DNA of 56,576 nucleotides, filler included, from Sphacelaria rigidula (Eukaryota): NCBI GenBank assembly GCA_964200075.2. It is 7 parts of 7 records of this genome, joined end to end, with 100 filler letters (N's around TTAATTAATTAA, not from the genome) between each part and the next. Parts side by side here need not be neighbours in the genome. Positions count along the whole stretch, not along the records: positions 8,098 to 16,094 come from CAXNAA020012703.1; 6 more parts are not named here. One strand, written 5' to 3'. Of this stretch, positions 1 through 56,576 are shown in pieces. The notes beneath the pieces were generated by a model. That model did no database searches. It was not told where the DNA came from and worked only from the letters and a program-made list of their open reading frames with translations. How positions within the stretch are numbered: the first letter of the stretch is position 1; each line of letters opens with the position of its first letter. Made by a program: the position numbers and the translations under genes.

Positions 1-1458
1 GCGTGTAGCAGTCCGAGATCAGCTACAATGCCCGAATGAGGCGCGTCGTGCAGCACGAAACCAGCTCTCACAGCATTTGTGTTCATCGCCCCCGTGCACG
101 TTTTGGCCGGTTCCGGGGGGGGCTATCTCGGCAGCAGTCGCGAATGTAATGTGGAGAAGGCTGTCACCATTGCTGTTCAAAGACGGAGGAGTGATATCTT
201 CCCAGGATCAGAGCCTTGACTGCTGCAGCATGCGAGGTGTGTGCTTTAGGGGTGTTTATCTAACCATGCTCATAAAAATGCAGGTGCAAAGTTAAATCAA
301 CGTATGATACACCCAAGGCAACAACTTACTCTTGGGGACGTGACCGCTGGAAGCACGCAGAAGCTAAGCGTGTAGCCGATGTGCCAAGCCCTCGAAGATG
401 CGTTTGATTAACTTCTATCGCAGTGCTCCCAACAACGAGCCGACAGATCAAGTGATGTGATGCGCGTCCATCATCCCACGAATCACCTCGTACTTACGAA
501 TAAAGCAAGGTTGTGTTCTGTAGGGTACGGGTTTCTGTATACCCGAGGTATTTTCCGGGGTATTTACCGTACCCGACAGTTCTGTAACTTCTGTAAGACT
601 TGTATACTGGTAACCGACAGTAGTGTAGTCTCTGTAAGGCTTTCATACTCTTACCCGATACTTCTGTAATCTCTGTAAGACTCCCGTACCGTTACCGGGG
701 GCCACGGGTACGCTCTCGAGAAGATACCTGATTGCGGGTACGGTTTTCTGTGCAACCCCCATACCCTACCCGACAGGTTCTGTGAGTTCTATAAGCCTCC
801 CATACCCTCACCCGACAGTTCTGTGAGTTCTGTACATAATGTTTACCCGTACCCGGAGCGCGGGTATGCTCTCGGAAAACACCCGACTGCCGGTGCCGGT
901 TTTCTGTAAGCCTCCCATACCGTATCCGACAAGTTCTGTAATTTCTGTAAGACTTTCATCCAGTACCGGTACCCGACAATTCTGTGAGCTCTGTAAGCCT
1001 CCCATACCCCTACCCGGGGTTAGGGTATACCGTTATTGATATATCCGATTGCAGGTATGAGCACAGGTATATACCTTGGGGAGCCACGGATATAGGTTTA
1101 ATCCAAAAACAACCTCATGACCTGAACATGTACCTCTCATCGACCAACGCACCCAACTCCTCCATTCAAAACTTCACATCAACAATAATTCAGAGTTGAA
1201 AAGTTATGTAGTTTGGGATCTGGCGGGATACGAGGTACCGCTGAGGGGAAACACGAAACATGAGCAGCACTGCAGACCGTCGGAATGGATCACCCCAGAC
1301 TCGGGTGGTGACTCGAGCAGGACGGTTCATCTGAGCCACCAGGGGATCAAGTAGCAAGACGCACGTCATCGACGTTGATGGTGGTTGAGTCGTGATCATA
1401 AAACCCCAGGCCGTGATCGATATTTACAGCACAGAGTATGAGCTGCCACCGAAATCGT

Positions 1459-1668
1459 TTAATGCGTGAGAGGACCGCGTGCTGAGGGGACCGCATCGGA
1501 ATTTGAACACCCGTATGATTAGGATTAGGGTTAGGATTAGTGTTGGCGTTAGGGTCAGGGGCGTGGTCCCTTCAGGGACTGGCCCGATTGGTTTTGAAAG
1601 ACGTCGATCTTGGGGTGTTTTGGACTACGGCGCGGTCCTCTAAGCACGCGGTCTGCTCACGCATTACA
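1459..1668. mobile_element. MITE with TGT...ACA termini and a central telomere-like tract, copy 1
   Basis: Long TIR (TAATGCGTGAGAGGACCGCGTGCT...AGCACGCGGTCTGCTCACGCATTACA), internal ATTAGGATTAGGGTTAGGATTAG, flanks ATCGT/GTCGT. Confidence 0.75.
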
Positions 1669-1839
1669 GTCGTCAAGGCCGTCAGCGATTTTGTCGCATG
1701 CCGAAGGGCTTCCAGAGTACGGGCAGCCGTGAATGCTCCTTCATGTACTGTCTGGGAGTAAGACTGAAGCCGACAGATCTTGACGATCCCGTGCACATGT
1801 ACTACTGCAGTTGTTCGTGTAGTCGTTCTCCATCAACCC

Positions 1840-2050
1840 TGTAATGCGTGAGAGGACCGCGTGCTTAGAGGACCGCATCTGAATATGAACATCCCTATGG
1901 CTGGGGTTGGGGTTAGTGTTAGTGTTGGGGTTGGGGTCAGAGGCGTGGTTCCTGCAGGGACTGGCCCGATTGGGTTCGAAAAACGTCGATCCCGGGGTGT
2001 TTTGGACTTCGGCGCGGTCCTCTAAGCACGCGGTCCTCTCACGCATTACA
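1840..2050. mobile_element. MITE with TGT...ACA termini and a central telomere-like tract, copy 2
   Basis: Perfect ~37-bp TIR TGTAATGCGTGAGAGGACCGCGTGCTTAGAGGACCGC, 5-bp TSD AACCC, internal GGGGTTGGGGTTAGTGTTAGTGTTGGGGTTGGGG. Confidence 0.8.
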
Positions 2051-2805
2051 AACCCCATGAAGCCGTTTAGAGTTTCCGTGAACTGCCATCTGTATTTCGC
2101 CGCTGTTGTAATGACGTATGTCGCACCACAGGGGTGGTGATAATACCAAGGTCGTGTTCTGTAGGGCACGGTTTCCTATGTACGCGGGGTATTTTGTCGG
2201 GTATTTACCGTGCCCGACAGTTCTGTCATCTCTGTAAGATTTCCTACCGGTACCCGACAGGTCTGTAATCTCTGTAAGACCTTCATACCCGTACCTGATA
2301 GTTTGGTGAGTTCTGTAGGCCTCCCGAACGGTTACCGGGGGGCACGGGAATGCTCGTGATTATATACCCGGTTGCGGGTACGGTTTGCTGTGCAACCTCC
2401 ATACCCTACCCGACAGTTTCTGTGAGTTCTGTAAGCTTCCCATACCCTTACCCGACAGTTCTGTGAGTTCTGTACAAAACGTTTGCCCTAACCCGAGGGG
2501 CGGGTATGCCCTAAGAGAGTTACCCGATTGCCGCTACCGGTTTCCTGTAAACCTCCCATACCATACCCGACAAGTTCTGTAATTTCTGTAAGACTTTCAT
2601 ACCGGTACCCGACAGTTCTGTAAACTCTGTGAGACTTTCACACCGGTACCCGACAGTTCTGGAAGTTCTCTGTAAGGGATCTCATACCGTGCAGAACGTA
2701 CCCGTGCCTCACAGAACACAACCTTGGAATAAAGAGGCATCACACAAAATCTACGCAAGTAAGAGTAATACTTCAAGCTCATGCGTGATTGCTTAGCGTT
2801 CAACT

Positions 2806-3138
2806 TGTATCAGACCACGTCATCCAACGCGATAGCGACCAGCGACGTACTCGTTATACAAACGTTACAGCTTATAGCCTCTGCCAGACGATCTGGACAA
2901 CAAGAAGAGGACTTTCAACGAGGGACTCCTCCAGTAGCACTGGCCTCGTGCTCGACAAGTCCTTTCTTCTCACTTGTTATTATCACAGAGTGATCTCCAA
3001 CAGACCACATCACGAGCCAGCAGCAAGGGGCCACACATATAATGGTCATCAATCCAGGATCCCCCGTCCCCTGCCACTGCTCCAATCATGCATGCGATTA
3101 TACTGAAACCTACGGCTTGGTATGATTATTTGGCTACA
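2806..3138 (-). repeat. 3' LTR of the gypsy element
   Basis: Aligns with 7389-7646 (GCCTCTGCCAGACGATCTGGAC...TTTGGCTACA) and has TG...CA ends. Confidence 0.85.
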
Positions 3139-3240
3139 ACACCCCAATAGCGAGTTCAAGACAGCGACATGAGCCGTGTGTATGGCGCCAGAAACAATGT
3201 TCTGCACCTAATACACGTGAGCGTGATAGGCTCCGACCAC

Positions 3241-4095
3241 TCACCACGGACCTGTCCACGTGGACGTCAACTTTGGCGTCACAACTTGCCTACGAACATG
3301 GGCATACAATACGAAATCGCCAACTGCAAACTTGGGCAACACAGCCTCGCCCTGAGCAAGCTTGCGTTTGGTTTCGCGAGACACCGCGACAGCAGCTTGC
3401 ACTTCGATACAAAACCGCACTTGCTCGTCAACCACGCCTCGAACCTTGTCACGCAATGAATCAGCATCCAAGACATCGACGTTCCACTTGCCGCCAGTGA
3501 CAGAAACCAGCACAGAAAACGCTGTACGTGGCGCACGCCCAAACATCACACAATACGGAGTATTACGGTAGCGTTCACGAAACGAGGTATTCAACGCCCA
3601 CTGAGCGGCTGGTATAACATCAACCCATCCAGACACCGGCCGTCTCTGTTTCGACAAAATAGACCGCAACGCACGAATAACCTCTTTCACCATGTGTTCA
3701 CAAGCACCATTCGACCAAGGGGTATACGCAACAGCAAATTGGTGTTGCGCCTTCAGCGCGTCGCTCAGCTGCGCGCTCCCTCGATTCTTGAAGTGCGTGG
3801 TGGTATCACTAACCCAAACACGCGCCCCCCCCAGAGTCTTGCACCAATGGAGCGAGTGCGTAACCGTAACATCGGCGGTGCAAGCCTCGGTCGGCTCTGA
3901 GCAAACGAAATTGAACAAATCATCCATGATAACCAAAACGTACCGAAAACCATCCTCCTCAGGCAAACCATTAGCACCTTCACGTTCGCTACTTCCGACG
4001 TACAGAAAATCAAAGTGAACGACTTCACCTGGCGCAGTACCATGCACAGTATCACCATACGGACGAGGTACAATCTCACCAGCACGAGTGTCCAC
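3241..4095 (-). pseudogene. Retrotransposon integrase core and GPY/F region
   Basis: Motifs VHFDFL, VLVIMDD, WVSDTTTHF, YTPWSNGACEHMVKEV and WTGPW. Separated by a stop from the upstream HHCC zinc finger (AHMQSVGHRG...FVPQCL). Confidence 0.9.
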
Positions 4096-4098
4096 ATA

Positions 4099-5157
4099 TT
4101 ACAAACACTGGGGAACGAACTCGCAAACGTGGGAATCCATGTGAGGCCACACACACGTTTCTTTCAAACGAAACAGAGTCGGCGCCACACCACGGTGACC
4201 AACCGACTGCATGTGAGCGCGCACCATCAAGCAAGTTTGTAGAACCTTATCATCCGACGGAATCCACAAAACATCACTACTGCCAACACGCACACAAAAC
4301 CAACCATCGTCAGCCAAGGTAGCTTGATCGAAAGTCGTAGGAAAAGAATGAAAACCTTCGCCGACTGTTTTGCGCTGCGCGGTACGAATGACACCTAACA
4401 AGTGCAGCATATCATCGGCATCATACGGACTGTACACGGCAACAGAACAACCAGGCACGGTAGGAACCTTCACCCAGCGAGACAACAAACCTCCCCAACA
4501 ACTGTGCTCTCCGGTAATGTGTTCAATGACATACCGATATCGTTGTTGGGCTCCCAGCAACTCCTGCATGTTTCCTTGGCTTGACATTACCCTCGACGAC
4601 TGTTCCACTTGCGCGTTCACCGCCTGATAGTCGTTGGCCAAACCGACTGTGTGACTCTTCGGCACCGCCATCGCCGGACTCGCCCACACAACCTGAATAT
4701 TCCTAGACAACAAACCAAATGCCACCGAAACTGTGATGCATGAAGCAAGCCACACGGTCTTCACCGGATCGCAGCGGCGAGGCTTGGCCTTCACAGCCTC
4801 CTTCATCAGCTGCACGCGTGCTGGCGTATCACAACGCAGCGCACGACGAAACGTGTCTACTTGACGAGCCAAAATATCGCGCAGACAATGTGCAACATCG
4901 GCGCTTAGGTCCTTCTGCTCGGCCTGCCGCACACCCTCCTCGAGTGCACTTCCTCGTGCACCTGTCTCCTCGGCTGGGTCCATGAACATGTCCGGCCCCC
5001 GATCGACCAAGCGCTCCACCGCTTCATCAGCAAGGGCCTCTTCCTCGTTGGCGCTCTGGAATGACCGTATGGATACGATCACACGCCTTGCAACAAGATA
5101 GGTGAAATTTTCCACGCCGGTTTGCACCGGCACAGCCCGCGGACGTAACTTCTCCAA
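4099..5157 (-). pseudogene. pol remnant: RT N-terminus fused to the RNase H C-terminus and integrase Zn finger
   Basis: WASPAMAVPK...DYQAVN (RT start) runs directly into RYRYVIEHITGEHSCWGGLLSRW (RNase H end). There is no YxDD motif. Confidence 0.8.
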
Positions 5158-5163
5158 CGCCAG

Positions 5164-5790
5164 TTAATACAAACGAATCCCGAGCTCCTTCATCGTCGCC
5201 ATCCCAAGTAGAACAACGTCATCCCTACCGGGCACGACAGCAAAAGTGATGGGCCGCAACTCGACAGCCCCCCACGGCGTACGCACGTTAACAGTAATGG
5301 GCACCGTATCATGTGTAACCGTCACGGGAGAACCCGTGGCGGTCTGCGCCGTTTGCGGTCCATTTTCGAACGGAATCTGCAGCTGAGCGCCGCCAAACTG
5401 CAAAGACATTTGCTCAAGCAACCCCACATCGATCGACGAGAGAGCGGACCTGGAATAAAGAATAACGCGGGCCATGAACGAGCCTATAAAACCAGGCAAG
5501 GATAACTCTGCGCGTAAGCATTCAGCCTTGCGATCGACAGGTACCACGCCTGCCGAAGAACCCTGCTCTGTACCAAGAATCACCTGACGCCAGGGCTGCC
5601 CTCCAGCACTTGGCATCGATAGCTGCGAATCGTCGGTCCAACCAGACCAAGTCGCCGAATATGCAGACGGCGCTGTTACAACCGTTGCAGCAGAAAGGAA
5701 TGCACCAGACACGGATCCTGTCTGGCGGAGTGGTTGCGAGCTATTCGCTACAGCACTCCCCACCGAAGTATTTGCATTTCCTTCGTACAC
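5164..5790 (-). pseudogene. Retroviral-type aspartic protease region (degenerate)
   Basis: ILYSRSALSSI (decayed LDSG-like site) and VVLLGMATMKELGI, located between gag and RT. Confidence 0.7.
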
Positions 5791-5799
5791 TGTCCGCCC

Positions 5800-7192
5800 C
5801 TCTACGGATGAACCATAAGTTCCAGAGTCACCACCTGATGACGTAGTGAGAGAAGCACCATCGGAGGAACCACCGCCCGCCGCCGATTGCTTGCTACCGC
5901 GGCCTCCACGCCCGCGTCCCTGGTTGACACGATTCCGTCCACCGTGACGACCGCCCCGAGATCCTGATGCATCTCGTGCATTGCCCTGCGCAGCGCCTTG
6001 AGCGTGAACCTTGGGGCAGTCCTTAATCAGATGTCCGGTGTCACCGCAGTTGTAACACGCGCGAGTGGACGACTCTCGCGAAGACGGCTGCTGTTGCTGT
6101 TGCTGTTGCTGCTTGCGGCAAGTACTACTTGCACTTGCCGCAGAATCGCGCCGGCTACGTGCCTCAATAAATTTTCACTGGTCGGCGGCTTCAAATAATG
6201 TTTTGAACACCACCGTCGGGTTCTTTTTCCAGCCGTCAACATACGTTAGTACACTTCTAACATACGCCTTGAATGCAGGGGGCGAAATCCCGTCCACTAA
6301 AGCTATGGAAACCGACTCGGCCGGGCCTGGCAACCAACTCCTGTCCTCCGCACGGTATATGGCTTGCACCGTCAGGTTTTCTGCGGAAAACCTTTCCATA
6401 GCTGAACTGACCATCATCGCACGATTCTTGACAGAGTTCCCACAGCTTTGTGGCATAATAAGAACTCTACGCAGGTCTGCTGTAGCCCGCGCAGTGTCAT
6501 GCTTGCCGCCAGTTGTTGTGTACCCGGCATGCTGCTTCACGACATCAAGCAATTCGTCGGGGGCCATAGCCCGACGATCCTTGTACATATCTTCAAAACA
6601 CCGATGAACGTTTGTAGGGAGCTCACCCTCTCATGCCTCACAACTCCTTGAGAATTATCGAGATTCAAGCGCTGTATGTAATCAAGATATGCTACGAAAA
6701 AACGCGTGATGCCTGCTCTGTCCACACTTCGCCATACTTAAGCGGTTCAAGTGGGTCACCCAACACCAGCGGACACTTTTTACGATACTCTGCCCCAAAA
6801 CCAGCCTAAACGTGCCACGAAACAAATGGCCATACAGCGCCTGATGTTTCGTTTCAGGCTGGATGAAGCGCCTAATATTGGCAACATTGGCGAGAACGGA
6901 CCCAAGCGTGGAAATTCCCAGCTACTCGTTGCGCTCGACTTTCACCATTTCGATTCACGTGAAGATTCCTCCCAAAACCATGCACTTTGGGGGGGGGGGG
7001 GGGGGTTTTCTTAAAATGGTCGGCGAGGTTGCCGCCCCTTGGCCTTGCTCGTCTATGCTTTACAANNNNNNNNNNCCGCCCTCTTCATCCTTTCCACACT
7101 AGAAACCCCCCCCCCCAACGCCCGTGGGGGGGGGGGGGGGGGGGGGGGCTCTTGTAGAAAGTGTCAGCGATGCTGCCGCCGCTTGAGCCATG
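5800..7192 (-). pseudogene. gag remnant interrupted by a MITE
   Basis: Fragmented ORFs at 6175-6588 and 6537-6725. Removing the MITE and one TSD restores MAQAAAASLVLGDPLEPLK at the N-terminus. Confidence 0.65.
6772..7165. mobile_element. GACACTTTCTACGATAGCCCCC-TIR MITE with 4-bp TSD AGCG
   Basis: Ends GACACTTTTTACGA and TTGTAGAAAGTGTC, with AGCG on both sides. The same family occurs at 24292-24441, 38722-38964 and 40277-40384. Confidence 0.8.
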
Positions 7193-7388
7193 TCGTCTAT
7201 GCTTCAAACACGTCACGGAGAGACTCTTGCCTGACTTGTGCGTCCTCCAGCTCACGGAGCGTCTCCCACTGCTGTGCGCTTCAAGCTGGTCTCCTCCTGT
7301 CTGCGGGCTAAACTGGCTATCAGTTTCAGCCTACTTTCTCCTTAGCAAAACTCCTCTAACAGAGTGCCGGGAAAAATATATCTAGATA

Positions 7389-7646
7389 TTATCGCCTCTG
7401 CCAGACGATCTGGACAAGAGGACTTTCAACAGGGGACTCCTCCAGTAGCACTGGCCTCGTGCTTGACAAGTCTTTTCTTCTCACTTGTTATTATCACGGA
7501 GTAATCATTAACAGAACACATCATGAGCCAGCAGCAAGGGGCCACACAGATAATGCTCGTCAATCCAGGATCCCCTGTCCCCTGCCACTGCTCCAATCAT
7601 GCATGCGATTATACTGAAACCTACGGCTTGGTATCATTTGGCTACA
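7389..7646 (-). repeat. 5' LTR of the gypsy element (inner end missing)
   Basis: Matches ~2873-3138. The first ~65 bp of the other LTR and a recognisable primer-binding site are absent. Confidence 0.8.
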
Positions 7647-7997
7647 AGCTGGATGAACAGTTGACCCAAATGCCGCTCAATTATTCGCCTAAGATATGCA
7701 CTGCTCGTACCCGCTGGTCATGCCAGAAACAACAACTCAGCAACTGCGATCCTTTTCACATAACACGAAAGCACCATTATGTTGGAAAAGTGTCGCGATG
7801 AACCCTTTGACGTGATCGCTAGAGTTGGCGCAATGGCACTTAAGCCAAGCAAGCAGACAAGCTGCTCTGGAGTGTAGATAGAAGATGATGTTCAAGGTGC
7901 CTCTTGCGGGCAAGACAGTCCAAACAACCCACCCTGTTGAACGGTCAACCGAGGAGAGTGATTCATGCATCACAACTGTTATCCCACATCATATCCT

Positions 7998-8097
7998 NNN
8001 NNNNNNNNNNNNNNNNNNNNNNNNNNNNNNNNNNNNNNNNNTTAATTAATTAANNNNNNNNNNNNNNNNNNNNNNNNNNNNNNNNNNNNNNNNNNNN
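7998..8097. other. Artificial contig linker; also at 16095-16194, 24192-24291, 32289-32388, 40385-40484 and 48481-48580
   Basis: Each is 100 bp of N around TTAATTAATTAA, which gives stops in all six frames. Confidence 0.98.
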
Positions 8098-8776
8098 CCC
8101 CTTGGACCAGCGGTCAACGTTTTCCTCCCTTTCGGGCAATCAGGCATAAGAAATCGTGAGTTTGGTGGTTTTGAGTCGTGATGATTTGTCCTAACCATGA
8201 AACTGTTCCACTGCCTCTTTGTATCATCCTGCCAAAGCGATTCTCGACACAATCGTTCGAGGCACAGGTACCACAACCAGACTGGTGTATGGGTTTCCAA
8301 ATGCTGTGCCAATTCTTGACCAACCCGGGCTGTGAATCTGGCATTCTCATCTCAATTTCGAGAGTTGGACTTTCAAGTTTGACATTTATAATCGTGAGGG
8401 CACAGAAACAACGTACTTGTGGGACGTTAAGTTTGGGTTCATGATTTAGCGCCGTTATAGTGAAACATGGGTATGGGTTTTTGCCCTGAACACATGAAAT
8501 TACAAATTTTGCAATGTCTCGCAAACCTTTGTGTATATTGTGCCGTATCAAGTTTCTGTACCAAATTCAAATATCCAACTCTCGAAATGGAGGTAACGAG
8601 CGGCCTTCAACCTACAAACCCGCTTCCAGGCTGGCCCAGCTCGTCGCACGTCCTTGCTGGTGTGATTCGGATATCGATTTCGACACACACGTCGTTCTGT
8701 ATCGTCATTGTTTTGACGGAGTTGCACGGAACAAAGATGAGCAACTGAGTGCATACAGAGATTTACACAGGAACCG

Positions 8777-9271
8777 TAGGGAAGGCACCGTACCGAGCGT
8801 ACCCCCGATATTTACCGGGGTATCCCGTACCGTGGTATGCGTGGGTATCGTAGGTATGAGTTTTGAAAATACCTAATTGAGCGGGTACGGTAGGTACTGA
8901 AATCTCGACATGCCGTGGTATCGTAGGTATCGTAGATATGAAATATGAAAATACCCGATTGGGCAGGTACGCTAGGTATTGAAATCTCGAAATACCGTGG
9001 TATCGTAGGTATCGTGGACATGAGATATGAAAATACCCGATTGGGCAGGTACGCTAGGTATTGAAATCTCGAAATACCGTGGTATCATAGGTATCGTAGG
9101 TATGACAGATGAAAATACCCGATTGGGCAGGTACGGTAGATACTGGTATTTCGAAACACCGTGGTATCGTGGGTATCATAGCCATGTCAATTGAAAATAC
9201 CCGATTGGGTCGGTATCGGGAGGGTATGAGATGTTCCAAATACCAGTACCGGGTACCCGCCTTACCCTCTA
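8777..9271. mobile_element. Non-autonomous TIR element with an internal ~80-bp tandem array
   Basis: Ends TAGGGAAGGC and GCCTTACCCTCTA. Repeated unit AAATACCCGATTGGGCAGGTACG...ATACCGTGGTATCGTAGGTATCGT. A related copy lies at ~10250-10680. Confidence 0.6.
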
Positions 9272-10376
9272 TACCGACTTGAAAACTGCCATCCGGCAGG
9301 GCGGAGAAGCGTTTCAGGGCGTGTCTTGGCAAATATATATATACATCGAAAAAATATGGCGGTGAAATTGATTTTGGCGAAAATCACACATCTTTGTCGA
9401 GTTGGGTCCAATCAAATTTTCAAGCTTTCGATCGAGAAAAGACAAAAAAAAATCGTGAAACGGTACATGGTCACTCGTGTACAGTACAGACAGTCTGTAC
9501 TGCCTGCACTGCTTGCAAGCAGTGTGTCTTGAGTGCGTGTGTGCGTGTTTCGTACAGCAAGAGTTTCAAGAGGAGTGGGCAATGTGCAGTTCAGACAGCC
9601 CAGCGTTGTCAGTTATCTCTGCTGACAATGCGGCGTGAAAAAGACCCCAACAACGTGCAGCTTGGTACCACTTGCACTTTCCATGAGTGTGTACGCAACT
9701 CGGTTGCCGACCGTACCACGGAATTCCGTCGCTGATCCTACCATGGAAGAATATGCGCAAGTTTTCGCCATCAAAAAATGAACAAAGCATACCCAACTAC
9801 TGCAGCGTATCTCTCGCTGTGCTCAACACGTACTAGATGCTGCAGGGGCTGCGATGGCGGCCGAGATGTACTGGATGGAGTGAGCATGGTTCTGTGAACG
9901 AGTGTTATCTGGTGTGGTGGTCTGTAAGATAGGAGTGAAGTGCCGCTTCGTGCCTTTCGACCGCATGTTTTCGATCGGAAAAACTTAGCTTCTTTGTTTT
10001 GTAGTTTTCTCCGGACGCAACTAATTACAAATTTGGGTTAAAGCCTTCAAGCAGAGATGCGGTGGACCTATCAGATAAGGAAGAAAAAAAAATGACCGCA
10101 CTTCATACTACATAATGATGAGTTCATTCGAATTGGTGCAAACACGAAAATCAGGGGGAATCTGGGTAAACATTACTTGGGGAAACAAGACGTACCTGCT
10201 CCGATACCTTCTGGCCTTTCCATAATGAGTTAGGCTCAGCTGCTGCACCGTGGTGAGTGCATCGCGTCCGGTATTACCGGGTATACCCTCAGTATATACC
10301 GAGGTATCCCATACCGTGGTTTGCGTGGGTATCGTAGGTATGAGTTTTGAAAATACCTTACTGAGCGAGTACATGA

Positions 10377-10545
10377 ATTCATTGATTGATTGTCGCACTC
10401 TCACTGATCCCCCAGGGGTTCAGGCGTGGTCTCATGAAAGACGTCCCCGAGAAAAACGAAACTGAAACACGCTCTGAGAAAAAAAAAGAACAGAAAGAAA
10501 AAAAAGATCGGACAGAACGACATGGCAGACCAAGTCGTAACAAAA
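10377..10545 (-). repeat. Dispersed repeat with a (CAAT)n tail, probably a LINE/SINE 3' end
   Basis: A GACCACGGCTGGATCCCTGGGGGTCGGTTAAAGTGCGACAATCAATCAAT-like motif also occurs at ~19783-19845 (-) and ~21850-22050 (+). Confidence 0.55.
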
Positions 10546-11546
10546 ACGTTAGGTATTGACAGATGGAAATGCCGTGGTATCGTGGGTATCGTAGGTATGA
10601 CATTTGAAGATACCCGATTGGGCCGGTATCGGTAGGGTATGAGATGTCCCAAATACCGGTACCGGGTACCTTCCTCACGTACGGTACCTGTGGGGGTTCA
10701 CACAGTCACTGCGATGACACCTGCGGTACATAAAGTACATGTCCGCTTTTGACTACGTTCTTGCCCCGTCGAATATTTGATCATCGCCGTAACCCTTCTC
10801 CCAAACTATGATACGGCACGTGCATTTTTCTGGCGCTGTTGAAGAGCGACGCTGCTGCCCCCTCCCCACGCTCGCGCTCGTCCAAATGTGTACCAGAATA
10901 TGTTGCTCATGTGATGCTGCATGGCGATCGCTTTCTCGGTCGATCTTTATTTGTGGCACTTCGCTGTGCACAATATTTTCTACCTGACTGTAAGCTCATG
11001 TTTGTTACTTCGGAATATATTCATCTTCCATTCCTCTATGTTACGACATCCTTCAGCATCGGTATTGCGCTTTATGTTTGCCCCGTAACGTGATGGTCCT
11101 TCCATTGTAGTAGTCTGGTGCTTGATCTGCTGCCGATCCCCACTGCAGTAGCGTAGAGGACATCCCACTCGCTGGAATCATCTCGCAAGTTGGCGTCAGC
11201 TCACATGAAGCGTCTTCTGATTGAATATAGGCAGACGTTTTTCTCCGGGGTATGTACAGCAATATCGAGGTCGTTTGTTTTGCAAAAGCTTTCAACACGC
11301 TTTGACCCACGGCTAACGAGACATTTTCCGCTGCCTTGATATTTTTGCTACCATAAGCAGTAAGTTGTCGGAGGAGCTGACGACCGACGTCGCCAGAAGG
11401 TGCATCAGCAGGGGCTGTTCCAAGCCATCTCACGGTTCACTGGGCTACAAGGCGGGGTTCGCTCCAAGCACGCGAGCGTGGGACTGGTAGATATAGCGAA
11501 ACGAGTGTGCGGTGACGAAGACTGCTCCGCGCGGCCGTGGTAAGGT

Positions 11547-13775
11547 GTGGCGGGAAGCACGAAGGCGGAATTCTGCTCCAAGCATGCCAGGGCGAGAATG
11601 GTGAACGTAAGAAGCAAGATATGCGGCTACAAGGGCTGCTCCGCGCAGCCGTCGTATGGTGCGGCGGGAAGCACGAAGGCGGAGGTTTGCTCCAAGCATA
11701 CCAGGGCGGGAATGGTGAATGTGGTGAGTAAGATGTGTGGCTACAAGGGCTGCTCTACGCTGCCGTCGTATGGTGTGGCTGGAAGCAGAAAGGCGGAGGT
11801 CTGCTTCGAGCATACCAGGACAGAAATGGTGCGTGTAAGAATCAAGATGTGCGGCTACGAGGGCTGCTCCACGCTGCCGTCGTATGGTGTAGCGGGAAGC
11901 AAGAAGGCGGAGTTTTGCTCCAAGCATGCCGGGGCGGGAATGGTGAACGTGGTAAGTAAACGGTGCGGCTATGAGAGCTGCTCTACCCGTCCGTCGTATG
12001 GTGTGGCGGGAAGTACAAGGGGAGAGTTTTGCTTCAAGCATTCCAGGACGGGAATGGTGCGTGTAAGAATCAAGATATGCGGCTACGAGGGCTGCTCCAC
12101 GCGGCCGTCGTATGGTGTGGCGGGAAGCAAGAAGGCGGAGTTTTGCTCCAAGCATGCGAGGGCGGGAATGGTAAATGTGACGCACAAAATATGCGGTTAT
12201 GAGGGCTGCTCTACGCTGCCGTCGTATGGTGTGGCGGGAAGCAAGAAGGCGGAGGTCTGCTCCAAGCATGCCAGGGCGGGAATGGTGGACGTGGTAAGTA
12301 CGATGTGCGGCTATGAGGGCTGCTCTACGCAGCCGTCGTACGGTGTGGCGGGAAGTACAAGGGGAGAGTTTTGCTCCAAGCATGCCAGGACGGGAATGGT
12401 GAATGTGGTGGGTAAAATGTGCGGCTACGAGGGCTGTTCCACGCAGCCGTCGTATGGTGTGGCAGGAAGCAAGAAGGCGGAGTTTTGCTCCAAGCATGCC
12501 AGGACGGGAATGGTGAATGTGGTGAGTAAGAGGTGCGGCTACGAGGGCTGCTCCACCCAGCCGTCGTTTGGGGTGGCAGGAAGCAAGAAGGCGGAGTTTT
12601 GCTCCAAGCATGCCCGGGCGGGAATGGTGAATTTGAAGCACAAAATATGCGGCTATGAGGGCTGCACTACGCTGTCGTCATATGGTGTGGCGGGAAGCAG
12701 AAAGGGGGAGGTCTGCTTCAAGCATACCAGGACGGGAATGGTGCGTGTAAGAATCAAGATGTGCGGCTACGAGGGCTGCTCCACGCAGCCGTCGTATGGT
12801 GTGGCGGGAAGCAGAAATGCGGAGTTTTGCTCCAAGCATGCCGGGGCGGCAATGGTCAATGTGGTGAGTAAACGGTGCGGCTATGAGGGCTGCTCTACGC
12901 AGCCGTCGTATGGTGTGCCGGGCAGCACAAGGGGAGAGTTTTGCTTCAAGCATGCCAGGACGGGAATGGTGAATGTGGTGGGTAAAATGTGCGGCTATGA
13001 GGGCTGCTCCACGCAGCCGTCGTATGGTGTGGCAGGAAGCAATAAGAGGGAGTTTTGCTCCAAGCATGCCAGGGCGGCAGTGGTCAACGTGGTGAGTAAG
13101 AGGTGCGGCAAGAAGGGGCGTTCCAATCCACGTGTCGACAGGGAGGACACCTTCGTTGAGGACACGCTTTGCCAACAGCATGCTAGTGCACACAGCACAG
13201 CTACGAGTTTCGATACCACGAAGCTCAACACTGGTGAGGCCACCCTCGACCGTAGCGCAACAGAGGGTAATGGAGGAAGCGTTGCTGATGTACGAGGAGT
13301 GAAGCGCAAGCGCGCAGCCCTCTTGGGTCCTGGTGCAAACGACAGCACAGGTGCTCGTCGTAGTTTGTGCGCCGGTTCCAGGCAGGGGAAGATACTATCC
13401 CTCTCGGGACGTCCACCCTTGCTCCCGGGACACCCACCTTCGAGGGCTGATGATGAGGTGTCTTTGCGGGCAGGAGCAAGAGCAGGAATGAAGGTAGAGC
13501 TGGCAGTCCCGTCTCCTACACACGGTGACGATGGGAAAAGGAAGAGTGGCGAGCAGGCTGCCCTGTCGAGCGACTGGAGCAGCGAACGTGGTAGTGGTGG
13601 ATTTATCAGCAGTTGTGGCGGGGGAACGGGGGGGCTCCGTTGTTCGCCGGCTGTGGTACCTGGATGCATGGACACATCTGATGATGTGGCTTTTGAAGGA
13701 GAAGATGAGGATTCGAACGTGAAGTTGGAGCTAGGAGTGCATAGTCCTTCTCCTCGGACGTCCGATACATGGTAG
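11547..13775 (+). CDS. EsV-1-7 cysteine-repeat protein: 13 complete 38-aa CCCH repeats plus a ~200-aa disordered tail; 5' end damaged
   Basis: Unit CGYEGCSTQPSYGVAGSKKAEFCSKHARAGMVNVVSKR matches the EsV-1-7 repeat pattern of brown algae and their phaeoviruses. The ORF-track start is GTG and the first in-frame ATG is at 11598. An in-frame TAA lies just upstream at 11541. Confidence 0.85.
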   Translation: MAGSTKAEFCSKHARARMVNVRSKICGYKGCSAQPSYGAAGSTKAEVCSKHTRAGMVNVVSKMCGYKGCSTLPSYGVAGSRKAEVCFEHTRTEMVRVRIKMCGYEGCSTLPSYGVAGSKKAEFCSKHAGAGMVNVVSKRCGYESCSTRPSYGVAGSTRGEFCFKHSRTGMVRVRIKICGYEGCSTRPSYGVAGSKKAEFCSKHARAGMVNVTHKICGYEGCSTLPSYGVAGSKKAEVCSKHARAGMVDVVSTMCGYEGCSTQPSYGVAGSTRGEFCSKHARTGMVNVVGKMCGYEGCSTQPSYGVAGSKKAEFCSKHARTGMVNVVSKRCGYEGCSTQPSFGVAGSKKAEFCSKHARAGMVNLKHKICGYEGCTTLSSYGVAGSRKGEVCFKHTRTGMVRVRIKMCGYEGCSTQPSYGVAGSRNAEFCSKHAGAAMVNVVSKRCGYEGCSTQPSYGVPGSTRGEFCFKHARTGMVNVVGKMCGYEGCSTQPSYGVAGSNKREFCSKHARAAVVNVVSKRCGKKGRSNPRVDREDTFVEDTLCQQHASAHSTATSFDTTKLNTGEATLDRSATEGNGGSVADVRGVKRKRAALLGPGANDSTGARRSLCAGSRQGKILSLSGRPPLLPGHPPSRADDEVSLRAGARAGMKVELAVPSPTHGDDGKRKSGEQAALSSDWSSERGSGGFISSCGGGTGGLRCSPAVVPGCMDTSDDVAFEGEDEDSNVKLELGVHSPSPRTSDTW

Positions 13776-15627
13776 ATGGCACCATTCCTTGTACCGCTCT
13801 CGTTGCTCAGATGGCCCATGTATTTCGGTCTATCGGTGTGTGCTCACGTATGTTGTGAGCGGTCAGAAACGATCATTGGTCGTCGCGGTGTCTTCTCGTC
13901 CACAATGCGAGGCAGTGCTTGAGTTTGATGGGGTGCTGATATAACGGGTTTCCCCAGATTTTAGAGTCTGGCGTTCGATCGAGAGTAAGGACCCAAGAAA
14001 TATGAATTCCTGATCAATTCATTCATTGACTGGTGTCTGTTGGGGGATACTTCATCGAGTCAGGCTAGGGCAGGCTTGAATGAGAGCGCTTCGCCGTGGG
14101 ATGAATCGAATGTATACTCTGATCGCATTGGCCTCGTCAACATGCATATATACAGAACTGTGGATTTCCAGAATTGGTCGATTCATGTCTGCAATAGTTT
14201 TGGTTCCAACATGCTCGTCTAGGCCTCATATGCTTCGTGTTCCAGCTTGCCACTGGAGGCTCTGATATCCCCGGGTAGGATCTCGTCGTGGAGCTGTAAG
14301 TACACGACATCGTCACAGGCAACAATATACATAGAGCGTGAACAAATGTTCAAGTTCGAGGTAATCATCAAACTCGCTCTCGCGATCAACTCTCGACCCC
14401 CAATGTGGCGAAACGCGGTTATATCACGACGCCACGTTCCACCAGATTCTCGTCGAGGCGCAGTCGTCATACCTGTGTGGACCATATCTTTAGGTGGCAG
14501 TTTTACGGAGGGCTAGGGAGCGTGTATGTACCATAGTTGTAGGCCACCTGATTCACTGGGGTCCCACTGTGTGATTTGTGACGTGTTTGTTCTGGCTGGT
14601 GGTACAATCGTACTTTTTACACTTCATCTCCTCATAGGGTCGTTACCTAGATAAACAGCACGTGGGGCATATTCCATATACCATGGAACTCCACGTCAGA
14701 GCGTTTGTTTTGTACCATACGGATATACCAGACTGTGCCTCAGGATTCGTGCTGTATAATTGGACATGACACTCTAATTGCGAAAATTGGGAGGACACCA
14801 TGATGCCACCTCGCCACTGTGATCAAACCGGTACACCTCACAACCTCTTACAGTGGAACTGAATATCCTAATCCATCTCAATCTGCGGATGACTGGACAC
14901 GCAAGATGTAGACGACAGTGGGCGCAATATGCGGTTGTGTGTCACTCACGTTGACGGCATGACAGTGCGGTGATGCGCTGGCCCTCGACAATCGCACACT
15001 GACAACCCGGATGGTATAAAGTGTTCGGATTCACTTATACCCCCTCGGTCTTGAAAACAATATGAACAAGCTTGGGAGAAAACGCAGTCTGACTCCAGCT
15101 CTTTTCTTTATTTTCTGAACAGTATTATTTTTCTTCGGTTCCGTCGCTTTCTACCGATCCACCCCAGACGGAGGTTTTGCAAGCTTCCCACAAAACATGG
15201 TTCTCCCACCCCAGCAATAACATCTCGAAATCACCGCCGTCACTTGGATCCTCCGATCAAAAGCTTTCCTATCTTCAGTTGGAGCATGTCTGCTGCTGGT
15301 GGTGCCTCCCAGTGGCCAAAGCCCAGGAATTTCAACGTTTGGAATAAGGTGCGGTGATTTGGTATCCCAGGGACCTACTTTCCCCAAAGCTGTGTTTTCC
15401 CATACGGTCAAAACATGTCGGATATCGGAATGCAATTTGTTTGGCGTGTCGTAGTTGCCATTAGCTCCGCGTAGGTGCAATAATGCAATCATATTCTGAA
15501 GACATGTGAGTGTGGATACGAATAATTCTGTATCCGGGTTATCGTCTTATGCAACGTTCCATTCTCAATCTTGACGATCGACTGTTGACAGTGGATTCTC
15601 GAAAATGGGGTTGAAAAAACAAATGAG

Positions 15628-15968
15628 GTTCAACTCAAACGCCGTGCTTTCCCTGACATAAATTCATGAAAAATGACTTTAATATGGACGACCTCATCCC
15701 TCCCGACCCCCGTGAAACTATTTTGGGGGATTTCTAGCCTTCCGTTCCCCCAAAGGGTACCTGCGAAAGCACGATGTTTTGGCCCCAAAAAGTCATTTTT
15801 CCACCCAAAAATCGAGGCAAAAGAGTGCTTTCGCACATATCCAATGGGGAACGGAAGGCTAGGAACCCCCCGAAATCGTTTCTGGGAGGTCGGGGAGGAT
15901 GAGATCGTCCGTATGAAAGCCATTTGTCATGAATTTAGGTCAGGGAAAGCACGGCTTTTGAGTTGAAC
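15628..15968. mobile_element. Foldback-type MITE with very long TIRs
   Basis: GTTCAACTCAAACGCCGTGCTTTCCCTGAC...GTCAGGGAAAGCACGGCTTTTGAGTTGAAC; the arms stay complementary for well over 100 bp. Confidence 0.75.
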
Positions 15969-17198
15969 TGTCATGGTACGATACTTAACACCTGGAACAG
16001 TAGTTTCGTGAGATTGAGAGTGGATGGTGCGATTGAGAGTAGGCTTTTCAAGGCTTTCTGCGGCGGGTTGTGCCTGCATTAATGGACACAACGCNNNNNN
16101 NNNNNNNNNNNNNNNNNNNNNNNNNNNNNNNNNNNNNNTTAATTAATTAANNNNNNNNNNNNNNNNNNNNNNNNNNNNNNNNNNNNNNNNNNNNAAAGTC
16201 ATTTGTTTCGGGTCTGACTCTGAATCTGAAACTACGTTCTGAATCTCACGAATATAGTGTTCCCTCTGGATCCCGACGAGAACAATGTGCCACACGCCAG
16301 TTGAGGGGGATGTATGAGAGATTAAAGACTTGTGGAGACCTTTTTGACTTTCGGAGTGGAAAAAGATACGTATGGTGGTGACCTAACTGTTGCTGGTGTG
16401 GCGCAAAGGAGTCCGTCCATGCTGCAATCTGGAGCACACGCTGGTCGCGTGAACACCTAGCTCGGTGCAGTACGAGTAGCTTTCCAGAATTATTCCGATG
16501 TGAGGAGGTCATGCATTACAAACTGGGACGAGAGTGCTCTATGATTAACCACTTGTCATTGCATTTGAGACCCACGCCATCAACCGCCTACAGCAAAGGC
16601 CTTGTAGCTTTCACGCAACGCTGTCGGTTGTACGGCAGGCAAACCCAATCACAGCTAGCTTTCGTTGCTACGGTACATACTCCCGACCGAAGTTCGCAAC
16701 GGGTATGAAGGTTAATCAGTTGATTTTTCTCAACTTCATCCACCCAATTTAAACCACTCTCAAGACCTGAGGGAAGGTGGCCGCTTAGGGTCCGGCTAAA
16801 CATGCGGAGATACCGTCGAACAGCAATACCAAACTTTTCTGGGATTGGCACCAGGCAGTCCGTGGAGAAGGGAACATAAATCGACAGATTACCGTTCGTA
16901 TTAGAAAACAATGCGCATGAAACGCTTTGCAGGTTGGAAGACACGCATTTTCATAGAGAAACAACTCTCGGCACCCCCATTAGTGTCCTATGCGGTCGTA
17001 AACACTCTACTATCCTTCATTAATACCTGGCGGGGGGACAGGGAAGCCGTCCACCCAATCAAGTGGAACAAGGATACTGGATCGGGATCGAAAGCAGCAG
17101 CCATCGACTCGACAACTCTCCTTACCGGCAGCGTTTTCACGAGGTGACGAAATTTCAACAAAAACGCGATCATATCAACAGCATATATATATATATAT

Positions 17199-17512
17199 AA
17201 CAATTATTTCGTGAGATTGAGAAAAGAACGCTGAATGACGAGGGATTTTATCGTACGCGTCAACTCACTTGGCCATTTTTTCATTCTGTGTGTGCTTTTC
17301 TTTGCCTCCATCACTGACTGGCGTGTGCTTACAGCTACACGTCGATATCCTACTCAGGGATATCAAGGGCTTCAGCGGCAAGCTACGGCAGAATGCATAT
17401 CGGGCCTCGTGCCCTGGAGGGGTATCTCAGAACTGAAACTATTCATTCCTTCATTGACCGCTTTTCACTCTCAATCGTATCCTCTATTCTCAATCTCACG
17501 AAAATATTATTA
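17199..17512. mobile_element. ~300-bp MITE with a TTTCGTGAGATTGAG TIR
   Basis: Inverted ends. Further copies lie at 17985-18290, ~19955-20055 (partial, inverted) and 40485-40750 (inverted, cut by the contig end). Confidence 0.75.
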
Positions 17513-17631
17513 ACACGTATATATACTTCAGTCGTCATCATTTAAAAACAAGGAAACCAAACGCACAGGATAGTGTTTACATCGATATGCAAGGCCGACA
17601 GGTAAAGCAGAGACCACACCGGCAGCCCAAC

Positions 17632-18326
17632 CCTTTTACCCGTCGGACGGCGCATGAGCTACTCCAAGATATCTAATCGAACAGGACACTCGGATCCGTT
17701 GTCAAAAAACACAACAAACGTGACAGCGGGGTCAGAGAAGCCAAAGCGCTACCTTTTTGCTCTACTCCACGTGCTCGGCCTCCAGCACTGGGGAACACAT
17801 TAACCCTTTTGGAACCCATTAACGAGTTTTGTTTTGTGAATCGGCATCAGTCATTCCCAAGTCAAAATGGTGCCGATTCACAAAAACAAGAACCGTCAGT
17901 GGGTTCCAAAAGGGTTGAGGAACACGGGGCCAAATGAGCTAGCTCATGATCCGAATCACTACACTGAGAAAAAATACTCCTAGGAACAACATTTTCGTGA
18001 GATGAAGAGTAGAGCGCTTATCGAGAGTGGCTTTGATCATCTGGTTTAACTTAGCCAATGCTTCATTCCGTGTGTGCTTTTCTTTGCTTCCATCACTGGC
18101 GTGTGCTGGCAGCTACACGTTGATATCCTACTCAGGGATATCAAGGGCCTCAGTGGCAAGCCACTACAGAAAGCATATATCGGGCCTCGTGGAGGGACAT
18201 TTCGGAGCTGAAACGATTTATTTACTAGTTGACCGCTTTTCACTCTGTATCAACCGCATCCTCTACTCTCAATCTCACGAGAACAATGTTGAAGGTAGCT
18301 TATGAGCTGTCCGACGTGTGAAAAGT
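17632..18326. mobile_element. MITE (CACACGTCGGACAG TIR family) hosting two nested MITEs
   Basis: Ends TTTTACCCGTCGGACGGCGCATGAGCT and GAGCTGTCCGACGTGTGAAAAG. An uninterrupted relative lies at ~18900-19152. Confidence 0.6.
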
Positions 18327-18648
18327 TGTACACCTATTAATACTTAAACCACCCCCTTGCCGGACTAATGATCTCTCGTATCGCAAAGGGCTTTTACAGC
18401 TCTCTCTCCGCGGTACTCAAAATCGACGTCTCGCCGGATCAAATGAACCATACTCCATACAAGAAGAGCTAAACAACAAACAGCCTTGACTATCAAATCA
18501 ACCCTTCGACCGCGAGGGTAGTAAGTTGTCCACGTGGATCATGCATACTCTTCAAGAGAAATTGATGCCGATTCAACAGATGGCCTACTCTCTCGCCGTC
18601 GAAGGGTTTAAGGCAAATTTCAATCCGCATCTCGACGACGAGCATCCG

Positions 18649-18771
18649 TCAGTCCGTCGTAACGGCCTTCGCCAAGTTTCTGGGGGTATCCGGGTTGATT
18701 CCTCTCGCTACGGCCAGTTCATATGCGATCAGCTGCAACGGTAGGACAGCGATGAGCGCCGTCAAAATGCC
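18649..18771 (-). CDS. glmS: Last exon of glutamine:fructose-6-phosphate aminotransferase (GFAT/GlmS, C-terminal SIS domain)
   Basis: [40 protein letters not shown] matches the conserved GlmS C-terminus (PLQLxAY...PRNLAKSVT). It is preceded by the acceptor CCTTTTGCAG. Confidence 0.9.
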
Positions 18772-20929
18772 CTGCAAAAGGTAGATCCACCAGAAGAGTA
18801 ACGGAGGATAAAAAATAAAACGAAATGCAAGGATAACTATGTTAGTAACCGATGAACCGATGTTGTTCAGGAAGTCGTGCATCTTTCCCTCCTAAGTTAG
18901 CACACGTCGGACAGATCATGATCTGTCTGGAACAAATAATCAGAGAAGACTCTAGAATATGTTGGTGTAAAAACACGAAATATGTGATCGCGGAGTCAGG
19001 AAAGCCAAAGCGCAACCTTTGCACTACTCGGCATGCTCAGCGTCCGGCGCTGTAAAGAGTAGACGCGCAAAAACGGAGTCCAAACGTTCCGGATCAACAT
19101 ACCGGAAAAAATAATTTTCGGACAGATCATGATCTGTTCGACGTGTGAAAGTTAGGACCACAATATTGACGGAGGATCAAGCAAAACAAATGGACGACAG
19201 GAATCTTGTGAGCAAATAATGGGAGCCATGTTGTCGGGAATACAGTGCGATTTCCTAACAAGTACACGACCATCTTCCAAGTGCACGGGAAGCAAACAGG
19301 GTGTTATCCAACATAATCGCGAGCGTTGGGTGACCGGCGGCGTGAAGGAAGGAAGAGAGCAAATCATAGCAGATCATGGAGCTGAGAACATGCGGAAAAG
19401 TAATAGCAGCGCTGCTTCGGATGCATACTCTATTTTTCGGTCAGCTCGATTCCACGCGTTGCTTATTGCTTGCTGTTGCTGTCTTCACATTGTATACCAT
19501 TCCGATATCTGTGCAGTACTCTGCACTGGGCATCTGATGCGGACGCCTTCCGTGCTCACAGGCAAACTACCCAATATAGGGTAAAATAAAATAAATAAAT
19601 CAGAGAATGAAATCGGACCCAGATGAAATCACACAGATGCAATACAAAAAAAACAGGAAACGAATAAATAAAAAATAATAATATCAATAACATAAAAGGA
19701 AAAAGAAGGGCAATACCGGTAACCTCCTAGGTTCCGATGTCGCAGGCTACCATTCGGGCTACTGGAGGCTTGCATACGATAATGATTGATTGATTGATTG
19801 GTTGTCGCACTTTAACCGACCCTCCAGGGATCCAGCCGTGGTCACATCGATAGATGTACCCGATAATATCAGCACTATACGTTAGTCTGAAGTGAGAGAG
19901 CTCATCCCTCCTGAGATCGGAGAGGACTAAGCGAGGGTGAGCTTCGATAAAAAATGTTTTCGTGATATAGAGCCCAGGATGCGATTGACAGTGAGAGGCG
20001 GTCAATGAAAGGGTGAAGTGTTTCAGTTCCGAAGTGCCCCTCCACGAGGCCGTGCGTGCAAATAGGGGGTTCACCCCTGATTACTAGGAGTCTAGTTTCA
20101 AAACGGTCGTGATGGTTTATTGGCGGAAAAGACGTTTGAAGGGTTGCTTCTTGACCAAATACAGCATGGCAACAACTTTCGCAACTAGATAGTACTTCTG
20201 ACACGGTCCCAACAACCAAGATTCAGACTATGTGACAAAAAAGCTTTGCTTCATCGTCATCAAATTTCAGACGTCCCGCATTTCCGGATTCTATCCGCTC
20301 AAGGCTGACAGTGAAGATCGAAATCTTCCCCCGTATGACACCACTAGAGCAATCCAATGAGCGCTAGCCGGGGGGGATTCTCGAGTCGCCACGAAAATCG
20401 TCCAGTTGTCGGGAAAACGCACGTATTTTTCCCGAAAACGCACGTATTTTTCCCGACAAGTCGAAGTTTTTATAGGTGACTGAAATAATCCAGAATCCGG
20501 CCAAGGGTAAAACTGGGAATACGCAAGATCGGACAAGCGCGCTGGAATCCTCGTGAAAAATATAGCAAATCTTTCCGAGGAGGCCAAATCCGCCAATAAT
20601 CCGTGATGAAAGGTTCAAAAGGGCAGTTCTCAGAGAGATTTTTTTTCAGTCTATAAGAAGCGGTCTGACAGAAAAGAAATGATATTTTGGTAAAAATGAG
20701 AATGAAAATACTAATACGAGAGGGAACATGAAAACTATTGCCACGCATGGGCTGTTCGTCATTCATCATCCTCACAATCTCACCATATGTATATATATAT
20801 ATATATATTCGTCCAAACGTTTTGCCGCCAGTGTACGGTAGGTCATCTGTCGAATCGGCATCACTTTCACACTTTTGTAAACTACTGCATAACATAGATA
20901 TCGTCTGCCCTAGGGGTGCAGCAGAGTCA

Positions 20930-21089
20930 GGCCGTGTCTGATCAAATTGTTTTTGACTCGAAAACGTACGGTGGAATCATTCATGTTCTCAACCATCTGA
21001 GAAACTTAGTAGGGTGGACGAATCAGAAACGAGCGAATTCGATTCGACCGCACGTTCTCGACACCAAAACAGTTTGTTAAGACATGGCC
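20930..21089. mobile_element. Tourist-like (PIF/Harbinger) MITE
   Basis: GGCCGTGTC...GACATGGCC ends, 3-bp TSD TCA, and a relative at ~22180-22380. Confidence 0.6.
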
Positions 21090-21090
21090 T

Positions 21091-21424
21091 CAGTAGAGTT
21101 ACCCGGCGTTGGGCTACAATATGTCCATGGTTGATATTACTTGATTCGGGTGTCATCAACGAGAATCGGATCTTCAATGGGGCTTACAGTCCGGTGTGCT
21201 CCTACTAGTGTGTGTAGAGCGCGTTTTTCGTTCAAATCGGCGCCGCAGGCGTTGATTTGGGGTCTACCAAGGCCTCACTTTGCTTGGGGGGCCCAATGTA
21301 CCTCTCTTACCCGACGGTTCTCCCCGTACCTTGGGTTGGGGTTAGGGTTAGGGTTAGGAGTAGCGACAGTGGTGACATGTGTCAACCATGAACATATTTT
21401 AGCACAACGCCGGTTAACCCACCT
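21091..21424. mobile_element. MITE with an internal (TTAGGG)n tract
   Basis: Imperfect ~45-bp TIR (CAG...CCGGCGTTGGGCTACAATATGTCCATGGTTGA / TCAACCATGAACATATTTTAGCACAACGCCGG...CTG), with TTGGGTTGGGGTTAGGGTTAGGGTTAGG at ~21331-21358. Confidence 0.65.
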
Positions 21425-24400
21425 GTAGCAGTCAAACGGGTCGACACGGGTGGGGGGGGTTAACACATGTCTTGTTCGATGAGAGTCGTTCCGGAAATCG
21501 AAAGCGAAGGAAAAAAAAAAAAAACGGGGCGAACAGGAGCAAGTCTCAAAAAAGGATAGTGAAATGCCTGCCGTGACACAATTACAAGAGGATTACGCGG
21601 GCCCCCGCGCCTCAAAAGCGTGGCGTGATCGTGCCCCACGTGGGTCTGTCTGCCTCAGTCCACGGCGTGTGATTGATCCTTGACAGACAAGCGTGCCCGT
21701 GGGTCTGATTTCTTGAGAAGCCATGATCAAAAATCTAAATCCAACGTAGATCTCGATTTTAGAGAAGCGATCGGTATCCAGCGTTCACCCCGGCGAAACG
21801 GAGACGGTCATCTCGTCGGGAACCGCTTCAAAATCAGAACCAGAATCACACTGATTGTTTTTTTTCTTCTTTCTTTCGATTTCGTTCACATTTGAGTCCA
21901 CTATGTCGTTCTGTTTGACTTTTTTTTTGCTTCTCTTCTTTTTCTTCAGCAAGTGAGTGTTTCAGTTCAGTTTTTCTTGAGTACGTCCATCATGAGACCA
22001 TGGCTGGATCCCTGGGGGGTCGGTTAAAGTGCGATAATCAATCAATAAAAGATGTTGATCATGATGATGACGACGAAACAGCCCGCGAGTGGTGGCAACC
22101 ATTCCACGTCTCCTTTCGCATGTTCATTGAATTTGACCGTCCTCTCTCCCAAAAAACAATTCGAGCATCACCAGTTTTGGGGACGGGGTGTGGTATCCAA
22201 TCGTTTTTGTGTCGGAAAAATGTGCGGTGGAATCGAACTGGTCCGTATCTGATACATCCACGTTATTTATTCTCTCCGATGGTTGAGGACATGCATAAAT
22301 GCCGGGGCAGTATCAGATACGAACGAATCCGATTCCACCGCACGTTCTCGACACAAAAACGGGACGATGAGACACGACCCGAGAAAAGGAACAAGAAGGC
22401 GAAAGGGAACGTGAATTGGTTGCCACACCCAGGCTGTCCCGTCTTCCTCACAATCTGATCGTTCTCACTACTTCTGTCATGAGAAAAAGTCGACCTTGCC
22501 TACCGACGGGAAAACAAAAAAAAAGCGAACATGAGAACGAGACAACATGCGAAGACAGAAAGTGCGTCACACGCAAGTACTCGCGCTGCAGCCTTCACGG
22601 CAACCATTCATCACTCCTTTTCACAACATCATCGAAATGTTCGCCCGTTCTCATAACTATTGAAGAAGATAAATAAATTCGATGAGCGTGGTTGTGACGG
22701 CAATCATTTTGGAACAAGTACCCCCCACGAATCAGGAGGGTAAAAAAATATTAAAGCGCCAGTCTCATCCTCATTCTCCCGATGTCATCATATTTCCAGG
22801 TTCCGTCTTACGCCGTGTCTCCGCACACCACCGTTCGATAAAAAAAGGAGGGTGAAAACAAATATTCCGATCCGATAGGCATTGATTTCAACCATCTGTA
22901 AAATCACAAGCTGTCAGATCAGAGTTTTCCTTTTCCAGCGCTCATTCCCGATCGAAAAATAAAGTGGGAAGACACGCCCTTAACGAAACAAAAGAAAATG
23001 AAAGCTCACGGCGAGAACGAGAGATACTGGCTGTTTTTTTTTTTTTTCGTCCCTGTGATTGCTGGAGGGCGAATGCCTCATTTACATCGCCCCCGAAATC
23101 ACCCTCGCAAGAAATAATCATGTCCGAAATTGAAAAAGTGAGAACGGAGGAATAACCCGATGAGAGCGAAAGGGGCGGAAAATGATTGCCACGCGTGGGG
23201 CTGTTCAGCTCATCATGCGATGGCGGCCACCAGAGTTATGAAAGAGGGGCCAGGCGATTTCCGGTTCGAGTGTGGTTGCGTTTCAGATTGCGGTTGCCCC
23301 TTCCATCCTTTGTTCGTTCTCGCGACGGCCACACAGCATAGCATACAGCTGACTGTTGGAAGCGGCGTTTTATTCGAAGATGTTCGCTTTCTTTTCATAA
23401 TTTTGTACTTTTTTTCGGTGCTCGGTTCTTTATAGTTTTTATTCTTCCATCATCCAGCATCATTGTTGCAAGAAGAGTCAACCACAACCTGGACAATAAA
23501 TAAGACTTGTCAAGAAGTGTGCTGTATATACAGTTTCGACTGTCGCGTCTTTTGCAACAGATAACATATCCCATACTGTACGCAGTACATCTTTCGACAG
23601 TGATATTATTTTGTCCAGGGTGTGCAGTCAACCCCGGTGCATATTCCACAAATCCACGGTTGATCATGTACATGATTCGAGTGCGTACACGGAGATTCGG
23701 ATCTTGAGTAAACTGACAGTCTCGAGTGCTCCCAGCGTGCTTTGAGGGAACTTTTTGTTCACATCGGAGCCGCACGCGCTGATTCAAGGTCTGTCAACGC
23801 ACATTTTGCCTAGGGTCCTCTTTGCACGCCCATTGTCCACGGGTTCCGGATTTTATTTGGACCAAAGTATCGAGATATGTCTCTCCGTACATCGCGGATT
23901 TTACTCGTCGTGACGAGTGGATCAACGAGAAAAGCATCCGACCCAGCCGTTGAATAGATGGATGGCCATCTGCGAGCACCTAACCCCCCCTTTGATTAGA
24001 CGATGAAGATTGCGGCCCAACAATTCGTCTCCGTCGATGATATGATGGCTATGAGACAGCTAAACTAACCCCCTTCAGCGCCAGAGGTGTCCACTTGTGC
24101 CATCGGCATGATTGTTCACTCGCTAAAGGGGGGCGGGGGGCGGGGGGGGGGGTGTACTCATGATCATGCATGCCATAGTCATCAGACCATTNNNNNNNNN
24201 NNNNNNNNNNNNNNNNNNNNNNNNNNNNNNNNNNNTTAATTAATTAANNNNNNNNNNNNNNNNNNNNNNNNNNNNNNNNNNNNNNNNNNNNCGCCTCATA
24301 TTGGCGGCATTGGCTAGAACGAACCCAAGCGTGGGAATGCCCAGCTTCTCGTTGTGCTCGGCTTTTCCCATTTTGATTTACGTGAAGATTTTGCCTCCCG

Positions 24401-25396
24401 AAACCATGCACTTTCTTGAGGGGGCTATCGTAGAAAGTGTCCCTGGTGCAAACCAGAAAAGACACTCCATCGCCGCGATGGCCATACTCAATTCCCAAAC
24501 GCAGCAGGATGAGAAGTCAAATAGGCTGACTACTTCTGGCATCATTTTTACGAATACGAAGCAGATGTGACAACCCATCACGACAAACATGCATCGGCGA
24601 CAGCCAAGCAATGCTTAATGCTCTCAACGCGATGAACACGTCCAACGGCACACAGTAGAGGAACAGCTTTCCTACCTACATACAATGTTGCCCCGTTCGG
24701 CGAGATGTCCGAATCCGAAGCAACATGCAACTCGTGTCAACCAAGTCATTTACTCGGTAGACCACGTACTGCACTTTTCAGCCTACTCTCGACAGCGCCG
24801 ATCGTCTTCTTGTCCAAACACGCACAACGACACCACGCATGTACAGCTGCGACAAACTCAGCCGGTACGGCAATCCGTGACCTGTTCAATGTACGAATGG
24901 AGTCGTATGCATTCACATCTTCGAGAAGGCAGATCGCGTCCCGCGCAACTACCGCGCAAGCTCGCTCCAGGTGTCTACCTCAGCATACTCTTCAGGTGCC
25001 TCCTTAGCATGATTCTCGAGTATAATAGGTATTTGGAAGGCCGTGGCGAAGAGAGCAGGTTGTGTCGACTAACACCTGCACGCGCTTGATGGACGAAAGA
25101 CCTTTGGGAAATAAACAATATCTGCACAAGATGTGAGAACGCGCCAAGTTGTGGCTCCCATACTTGATTGCCAAATCTGCGTTGTATGCTTAAATTTGCA
25201 TCCATTAGGAGTCGACAGACGGGCCCTGGCCATTCTTTGTTCGACACCAGTTGCATCTCCACACATGATGTTGACGCCCCCAACAAAGCGATCAACCAAA
25301 GAGCAGATGAAAGTTGGCACAGCCCAATATCCTACACAGTCTTGAATGGATACCCGCAAGGCAACAAGAGTCCTTTGGCAACCACCACCACAGCGC

Positions 25397-27526
25397 TCAC
25401 ACACTGCCATCACGAGTAGCAGCGAATACTCGTGTTGCAGTAAAGCCAGGAAAATGGTGCGATGAGATGCTCATCTCTGACTTCACGTTCGTCACCCCCT
25501 CGCACACCAGAACGCCCGAGGTAGTCATGCTGCGGGCAAATTGCTCCGTGAATATTTCACCAGTCGCACGAGTGAGCTCAGCTCCCTCTGTGGTGCTTCT
25601 CTTCGAAGCCTCACCATGGTTGGACTGCCGCATTCTGCCGATGCGTGACCGTCTTGGATATTCTTCACTTTCATTCGACGCTTGCACAGCTATCTCTAGC
25701 TTCACCTTTTTCGCGCAAATCGCCGATTGTTCAAAACGGCAAGCTGCTGATCGCACATTTCTCCTGGAGCGGACGCTCGCCATCTCGTCCAGGGCGTGCT
25801 GTGAGCAGAAATCCACCTTCTTGCTTCCCGCCGACCCAAACGACGCTGTCTTGAAGCAGCCCCCTCTGGAGCACGTCTTGTTCTTGACACCCACCATTCC
25901 GTCTTCGGCATGCTGTAAGCAGAACTCCGCCTTCTTGCTTCCCGCCAACCCGAACGATGGTATCGTGAAGCAGCCCTCTCTGCAGCACGACTTGTCCTTG
26001 ACATCCACGATCCCGTCTTCGGCATGCTGTGAGCAGAACTCCGCCTTCTTGCTTCCCGCCAATCCAAACGATGGTATCTTGACGCAGCCCTCTCTGCAGC
26101 ACGTCTTGCTGACGATATTTACCATCCCGTCCTGGGCGTGCTGTGCGCAGAATTCCGTCTTCTTGCTTCCCGTCAACCCGAACGACGGTATCATGAAGCA
26201 ACCCTCCCTGCAGCACGTCTTGTCCCTAACATCAACCATCCCGTTCTCGGCGTGCTGTGAGCAGAACTCCGCCTTCTTGCTTCCCGCCGACCCAAACGAT
26301 GGTATCTTGAAGCAGCCCTCTCTGCAGCACGACTTGTCCTTGACACTAACCCTCTCGTCCTCGGCGTGCTGTAAGCAGAACTCCGCCTTTTTGCTTCTCG
26401 TCAACGCAAACGACGCTATCTTGAAGCAGTCATCTCTGCAGCACACCTTGTCCCTAACATTAATCATTCCGTCCTCGGCGTGCTGTAAGCAGAACTCCGC
26501 CTTCTTGCTTCTCGTCAACGCAAACGACGCTATCTTGAAGCAGCCGTCTCTGCAGCACGTCTTGTCCCTAACATTAAGCATCCCGTCCTCGGCGTGCTGT
26601 AAGCAGAACTCCGCCTTCTTGCTTCCCGCGGACCCAAACGACGCTATCTTGAAGCAGCCCTCTCCGCAGCACGTCTTGTTCTTGACATCCACCATTCCGT
26701 CCTCGGCATGCTGTGAGCAGAACTCCGCCTTCTTGCTTCCCGCCGACCCAAACGACGCTATCTTGAAGCAGCCCTCTCCGCAGCACGTCTTGTTCTTGAC
26801 ATTCACCATTCCGTCCTCGGCGTGCTGTGAGCAGAACTCCGCCTTCTTGCTTCCCGCCAGCCCAAACGACGCTGTCTTGAAGCAGCCCCTTCTGGAGCAC
26901 GTCTTGTTCTTGACATTCACCATCCCTTCCTCGGCGTGCTGTGAGCAGAACTCCGCCTTCTTGCTTCCCGCCAACCCAAACGACGGTATCTTGAAGCAGT
27001 CGTCTCTGCAGCACGTCTTGCTGACAACAATGACCATCCCGTTCTTGGCATGCTGTGAGCAGAACTCTGCCTTCTTGCTTCCCGCCAGCCCAAACGTCGC
27101 CCGCCTGCAGCAACGCTCCCTGCAGCACGTCTTCTCCCGGATATAAACCATGTCCTCATGCGCGTGCTGTGAGCAGAACTCCGCCTTCTTGCTGCCCGCC
27201 AACCCCAAATAGGCTCGCCTGGAGCAGCCCTCTCCGCAGCACGTCTTCTGCCTCACATGAATCATCCCGTCCTCTGTGTGCTGTGAGCAGAACTCCGCCG
27301 TCTTGCCTCCCGCCAACCCAAACGACGGTATTTTGAAGCAGCCCTCTCTATAGAACGCCCTGTTGTTGGCATTAACCATCCCGTCCTCGGCGTGCTGTGA
27401 GCAAAACTCTGCCTTCCCGCTTCCCGCCAACCTTGAAGAAGCTCGCCTGGAGCAGTCCTCCCTGTAGCATGCCTTGCGTTGAACATCCACCATCCTGTCC
27501 TCGGCGTACTGTGAGCAGAACTCCAC
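25397..27526 (-). CDS. EsV-1-7 cysteine-repeat protein: 15 38-aa CCCH repeats plus a ~120-aa tail
   Basis: Unit CCREGCFKIPSFGLAGSKKAEFCSQHAEDGMVNVKNKT in an uninterrupted 709-codon ORF. The ORF-track start is GTG and the first in-frame ATG is at 27493, so an upstream exon is possible. Confidence 0.88.
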   Translation of the reverse strand: MEFCSQYAEDRMVDVQRKACYREDCSRRASSRLAGSGKAEFCSQHAEDGMVNANNRAFYREGCFKIPSFGLAGGKTAEFCSQHTEDGMIHVRQKTCCGEGCSRRAYLGLAGSKKAEFCSQHAHEDMVYIREKTCCRERCCRRATFGLAGSKKAEFCSQHAKNGMVIVVSKTCCRDDCFKIPSFGLAGSKKAEFCSQHAEEGMVNVKNKTCSRRGCFKTASFGLAGSKKAEFCSQHAEDGMVNVKNKTCCGEGCFKIASFGSAGSKKAEFCSQHAEDGMVDVKNKTCCGEGCFKIASFGSAGSKKAEFCLQHAEDGMLNVRDKTCCRDGCFKIASFALTRSKKAEFCLQHAEDGMINVRDKVCCRDDCFKIASFALTRSKKAEFCLQHAEDERVSVKDKSCCREGCFKIPSFGSAGSKKAEFCSQHAENGMVDVRDKTCCREGCFMIPSFGLTGSKKTEFCAQHAQDGMVNIVSKTCCREGCVKIPSFGLAGSKKAEFCSQHAEDGIVDVKDKSCCREGCFTIPSFGLAGSKKAEFCLQHAEDGMVGVKNKTCSRGGCFKTASFGSAGSKKVDFCSQHALDEMASVRSRRNVRSAACRFEQSAICAKKVKLEIAVQASNESEEYPRRSRIGRMRQSNHGEASKRSTTEGAELTRATGEIFTEQFARSMTTSGVLVCEGVTNVKSEMSISSHHFPGFTATRVFAATRDGSV

Positions 27527-27699
27527 GTTTCTGCAGGCATAACGTTTTCACCCTCGTACAGTATCCGACGACGGCCGTTCCAAATAACACTTACTGCTCA
27601 GATTCACCTACTTTGCCATTCATTCCACTGCTCCACCTGACGACAGGGTAAACACGAAAGTAACATGCACATGTGATCAGTGTCTAGTTTCACAGATAT

Positions 27700-28450
27700 C
27701 GCCCTGCATATCAGCGCGACAGGTCAGCGGTATCAGCCGGCTGCCAACTTTGTCTACCTTCGTGCTGCCAGCGTGGATGCGGAGGTTTCTATCGAAATCA
27801 ACCGCCGCATCAGCGCAGCGTGGGCACGTCTCCGACAGTATCGTTCCCCACTCTCCGATCATAACAACGCCCAGCTATCTTTGGAAGTTCGGCTGCTCAA
27901 AGCGATAGGTGGCGGAAGGTCTTTCGAACGAATGCGCCACATAGGCCGGGCGTTCCGAGGACTCCGATAGTCTGCGCACTGCCCACCACCAGCTTTTGCT
28001 ACACGTGGTTGGGTTTTGCAGGAAAATCGAACGGGCTGCAAGACTCTTCCGTACAGAGCCGTGCTCAAGATGATCATCTGCAAACGTACCGCAGCATCAA
28101 CTGTGGTTCGCGGGGGCCCTTGTCCTGCAGAACGAAACGCGGCTTCCCAAACGCATCACCATGGACTGCCAGCCGCAAGAGGGCCTAAAGAGGCTGGCTG
28201 CCTCCCCAAACACTATGGGGACAACCTCCACAAGATACCTACGTGCACTAGAAGCTTTACCACGCATAGGAGCGCGACGGAAATGGTTCGTCTACGGTGC
28301 AAAGGTCAACACGACTAGGTCACTGCGGCGAAGGCAAATGGCATGTTAGAGTAGAGAAAAGGGGCGGAAAAGATCGAGGACACGTGGCGACGCGAAGACA
28401 ACGAGAATTGGACCGCCACAAACGAGGGCCTGATGCGTCGGGGGCCGCCG
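27700..28450 (+). mobile_element. Degenerate RTE-like LINE fragment (RT C-terminal part)
   Basis: NFVYLRAASVDAEVSIEINRRISAAWARL...LSLEVRLLKA resembles the non-LTR FxYLG...EIxxRIxxA motif. The continuation is frameshifted. Confidence 0.7.
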
Positions 28451-31400
28451 ATTGGACAACTACCCTCGCTTGCACAGTAAGAATCACAGCTGCGACAAAT
28501 CCAAGATGGAAACGACCGAGAGAAATACCCGCTTCGTGCCTAGGTAGGAATGAATGCGAGAAATTGGGCAAGCATGTAAACCGATTAGGCTTAACCCTCT
28601 TCGGACTGAAGCTCACAAACAATGGGTTCACCGTGTGTTAGTAAAATGATAATGAACAAGTCTAGGAGCGACCTCTTTAATCAGGGCGAGGCGAAATTTA
28701 TCGACCACATCAGAACGATCGGTGGGGGGGGGCTGTCGCCGGGAGTGATGTCACTGCAAAGTTGGTGTACCCTGTCTCTGGCCCACAGAAAAGCCTTCGA
28801 AGCAAAAGAAACCCCAAGTTGTCGGAGTTCGAATTCTCGATTTTTCCATCATTTATTTGCATTTTATGTGGACCCGACCTCCCATCCCCCGATTTGTTTT
28901 CGGGTCACCATCCTATAGTAAACCCTAGTTGATAACACAAACACGTAGTAGTTAGTGTACCTTCTATATATGTGGTCGTGTTCACAAGGCGACTGAATGT
29001 AGCAACGCTGTGGGACGAGAGACGGAGCAAGAGGAATAAGTTTTGCGTATCCTTCTTTCAAAGCGGTACAAGGGGTGGTGAGGTTGTATGTAACTGACAG
29101 TAACGAACAAGCTGTGCATAGGCAGCTGATCTCCGTCGCGGAGAACTGCCCAGAACATGTGAGGGAGTATGCAGCGGCAGCTGCTGCTGCATTCGGAAAG
29201 GCGTGTTGCACTGTACTATATCTGCGGCGCAACGCCCATGCCGTTCGAAGAGAATTTGCCGCTTGCAACAAGGAGGGAAATCGCGGCCCACCTCGGCCAC
29301 AACGGGCTGTGTGGCGAGGTGATACAATGACACAACATAAATCTTTGCGATATCATGCACGTGGAAAACGCAATGATACGTGGCAATCATGAAACTGTCG
29401 AACGAAACACGCATGTTTGAGGCGCCTTCTGGCACAGAATTACCTTGTGCTCTTCAACCCGCTCCCGTAACGTGAAAGGCTTCGAACTTACACACGCAGG
29501 TTGTCATGTGAAGAAGTCGGGGATGTGAAGGCGATTCCACGTCCTCACTCAACCAAGTAACCGTACGAGCACTGTGTCGGCCTCAATATTATTGTCACAC
29601 GTGGAGAGTCAACTCCTGATAGATCTATGACGTACCCGCGGATGTACAAGGTACTTGTGATGTCGGCAGAAATAACTGTAAACTTTACCTACACCCTGTA
29701 TATTTGGAGCACATACATTGGCGCGATCTGCGTACATGGCCACGCTGCATTCAAGTAATCAATGATAGCTCTATTGCACCTAGCTGGGTCATCGGTGTTC
29801 ACTCAAATCCAGGAGTAATACTTAACCCGCCACACTTTGCTGGGGAACACGTGGGCCAAGCCCGTTGGCTTCATGACAGGTATCGATTGAGCCAGGTACG
29901 GGGCGGGGGAAGCATGTGAGTGAGTCTTAGTTTCACAAAATATGAAGCAAGACATGCAAGGTTGGTTACGACGCCATAGCTCGACACCCACGACAATTTA
30001 GAGTGGATGGGTTCGATCGATGGCCTTGACTGCAGCATCATTTCTCGAAGGCCACTGATGAATAATTTTCAGCACCGGAAGGCGATATATGTTCGTCCCA
30101 CCTGCAGAAGGTACAGACTGCCTCCTCTACGTAGACAAACGAGCGTGATTCGAGATTTTGGCTCGAAGACACGGAGTAAGAATCTCAACTCTTGGGAAGA
30201 GAGGAGCATCAATCATGTAGGCCATCACAGCAGTTTTTTCCCCTGTACTTTCTCGGAGTTGGGTCTATTGGACTTGAATTCCGAGAAAAAACAAACGCCC
30301 TTCTTACCTCAAAAACAAGATAGAGGGAGGAGTTTTTCGATCGATTACAATGCATTTTTCTCCATGTATTTCAGGTTTACTATTTTGACTTTCGAGCGGA
30401 AAATATCAAGATAGTGTGTAGATTCTCGAAGGTATGAATCCCATTCATGAGTGCAAATACTTCCCCCACTGTATGCTTCGGCGGTGGCTTTCGGCGGACG
30501 ACCTGTTGGCAGGTTGAAACAAGCATATTTATCCTTCTCTTGATGTCAGCTACGCGTCCACCAGTTTTCGATGCAATCGGCGAAAATTGGAGTATCACCG
30601 TTTCTGTACCAAACCGCCACCAATGGGTACCGCCATTAGAAAGTATTTGGTATCCCAGGATGTCGTGAAATGATGAGCCTCGATGACGGATCAGAGCGCG
30701 CGGTGCACTCAAGGTTGGCGGTGGGCATGCAGGAAGCTCACTTGTTGTGTTGTTCTCTGCTGCTGAATGTCGTATTCGCACCGGAGACCTTTATTGGGTC
30801 AAGCAGTGGAACCACCCTGTGGGTGTGGGCTATCGCAAGATCCTGTCATCGTGTGAAAAAGTATCAACATGGCCATTCTTCAAAGTAGCATAGCCCCGCC
30901 GTCGCGATGGTCAACGCTACCGGGACCGGTTCAATGGCAAGCCCTACTGCCGGGCATCATTTGCTCCTGGGACACTCTTGGACTCTTCATGCTGGTGGCG
31001 CTAAATATCGCCAACATCATCGAGCCGAGCCGCCGCTGATCGGTCGATCCCAAATTCGAATTATGGAGCTTGTCCAGTTCGTCGGACGAAGAAAACAAAC
31101 GATGTCAGCATGACAAGCAGGAACCATCGCACACGCAGTGTACACACACGGACAGTCACGGCAATAAGCAGGGTACCTTCTACAAAAGTTGTACCGGACC
31201 GGAAAGCAAGCCAGTGTGGGAGTTGGGTCCATTCGGCACTTTCTGTCTGGCTATGCTGCTGCTGCAGCACGAGTACCCCCGGCTGCTTCTGCGAACCAGG
31301 TAGCCATTGACCAGGAAACACAGGTGTCACCCTCACTCTGCGTACGTCTCTGGACGGCGCAGATCGTCTGGAGTGGAGTTCATGCCCGCAGTCAGTGTGG

Positions 31401-34400
31401 GCACAACGCGGTAGTGCCGTACTGTGTGTGCACCACATCATACGGACTTCAGACAGGTACCGCGAAAAATACTGTAAAAAACTGCCGACAGGTTATGACT
31501 GCTGGTAAGTACATACGCGGGGCCAATGTAATGAAAGTACGCGAAAACCATCAATGTTCAGGGATGTTCTCGCCAAAAAGCGCCAGTGCTTCCGTCGGCC
31601 ACCCAATTTTTTTTTCCAACACTTCCAAACGTCATCGTATTTTCGTAGGTGATGATGGATATCGCGGTTTTTCGGGCCCTACGCTGCGCACGTGACTCCT
31701 ATTTCTTCACAACAAACACAGAACGCAACAAGTAGGAACGATTGCAGAAGCGGTTAAAAGGTACTGACATACATGGAGTGCATGCGTAATCGATACTTTG
31801 TGGCACATTCCGGCGGCTTGGGACGAGGGAAGGCAGACGTTATCCCTTCTCCGGTGTTAAGCACACCTCATCACGGACCACCTCCGTGGTATTTCGAGAG
31901 GCTGCTGTTGTCATCCTACACTGATCCCCACCTTACTAAGACATCGAATATAATCTTGGAAGCATCAGCGTTCTATCGCAAAAGGTTTGGCACAATAAAC
32001 GTATCTCGTCAATTAAGCGTCTTGGTTAAAGTTCCATAACGTGTCTAAAACATGGCTCAAAGTACTCAATGACCCAAAAATTGCCTCGGCACAGCTACAT
32101 TCGGAATATTGCTGCATTGACATCAAAAGCAGGAATCGCCTGGGCTATGGAGTTGCCTGAAATAGGGAAGATATAGACATGAAGCACACAGCATGGACGA
32201 TCCACTGCAAAAGGTTTGGCTGGAATACGTCCATGAAGACCGACGCCCAGATGGGTAGGGTGATTCGTGTACAGAGTCGAGCTAGGGGNNNNNNNNNNNN
32301 NNNNNNNNNNNNNNNNNNNNNNNNNNNNNNNNTTAATTAATTAANNNNNNNNNNNNNNNNNNNNNNNNNNNNNNNNNNNNNNNNNNNNCAAACCGCTCAG
32401 TTCTATTTTGAGAACACGTTGAGGCTGAGAAAAAAAAAATACCTACCGAATGCCGTGTTTCCAGAGGCAGTACCAGCGTAGCTGGCGGTACTTATTTCAG
32501 TACCGCGTAGTTCGCTGAAATAGCCGAGTCGGGGGTCGATGACGTATCCTCGTGCAGGTAAACAGTCAATAAGTGTACAAGCGCAGCCGTAATTCAAGTA
32601 TGTAGTGCAGTACAACCGCAGCGTACAAAGCCCCAGGCAGCAAAATGCTGTGTGGCACAGTACAGTACATATGATCTTCGCGTGGGGTACCGGAGGGTCG
32701 ACAGTGCAGTACGATGTCAATTTGTTCGTATCACGTGAAGAAAACCCGATACAGCGCTATACCCGCTTCGTGTTCATATCTACAATGCAATAGAGGTGAC
32801 TTCGTTCAGATAGTGCAGCAGAACCCAACGTATGCTACAGCACGATACCTCACCGTCTGCAAGATATGACCCGCTGAGGTCATTTTTATTTCAAACGTTG
32901 CTGTACTGTTGTCAGTACTTCAATTCGAAACAATATGTCAACGGGAAAGGTACGTGGCCTTCTGGACGATCAAGTATGTACTGTAGTGTGTGTTGGTGGG
33001 GCGGCAATCGAACTGTAGTATACCCTGGTGCCGTGTGAAAGTGAAAAGAGTACAGAGTCGAGAGCTTGTGCACAAGTAACATGAGCCTTGCGGGTCACCG
33101 TGGTCAATCATGCTCGTGTACATGCAACATCTTCAGTCCCGGCCCATCATGTCGCATCGATGTAATTCGGTGCGCATGGTTGATCAACGTTCCGTGTTTG
33201 GAAGAAAACTCGTCTGCGCAGCGGGCGGCGGTTGAACTAGGTCGCGTAGTCGTTACCTGCAAGCATGATTCGGTGTGTGTTGGGACACATGTCGGTCGAT
33301 TCGGTTGAGACCAGATCGACGGACTGTGAGTAGGGGCGGTCGCGGGGTGTATGGGGGGTGGTTGATTGTGTAGCAAAAGAAGACTTGCGTGTGCGCTTGT
33401 ACGTGGAGCGCCTTGTGGTTCGGTCGCCATTGCCCGAGACCAACGTGGGTACTGTATGACACATCGAAGACCTGCAGCTAACTCGAGTCGAGATGTCTGT
33501 CAAAGTCCGAGTAAAAAAGAGAACAGCTATCTAAGAAGCTGTCTAATTACCTTGGGGTATTACACCGCTAAATCGTGTACACAAATATCAAGTGGAAACA
33601 GGGGCTGAAAATACAAGGTTTTTGCGAGAAAACTGTGAGCTGGTGTTTGGCTGCGTGTATACAGCAACCGATCGAGAAAGAAAAACCGTACAGCTTGAAT
33701 GAAACAAGCTACCTCTGAAGCCCCACAATGTGGCAGTATAGGCAAATACCGCAGTAGTAAAACCGTGTACGCCGAGCGCAAGCAAGCCACACCCTTGTGA
33801 GGTGTCGGCATGCGATCCTGGATTGACTTGCTACGCTCAAACTGTTGTTTCAGTCTCTCAATCCAATAGCCTAGCTGTCAAAGGGGAAAACCATTCAGCC
33901 CCAAAGCCAGAAAACAAGTAATAATTGTGGATGAGGGTAGAAGTACAGCACAGCTTAGACTCACGTCAATACTGTGGCTCGCGACCGTGGAGGCGGAGAG
34001 ACCGAGGATGGTAGGTGATGGGAAAAAGCTTTTCTTTATCCAACAGGTGCTTGTAGGCTGCGGTCGGTGTGTTCGAGTGGACAGGTGGGTAGAGTAGCTG
34101 TTCTATCGATACCGTCCGTCTGCCCCGCTTACAATCTCGGCGTAATGCAAAATCCCCGTGACGTGCTGTGCCTTTAGCCGATCAAAGCTGTAGCAGCAGC
34201 AGGTACACGCGGCTAATCGGGTACAATCCTGTATCTACCTTCAAGCAGCTGTGTCACCGATAAAAGGATCGAAATCCTGCCTCATACAAACACACATTCG
34301 ACTAGAATCTTTCCATACCCGCCGGTCGTTTCTAGGGACCATCTGCATACCCACAAAGAACTAGTTTAAATTCAGGCACTCAGTCATTTACCAACACACA

Positions 34401-36621
34401 GGCTTATCACCCAAAAACACTTATCGACAAAACCTCACGCCATTATAGGGAGTTAGACCCTGAAATTTTGCACAGATGTTCTATGAGACATTACACAACT
34501 TTCGAAGGTCGATTCTGTTTTTCATTTTTTGTTCATTTTTTTCACCGTTTTTTCGGGGGTGCCAGTTTCTTCCGGGAAACATTGATCCAATCGGACCCCC
34601 GTCATACGGTAAAAAAACTAAGAAAACCTCGTTGATCCAAAATCGGATAGTGACTCATAGCACAGTTGTACAAAATTTCAGGGGCTAACTCTTCAAAACG
34701 ACGTGAGGTTTTTCGCTTTTGTGCGAGGAACTTTGACACGTGCCAAGGTGAAACCGAAAACTACTTGATTTTAGTAAAAAGACGGCGTTTTTGGGCCTTT
34801 TTGACGTGAGCATGAAAATTCAAGCATCAGTTGATTGAGTTTTGCGACGAAATTCATTGGGTCCTTTTCTTGGGTTGTGCGGCGATAGATCGTTCACGAA
34901 AAGTGAGAAAGAAAATCGTAGTGTGCCTGTTTACCGGGATCCCAGAATAGAGACTACTTTGAAGAACGAGTTGAATTCCGTCGGACCCCTGAAATACGAT
35001 GAAAAACTCAAGAAGTAAAAAACGACTCCTCCATAGAATGTTGCGTAATGGTACGTACCATGTTTGTGCAAAGTTCCAGGATCTAACACCTAATAACGGC
35101 GAGAAGGTTTGCGCGTTTGTGGAGGATGTGGGCTTGAACCGTGCAACTCGTAACTATTTAGTTTTAGTATATAAACGTCTTTCAGGTGAATTTGACCCCA
35201 AGTCAAGAAAAAATGTATGAGGTCTTCGATTTTCTCATCCAAACTTTGTACATGTCTTCCTTGGATTATCCTGGGACGCATCGTTTCATCATGTTTCCTT
35301 AAGGATGTTCTCTACCGCCTTCCGGTGATCTTCATACTGTGACCCTCGGAAGCCGGTAAAGAACGGAGAACCCATAAAATATTATCAAGAATACATTTTT
35401 TTCTGTTGCAGCATCAATACCTACGGACCTATCAAGTTTGAGGGCGATCTGATCTTTCCCACAACATATATGTTATAGTGTTATGGTGGATGCACTCTCT
35501 TGTTCAAGCCGGTCAGGTCAGATACTTCCAAGGTCAACCCTGGTAGGTCAGTCCTCTCAAAGGTTCGGGTCACGGATGTGTCCAAATCAGTCAACACCAC
35601 AATAGCTTCACGCAGTAAGCTATATTCACTTGATAGAAAAGACTCTTGTTCACTCGTTTTCGTTATCGCTCCATTCAATGTTTTCTCACGTTGCTCTCCG
35701 GCTATAGCAATTGCTTAGCTGTCAGCTACACTTTAGCGAGTGGGTCAAAAGGGCTGACTACCGACCACAACTGTACTTTTTTATCAGTCTCACATCCATC
35801 CTAGTGCAGGCTTGATCATACCCGCAACTACAAAATCCCAGCTTTGATCATAAACGCCTCCTAGCTTCATGACACTCGCCCATCCAAACGAACCTCCATT
35901 ACAGTTGCGATGAGAGATCTTGAAAAGCACCGAAAATCTAAGTTCTTCTCTACGTCAAGTCATGAGCGACAAGGAAGACGAAGTCAATGCTATAAAAGCA
36001 CTTGGCCATAGTGGCTGAAAAAAAAGAAGATACACCCCACACGACGAGGGCAACATCCCCTCCGTTGCCCGATCCTCCCACACCTCAAGCAAGGTAAGCA
36101 AAATCCGTTATCGAAAAGCGCAAGTGAGCTTGAAGACGCAGGAACACACAATGCTGCTGAGGGCTAGCGAACTTAGCAGATGAACATAAAAATGCTTCGA
36201 CGTGCTAGCCAAAAAAAAGAGGCAAAAGGGAAATCACACTAGGGCACAACGTCTACGCGGGCGGCACCAAAGTCAACCGCCGAAAGGTCAATCACAGGCG
36301 GCGAGCGCATGGCGGCTGAGGAAAGCAACGGAGTCAGCAGCATAAAGACTGCAAGTAGTCCAGCGCCAGTCATATAAATCAAGAGCGAAAATACGAAAAG
36401 CTCCAGTAGCCGAGGATGAAGGTGCTCCAGGCAAGGTCCATTCGTGGTCCGACGTTCTGCGCTGAGGAAGCTCCGGTTGTAGGCTGTTGAAGGAGTTGGT
36501 GGGCGGCACTGGTGTTTCCTGAGTGGTGGGAGCAGGGGGAAATATCTAAACGACAGGGAAAGGAAATGAAACAAAAACAAAAAAAATGTCGTGGAGGGGG
36601 AGGCAAGGGGTCTGTGTAAGA

Positions 36622-39600
36622 TCAAAACGGTGCGTTGACATTATGTGTGCGATCGATGTTATGTTGACTTTCGCGGCGGAGGCCTTTGGACTTGAGTCGC
36701 TGTAGACACCAAGATCCTTTCGGTGCGGACGGACTTGTGGTGTAAAGCTCTGGGCGGAGTTTGAGGTGTACGGGTCCGGGGTCATCGATGCAGCGCACGG
36801 TGCATACCCGTCTCTGGGCAATGAAGGTCAAGGGCGTGAATGGGCGTGGGTGATTTCAAAGGGCAGCGTTTTACAATGCCCCAGATCCGTTTTGGATCGA
36901 GAAAAGCGGTCTTGGCACTCCAATAAAACATCGCTCAATTCTTTGATTACAGCGGGTTCCGAACCGGGTTCATGTAGGTCAAAGTTGATGTCACGTAAAT
37001 GGCATGGAAGTTGATCCCAAATGTGCAAGAAACTTGTCCGAGATTCTGGCGATAGGCGTTGCAGCACTTCAGCAGGAGGTTCGGACGTTGACGGTGCAGG
37101 GTCCACGGTGTGCATACATGATGGAGACGAAAAGGTTACGTCGAAGTAAGGCTCATCGACGCAGTTGACAGAACCGTCCGTCGGAGGCGCCGAGTTGGGC
37201 GTCGAAGGTTCAGTGGTACATGTTCCAAGTGGAATGTGCATGAGGGAAGCAGCAGCAATATCAAAGACATCTCCGGGTCCCAAATTAGCATGACCCGTGA
37301 GGGGCAAAAGCTGTTTTCCGGCGGAGACAAAGTGTTCTGTGCCGGCAGGCGCACCAACTCGAGGAAACATTTCAGCGAGGTAATGTCCCGTAAGAGCAGG
37401 CATGCCATTTCGGCGAACGAGGGCAACTTCTAGCAGTTGGGGATCATCGGAGAGGGTAACACCAGCAGTACCATCGTATCGGAGGTGATAAGCAGCTCCG
37501 GTAGCTTGTTCATGTTTTTGGTAGGCCAAGGCGCCGTGAAGAGTACCGAAATGTTCAATGTTGAGTTCTCCACGAGGCGCAGACTGTGGCGATAATGGTG
37601 GTAGCGTGCGGTAGGTGCGTTGATCAAACCGCATGTAACTATCTCGGCCCATGAGTAAGGCGTGAGCCATGGTGCTGTCGAGGACAACACATGCCCAGAC
37701 TGCACGGCTGGCGGGAACGAGTTGTGTTGTGAAAGAATTGCAAACTGAGACGAACTGATATTCGTGTGGTCAAAGGTGCGGTGGAATCACCAAAGCCGCC
37801 CCATACTCGAGGTTTGGTGGTGATTTCGCAAGCTGCTGGAGCAGCGCCAACGTTTTTCATATGTTCCCACATTGATTCATGAATAAATGTTTGTGGGCTG
37901 CCGCTATCTAACAAAGAGGCACAATTGTCAGTCGTGGTTGCGTATGGTTCACAATGAAGCGCTACGCGAGTAGTAAAAGTGGCAAGATCAACAGACACTT
38001 TACCGCCGACAAGATCTGGACCATGCTCAGCCAAGGTGAATTGATCGGAATCAGTAGTGCTGACGGCGAAAATGAAGGGCGGGTGATCCGCCGGGGATTC
38101 AACTTGCTCACCAGAAAGTTTGATGGATGATGTGTGATCCCCAGAGTGAGCATAGCTCGTCTGGTCATTAGCAATTTCATATATGACTGTGTTGGGAAGG
38201 CAGGGATCAACGTCTAAAGTAGATCCATGTTGTTCAGTGTAGTCCGCAGAGGAGGTGAAAATATCCGAAATATCTGATTTGGATTCTTCTCGGACACTTG
38301 ATAAATTCATCGAGCTCAAAGTCGTCGCATTTTGGAGAGAGTGAGGTCGAGATTTTCCACTCGAGGGAGGTGTACGTGTTGATGCGTACGCTTCAGTAGG
38401 GGCATGTTCACGGGGCTTCCTCTCTCGCCGTGACAAAGGGCGGGAAACTTCCAAAGTATTTGGGGAAAGCGCAACTGCGTCCAGTTGAGTGGATTGGGTC
38501 AGCATCGGGGCATGCTCGGGCGAAACTTGTGGACTGTCCGCTGGCAAGCTTGGCTGAGGAGTCATCGCCGAAGGTATAGTATGATGGTTTATGTGAGAAC
38601 CAGTCACGGGTAGCTTCGCATGCTGCAATGAACTCGAAGAATGAACTCGTTCGACCTGGGTGGGTGTTACATGGTCCGAAGCGGTCAAATTCGGACCAGC
38701 GACACTTGAACTAGTCGAGTGAACACTTTCTACGATAGCCCCCTCCCAAAACTAGCTAAAAGTGTCACGAAACAAATGGCCATACAGCGCCCAATGTTCG
38801 GGTTCAGGCTGAAGCGCCTCATATTGGCGACATTGGCTAGAAAGAATCCAAGCGTGGGAATTGCCAGCTTCTCGTTGTGCTCGGCTTTTCCCATTTCGAT
38901 TTACGTGAAGATTGTGCCCTCTAAAACCATGCACGTTTGTGGGGGGGCTATCGTAGAAATTATCAGTGAATTACACTACTGTCTGTGCGTGCGGTCGCTG
39001 AGGAAGCTTTTGCCTCAGAGACGGGCGGATGGTGTTGCCACACCTCAGACTTTCGCTTGGTTCCGGAGGACCAAGTCCAGACCCTAGGGTAGAGCTAAGT
39101 TGTGAGTCAACGCAACTGTTACGCTGTGTGCGAAGAGGTGAAGACGGGGGTCGATATGAGCGGCTGTCATCAGTACTCGTGTATAGTGCCGGGGAGGTTG
39201 AGCGAGAAAGTTTTGTCGCTCGTTCCGCGGTTGGTGCTGAAATAGTCTTCGCGTGTGCGGTCGGCGGCGCCAAAGACGTAAAAACGCCGGCGTCGGCATG
39301 TTGTCATGGATCGGTATGATCAGTCATAAAGGAACCAGGGCTTCTGGCGTTGGGGTTCGAGTGATTGTGATTCGGCCCCGTGCGCTGGTATCTATCGGCG
39401 TAATTCCGTTGACGGTGAGATGAACTCTCTCTTCGCCGGGAGCCAGAGTTGTCGTAGTTGTTGGAGCGACTGTCGCGATTTGAGCGAGTGTTGTCGCGGT
39501 CGTTGAAAGGGGGCCGAGAATGAGGGTTGGATGTGCGATATTCACGCATGCGTTTCTGCCATCGGCGCCGTGCTGGCTCATTGTCTTGCAGCTCAGAGTT

Positions 39601-40250
39601 CATGTGGTCAAAAGAGTTGATACGAGGGCGAGTATAATTGTGCATACTGTGCCCTTGGGTGTCACAATTGATGCAATTATTTGCGTGGCGGCTGAAGGTC
39701 TCGTGTCTGGCAGCAGACAAGAGGAGGGGATTCCACAGATGTGGGTCATCTGTAGTAAACGCAGAGGTAGATACAGTGTACACATCATCCCAAGTCTCGA
39801 TGGAGTACGGCCATCCGTCAAAATTGGCGCTGAACGGATCTCTTTTGTTTGCAGCGCTCATGACGGAGCCGGCCACGGAGGCAGGCATTCACGAGGAACG
39901 AAGCGAAGTGTAAGGCCGGCTACTGGACCCTGAAGGTGTCGAAGAAGGCGCAGAAGCAGACTGTGAACGAACTGAAGCATACTTGTCGCCGCGAATGGCT
40001 GGCGTCAAAATATTTTCTTGATGGACAAACGCACTCAATACCGCATCCACAGAGGGATAAGGCACTTCGCGGTGGGCTAAAGCACCTGAAAACAGTGATG
40101 GCATTAGAGCTAGGGACTGCTCGGACATACTATTCCTTGCATATGATTGACACATTGCGTCCGACGGGCCAGTCTGGCGACCTACTCCCTTAGTACTGGA
40201 AACGAGAAGCTTGAATTCTCGGAGGTAGTCCGCGCGAAGGGGACATCGGT
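36622..40250 (-). mobile_element. Degenerate gypsy-like retroelement: gag, protease and RT start, then a large deletion
   Basis: Decayed Zn knuckle CINCDTQGHSMHNY (ORF 39304-39888), protease site LLDSGSPQTFI (ORF 37639-38688) and pre-RT motif DRFSRSKTDLGHCKTLPFEI (ORF 36828-37670). No RT core or integrase follows. LTRs were not identified, so the boundaries are approximate. Confidence 0.75.
38722..38964. mobile_element. GACACTTTCTACGATAGCCCCC-TIR MITE with 4-bp TSD AGTG
   Basis: Complete 243-bp copy. Excising it restores the reading DSSVIHSTSSSVAGPNLTASDH into the protease ORF. Confidence 0.85.
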
Positions 40251-41137
40251 TGCGACACCGAAATAACTAAGTCGTTGACACTTTCTACGATAGCCCCCCC
40301 CCAAAACCAGCTAAAAGTGTCACGAAAACAATTGCCATATAGCGCCTGAAGTTCAGGTTCAGGCTGCATGAAGCGCCGCACATTNNNNNNNNNNNNNNNN
40401 NNNNNNNNNNNNNNNNNNNNNNNNNNNNTTAATTAATTAANNNNNNNNNNNNNNNNNNNNNNNNNNNNNNNNNNNNNNNNNNNNAAGGTACGATTGAGAG
40501 TGAAAAGCCGTCAATTAGTGAATGAGTCGTTTCAGTTCCGAAATGCACCTCCACCAGGCCCAATATTCTCTCTGTAGTAGCTTCCCACTGAGGCCCTCGA
40601 TACTCCTGAGTAGGATATCAACGTATAGCTGTAAGCACATGGCAGTGATGAGACGACGAAAAGCACACATGGAATGAAAATTGGCGAAGTCAAAGCGAAT
40701 GATCAAAGCCACTCTCGATCCGCACCCAACTCTCAATCTCACGAAAACCTTGTGAAGAGTATTTACCGTAACAAATTATCCTCACTTTTGAAGATGGTCT
40801 GAGAAGTATGGAATATGCATGAAGTGCCCGGGGACTCCAACGAAAGGGTGGAATCGATCGAAAGACATCAACACCTGGGCGCTAGCGACTTTGGGCGTCA
40901 TTCATTCAGCAACAGCGTGCATGGAGAAACACGCATGGCATACGAGCTGGGTCAGCAGAAAATCCCACATTCGCTTTCCACACCACAACTTTTCGAGTTT
41001 TCCGAATCAGCGCGACTTGAGCATATCGCTGTGAAGTGCAGACCAACCTGGTAGCACACGGCACCGCCGCTGAATGAAGAAAAAAATGGAAAAATGTACC
41101 GCACAATATATGACCTTAACGACGGACGAAAGAAAAG

Positions 41138-41212
41138 AATCTGTCGGGATTCGAACTCATGACCTCCATAATTGGAGTCTCCTGTATCATTTGAATCAAA
41201 GTGGCGCAGCCG
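41138..41212 (-). repeat. Decayed tRNA-like / SINE head
   Basis: B-box-like GAGTTCGAATCCC on the minus strand, but no intact cloverleaf. Confidence 0.35.
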
Positions 41213-42599
41213 TATCACACGAAAAGTGTTATATGTCGCGCCCAATTGGAGGTATTTTTGGTCGAAACTTCACCACAATGTCGTTGACGCGAGTGCCCGT
41301 ATGCGTTGAAGCATTGTCGTCGTTTTTATCAATTTTCAAGCAAGTTATAGCGTTTTCCCTGTTTTTGCTAAAACTTCAACTCGCTCTAACTTCTTTTTCC
41401 CCCCCCCTCTGCACCCCCAATAGGATTGCGCGGGTCGATGATAAAATGTCGTGTCAAAATTTCAGCAACAAACTGTTCGAATTACCAATGGCATCTCCAC
41501 TTTTCCTTAAAAAATCACAGTCAGCTGACCCAGCTCATGGTGTTTCGCCAGGTCTTACAGCCTGGGAAATGGGGCCACCGGCAATATATTGGGAAGTTTG
41601 TACTGTAGGGTGCATGGTGGCAAGGAAATTGCATTCCTTCGGCTATAAGCGATACTCTATGCGACTCAACCCCTCGTATTTTATCTCAGAATTTTCTCTC
41701 AACATTGTTCCACCGCGGCTTTTTGCTGAAATACACATGATTGTTCGCCGTGCGCATCAAATGCGAGAAGATGCGCCGCATCTACGAGGACATGACGCGA
41801 AGCAGCGGAGCATTTGGTGAAATGGAGAGTCACACGAGATCCTACACATTTGAAGCCCCATTTCGAAGACCGAGCCATCACGGCCCAGCACTTGAAAAAG
41901 AGGCCATCTCAGCTGTTTTCGACATACTGAGGCCTATTTACACGCGTTGTTTATCTGGTTCTGCTCTTGTGTGCGCATATTCCGGCAATATAAATTCGTA
42001 CAGGAAGAAGCATATCTTCGGCGACAGATGGTCCGCTGCGGGAAAAAACCACCACCACTCAAACGGTGACGGCGAGCACCGTTACCGAGTATCGGGCGGA
42101 GTTATATTATGGGACTTGTGTAGATCGAATCGAGATATATCGCTGCATCCTGCCTGTAAGACCCGCCCATGACCCAGCAGCACGTTTGGACAGGGGGAAA
42201 AGCGCTCCTTCCACTCATTTCCGCATGTGCACAAGCGCCTGCAGAACATATTCAATTTCGTAAACGCTTCTCCCACTCTCTCCGAAGACTCACAAAACGC
42301 TCGGTCACAGTTCAAAATTACATTTGGGGAAAGAAAACGTTGGAACCTCCACACACTTTAGCATGAAACCACAAAACGTGACCAAGGGTCAAGAAGCCAG
42401 ACAGGACACTGCATATCGGCACAAAATACACGACTGAGTACAGCATGTACATGGCAAACGAAACCAGGGTCCAATCCAACGCAAAAAAATCGGTTCAGTG
42501 TACTGCATGTTGCTGCTGCCATGATGGCGCGGCTCTTGCTCTCGCTTCCATTGCCGCCGCTACTGTGAGTGCAGCGCCTCGATTTTTCCGAGGGCTTAA

Positions 42600-45500
42600 C
42601 TAAACCTCCCACAACTTCCGTATCACGTCCGGAAGCTCGGAGCGTCGGAAGCACGAAACCGTTCGCGGTTTCGACGCAGCAACAGCAGCAGTCGCGGTGG
42701 TTGACGCCGTCGGAGCATCTCCCGGACGCTGGTCAACGCCGCCAGTGCCACTACCACCGGTCCCACTACCGCCGCCCGCGCTGTGCTTCCCTACTGCAAC
42801 TTCTGGGGATTGCTTGATCGGCGGGGCCATCGTGAGGGGGGGCATCAACGCCGAGAGCAGGAGAAAATGGTTGGGTTCCCTCTTGAGCACCACGAAGCGC
42901 TCGTCGTCACCGTAACCGTCGTTGGTGGCGAGAACCCGGTATGGCCACGAGTTCTTCTCCCGCTCCTACGCCAAGCGAGAATGCCGATGACAAGGAGGCG
43001 CGAGGGTGGACGGGATATACACCCAATACGGAGGAAGTGGCGGCGCTGTACGATTTTCAAGTACACGCAGTTCTGGTAGCACATAACTAGTGTTTCGTCG
43101 GTATAGTTACACGAAGGGATTTTTCGCTACTCCCGCACCTGCCGTGAAAACATCTTGTCGAGACGCAAAGCCTCATCCAGAAAATGAGGGATTAAAATTA
43201 CGGGTTACACGTGTCCCGAGGGTAACATCAGCAGACAAGCTCGCTGGCGACTGGGGAACATATATTGAGTCGTCGTGACGCTACTAAAACAAGTACATGA
43301 AAACGGAACACAAGAAGCCACGCCAACAGCACTTGAAGCGCTGCACCTCTAGCGAATGTTCCATCCAATCGATGACAATGATTTGTGTACAAGAAAACAA
43401 CATGTCTCACGATACCAACGAAGGGCTTCATGGTGCTTGGGGTGCTCAGCTATACCCAAGAGATAGTACGTCCATCACTCACCATGTCTACGAAGAGGAT
43501 GGTGAGTTTCAGCCGTCTAGCCACGACGTGGAAAGCGAACGTGTCCGCCCACATGCACCTGCCGTGACCAACCTCCGACCCCTCCAGTCTCATAAACTGA
43601 CGCAGCTCCTCTACATTCCCCACATACGGTAGTCCCTCATCCTCCTTCTCCTCGTCATAACCTTTCTCCTCCGCTTCTCTTTTCGTTTCATCTGGCTTCT
43701 CGCTACACTTCGCCGCCATCGGTTTCTCGCATTTTCCTTTCCCCTTCATTTTCCCCTGTACAGGTATCGCCCCCCCCTGCTCGTTTCCACCGTCCTTTTC
43801 CTCGTTCTTCCCTGTCGCCTCGGATTTGGTCACCTGCGCCACCTTGTTCTCTTCCAGCCTCCCGCTCCTCCGATGTCCCACCCTTCCGCCATACCGCCCA
43901 CCGCCGCGCTTCTGTCTCCCTGCCCCGCCGTTCTCAGCTCGAAATCGCGCCTTTGCTGTCGACGCCAGCGACTTTCCGCGCTCACCCGCCGCCGGATCAC
44001 TTGCGGGGGTGCTCTGTCGTTTCATCGTTTTCTTCGCAGGTGCCTCCCATCCCGAGACACCGCGACCGCAGCTACCGTCGCCGCCACTTCCACCGCCCCC
44101 ACCGTTGCCATTGCTGTTCGCCTCCTGCTCCTGCGGTGCCCCAGAGTTAGAAATACCAGTTCCCATCTCACGAACCCCAGCTAGATCTCTTCCTCCTGCT
44201 GCCATTGCACCAAGAGCAGCAGCAGGAGCAGGAGTGGCAGATCTAGGCAGAGACTGCGCCTTTCGAGGCGATCTGTCGGCAGCCACTGCCACGGCCGCCA
44301 CCGCTTTTCGCGCAGCGCCACCTTTGCCTGCTGCCGTACCTCCTCCGCGATTCTCGACTACCCTACTGCTTCCTGCGACAACGCTATTGGTCGGCCCCGT
44401 GTTCCTCGCCTCCGCTTTGTTGTCGTTGCCATTGCGCACCCGGCATTTCCTCATAGTCTCCTTGTTCTTGCCTTTGGTCATCTTGCTCCTGGTACTCCTT
44501 GTGCTGCTGGTGCTGCTGGCGTTGCTGCCTGCACGCGCCCGTTTTCGCCTTCGGCTCCTCGTTGGCGGGCACCGCGCATGGGACGCCAAGGAGGAAGCCG
44601 TGCTATCGTACGCTTCGTCGTCGTCGTTGTCGTCGTCATCATCGTCGTCGCTGCTTGGTATTCGCTCCGATATGGGTCGCACGAAATCGAGCCTGCGTGT
44701 TTGGCGTTCATCGAGTTGGGTAAGCAAGCAAACAGAGATGGACGGACGAACGGACGGACAATGAAATGGGCAGGGCGAACAAAAGAAGAGACCATTCGGA
44801 CAATTCATGCAGAAGAAAGTATCGAACAAAACCCGAACAATCGCCGACAACTAATGAAAAAAAAACGTGAATATAATGTGTCCACAGCCGCGGAACTTAC
44901 ACAGTGCCGATCATGCAGGCGTCGCACGGCTTGCCCTCATTCACTGTACGCATTTTTGCATTTCTTCGCGTACGATGTTCAATACATGCACGCGTACAGC
45001 TGCCAGCAGCTCGGGTAGTCACGCCCCGATGCCCAAAAAGATGTGATATTTATCAAGGAAAGACACACAGCCAATCGAGCTCATCAATACAACAGGCGCT
45101 ACGAATCAACTTTAGCACGCTCATTTAACCTGAACAGAGTGACGTAATGGGTCAGCTATGACAGCCAGTGTTTTGTTCGAGGAAAATAATGCTCAAAACC
45201 GCTGTCAAACAGGTCAGGTTCAATTCCACCCCTTTCTTCTGACCTCGACCTCCTGTATGTGTTTCACGACAGTTGTCATCTTCTCTGCTACGCTACTGTG
45301 GACCATCCTACGTGAGCCTGAAGTTAATACGAGAATTCGGTATCCGGAGGGCTTGAATGCTACCTAAGCCGGCAAGGCGTCCCAGATCCCAGATCCTGGA
45401 TAATGACTTTGTGACATCATTTCGAACAGCAAATATGCACACCTGCACCAAGCTTATGTGTACTCTCTGTACAGTATGATATCACCCCGCCGTGCAATCA

Positions 45501-46048
45501 CAAGACGTACGTAACCGTTCAATGGAGTCATATGTTTGACCATAATATTTTTCATAATGCTCCCGTATCTCGAGATCAGCATGAGTTCGCGTACACGATA
45601 TTTATTGCTCTTTTGCTTTGTTTCGTCCGAAGTCGCCGTTTTGACATAAATCAACCAATACGAAATTTCCGTCAAACACTATGCTGATTTGTGGCACAGA
45701 ACCCTAGATTGTGGGGTGCGTAGGGCGATGTCAACGTGCATGGTATACGCCATTCTCCATTTTCCCCCCTGTAAATTTCGCCCGTTGTCCGGTACAATAT
45801 CTCCTGGGTTACAGTATGCCATAAACATATGATAGAGCACGCATCGTCAGCTCCACTCACCAACGCTCGTCCGTGTGAGCTGCGGCTTGCAGGGAGTAGA
45901 AGGCCAACTGGTCTTCGCCTGTCTCCTCCGCCACCCACTCTCGCATCCGCTTCACTGTCACTTCTTTCTCGTCTTCCCTCAACCCCATGTTCACCGCCGC
46001 CTCGATCGAGGCATAAAAGCAATCGCCGTCGTCGGCCACGTTTGTAAC
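42600..46048 (-). CDS. OTU-family cysteine protease (deubiquitinase-like); exons 46048-45861, 44692-43483 and 42965-42600; 5' exon(s) not located
   Basis: Cys box VADDGDCFYASI, WADTFA helix motif and His box VLKREPNHF. GT-AG junctions (AG|...|GTGAGT) join in phase as ERW-LDFVRP and FVDM-EREK. Confidence 0.85.
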
Positions 46049-46559
46049 CTAGCGGTTGTAAATTCGTGTACGAGCGAAGTGACCCAGCAGAAATGCCCGG
46101 CATGTGTGTGTGTGGGGGGGGAGGGCAGGAGATATGATACGATCGACAAGCGTTGACCAGCAGGTGAGACATTGCTACAAGACATGATGCTGCGGAGAGA
46201 GCGGTGAGGAGTACTCTAGGCTGTCGCCTGCTGCTACACAGTGCGTGATGTCCAGGAAGGGTCGACCGTGCATATTGTTGAAGGGGAGGGGGGTGGGGGG
46301 GGAAGGTTAAGTCACTAAAGCAGTATACGAAGCAGAATGTGCCTCGCAGGCGCACATTAATAAAACGGGACTTTTTGGCGGAGATTGTCGTTCTGTCCAT
46401 GATCGATTAGGCACGGGGATACGACGATGATGACCTGATGATGCACGCACAATACACGATCGTGCCACAAGAGCGATTGGTGTAACCTTCACATGGCCGA
46501 AGCACCATACACGCAACGTTCAAACGATCTGAAATATTCTGCCGGTAGTAAGCTGTCTG

Positions 46560-47010
46560 AGTGAACAGACACAGAAGGAAGACAGATCAACCATGCTGCC
46601 CACGAAGGCTCACGTGGCTACCGCTGTATCTACATCCAATCGAGCAACAGGAGTATCTTCACAACATCGCCCGGTTGAGCATGGGCTGTTTTCACTGTAT
46701 TGTAATGATATGCAGGACGGAAACGGTTATTTTATGTTGTGGAGGTTAAAAACGCACACGATTGGCCCACGGCTGCGAAGGGCATGAACAAACGGCATCT
46801 CGCAGTCGAGCAAGGGGCGGCAGAGTTCAAGGACACGTGGCAACGTGGAGACAGACGTGAATCGGACCTCTGTCACAAAGTAGAGGCTGCTGCGTCGAGA
46901 GCCGCCAATCGCAGGGCTGCCACCGCAAACACAGCAACAGCAACAGCTTGCCAGGAATCCAGTATGGAAATGGCCGAGAAAATGGCGAGCTTGTGCTCGA
47001 CTATGGATGA
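46560..47010 (+). mobile_element. LINE (RTE-like) ORF 3'-end relic
   Basis: HDWPTAAKGMNKRHLAVEQGAAEFKDTW resembles the WxxAAxxxxxW terminal motif of RTE ORFs. It is frameshifted. Confidence 0.5.
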
Positions 47011-48837
47011 GTGACAAAACTTGGGTGAACACGGAAATTGATGAACTCGTCATTCCCTTTCTGCTTCTGATTTTGCCCTTGGTCGGTGATCTTGCAGTGT
47101 TCCCTAGTTGTGCGTTTGTATCTGCTCTACTGTACGGTGTCCTTTGGCTTCATCACTTTTACAGTGCCCTTTTCCCTGTTCTCTCCTTCCTTCCTCATAT
47201 CTCTCTATGCGTGTCTCTCCTCCTGGTTCGCTCCCGAGGGCTCGTGGGTGAGAGCTCGTATCCAAGATAGTGTGATCGAATTAGCTGACCTGCAATGTGT
47301 TTCCACGGCTTTTCGTCTTCGCTTGGGTATGAGTAATCGTGGACGCAGGTTGCCCAAGATGTGTCCAAATGGTCTCGAGTTGTAGAGGAGGGGGCTGATT
47401 TGTATATGACAGCGCGGACCAAAGCACGCCAAGCTAAGGAGTTGTTCGACGTACTGCCTCTCGAGCTCCCCCAGTGCCGACCGAGGGCGTCCAAAAAGTA
47501 ACCTGTGGTTCATTCGGGCAGTACACTCGCTGCCGCCGTTCTCCGAACAGCTGTGGTAGTCGTATATGAGGGTGCCTGGGGTTGCTTTTCTATTTTTGAG
47601 TTGAGCCCGAACATGGTGGCCATACTAATCTCCTTGTGTCACCTGTCTTTCCCTGTTGTGTCCTCTGTTATCTTCGCTCTTCCTTTCTTTCGGTGTACAT
47701 TTTTGACAGATCTGGAATTTGTTGTTCGTGTGTTTGTTTGTTTTTCTTTCTTCCTTTCATCTCCCCGTTGAATTCGGGGGAGCTACTTCTCACCGGTTTT
47801 CGTAGCGTCTCTTTTCCTATTTTAATTTTTTTGGCAAGGTGTCTTGTGTAAGAAATAGCAGGAAACGGTATTGGAAAGGCGAGCCTACGTCTGTGACCAC
47901 GGGTTCGCAAGATCGGACTAATGTGCGGAAATAATGATAATCATAATAAAAAATGAGTGCATGTGCTACAGCGCGAGACCTCTTCCACCTGAAGCCATGT
48001 TGCAAGACCGGCAATTTTCATGGGGGTGTACTCATGACCTTGCATGCCGTGGTCATGATACCATTGACCTCGCATTCCTACAAAGCCGGGACGGAGCACG
48101 CGGGATTGTCGCCGGAGCAGGCTCGCAGTCACCAAGCGCGAAGCGCCGTGATGTGTTCGGCGAGTCGCCAAGATTGTTCGATCCGTACTGATTATCTCGC
48201 ATTTGCAGTGTTATTCCTTTTCAATAATATGAAGGCTATGTTTTGGAAAATTAGACACCAAGAAAATCCGCACCTCGCTTGTGACGACGCCGAAACGTGG
48301 AGGATGTGTTGATTAGTACTACAGCAAGGTGTCGGAGCCGCAGCCGTGTCTGCACAAGGCGCTGAGGGCCCGGTCTGCATTGAAACGGTGGATATCATTC
48401 TCACAAGGCGTGCTCCGTCCCGGCTTTGTAGGGGCGGACCCCCGATGGGGTTGGCGTCGCTTGGCGATGACGCTGTAAAANNNNNNNNNNNNNNNNNNNN
48501 NNNNNNNNNNNNNNNNNNNNNNNNTTAATTAATTAANNNNNNNNNNNNNNNNNNNNNNNNNNNNNNNNNNNNNNNNNNNNGCATGATCAGCAGTACACCC
48601 CCCCCCCCCCCCCCCGGATTAGCCGTACTCCACTATAGGTTTTCGTCGTTGCTCACCACTGTATACTTTCGCCGTGTGTTCTCCTGCCTCCTTTTTTCTT
48701 ACCTCACCTTACCCTTTCGCCGTGTCACATTGTGCCTCTTCCGCCATATGTCACTTCACTTTTTCCCTGTTATCAAGTTACATCCCTTTCGCCCTAACCT
48801 AACTGTACCACTTTTGTCTTCACCTTTTTCGTTGCAG

Positions 48838-51800
48838 GTGGCAAGAGGCGCTCGACCTGGAGGCCGACATGCGCAAACACGGCGTCAGCCCTAACGCCTA
48901 TACGGTAACGTCCTGCATTAGCGCTCTGGCAAATGCCGGAGAGTGGCAGAGGGCAGTGAAGGTGCGTCCAATGTTGGATATTCATCGTTGCGGGCGATAG
49001 ACACTCTTTCCAAAACATACCGCCGGGTGACCTCCAACTCCGGTATCATTGACACTGTGTTGTCGTTTTATCTATTCTGGACGCCGGTCCACAGCTCTCG
49101 GTATATGGTATATGTGGGCGCACCAGTCGGGTTCACACAGCAGGAAAGGCAGCGCAGGAGTTTTTTCTTCTTTGATCTATTCTTCAGTTCTCCACCTTCC
49201 TCCTGCGGTGCTTGCTTTCGTTTTTTATCGCGAGAGGGGTTTAGCAGTCCTTTTCCCTCGTCGACCACTCAGTCTAATTTCGTGTACCCATGACATGGTC
49301 GCTCTCCACTGTTAGGGCATTGTGCGAGAAAAAATCCCAGATCGCTCCGAGATTTGAACCCAAGACCCAACCGTCAGAAGGTCTCGAGGCTACCAACTGA
49401 GCCACCGGGGCGACCGGTCAGCTACAGTAGAACAGTTCCTCCCTGGCGAGCATCACTCCCAATGACAACGAAACGTGTACTCCGTGAACTCCTGACCGGC
49501 CCCTGACGTACTCGTTTCATCTGGCCGAACCAAAGCAGTCATTTTTCATTTCCAACCAGTTGAAGCCGGTCGCCCCGGTGGCTCAGTTGGTGACCCCGAA
49601 GCCTTCCGAAGGTTGGGTCGTGGGTTCAACTCTCGGAGCGATCTGAGATTTTTTCTCTCAATGCCCAACAGTGGAGAGCGACTATGTCGTGGGCACACAA
49701 AAACCTAGTTGATGATTGACGAAGGAAAGGGACTGCTGAGCCCCTCTCGCGATAAAAAAGAAAAGCAAGCACCGCAGAAGGAAGGTGTAGAACTAAGACA
49801 AGACAAAAGGAAAAAACTCCTGTGTTAACGTTTTTCCTCTGTGACCCCGGCTGGTGCGCCCACACATACTGAAAGGTGTAGACCGGCGCCCAGAAGAGAT
49901 GGGACGACAACACACACAACACACACATAGTCAGTGTTCGATCCAGGGTAGACGTTGAGTATATGGCGCCCAAAGGTTAAGACAAGTGTCGAAGATCGAC
50001 GAAATAATTTGGTTGGGTGGAATGCTGGAAACAAAAGACAAGAAAAAGGACGATACCGAGTTTTTTCTTGATATTCTAGAACAATAGACGATACGCACGA
50101 TACTCGATCTCCATTCGATGTTCCGCCGCTTTGGTATCGGTCAGAGTTTGCAATTGAGCGTTAAACAAAGAAACAACAGTACGGTAGATGGTAGATGGAC
50201 TAAAATAGTGCGGGTTTCAGTATACCATGAGAATCTACCACAACAGTGCGCTTCAGCAACGCGCTCAAACAGCAGTTTCCGTGTCTGTTCATGAAAATGC
50301 TTGTGGTCTGATGAATCGATTAGAGCTACGTAGTTGTTACACGCAAGGCGGCATTTGGTACTTTCGCGTACGCTTCTCCTACGGCAGAAATGATATTACT
50401 ACGTGTAGCGGAGATGAGATACTAGACCGGGTTGCACATCTCGCGGTTGCTCTACCGCAATGCTCCTTCCTTCCTGCACCTACGATGTGCGCATTCTGCG
50501 CAAAAGTCACCGCACACCCCGAGACAAATTGGTGCGATCGCTGTAATTACTCGTTTAGGTGATATACGGGACCGTTGTAGTTCCCATCGAAGGATACTCG
50601 GTACTCAGGCACAGTGTTGCCCACCACGGCGTGCTGTGTGGTGTGTACTGTAGTGTGTCGTGTGATATGTGAGGTGCGGTGTGTGGGGTATGGGGTGGGG
50701 TTTTGTAAGTTGAGCGCACTGTTGTGAGAGCTGAGAGATATGGGTAAAGTTCAGAACATAGGAGGCCCCGGGGTAGCTGGAATGACCGTCCCGCACACTT
50801 GATGGAAAATGACGCAAAATGTCGAAAATGATCGAGAATTTGAAACTCGATACTCGATACTGATTCAAATCGACAAATATAGTATCAATTTTTCAGCTGG
50901 CGATTTCGATGCGCGGAGTCGCCGATTCTAAATCGTAATGTTTTTTGCAATGCCACACCGATCTCTGATCTTCAAGACTGGTTGAGACCCACTGGTCGAC
51001 CAGTCGTCTTAACGTCTTGAACCGTCACCATATCGTGTTGACTTCGCTTGACCAATGACTTCTCAGACCAAGGTTTCCATGTGTGGTCGCTCAGAGCATC
51101 GACTCCCTGACCGCGGGTATCCGTCGTCTGGATCTTACATTATTCATTTTCAGGTAAAAGTTATGCCGACTCAAGACTCGACCCACCTTCCGCGAGGGTG
51201 GGGCACCTGTGTCCTACATTTTTTACGGTGATGGTGATGCCGACGCATCGCCTGGTTCACCCTTGTGGCACAAGAGTTTCGAGTTTGGTATCGCTGTAGT
51301 GTTGTATTTCGAGTCGTTGAGGTTCAGGGATTGCTCCATAATTATGATCGTCATGTCAACCATGATTGAAGCGGTAGCTCATTGCTGTAACCGCTGTCTT
51401 CGTACTTCTCCTTTGCTGGTATTCTATGTCTGACCATCATCATCCTGGGGAACCACAACAGAAGCTCAAGTCAGCGGAAGCCCAAGACCTACCTGTCTCC
51501 ACGCCGGCTTACAACGCAGCCCTCAACGCTTTCGCGACGGCCAAAGCGCTTGAGCCCGGTCTGGAGTTCTTGCGAATCATGAAGGCAAAGGGGCGCGTGC
51601 CTCTGGACGAACAGACGCACAACACCGGCATAGAGCTCTGCAAGGAGTGCGGAGAGACAGAAATGGCGGTGGCTATGCTCGAGCAAATGAAGGCCGACGG
51701 GGTGAGTGCTCCGACGGTTGTTTTTGGTGTTGCGTTTCGTTCGTTTCGTCACTTCCACTCCTCGGGACGCGTGGGCAATCTCAAGGGATACATGTAGGCA

Positions 51801-53692
51801 ACGCTCTATGCTGCTGGTACGTAGGATACCACCCCGTATCCCCACCCTAGATGCCACTTGCGGGTGATGGGTTTCAGGTTTTCGAGAGCATCATCACCTG
51901 GGGTTACTCTAGAACGCCGTCTAGGGGGTAGTCAACCTGTCTCTCCCCCGTGGTCTGATTTGCCTTGCACTTCGTTAAGATCGAGCATCGAACCGACCAT
52001 TGTTTCATGGCTTTCAGCATTCCCGTAGCCCGCTGACTCTCGCCATATGTTTACTTGGTACTATTTTCCCCCACACAAGCGTATACACAGACCGCCGTAG
52101 GTTCACCCGTATCCCTTCCACGGGATGAAGATGTAGTCTCAAGGGATTAGGCGTGTTCTCCCGCGGCATCTGGCTGGCATTCGGTACTCGAGAGTTGAAT
52201 CAGCACTAAATGTTTCTGTTGAATCAGCACTGACTTCAACTGACCGATGGAGAGCAGATTCTGCTCAAAATTATCCAGCATAGGGGAATTCGAATCCGCA
52301 ACGTGTCGTCTAAGGTGGCCGTTGATGCATAACTTGGACCACAGGATCGCAGCGACATGTATACATACACACACATATATATATATATATATATATGTGT
52401 GTGTACAGGTCGCCGTGCTCTGGTGGTTCGAGGGTTTGGACATTTGAGTGGAGCTGTCTGTCACCATTTGGGTGGAGAGAAACACGAGTTAGATTCCCGA
52501 TGCATTGTTTTGTTTCCCTCGAAGTATCTGATTTCCACCGTCGAACGCGTGAGCACGTGAGTATGCAAAAAGTAGTTGACTGAGTCTGTTCGACGAGAGT
52601 TGACGCGGTGAGGGAGTGCTGGCCCAATCTGCGAGACCTAAGGGCAAGGCGTGTGCCGGGGAGAGATGGGTTGATTCGCTGAGACCACGGACTCGTCCTG
52701 AGGAAGGGTAGGAGTTCAATTGCGACAAGAAAAATAAAGGTATCCTTACGGACTAGTTGCAAAGCAGTAAAGGTTTCCATTCCGTATGATGACGTGTGAA
52801 GGAACAGTCCCGGAATCTATCAGTTGATTTTAGTGCGAACACCGGTATCCGGATCTCTATTGGCGCCGATATTCCCAACTGATCCTAGCTTGCGCATAAC
52901 ACGTTTTTTCTCACGCCTGCACCACCCATTTTAGGTCACCAACGCACACTTTGCCCAGGATACCCTTGGCACCGCATTTGCCCGAGGGTTCGTGGTATGC
53001 CTTGGATTAGGATTGTCCCTTAGACAGTGGGGGGTAGGATATCTCTTGGATCAGCATCAGTCTCACTTGAAAATGTGTGCATGATTGAGGTAGACTACAC
53101 TCGCGGTAGGTTATAATTAGCGCCATTTCAGAACCACAAGTTTCCGGGAAACGTTCTCCAAAGGGGTCATTCTGCGGAGTGGAAAACCGAGCTCTTTCGA
53201 AGGAGGAATCGTCCGCGCCCTGTCAAATGCGCCACTCTTTCCTCGCAGCCTACTGACCCTTTAACGGGAGTAAAGCGGTAGGAGGACTGTTCGGCGAGTG
53301 AACGTTGGCTCTCAAGATCGCGTCAAGTCAGTCACAAGGTTGTCTGGTTTTGGAAAAGGGCGACAAGCAGACAGTGCACGTTTCTCTTATATTGTTCATT
53401 CGTGTGATCCTCAAAACTCGTTGATATCTTCACCCTCCCCTGCCTATTGTGCACATGAACCTTTTACCATTGTTGGCAGTTCCCACCTAGCACGGTGAGC
53501 TACAATACGGTTCTAGGTGCATGCCAGGCGACAGGGGATATAGATCGAGCTCTTGGTGTGCTGGAAGAAATGAAGAGCAGCGGTCGACGTTTTTCTGCTC
53601 CCAACGTGTGGAGCTACAACGTAGTGCTGGCCACGTGTGCGGGCGCTGGAGAGTGGTCCACGGTGGAGCGGCTTCTGCGAGAGATGGACACG
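48838..53692 (+). CDS. Pentatricopeptide-repeat (PPR) protein; internal exons 48838-48961, 51462-51701 and 53480-53692
   Basis: PPR motifs WQEALDLEADMRKHGVSPNAYTVTSCISALANAGEW, AYNAALNAFA and VSYNTVLGACQATGDIDRALGVLEEMKSSG...PNVWSYNVVLATC. Junctions are phase-compatible CAG|...|GT. Start and stop were not found. Confidence 0.9.
49050..49417 (-). mobile_element. tRNA-derived SINE, copy A
   Basis: Head CCGGTCGCCCCGGTGGCTCAGTTGG (A box) ... GGGTTCAAATCTC (B box), with a ~300-bp body shared with copy B. Confidence 0.8.
49566..49930 (+). mobile_element. tRNA-derived SINE, copy B
   Basis: A box TGGCTCAGTTGG, B box GGTTCAACTC and a CA-rich tail ACAACACACACAACACACAC. Confidence 0.8.
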
Positions 53693-55904
53693 GTGTTTGG
53701 CAAGCGTCAAGGTGCCCGTTTTGATTCTGATTTTTATTTCTGACGTTTCTTGTCTGTGGAACGATCGATTCGGTGCATGGTTGGTAGGTGGGCTGGTTGA
53801 ATGGTCGATTTGTCGACTGCTTCATTGGCTGCTTGATTGATTCATGGATTGGCTGATTGATGGATTGATGGATTGTCGCACATTTATTTATTCGTTACGA
53901 ATCCACTCGAGGTCATGAGATGGACGTATCCAGTACAAAAGAGACACAAAGCATTCGTCATTGTATTTTTAAGGGCACTTCAAGCTCGCGCAGGAGAAGG
54001 ACGAAAAAACCCCCGGAATAATAACCATGTGTCGTCAGCAAATACAGGGTTATGTCCGCAATGATTGTTTGGTGGATTAACCAACCAAGGCATGGATGCA
54101 TTATTTTTGTTTTTTTCTGCACCGGCCCTTCTCCCAGTGTAGGCCGTTTCAACGTAGACGAAGTCTTCCGCAAGGGTAGATCTCGCACGAACGGCAGGCA
54201 GAACAGACCATAGCTGAACGGAACGGAACGGGACGGAACCATCAAGTTATTGATGCCGCATACCCCCCCTCTTCCAGAAAGTCAATGGTCAGACGACTAA
54301 GGCAAGCAACAAATGAGTACGCCCCCCCTCTTCCATAAGAGTGGATGATCTGAGGAGGGAAAATATATGTGCAAATCGAAATGACCAAAGCCGAGCACAC
54401 CGAGTAGCTGGGAGCTCCCGCGCTTGGGATAGTATTCCGCAGTGTCGTCCATAGGAGGTGGTTTATGCAGTCTGAAACTAGCTATTATGCCCTGCGTGGC
54501 CGTTTCCCTGGTGGCAGATTTGGGGCTGGTTGAGGGGGCGCTATCGCGGCATAATTCAGGTATATTGTCGTCAGTTTTTCCGGGTTGGTCACCCCTCACT
54601 GGAACACGTTCTAAGACGACCTGTGCTGTTGTGTCGATTTACTGAGCACGAGGAAGCTTTCCGTGGCTGCATTCGCTTGCTGTTCCCGAACGCTCGACGC
54701 TGACGTCGAAGTTCAACAGTGATGGCATTACCAGGTTCTCGTGTGTGAAGCACGCATGGCATAGCGCTGATTTAGACCTATCCCACGTGTGGAAGATATC
54801 CAGCCTGAAGCGTGTTTCATGGCGAGTATCATCAGACATCAATGAACACACACACACGTGCCGTTAACGCCAACCTACGCTTGGGAGCTTGAGAGCACAC
54901 TCCAGTTTACTCCTATTCGGGCAAATTTGTGTAGCTGCAGGTATGTGTGAAAACCCCTCCGAAGCGACGTGATCGTTAGCCCTTTGAATGGGAAGTGGAT
55001 GCTTGTAGCGTGTTATGGTCACCGCGCAGATCGGAATCACACACGGTTCAGAGGACACTGAGTGGTTGTCGTTCGACGATCCACCCGCTACGCAACACAG
55101 CGGTATTTTGCAAGATGGACGAATCCAACGTAAACGTGCGGGATAAAGCTGGGTTTCGAGGAAGGGCTTGAGTAACGAAGAAACGACAGAGGATACTTGA
55201 AACATGGCAAAAACTACTTCGTAAAATAAGAGGTGAACAAATACACAAATAAAAAAAAAAATCGCAGTAAAGGTGAGGAGCAAAAACGCCAACGGAAGGC
55301 GCTCAATGTGTGTGCGAAGGATGACTTCACGGGTTTGATGGAAGGCGAAAATAGCTGTGATATATTCTTATCGTCACTATATGTGAATTGGATCTGTACC
55401 GAACATTGCATTCTGATCGGTGCACACGGCTATGATATCTGTTCCATGAACAGTATGCAATTTCGTCATATATGGAACATGGAGTTGTCTTGTGCGTTGT
55501 ACATCCACGTAGTTTTGCTCCCCACCAATATTCGCTGCGTTTGTCACGATCCTCCGCCGGTGATTATCTCCGGCGCACTTGAAAAAAATAAGCAGATAAA
55601 AGCAGTAAGAGGCTACGGCGTCCATCGCAGGGTGGTGAAGACATGGACGAGCTGTATGAAGCGGCAGTCGAAGCACGGACGGAAGCTTTGGTGAATGCGG
55701 CGAGACCCACCGTTGGAAAGAGCAGGTTTGTCACGGGTGCACGGTTGAGGCCCCCCCCCCCCCCCGAGTTGTACCGTGGCTCAATCCCATCCTTTATACT
55801 GACTCTAATAATGTACGTGTGGACGGTTGATTTTTTCCCCGAGTTGTACGGTCGCTCAATCCCGTCCTTCGCACCGACTCTAATGATGTACGTTTGAACG
55901 ATTG

Positions 55905-56576
55905 ATTTCCCGCCACCGACGGCGAAACAGGACGGGGATACGATATGTTGAAGGTTTTTGTGCGATGTATGGAAGAAACGAATTGAGCGCCGGAATGCTA
56001 AAGATGCAGTAGCGGCTACGGTTTAAGAGAGGGCCGAGACAATCCAATTTCTCTCTCAAATCCGGCTTTTTCTTGTACCGTATTGGCTACGGTGTAAGAG
56101 AATGTTATCTTGAACCAAATTTCATTTCAAGAGAATATTCTCTTATACCGTAGTCGATACAAAAAAGCCGTCAGAGATGGACGCTCTCATCCCAACTATA
56201 TGCCGTAATAGGTCAAGGAGAGTGTATCATTCATGTCACGTAAGGCAGCAAGCGTTAGCGTCTTGGGCTACCTCCAAGCACCGCTCATTCTCTTGGTTGG
56301 CGAGCATGGTGTCTGCAGCTGTGTCTGATACCCGCGTGGTTTCCAGAAGGTTCGATTTAAGAGAAAATCTCGGAAATACGAGGGATTCCCTCTTGAATCG
56401 ATTTTGGTCGAGACAAGTCAGTTTCACTCTCTTAAATTCGTGCTTTCTCTCGAATAAGTTCTCTTGAACCGTAGCCGCTACTGTGTCTCTATTAGGAGTA
56501 GGAATGGTGCTCCGTCTCGAAAGGGATGCGTGGTCAATGGTGAAATGACTGAGGCAAGCAACAAATGAGTACCTCC
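55905..56576 (+). mobile_element. Probable non-LTR retrotransposon 3' end interrupted by a TIR element (56008-56483)
   Basis: The reading TAKQDGDTIC*RFLCDVWKKRIERRN resumes as VSIRSRNGAPSRKGCVVNGEMTEASNK* after the insert. The same terminus GGCAAGCAACAAATGAGTAC occurs at ~54300. The insert has TIR CAGTAGCGGCTACGGTT / AACCGTAGCCGCTACTG. Confidence 0.6.

Follow-up and report, generated by a model that had tools for sequence, protein, structure and literature searches.

An EsV-1-7 repeat gene of Sphacelaria rigidula, probably coding for a nuclear DNA-binding poly-zinc-finger protein of a known family

The window, a stretch of 56,576 nucleotides (filler included) joined from seven parts of the Sphacelaria rigidula assembly GCA_964200075.2, carries two EsV-1-7 repeat genes in convergent orientation along the window. 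The following features were annotated:

11359..11360, plus strand: AG, possibly the splice acceptor that opens the exon carrying the array, from the sequence, with contig ends as a weak hint
11377..11379, plus strand: CTG aligned with Met1 of paralogue P0006 (tblastn), a possible lost start codon
11401..11507, plus strand: decayed unit -1, whose reading frame shifts between 11454 and 11463, from three-frame translation
11508..11621, plus strand: unit 0, with an in-frame TAA (11541-11543) at the position of Y12 in the other units
11622..13103, plus strand: array 1, 13 intact EsV-1-7 units of 114 bp/38 aa, C-x4-C-x16-C-x2-H
13104..13217, plus strand: degenerate last unit that keeps C1, C23 and H26 but has R in place of C6
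13218..13772, plus strand: non-repeat C-terminal tail, from an alignment with 10 Sphacelaria rigidula paralogues
13290-13316, plus strand: tail motif VRGVKRKRA, NLS-like, kept in the paralogue alignment
13485-13508, plus strand: tail motif GMKVELAV, kept in the paralogue alignment
13680-13712, plus strand: acidic patch of the tail, kept in the paralogue alignment
13713-13739, plus strand: tail motif SNVKLELGV, kept in the paralogue alignment
13773-13775, plus strand: TAG stop of the array 1 gene
13776..14459, plus strand: probable 3' untranslated region, from contigs of runs X1 (13710-14459) and X2 (13710-14290) with 0 differences, the kind of run being guessed
25397..27547, minus strand: array 2, a second EsV-1-7 gene with 14 CCCH units of 38 aa and a shorter, related tail

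Thirteen units of exactly 38 amino acids, starting at 11622 + 114 × i (i = 0..12), were obtained by translation of the stop-to-stop frame 11544..13775 on the plus strand, which is open for 2232 nt or 743 codons and spans the units and the tail. Tandem Repeats Finder placed 14.1 copies of period 114 on 11506-13109 (81% matches, score 1931). Both results agree with the 13 exact 114-bp units described in an earlier note on this DNA. The array lies within the span given there (11547..13170), but this span starts upstream in the rear part of unit 0 (11544-11621) and runs downstream, from 13104 on, into the degenerate unit, which also precedes the tail in the alignment of the Sphacelaria paralogues. 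Pfam family PF19114 matched the array 1 frame in 14 stretches (E 1.3e-208, 674.9 bits versus a cut-off of 25) and array 2 in 15 stretches (E 1e-215); 27 of 27 single units of the two arrays were matched as well. The residues C1, G2, Y3, C6, S11, G13, G16, S17, E21, C23 and H26, already listed as invariant, were present in 13/13 units, and V32 was also invariant. The slot residues were recovered as reported: Q/L/R in column 9, KKA, TRG, RKA, RKG, RNA, NKR and TKA in columns 18-20, F/V in column 22, S/F in column 24, and NVVS, RVRI, NVTH, DVVS, NVVG and NLKH in columns 33-36. Outside this list, columns 27 (A/T/S), 29 (A/T), 30 (G/A/E) and 38 (M/R/I) vary too. All 13 units had different 12-slot strings, with a slot diversity within the array of at most 1.8 bits. 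The basic character of the array was borne out by a net charge of +44 and a pI of 9.44 for the 13 units. On the opposite strand each array is overlain by a long frame (11445..12677, minus strand; 25311..27146, plus strand); these frames were rejected as genes because they arise from the periodicity of the sequence.

The units of array 1 are followed by 223 amino acids common to Sphacelaria rigidula paralogues. The top matches of array 1 were proteins of this species with 54-65% identity, collinear through the tail. A Pfam search of the tail yielded no family, and its sequence search found matches only in 3 Sphacelaria proteins. The Sphacelaria rigidula paralogues keep the KRKR motif of the tail. 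The tail motifs may be read as a putative NLS and putative psi-K-x-E motifs. Judged by these alignments, the gene would represent a subfamily known to date from Sphacelaria rigidula alone, with a tail carrying an NLS-like motif.

The nucleotide identity between units of array 1 was 74-96%. The units form the subtypes {2,4,10}, {7,12}, {5,9} and {1,3,8,11,13}, and two block pairs, (2,3)~(10,11) and (7,8)~(12,13), were found. Array 1 grew recently as single units and blocks of two were duplicated, and these recent duplications account for most copy-to-copy differences. The slots had been described as reusing a small alphabet and proposed as a possible repeat-per-base(s) nucleic-acid recognition code; with such a code, the order of the units would reveal the target, like that of TALE or PPR arrays. 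A discrete, reused alphabet was not supported by the array, and the reading as a code only in part. Slot distance rose with the silent changes in codons outside the slots (Mantel r 0.477, reached by 0 of 5000 permutations); the slots are linked in subtypes by descent and share silent changes. Alternatives at columns 9, 24, 27, 28 and several others are one nucleotide away from the consensus codon. What looked like a small alphabet is accounted for by shared descent together with one-step codon neighbours. The strings are private to array 1, and the alphabet differs between arrays: among 605 units of the 120 best homologues, RVRI was found 0 times, NVVG once, NVTH twice and NLKH once. Family-wide, the 33-36 strings were very diverse, the commonest occurring in 27 of these 605 units, and column 9 held 20 different residues. 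In tree-based counts for array 1, omega was 0.37 for the whole unit, 0.15 for the other non-ligand columns (the scaffold) and 0.65-0.83 for the slots of the earlier note, with a P of 0.89 of reaching the count under neutrality. Purifying selection acts on the scaffold and the variable slots drift approximately neutrally. The dN/dS comparison, proposed before as a check on the slots, gave no value above neutrality in array 1. The code is better served by array 2, in which columns 33, 35, 36 and 38 had an omega of 1.6-1.8 (P 0.008, post hoc). Taken together, columns 9, 35 and 36 had an omega of 1.17 (P 0.32) in array 1, and in array 2 one of 1.6 (post hoc P 0.027). These values of array 2 hint at diversifying selection rather than pure drift.

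Upstream of the intact units the gene is damaged. Residues 1-27 of the paralogue P0006 matched 11377-11454 in a frame shifted against the array frame (tblastn), and two different frames were needed to align its residues 1-27 and 30-89. The TAA of unit 0 lies inside contigs of 4/4 runs with 0 differences. The first in-frame ATG past this stop, 11598-11600, is M31 of unit 0; by this translation any array 1 gene product would begin at ATG 11598 and comprise 725 aa. Contigs of the runs X1 (390 letters) and X2 (385 letters), the kind of run again being guessed as RNA, aligned with only 231 letters on 11360-11590, and those of X5 and X6 (400 letters) wholly on 11191-11590; the assignment as RNA is a guess for all of the runs X1-X4. 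X1 and X2 were without cover at 10749-11162 and 14475-15500 and X5 and X6 covered both intervals, missing cover being no finding. Run depths of thousands over the array are the sum of many paralogous contigs and not copy numbers. The damage, a CTG in place of the ATG of the paralogue and a frameshift and TAA in the first two units, the latter in all four runs, would suit a paralogue that is decaying or no longer functional within a repeat-rich region, its variation reflecting no present function. Retroelement remnants flank the array 1 locus, and the family is described, in the part of the literature available, as evolving by birth and death in clusters. Decay of the whole copy appears unlikely to us, however: the 743-codon frame is open through 13 units and tail, omega between units and in the scaffold is low, and the tail motifs are intact. 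A start at a unit M31 is moreover shared by several annotated Sphacelaria paralogues.

The behaviour of the columns was compared in 65 independent homologues with 338 units, the window sequence excluded. The ratio of within-protein to between-protein mismatch was 0.85-0.92 at columns 9, 33, 35 and 36 and 0.60-0.72 at nine equally variable columns. The bootstrap difference in this ratio was 0.21 (0.16-0.26); its P-like figure is optimistic because columns 9, 35 and 36 were chosen after a look at overlapping data. The pattern was present in both family subsets. Of the slot columns listed before, 9, 33, 35 and 36 individualise units family-wide, neighbouring units differing there nearly as much as units of separate proteins, but columns 18, 20 and 22 do not and are homogeneous within proteins (ratios 0.50-0.66). 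A unit code gains from the former, as it does from the 13 distinct strings of array 1 and from the strict period, and loses from the latter. The period is common to the family: in the 120 best homologues a unit spacing of 38 aa was the commonest with 329 cases, followed by 39 aa with 34. Basic residues are common family-wide at columns 18, 19, 37 and 38. Five residues of the fixed scaffold proposed for array 1, G2, Y3, S11, S17 and E21, are specific to this array; across the family their columns range from variable to hypervariable.

An AlphaFold2 model of 6 units had a pLDDT of 78 and a pTM of 0.32. It contained short strands and no helix of at least 4 residues; two of the 6 units each showed a single helical turn of 3 residues. 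As modelled, the units of array 1 are predicted beads on a string, with neither a solenoid nor a confident inter-unit geometry; the superhelix that had been envisaged did not appear, which also counts against a readable code. The single-unit model was unusable (pLDDT 52.8), and as it was built from a different alignment than the 6-unit job the contrast between the two is silent on unit packing. Sequence searches among solved structures returned chance-level PDB rows only (plastocyanin, E 1.2; adaptor protein, E 0.75), the fold search found no related solved structure, and an Atlas search with four units of the window gave no usable match.

Relatives of the module are joined to other domains. 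A conserved C-terminal domain, RPD...ExDE..H...R(F/Y/W)NPD, is present with its two motifs in 56 of the 120 best homologues. This domain aligned weakly and in one register with the nuclease-fold families DUF559 and DUF2726 (hhalign P 7.5e-4 to 8e-3); the hhalign probability was 5-25% with the motif residues aligned, against 96.7% for the control DUF559 versus DUF2726. Pfam matches to Hjc and DUF2726 were below the cut-off, and Atlas neighbours of the domain scored below 0.9. By these alignments the domain may be nuclease-like, putatively of the PD-(D/E)xK type. The 6-unit model matched 29 giant-virus proteins at E <= 0.001, of which 4 are named Endonuclease and 1 DNA primase; 'Endonuclease' is the label of the depositors and may not refer to the RPD...ExDE..H domain. 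The virus protein EsV-1-7 itself was matched as well (Q8QNQ2, E 8e-25, 48% identity). Neither a phage collection nor PHROGs held a relative of this C-terminal domain of the virus-like proteins, and a scan of viral contigs with the unit alignment gave 4 pattern matches, 0 of them confirmed. Ten loci labelled as bacterial or archaeal MAG carry the viral C-terminal domain with 34-50% identity; they may be misbinned virus contigs and yielded no annotation. Co-listed Pfam families in the homologues (Zf_WRKY19, CoV_NSP13_ZBD, zf-MIZ and others) were rejected as sub-threshold echoes on the repeats themselves, and ELO in P0049, which occupies a region of its own, was set aside as an apparent merger of gene models. 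In the available part of PMC12477816, an EsV-1-7 domain is reported at the N terminus of a Tc1/mariner transposase.

The joining of EsV-1-7 relatives to DNA-acting domains is a hint that the module may bind DNA. Of the nucleic-acid recognition proposed for the array, DNA as best-supported ligand class is retained, the module fronting DNA-acting domains, and the discrete TALE- or PPR-like alphabet is not. The nuclease-like, transposase and primase partners would also suit a code, and so would the closely related virus-like contigs L001 and L002, which differ in unit order despite a common flanking gene. The L001 array is however a mosaic of 2-3 unit types, because its variable patches carry linked silent changes. 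Taken with the private, linked and nearly neutral slots of array 1, a target readable from the unit order seems highly improbable. Alternatively, the array could be a zinc-stabilised scaffold for a protein-protein or other non-nucleic-acid ligand, its variable surface positions being unconstrained. The nearly neutral slots of array 1 would agree with this, as would a resemblance to an A20-type finger adjoining the viral C-terminal domain (E 0.45); the function of the family is described as unknown in the literature excerpts available. The repeated fusion to DNA-acting partners and the strongly basic array, with its basic columns common to the family, speak against such a scaffold, which we regard as rather unlikely.

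With slightly better than even confidence, we interpret array 1 as the repeat region of a nuclear EsV-1-7-family gene with decayed first units, whose zinc beads would bind DNA in the service of regulation. Its product belongs to a known family as an ordinary new member and probably binds DNA in the nucleus as a poly-zinc-finger protein. Each unit may form a small zinc-bound mini-domain of knuckle, hairpin and short helical turn, and the units would be strung bead-like as in C2H2 arrays. The protein would be nuclear and hold DNA through the basic array, the surface positions 9, 33, 35 and 36 setting the individual contact preference of each unit. It would act as a chromatin or transcription regulator rather than as a reader of a discrete per-base code. 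A wider proposal is quite improbable in our estimate: EsV-1-7 arrays would form a further natural class of modular DNA recognition in which every 38-aa zinc unit uses residues 9/33/35/36 to read a fixed short DNA step; giant viruses would use it to aim PD-(D/E)xK-type (homing-like) endonucleases and transposases, and brown algae would have co-opted and enlarged it for nuclear regulators, possibly against mobile DNA.

EsV-1-7 ranks with the largest gene families of brown algae, with 2018 proteins in 31 genomes according to the excerpt available. It includes the developmental regulator IMM, yet the literature, as far as available, assigns it no biochemical function. The array 1 locus by itself adds nothing unusual. 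Two leads follow from the family. One is the recurrent fusion of the module to DNA-acting domains, which makes DNA binding the first activity to assay; the other is that columns 9, 33, 35 and 36, rather than the full slot list, are the candidates for mutation or swapping. Should the array read DNA modularly, this would explain the expansion of the family and offer a new DNA-targeting scaffold.

Among known systems, TALE, PPR and PUF repeats resemble array 1 in the strict unit length and the variation in few columns. They are zinc-free helical solenoids with code residues shared across proteins, whereas array 1 has no predicted helix of at least 4 residues, private strings and linked slots. The Cys-Cys-Cys-His spacing of the EsV-1-7 unit recurs in the first zinc site of the SBP domain. 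The whole of array 1 scored 26.3 bits on SBP (PF03110), below the cut-off of 27 and on profile positions 1-34 of 75 only, and 1 of 27 single units was matched (E 0.075); array 1 has no second zinc site, and a sequence search found no SBP structures. C2H2 poly-zinc-finger arrays (KRAB-ZNF) are tandem fixed-length zinc modules with basic linkers, few unit-specific surface positions and rapid birth and death in clusters. Array 1 is like them in outline, and its low pTM agrees with units strung like beads. It differs in the ligand set and spacing (C-x2-4-C-x12-H-x3-5-H in C2H2), in lacking the beta-beta-alpha fold, in its low slot diversity within the array and in a slot omega not above neutrality; its Pfam matches at E <= 0.01 included no C2H2 family. 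The giant-virus-type proteins with EsV-1-7 units and RPD...ExDE..H domain (L001, L003 and the 56 of the 120 best homologues) share with array 1 the module, the period and the unit-individualising columns. The array 1 gene is without this domain, which was likewise absent from the named brown-alga proteins among the 120 best homologues. Closest is the EsV-1-7 family itself (PF19114/IPR043822), including IMMEDIATE UPRIGHT (IMM) of Ectocarpus and the virus protein EsV-1-7. IMM has five units, by the partial source available, compared with 13 in array 1, and its orthologues are defined by an N-terminal domain unique to IMM (Denoeud et al., available in part). In the array 1 gene no non-repeat N-terminal domain was seen, only decayed units upstream, and matches to its tail were confined to Sphacelaria rigidula proteins. 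It shares with the family the C-x4-C-x16-C-x2-H module and the 38-aa period, and like other brown-alga members it sits in a local cluster, the other member in the window being 11 kb away.

Array 1 lies in a stop-to-stop frame of 743 codons (11544..13775, plus strand), and its repeat pattern is genuine, well past chance expectation. Tandem Repeats Finder placed it at 11506-13109 with a period of 114 bp (14.1 copies, 81% matches, score 1931), and translation of the frame yielded the 13 exact units that an earlier note on this DNA had read, each of 38 aa, the first at 11622 and the spacing 114 nt. The residues listed there as invariant, C1, G2, Y3, C6, S11, G13, G16, S17, E21, C23 and H26, were present in 13 of 13 units, V32 being additionally fixed, and the strings given for its variable slots (columns 9, 18-20, 22, 24 and 33-36) matched exactly on recount; variation occurred also at columns 27, 29, 30 and 38. 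The array is basic, as stated, with a net charge of +44 and a pI of 9.44. Pfam assigned the frame to EsV_1_7_cys (PF19114; E 1.3e-208, 14 stretches). A protein search with this frame, 7999 candidates being scored, gave 275 proteins at E <= 1e-5. The top six were unnamed Sphacelaria rigidula proteins of 54-65% identity, collinear with the window frame across the last units and the tail of ~220 aa. The window is eukaryotic nuclear DNA, and the locus is an ordinary additional member of the known EsV-1-7 family. Published accounts describe this family as greatly expanded in brown algae, with genes occurring in clusters, an origin possibly in a giant virus, a module that is "perhaps a novel zinc finger" and a function unknown except for the IMM mutant phenotype. 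The window holds two array genes:

11622-13103, plus strand: array 1, 13 intact units
25397-27547, minus strand: array 2 gene, 14 CCCH units, convergent with array 1 in window coordinates

The repeat of array 2 (25780-27524, 114-bp period in Tandem Repeats Finder) belongs to PF19114 as well (Pfam; E 1e-215, 15 stretches). Its consensus differs, with CC at columns 1-2, an acidic E-D at 28-29 and KKA nearly fixed at 18-20; the net charge is +23 and the shorter tail keeps VKLE- and NVK-type motifs. Open frames opposite the arrays (11445-12677, minus strand, 410 aa; 25311-27146, plus strand, 611 aa) are periodic and of low complexity and were discarded as repeat by-products, not genes. For the tail of the array-1 gene a Pfam search returned no family. 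Alignment with 10 Sphacelaria paralogues revealed that VRGxKRKRA, GMKVE, SNVKLE and an acidic patch are kept; the hydrophobic-K-x-E motifs MKVE (13485-13508) and VKLE (13713-13739) are common to the window tail, the array-2 tail and these paralogues. We take VRGxKRKRA to be NLS-like, and MKVE and VKLE are presumably two psi-K-x-E motifs fitting the SUMO-acceptor consensus.

The array-1 gene is possibly damaged at its 5' end, where two decayed units precede the 13 intact ones. The N-terminus of the Sphacelaria paralogue P0006 aligns in one frame at 11377-11454, a CTG facing its Met1, and from 11463 on the alignment follows the array frame. In place of Y12 of the other units stands a TAA (11541-11543); contigs from four of four runs show zero differences in this stretch, thus an assembly slip in the window is not the cause. 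The first ATG past the stop (11598, M31 of the decayed unit 0) predicts a protein of 725 aa, and a start at a unit's M31 is likewise annotated in several paralogues. Two runs, for which RNA is only a guess, have contigs of 390 and 385 letters that place just 231 letters (11360-11590), ending right after an AG; 400-letter contigs of two other runs fit entirely on 11191-11590. The contig ends at the AG near 11360 hint weakly that a transcript is spliced here.

Immediately before the gene, the stretch 9300-10748 reached summed contig depths between tens and hundreds of thousands in DNA-like runs and is therefore a highly repeated element of the genome. Arrays of 41/82-bp repeats occupy 565-1016, 2206-2676 and 8828-9209. 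Retroelement remnants at 3241-6630 (minus strand) are spread over successive broken frames, in which Pfam recognised a gag zinc knuckle and both the zinc-binding domain and the core of an integrase, the knuckle and integrase lying at 3241-6174; the long frames at 36828-39888 (minus strand), read as retroelement remnants, had no Pfam match. A 466-aa open frame at 43450-44850 (minus strand) has long tracts that are acidic, rich in serine or rich in glycine, and no Pfam family; the opposite-strand frames that overlap it suggest compositional bias. The N runs within 7066-48580, one at 7066-7075 and six pairs of 44 bases recurring every ~8.1 kb, none of them near array 1, look like masked stretches rather than assembly gaps.

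The earlier note had proposed the array as a possible discrete nucleic-acid recognition code, with a fixed scaffold and a small reused slot alphabet. Among 372 unique units, the family-conserved columns were C1, G5, C6, P10, Y/F12, G/N13, G16, F/Y22, C23, H26, A/K27, G30, M31, V32, N/D33, V34 and K37. Columns 2 and 3 were hypervariable (3.0-3.6 bits) and 11, 17 and 21 clearly variable (2.5-2.8 bits). Thus G2, Y3, S11, S17 and E21 are array-specific and reflect a young array, not design. A discrete, reused alphabet was not supported. In 605 CCCH units of 120 homologues, RVRI was absent, NVVG and NLKH turned up once each and NVTH in two units, and column 9 used 20 residues; therefore the small alphabet is private to array 1. 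It is also linked to descent. The subtypes are {2,4,10}, {7,12}, {5,9} and {1,3,8,11,13}, with 96% nucleotide identity within {7,12}, and two-unit blocks are duplicated, (2,3)~(10,11) and (7,8)~(12,13). Amino-acid distance at 12 slot columns follows the silent differences at the remaining codons (Mantel r 0.477, a value that 0/5000 permutations attained), and many alternatives lie one nucleotide from the consensus codon (column 9 CAG/CTG/CGG, 24 TCC/TTC, 22 TTT/GTT).

Omega values from tree-based counts showed the slots to be less constrained than the scaffold; those of array 1 were not above neutrality.

Omega by column class in arrays 1 and 2
Columns; array 1; array 2
Whole unit; 0.37; 0.62
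Proposed slots; 0.65-0.83 (P under neutrality 0.89); 0.87-0.90 (P 0.78)
Other non-ligand columns; 0.15; 0.49
Columns 33, 35, 36, 38; 0.40-0.89 (P 0.73); 1.6-1.8 (P 0.008, post hoc)

Across 65 homologous proteins with 338 units, the window excluded, part of the slot list proved unit-specific. The within-protein to between-protein mismatch ratio was 0.85-0.92 at columns 9, 33, 35 and 36, against 0.60-0.72 at nine equally variable columns (2, 3, 4, 7, 14, 15, 25, 28, 29); columns 18, 20 and 22 did not individualise units (0.50-0.66). The bootstrap difference between the two column sets was 0.21 (0.16-0.26), for a set picked partly after overlapping data had been viewed, yet overlapping the slots proposed beforehand. 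The pattern at 9, 33, 35 and 36 holds whether the virus-type tail is present (29 proteins) or absent (36). The array of L001, a virus-like metagenome contig, varies at the same places; its variable patches carry linked silent changes and it is therefore a patchwork of two or three kinds of unit. L002, a closely related virus-like contig, has an identical-looking upstream RING/IBR-like flanking gene (2372-3007 area) but differs from L001 in unit order and type, thus the array changes faster than its flank.

No superhelix was predicted. The AlphaFold2 model of six units (pLDDT 78, pTM 0.32, input alignment of 59 rows) contained no solenoid and no helix of >=4 residues; in every unit brief strands fell around positions 12-14, 22 and 31-33, and at 24-26 a helical turn of 3 residues was added in two of the six. 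The model points to small zinc mini-domains strung together like beads rather than to a solenoid. We take the unit layout to be treble-clef-like; a PDB fold search gave no match backing any fold assignment for the units. The resemblance to the SBP domain, which has the same zinc-ligand spacing, remained under the Pfam cut-off (26.3 against 27 bits), with 1 of 27 single units matched (E 0.075).

Of the 120 best homologues, 56 have a conserved C-terminal domain with both of its motifs, and no named brown-alga protein is among these 56. Two virus-like metagenome loci hold the domain:

L001, 2507-4411: EsV-1-7 array plus C-terminal domain, RPD...ExDE..H...RFNPD
L003, 2495-3916: EsV-1-7 array plus C-terminal domain, same motifs

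The two copies are homologous (E 3e-17), preceded by a finger C-x4-C...C-x2-C with a faint A20-like echo. In the domain E, D, E, H, R, R, N, P and D are invariant and RPD nearly so. From a public collection 1910 of 1965 candidates of 108-347 aa matched, mostly with PF19114 and unnamed; none of these short proteins had a name or a Pfam family for the domain. A single register places the motifs against DUF559 and DUF2726, but the match is weak (hhalign probability 5-25%, P 7.5e-4 to 8e-3; control DUF559 vs DUF2726 96.7%). Pfam hits to Hjc and DUF2726 were sub-threshold, and language-model neighbours sit in DUF559 clusters (score 0.84). A 6-unit model matched 29 giant-virus proteins (E <= 0.001), EsV-1-7 itself included, four named Endonuclease and one DNA primase. 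In the papers on EsV-1-7 that we covered, neither a ligand nor the nuclease-like fusion is mentioned.

A discrete code is not supported by array 1. A DNA-binding poly-zinc-finger with units individualised at columns 9, 33, 35 and 36 is a narrower, tenable reading. Taken together, the putatively DNA-acting fusion partners, the basic charge and the NLS-like motif make us lean towards the view that the module most probably serves to bind DNA. Such a fusion is also reported from Ectocarpus, where a Tc1/mariner transposase bears an N-terminal EsV-1-7 domain (PMC12477816).

Follow-up and report, generated by a model that had tools for sequence, protein, structure and literature searches.

The question raised by this locus is whether a long minus-strand array of Cys-rich repeats, built on the same scaffold as a second array but with a different set of residues, encodes an intact protein, and what its own residues might imply for function. 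The window, meaning the whole stretch of DNA that was analysed, comprises 56,576 nt from the Sphacelaria rigidula assembly GCA_964200075.2 and consists of 7 parts of 7 records joined by fillers of 100 N. The array under study belongs to a gene (gene B) that lies inside the part spanning positions 24,292-32,288 (CAXNAA020012705.1), and the coordinates of its counterpart (gene A) fall outside that part. Along the joined window the two genes are convergent and 11.6 kb apart, a distance that implies no genomic neighbourhood, as they stand on different parts. All features are collected in Table 1.

Table 1. Features of genes B and A, in positions of the whole window.
Feature	Positions	Strand	Remarks
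Gene B open frame, stop to stop	25397-27547	-	716 codons plus stop codon 25397-25399; PF19114 match
Gene B array, 15 tandem EsV-1-7 units of 114 nt / 38 aa	25760-27469	-	B01 = 27356-27469; B15 = 25760-25873
Vestigial partial 16th unit, model positions 50-111	27473-27534	-	nhmmer E=1.2e-10
Candidate start 1, first in-frame ATG (conserved Met31 of the partial unit)	27491-27493	-	698-aa protein
Candidate intron, 64 nt (GTAAGT...CTGCAG)	27531-27594	-	inferred
Candidate first coding exon, 29 nt (MNGKVGESE...)	27595-27623	-	inferred, spliced model
Gene B C-terminal tail, 120 aa	25400-25759	-	two psi-K-x-E motifs
First psi-K-x-E motif, VKLE	25694-25705	-	gene B tail
Second psi-K-x-E motif, VKSE	25475-25486	-	73 residues beyond VKLE
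Gene A array, 14 EsV-1-7 units	11508-13103	+	PF19114 E=1.3e-208, 674.9 bits, 14 stretches
Gene A frame, first in-frame ATG (Met31 of unit A01) to stop	11598-13775	+	725 aa

From the perspective of family identity, the repeats are not the unnamed scaffold as which the earlier note treated them, but a known motif. The product of gene B matches the Pfam family PF19114 (EsV-1-7 cysteine-rich motif) in 15 stretches, with 697.6 bits (E=1e-215) against a gathering score of 25, and contains no other Pfam domain. The ligand pattern of its units, C-X4-C-X16-C-X2-H, is reportedly the EsV-1-7 formula given by Macaisne et al. in 2017. A search among proteins of 389-1241 aa in a 5.8-billion-cluster collection retrieved 280 homologues at E<=0.001. 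Within the best 120 of them, PF19114 is universal (120/120), the same ligand pattern occurs in 114, and the 20 named proteins come from Ectocarpus, Sphacelaria, Pylaiella, Laminaria and Scytosiphon; the commonest spacing between units in homologues is 38 (404 unit pairs; next commonest, 17). Other names attached to homologues, such as Phe_ZIP, SBP, zf-MIZ and IL8, were rejected because these matches overlap the repeats, stay below threshold and occupy no stretch apart from them. The WRKY19-type zinc finger PF24906 (gathering score 27 bits) gave no match to gene B at E<=0.01 and appears only in homologue P0002, again below threshold (26.5 bits) and with no stretch of its own. One further homologue, P0015, carries an ELO domain and is possibly a fused gene model. 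Within the EsV-1-7 family gene B counts as ordinary, if long, and is marked by unusual residues peculiar to it; its membership together with an intact coding array can be regarded as very probable.

According to published accounts, the EsV-1-7 family has undergone strong expansion in brown algae, with up to 335 genes per genome and a tendency towards tandem clusters, and its motif is possibly a new class of zinc finger, for which coordination of zinc by the four ligands has been proposed. The pair formed by gene B and its paralogue gene A in the window may be likened to such clusters, with the limit that gene A lies on another of the joined parts. The same sources describe IMM (IMMEDIATE UPRIGHT, from Ectocarpus) as controlling early sporophyte patterning, and the orthologue group of IMM is defined by a unique amino-terminal domain followed by five EsV-1-7 repeats (Denoeud et al.). 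Gene B lacks such a domain, as at most 8-10 residues precede its array under both start models considered below, and is set apart from IMM by this description, although distant upstream exons are possible. The list of 2018 EsV-1-7 proteins that Supplementary Table S17 of the Phaeoexplorer preprint is described as holding could include gene B. With the rest of the family (PF19114 / IPR043822, including IMM and EsV-1 gene 7), gene B shares the 38-aa unit, the ligand spacing and the linker-free tandem arrangement, but it has 15 units, against 11 at most among the best 120 homologues when the strict motif is counted.

The array is highly regular. Its units stand head to tail without linkers, exactly 38 residues apart in 15/15 cases and in register from 27469 down to 25760, in agreement with the earlier note, and a single gene B array, far above chance, is reported by Tandem Repeats Finder (25780-27524; period 114 nt, 15.3 copies, 83% matches, score 2137). 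C6, C23 and H26 are kept in every unit and C1 in 14 of 15, all four ligands being present in 14; the one C1-to-F replacement that had been noticed falls in unit B02 (codon 27355-27353). The count of 15 stands for full units, but a sixteenth, partial one had been overlooked, in which the ligand His has become Tyr (codon 27508-27506). An identity matrix of the units shows a homogeneous core and diverged edges: units B05-B11, B13 and B14 are 82-93% identical to each other at the nucleotide level, against 69-84% between the edge units and the rest. Unequal crossing-over of one unit at a time would probably have enlarged the array inside the locus, leaving the oldest units at the edges. Joints in sequencing contigs that skip 575, 689 and 1145 nt, equivalent to 5, 6 and 10 units after counting the 5 letters between their sides, were considered as repeat-number alleles and rejected; the sides measure only 25-28 letters, and the joints were treated as repeat-collapse artefacts or paralogues.

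Among the rival explanations, the first to be weighed is that gene B is a copy in decay, namely a young EsV-1-7 pseudogene with a 5' end cut mid-unit by a rearrangement or a mobile element and a frame that is still open because the loss is recent. This is unlikely, although the 5' end offers several arguments for it. Repeat similarity breaks off mid-unit at 27534, with nothing further detected upstream of the partial unit by nhmmer; a stop codon (27548-27550) lies directly upstream of the frame; and the closest ATG on that side (27540) belongs to another frame, one of 92 codons. Met31 of the degenerate half unit is the only in-frame ATG ahead of the array. Both losses of a ligand are located in the two 5'-most units. 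Gene A, too, carries a nonsense codon in its first unit (in-frame TAA at 11541-11543) and a degenerate unit upstream of its array (11402-11497), and the closest protein to gene B in the collection searched (proteins of 389-1241 aa) has only 56% local identity. On its upstream side gene B adjoins a plus-strand ORF (27680-27970), which may resemble the C-terminal region of reverse transcriptases from non-LTR retrotransposons; it matches nothing in Pfam, and insertion of a mobile element at the 5' end is therefore not established.

Against decay stands a frame that runs uninterrupted through 716 codons and 15 units, with both motifs of its tail kept at near-family spacing. Two candidate starts may be considered. 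The first, at Met31 of the partial unit, gives an 8-aa head (MVDVQRKA); heads of this length occur in 11 of 120 homologue models, 9 of which open with MV[ND][VI], a support that is weak because these are automatic gene models. Since many homologue models start at Met31 of a partial unit, opening with half a unit may be the normal form in the family. The second depends on removal of the candidate GT-AG intron, which would bring the ATG at 27623 into frame with the array (720 aa) and eliminate the out-of-frame ATG at 27540. The proposed splice is seen in no contig of the sequencing runs covering the locus, and no comparable splice-and-ATG arrangement was found for gene A, as judged informally by reading the sequence. 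The gene B stretch was found in no sequencing run on record as RNA. Four runs are RNA by guess only. Among the sequence data, all of them contigs, those of X5, X7, X8 and X1 cover parts of 24304-27597; X5, X7 and X8 give almost no cover over 27754-28538, where X1 continues, and this drop is not taken as a transcript end because all three come from one study.

The substitution pattern also bears on both sides. Differences between units of gene B are nearly equal across the three codon positions (0.18, 0.19 and 0.21), and overall constraint is therefore modest; at family-variable sites dN/dS reaches 1.03 (0.38 in gene A). Both values favour decay, but dN/dS falls to 0.26 at the 16 family-conserved positions (0.55 over all positions), which shows that the ligand and scaffold codons of gene B are under purifying selection. 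Diversifying selection is not clearly indicated, as dN/dS is never clearly above 1.

With gene B taken as a coding member of the family, its contrast with gene A can be addressed. The earlier proposal of one scaffold with two residue sets is borne out by the consensus of each gene: positions 25-30 read QHAEDG in gene B and KHARAG in gene A, and the frequent extra Cys (position 2, giving a CC start) is present in 11/15 gene B units. Mean nucleotide identity between units is 0.81 within gene B, 0.82 within gene A and 0.65 between the two, with dS rising from 0.35 within gene B to 0.85 between the genes. In the repeat-level tree of the two genes that the earlier note called for, their units separate with 100/100 support and do not intermix. 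In an enlarged tree of 93 units, including 64 from 11 homologues, the units of gene B stay in one group (SH-aLRT 93), whereas those of gene A interleave with units of several S. rigidula proteins, with up to 34/38 residues identical to them, and need 5 label changes. Expansion or concerted evolution locus by locus, as had been suggested, is supported for gene B, where either process would be compatible with the trees, and not for gene A. The ties of gene A to other genes of the species extend beyond the repeats: it is 62% identical to the S. rigidula protein P0103 ('unnamed protein product', NCBI) over all 415 residues, tail included, and an 8-aa MVNV head and a psi-K-x-E pair 77-79 residues apart are common to gene A and to P0103, P0033, P0046 and P0087. 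Gene B has the head pattern and the motif pair too. These S. rigidula EsV-1-7 proteins have 3-6 units, as against 14 in gene A and 15 in gene B.

The residue set of gene B is largely its own, with C2, F7, Q25 and E28 rare among other members of the family. Cys at position 2 is found in only 4/534 homologue units, and Phe at position 7 in 16/534, as opposed to 11/15 in gene B for the latter. The gene B-specific residues C2, R3, F7, L14, Q25 and E28 lower the mean net charge per unit, which is +1.6 in gene B and +3.4 in gene A; the gene B value is the 16th lowest of 98 proteins, that is, low but not extreme. Given this lower charge, gene B may differ from gene A in its partner.

A second rival explanation regards positions 9 and 33-36 as the specificity residues of a modular code, in which each unit reads one target element in the manner of TALE or C2H2 repeats. 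The residue strings that had been listed for positions 7-10 and 33-36 are all present in gene B units, but the claim that 9 and 33-36 vary in both genes survives in part. Over 400 distinct homologue units, positions 9, 35 and 36 are variable (entropy 3.40, 3.20 and 2.97), while 33 and 34 are conserved (N/D in 90% and V/I in 92%, respectively); position 34 is V in 13/14 units of gene A and 12/15 of gene B. Positions 9, 35, 36 and 38 rank within the top eight variable positions in both genes (4 shared, about 1.9 expected), 9 and 35 doing so family-wide as well, but the correlation of per-position variability between the genes is not significant (rho=0.28, p=0.11), which leaves the sharing of variable positions weak. 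At positions 9 and 33-36, dN/dS in gene B is 1.13, compared with 0.42 outside the named variable slots, a value biased upward because the sites were picked after the variation had been seen; in gene A it is 0.47. In the chain, slots 33-38 and positions 2-10 of the following unit are contiguous and flank the C-X4-C knuckle, a point in favour of the code. The analogy with tandem C2H2 zinc-finger arrays and TALE repeats lies in the many short tandem modules, the few variable positions and the duplication of units within the gene. Gene B differs in its CCCH ligands (4/16/2 spacing), its beta-rich predicted fold and a variation that goes beyond a few contact residues, with no positive selection detected. 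In TALE repeats nearly all variation resides in two residues, whereas the units here are only 66-73% identical at the protein level and vary over many positions. To our knowledge, no EsV-1-7 member has a known biochemical activity, ligand or structure. A specificity role for positions 9 and 33-36 is weakly supported, and a one-unit, one-element code appears improbable.

The structural side of the proposal rests on a predicted model of units B05-B07. With 144 aligned rows, AlphaFold returned small beta-rich modules (pLDDT 86, predicted without metal), compared with a pLDDT of 35 from 24 three-unit rows taken from the window only. Each unit would with good probability bind one Zn2+ through C1, C6, C23 and H26 and fold as a small beta-rich module; somewhat less than evenly probable is that the protein would act as a regulator reading its partner, a protein or a nucleic acid, one module after another, via surface residues around the Cys knuckle. 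No PDB sequence was matched by a profile search at E<=10, Foldseek found no PDB match at E<=0.001 (best E=2.9), and VIA-align over 48,161 chains gave one weak match as its best (Z 2.2, the zinc-binding N-terminus of coronavirus nsp13); therefore no fold was assigned, and no solved structure hints at a ligand. Among viral models of BFVD, in contrast, 26 were matched at E<=0.001, including EsV-1-7 itself (Q8QNQ2, E=3.2e-12, 50% identity) and EsV-1-115. EsV-1-7-like models from giant viruses (Faunusvirus, cedratvirus, Marseillevirus, Pithovirus and Klosneuvirus) have the same predicted three-unit architecture and superpose with TM 0.83-0.84 and rmsd 1.7-2.2 A over 107-114 columns, at 31-38% sequence identity in the three best. 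In UniProt, several of them bear the name endonuclease, primase or resolvase; going by these names only, the repeats may be attached there to enzymatic domains, of which gene B has none.

These matches, the naming of the family after a phaeovirus gene and the frequency of integrated viral elements in brown-alga genomes (as stated in the literature) might suggest that gene B is part of an integrated giant-virus element and not of the host gene set. This is very improbable: the best sequence matches are host-type brown-alga proteins, the other long frames of the seven joined parts match only zf-CCHC, Integrase_H2C2 and a sub-threshold rve (retrotransposon) or nothing, with no viral core gene among them, and G+C at gene B (0.50-0.56) makes no step within the 0.44-0.57 of the joined window. 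Finally, a non-coding 114-bp satellite with an accidental frame might be suspected, since a period divisible by three leaves both strands open and the plus strand indeed has a 610-codon frame (25314-27146). It is effectively refuted, as that frame matches no Pfam family (best E=0.055, below all cut-offs) and it is the minus frame that carries PF19114, the retained ligands and the constrained scaffold.

Beyond the array, proteins of 389-1241 aa yielded no homologue at E<=0.01 for the tail of gene B as a whole (residues 590-709), but its two psi-K-x-E motifs recur in the family. The tail of gene A has two, 77 residues apart. Among named brown-alga homologues, 17 have a tail of at least 40 aa, and the motif occurs in 12 of these (22 motifs, against 2.0 expected from shuffles). 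The spacing is 77-79 residues in eight tails, those of gene A and seven homologues. The first motif lies 122-198 residues after the array in six S. rigidula EsV-1-7 proteins, as opposed to 18 in gene B. The pair could, tentatively, serve as a site of SUMO-type modification or docking; a literature search, with the founding paper outside its reach, retrieved no paper treating EsV-1-7 together with SUMO.

These elements may be combined into a single reading, improbable as a whole, in which gene B is a neofunctionalised array with a modular recognition surface and a switchable tail. The extra Cys beside C1, Phe7 and the acidic Q-H-A-E-D patch, which halves the positive charge per unit, would direct the protein to a partner unlike that of basic, A-type arrays. 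The surface would be the variable stretch between position 33 of a unit and position 10 of the one that follows, the Cys knuckle included. As for the tails, the psi-K-x-E pair conserved in brown-alga members would be SUMO-type switches.

In published accounts, EsV-1-7 is among the most strongly amplified gene families of brown algae, and one of its members, IMM, controls early body patterning. The gene B locus adds nothing categorically new to this picture, but provides a clean natural contrast between two long arrays on the same scaffold: gene A is basic, with a unit type common to a subfamily of other genes, and gene B is near-neutral, Cys-enriched and gene-specific. The pair would be convenient starting material for work on zinc stoichiometry and binding, and the psi-K-x-E pair of the tails is a small lead, open to test. 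If true, the combined reading would give the large EsV-1-7 family its first testable regulatory handle.

Two arrays with a period of 114 nt were found in the window by Tandem Repeats Finder, and the second of them is enclosed by the minus-strand open frame of gene B. Cutting this second array in register yields 15 units of exactly 38 residues each, which confirms what the earlier note had observed there. Among the ligand positions of the unit (C1, C6, C23 and H26), C1 is kept in 14 of the 15 units and replaced by phenylalanine in B02, and the other three are invariant. The extra cysteine is indeed frequent (position 2, in 11/15 units compared with 4/534 homologue units), the consensus of positions 25-30 is QHAEDG, as against KHARAG in gene A, the first array of the window, and all the residue strings listed for the variable slots were found. 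A profile built from the units recovered a sixteenth, partial unit at the 5′ edge (E=1.2e-10), in which the ligand His is changed to Tyr, and no repeat-like sequence upstream of it; the window holds no motif copies beyond those of genes A and B. A 610-codon open frame runs antisense to the gene B array on the plus strand. It matched no Pfam family, and its best explanation is the repeat itself, which lacks stop codons and has a period that is a multiple of three.

Gene B adds a new member, long and of unusual composition, to the well-known EsV-1-7 family, whose cysteine-rich motif (PF19114) is also matched by gene A in 14 stretches (E=1.3e-208). Searched against 5.8 billion protein clusters, gene B has 280 relatives at E≤0.001, and the motif is present in all of the best 120 of these 280. 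Twenty of the 120 are named, from Ectocarpus, Sphacelaria rigidula, Pylaiella littoralis, Laminaria digitata and Scytosiphon promiscuus, the remainder coming from assemblies and metagenomes. The top local identity to gene B among the matches listed is 56%; gene A is 62% identical to one whole S. rigidula protein, tail included, which makes a brown alga close to that species the probable origin of the window. Gene B has 15 units, whereas the best 120 of 280 homologues (389-1241 aa) have at most 11 by the strict motif. Phe7 occurs in 11/15 gene B units versus 16/534 homologue units, and the units of gene B carry a mean net charge of +1.6, compared with +3.4 in gene A and a family median of +2.5, the 16th lowest among 98 proteins (array pI 8.7 in B, 9.4 in A).

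In a tree of the 29 units, genes A and B form separate groups (support 100/100), and nucleotide identities average 0.82 among A units, 0.81 among B units and 0.65 across the two genes. When 64 units from 11 homologues are added, the 15 units of gene B remain one group (SH-aLRT 93), whereas those of gene A are mixed with units of S. rigidula proteins, which costs five label changes; some gene A units share 34 of 38 residues with these. Across all labels this enlarged tree needs 16 changes (minimum 12, shuffled mean 68.8), and 8 of the 13 proteins have their units grouped together; moreover, the nearest unit lies within the same protein for 327 of 563 units, so that own-gene likeness is common throughout the family. 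It is strict in B, and in A it applies to a subfamily and not to the locus.

Of the proposed specificity positions, 9, 35 and 36 vary across 400 distinct units taken in register (entropies of 3.40, 3.20 and 2.97, respectively), but 33 and 34 are conserved: 90% of the units have N or D at position 33, and 92% have V or I at position 34. The slots described as separate are in fact one stretch, since unit positions 33-38 continue into positions 1-10 of the next unit, and the variable residues thus flank the C-X4-C knuckle. Four positions (9, 35, 36 and 38) are common to the eight most variable of both genes, with about 1.9 expected, and per-position variability in A and B correlates only weakly and not significantly (rho=0.28, p=0.11). 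Other positions are fixed within each gene and differ between them (A/B: G/C2, Y/R3, S/F7, Y/F12, V/L14, K/Q25, R/E28), and it is these that the earlier note took for two residue "alphabets"; positions 2, 7, 14, 25 and 28 are fixed within genes A and B, yet among the most variable family-wide. Overall, the interpretation of the arrays in that note is partly supported.

Nei-Gojobori counts over all unit pairs within a gene give dN/dS values for A and B, respectively, of 0.34 and 0.55 at all positions, 0.21 and 0.26 at 16 family-conserved positions, and 0.38 and 1.03 at 13 family-variable positions picked from homologues, independently of the window. This indicates constraint on the scaffold and at most neutral evolution at the variable sites, with no clear sign of diversifying selection in these pairs. 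At synonymous sites, units of one gene diverge by 0.35-0.43 and units of A from those of B by 0.85; the arrays have not been recently homogenised. In gene B, core units (B05-B11, B13, B14) are 82-93% identical and edge units (B01-B04, B12, B15) show 69-84% identity to the rest. In gene A, blocks of two units recur within 11736-13103 (plus strand), A03-A04 as A11-A12 (nucleotide identity 90% and 92%) and A08-A09 as A13-A14 (96% and 91%), which points to multi-unit duplications. Both patterns are those expected from unequal crossing-over, and the history of the arrays may have been either independent expansion or slow concerted evolution.

The first in-frame ATG of gene B is Met31 of the half unit (27493), none lying earlier in frame, and a protein starting there would have 698 aa and begin with the head MVDVQRKA. 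Heads of 8 aa occur in 11 of 120 listed homologue models, all automatic, and 9 of these 11 begin MV[ND][VI], which hints at this start. As an alternative, excising a candidate intron would bring ATG 27623 into frame with the array, for a protein of 720 aa, and remove the out-of-frame ATG 27540; this splice is absent from the contigs covering the gene B region. Just upstream of the gene B 5′ end lies a 96-codon frame with no Pfam match, which may resemble the C-terminal portion of reverse transcriptases from non-LTR retrotransposons; an insertion truncating gene B at this frame has no support from Pfam. In gene A, decay affects the 5′ edge of the array: its first unit has TAA in frame (11541-11543) in place of the TAT of other units, and its earliest usable ATG is Met31 of A01 (11598). 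Together with the degenerate unit upstream, this TAA means that both arrays are frayed at the 5′ edge. That the gene B copy is itself already decaying is rather unlikely.

Coordinates of features in the window
Feature	Position	Strand	Remarks
Array 1 (gene A)	11506-13109		14.1 copies
Array 2 (gene B)	25780-27524		15.3 copies, 83% matches, score 2137
Gene B open frame	27547 to stop 25399-25397	minus	encloses array 2
Gene B units	B01 27356-27469 to B15 25760-25873	minus	in register
Gene B half unit	27473-27534	minus	
Candidate 64-nt intron	27594-27531	minus	GTAAGT...CTGCAG, gene B 5′ end
VKLE	25694-25705	minus	psi-K-x-E, gene B tail
VKSE	25475-25486	minus	psi-K-x-E, gene B tail, 73 residues from VKLE
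Two psi-K-x-E motifs	within 13104-13772	plus	gene A tail, 77 apart
Degenerate gene A unit	11402-11497	plus	upstream of A01
Antisense frame	25314-27146	plus	610 codons
Upstream frame	27680-27970	plus	96 codons
Three consecutive long frames	3241-6174	minus	zf-CCHC (gag), Integrase_H2C2, sub-threshold rve
Ser/Pro/Thr-rich frames	36828-39888	minus	313, 370, 194 codons; no Pfam match
Low-complexity frame	43450-44850	minus	466 codons; no Pfam match
41-nt-unit arrays	565-1016, 2206-2676, 8828-9209		unit of 82 nt in the last
Paired 44-base N runs	7998-8097, 16095-16194, 24192-24291, 32289-32388, 40385-40484, 48481-48580		
Single 10-base N run	7066-7075		

Elsewhere in the window, the three consecutive frames are an LTR-retrotransposon remnant interrupted by frame changes, and the Ser/Pro/Thr-rich frames may be another mobile-element remnant. 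The low-complexity frame, with acidic, basic and Gly runs and overlapped by long frames on the opposite strand, may be a host-gene exon. A 41-nt unit with TACCCGACAG...TCTGTAA forms short arrays in at least three places, which look like a dispersed minisatellite or small mobile-element family. The paired N runs are spaced at intervals of about 8.1 kb, one pair about 1.1 kb downstream of the gene B stop codon, a regularity that suggests masking or scaffolding, not biology.

The 120-aa tail of gene B as a whole has no detected relative among proteins of 389-1241 aa (E≤0.01). The tails of genes A and B each carry two psi-K-x-E motifs, the SUMO consensus. The motif is present in 12 of the 17 named brown-alga homologues whose tails reach 40 aa or more (22 motifs versus 2.0 expected from shuffles), usually as a conserved pair 77-79 residues apart, and the pair is found in the homologous proteins P0013, P0017, P0030, P0033, P0046, P0087 and P0103; in all 112 tails, 67 motifs were observed and 30.6 expected. 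A literature search combining EsV-1-7 and SUMO found no paper.

Units B05-B07 were modelled with a pLDDT of 35 from 24 three-unit rows of the window alone, and of 86 (pTM 0.55) with 120 homologues added; the latter model has short strands at unit positions 12-14 and 31-33. No solved structure matches, either by profile search of the units (0 hits) or by comparison of the model (best Foldseek E-value 2.9, best VIA-align Z 2.2). At E≤0.001, 26 predicted giant-virus proteins do (TM up to 0.84), including EsV-1-7 itself (E=3.2e-12, 50% identity), EsV-1-115 and Faunusvirus, cedratvirus, Marseillevirus, Pithovirus and Klosneuvirus proteins. Several bear enzyme names (endonuclease, primase), a lead towards nucleic-acid work.

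As far as the published account of the family goes, it is not present in animals or land plants, has just one member in oomycetes and eustigmatophytes and none in most other stramenopiles, and has grown in brown algae to 95-335 genes that tend to sit in tandem clusters; its member IMMEDIATE UPRIGHT governs patterning of the early sporophyte. Gene B is most likely a string of putative Zn-binding modules in a regulatory protein.
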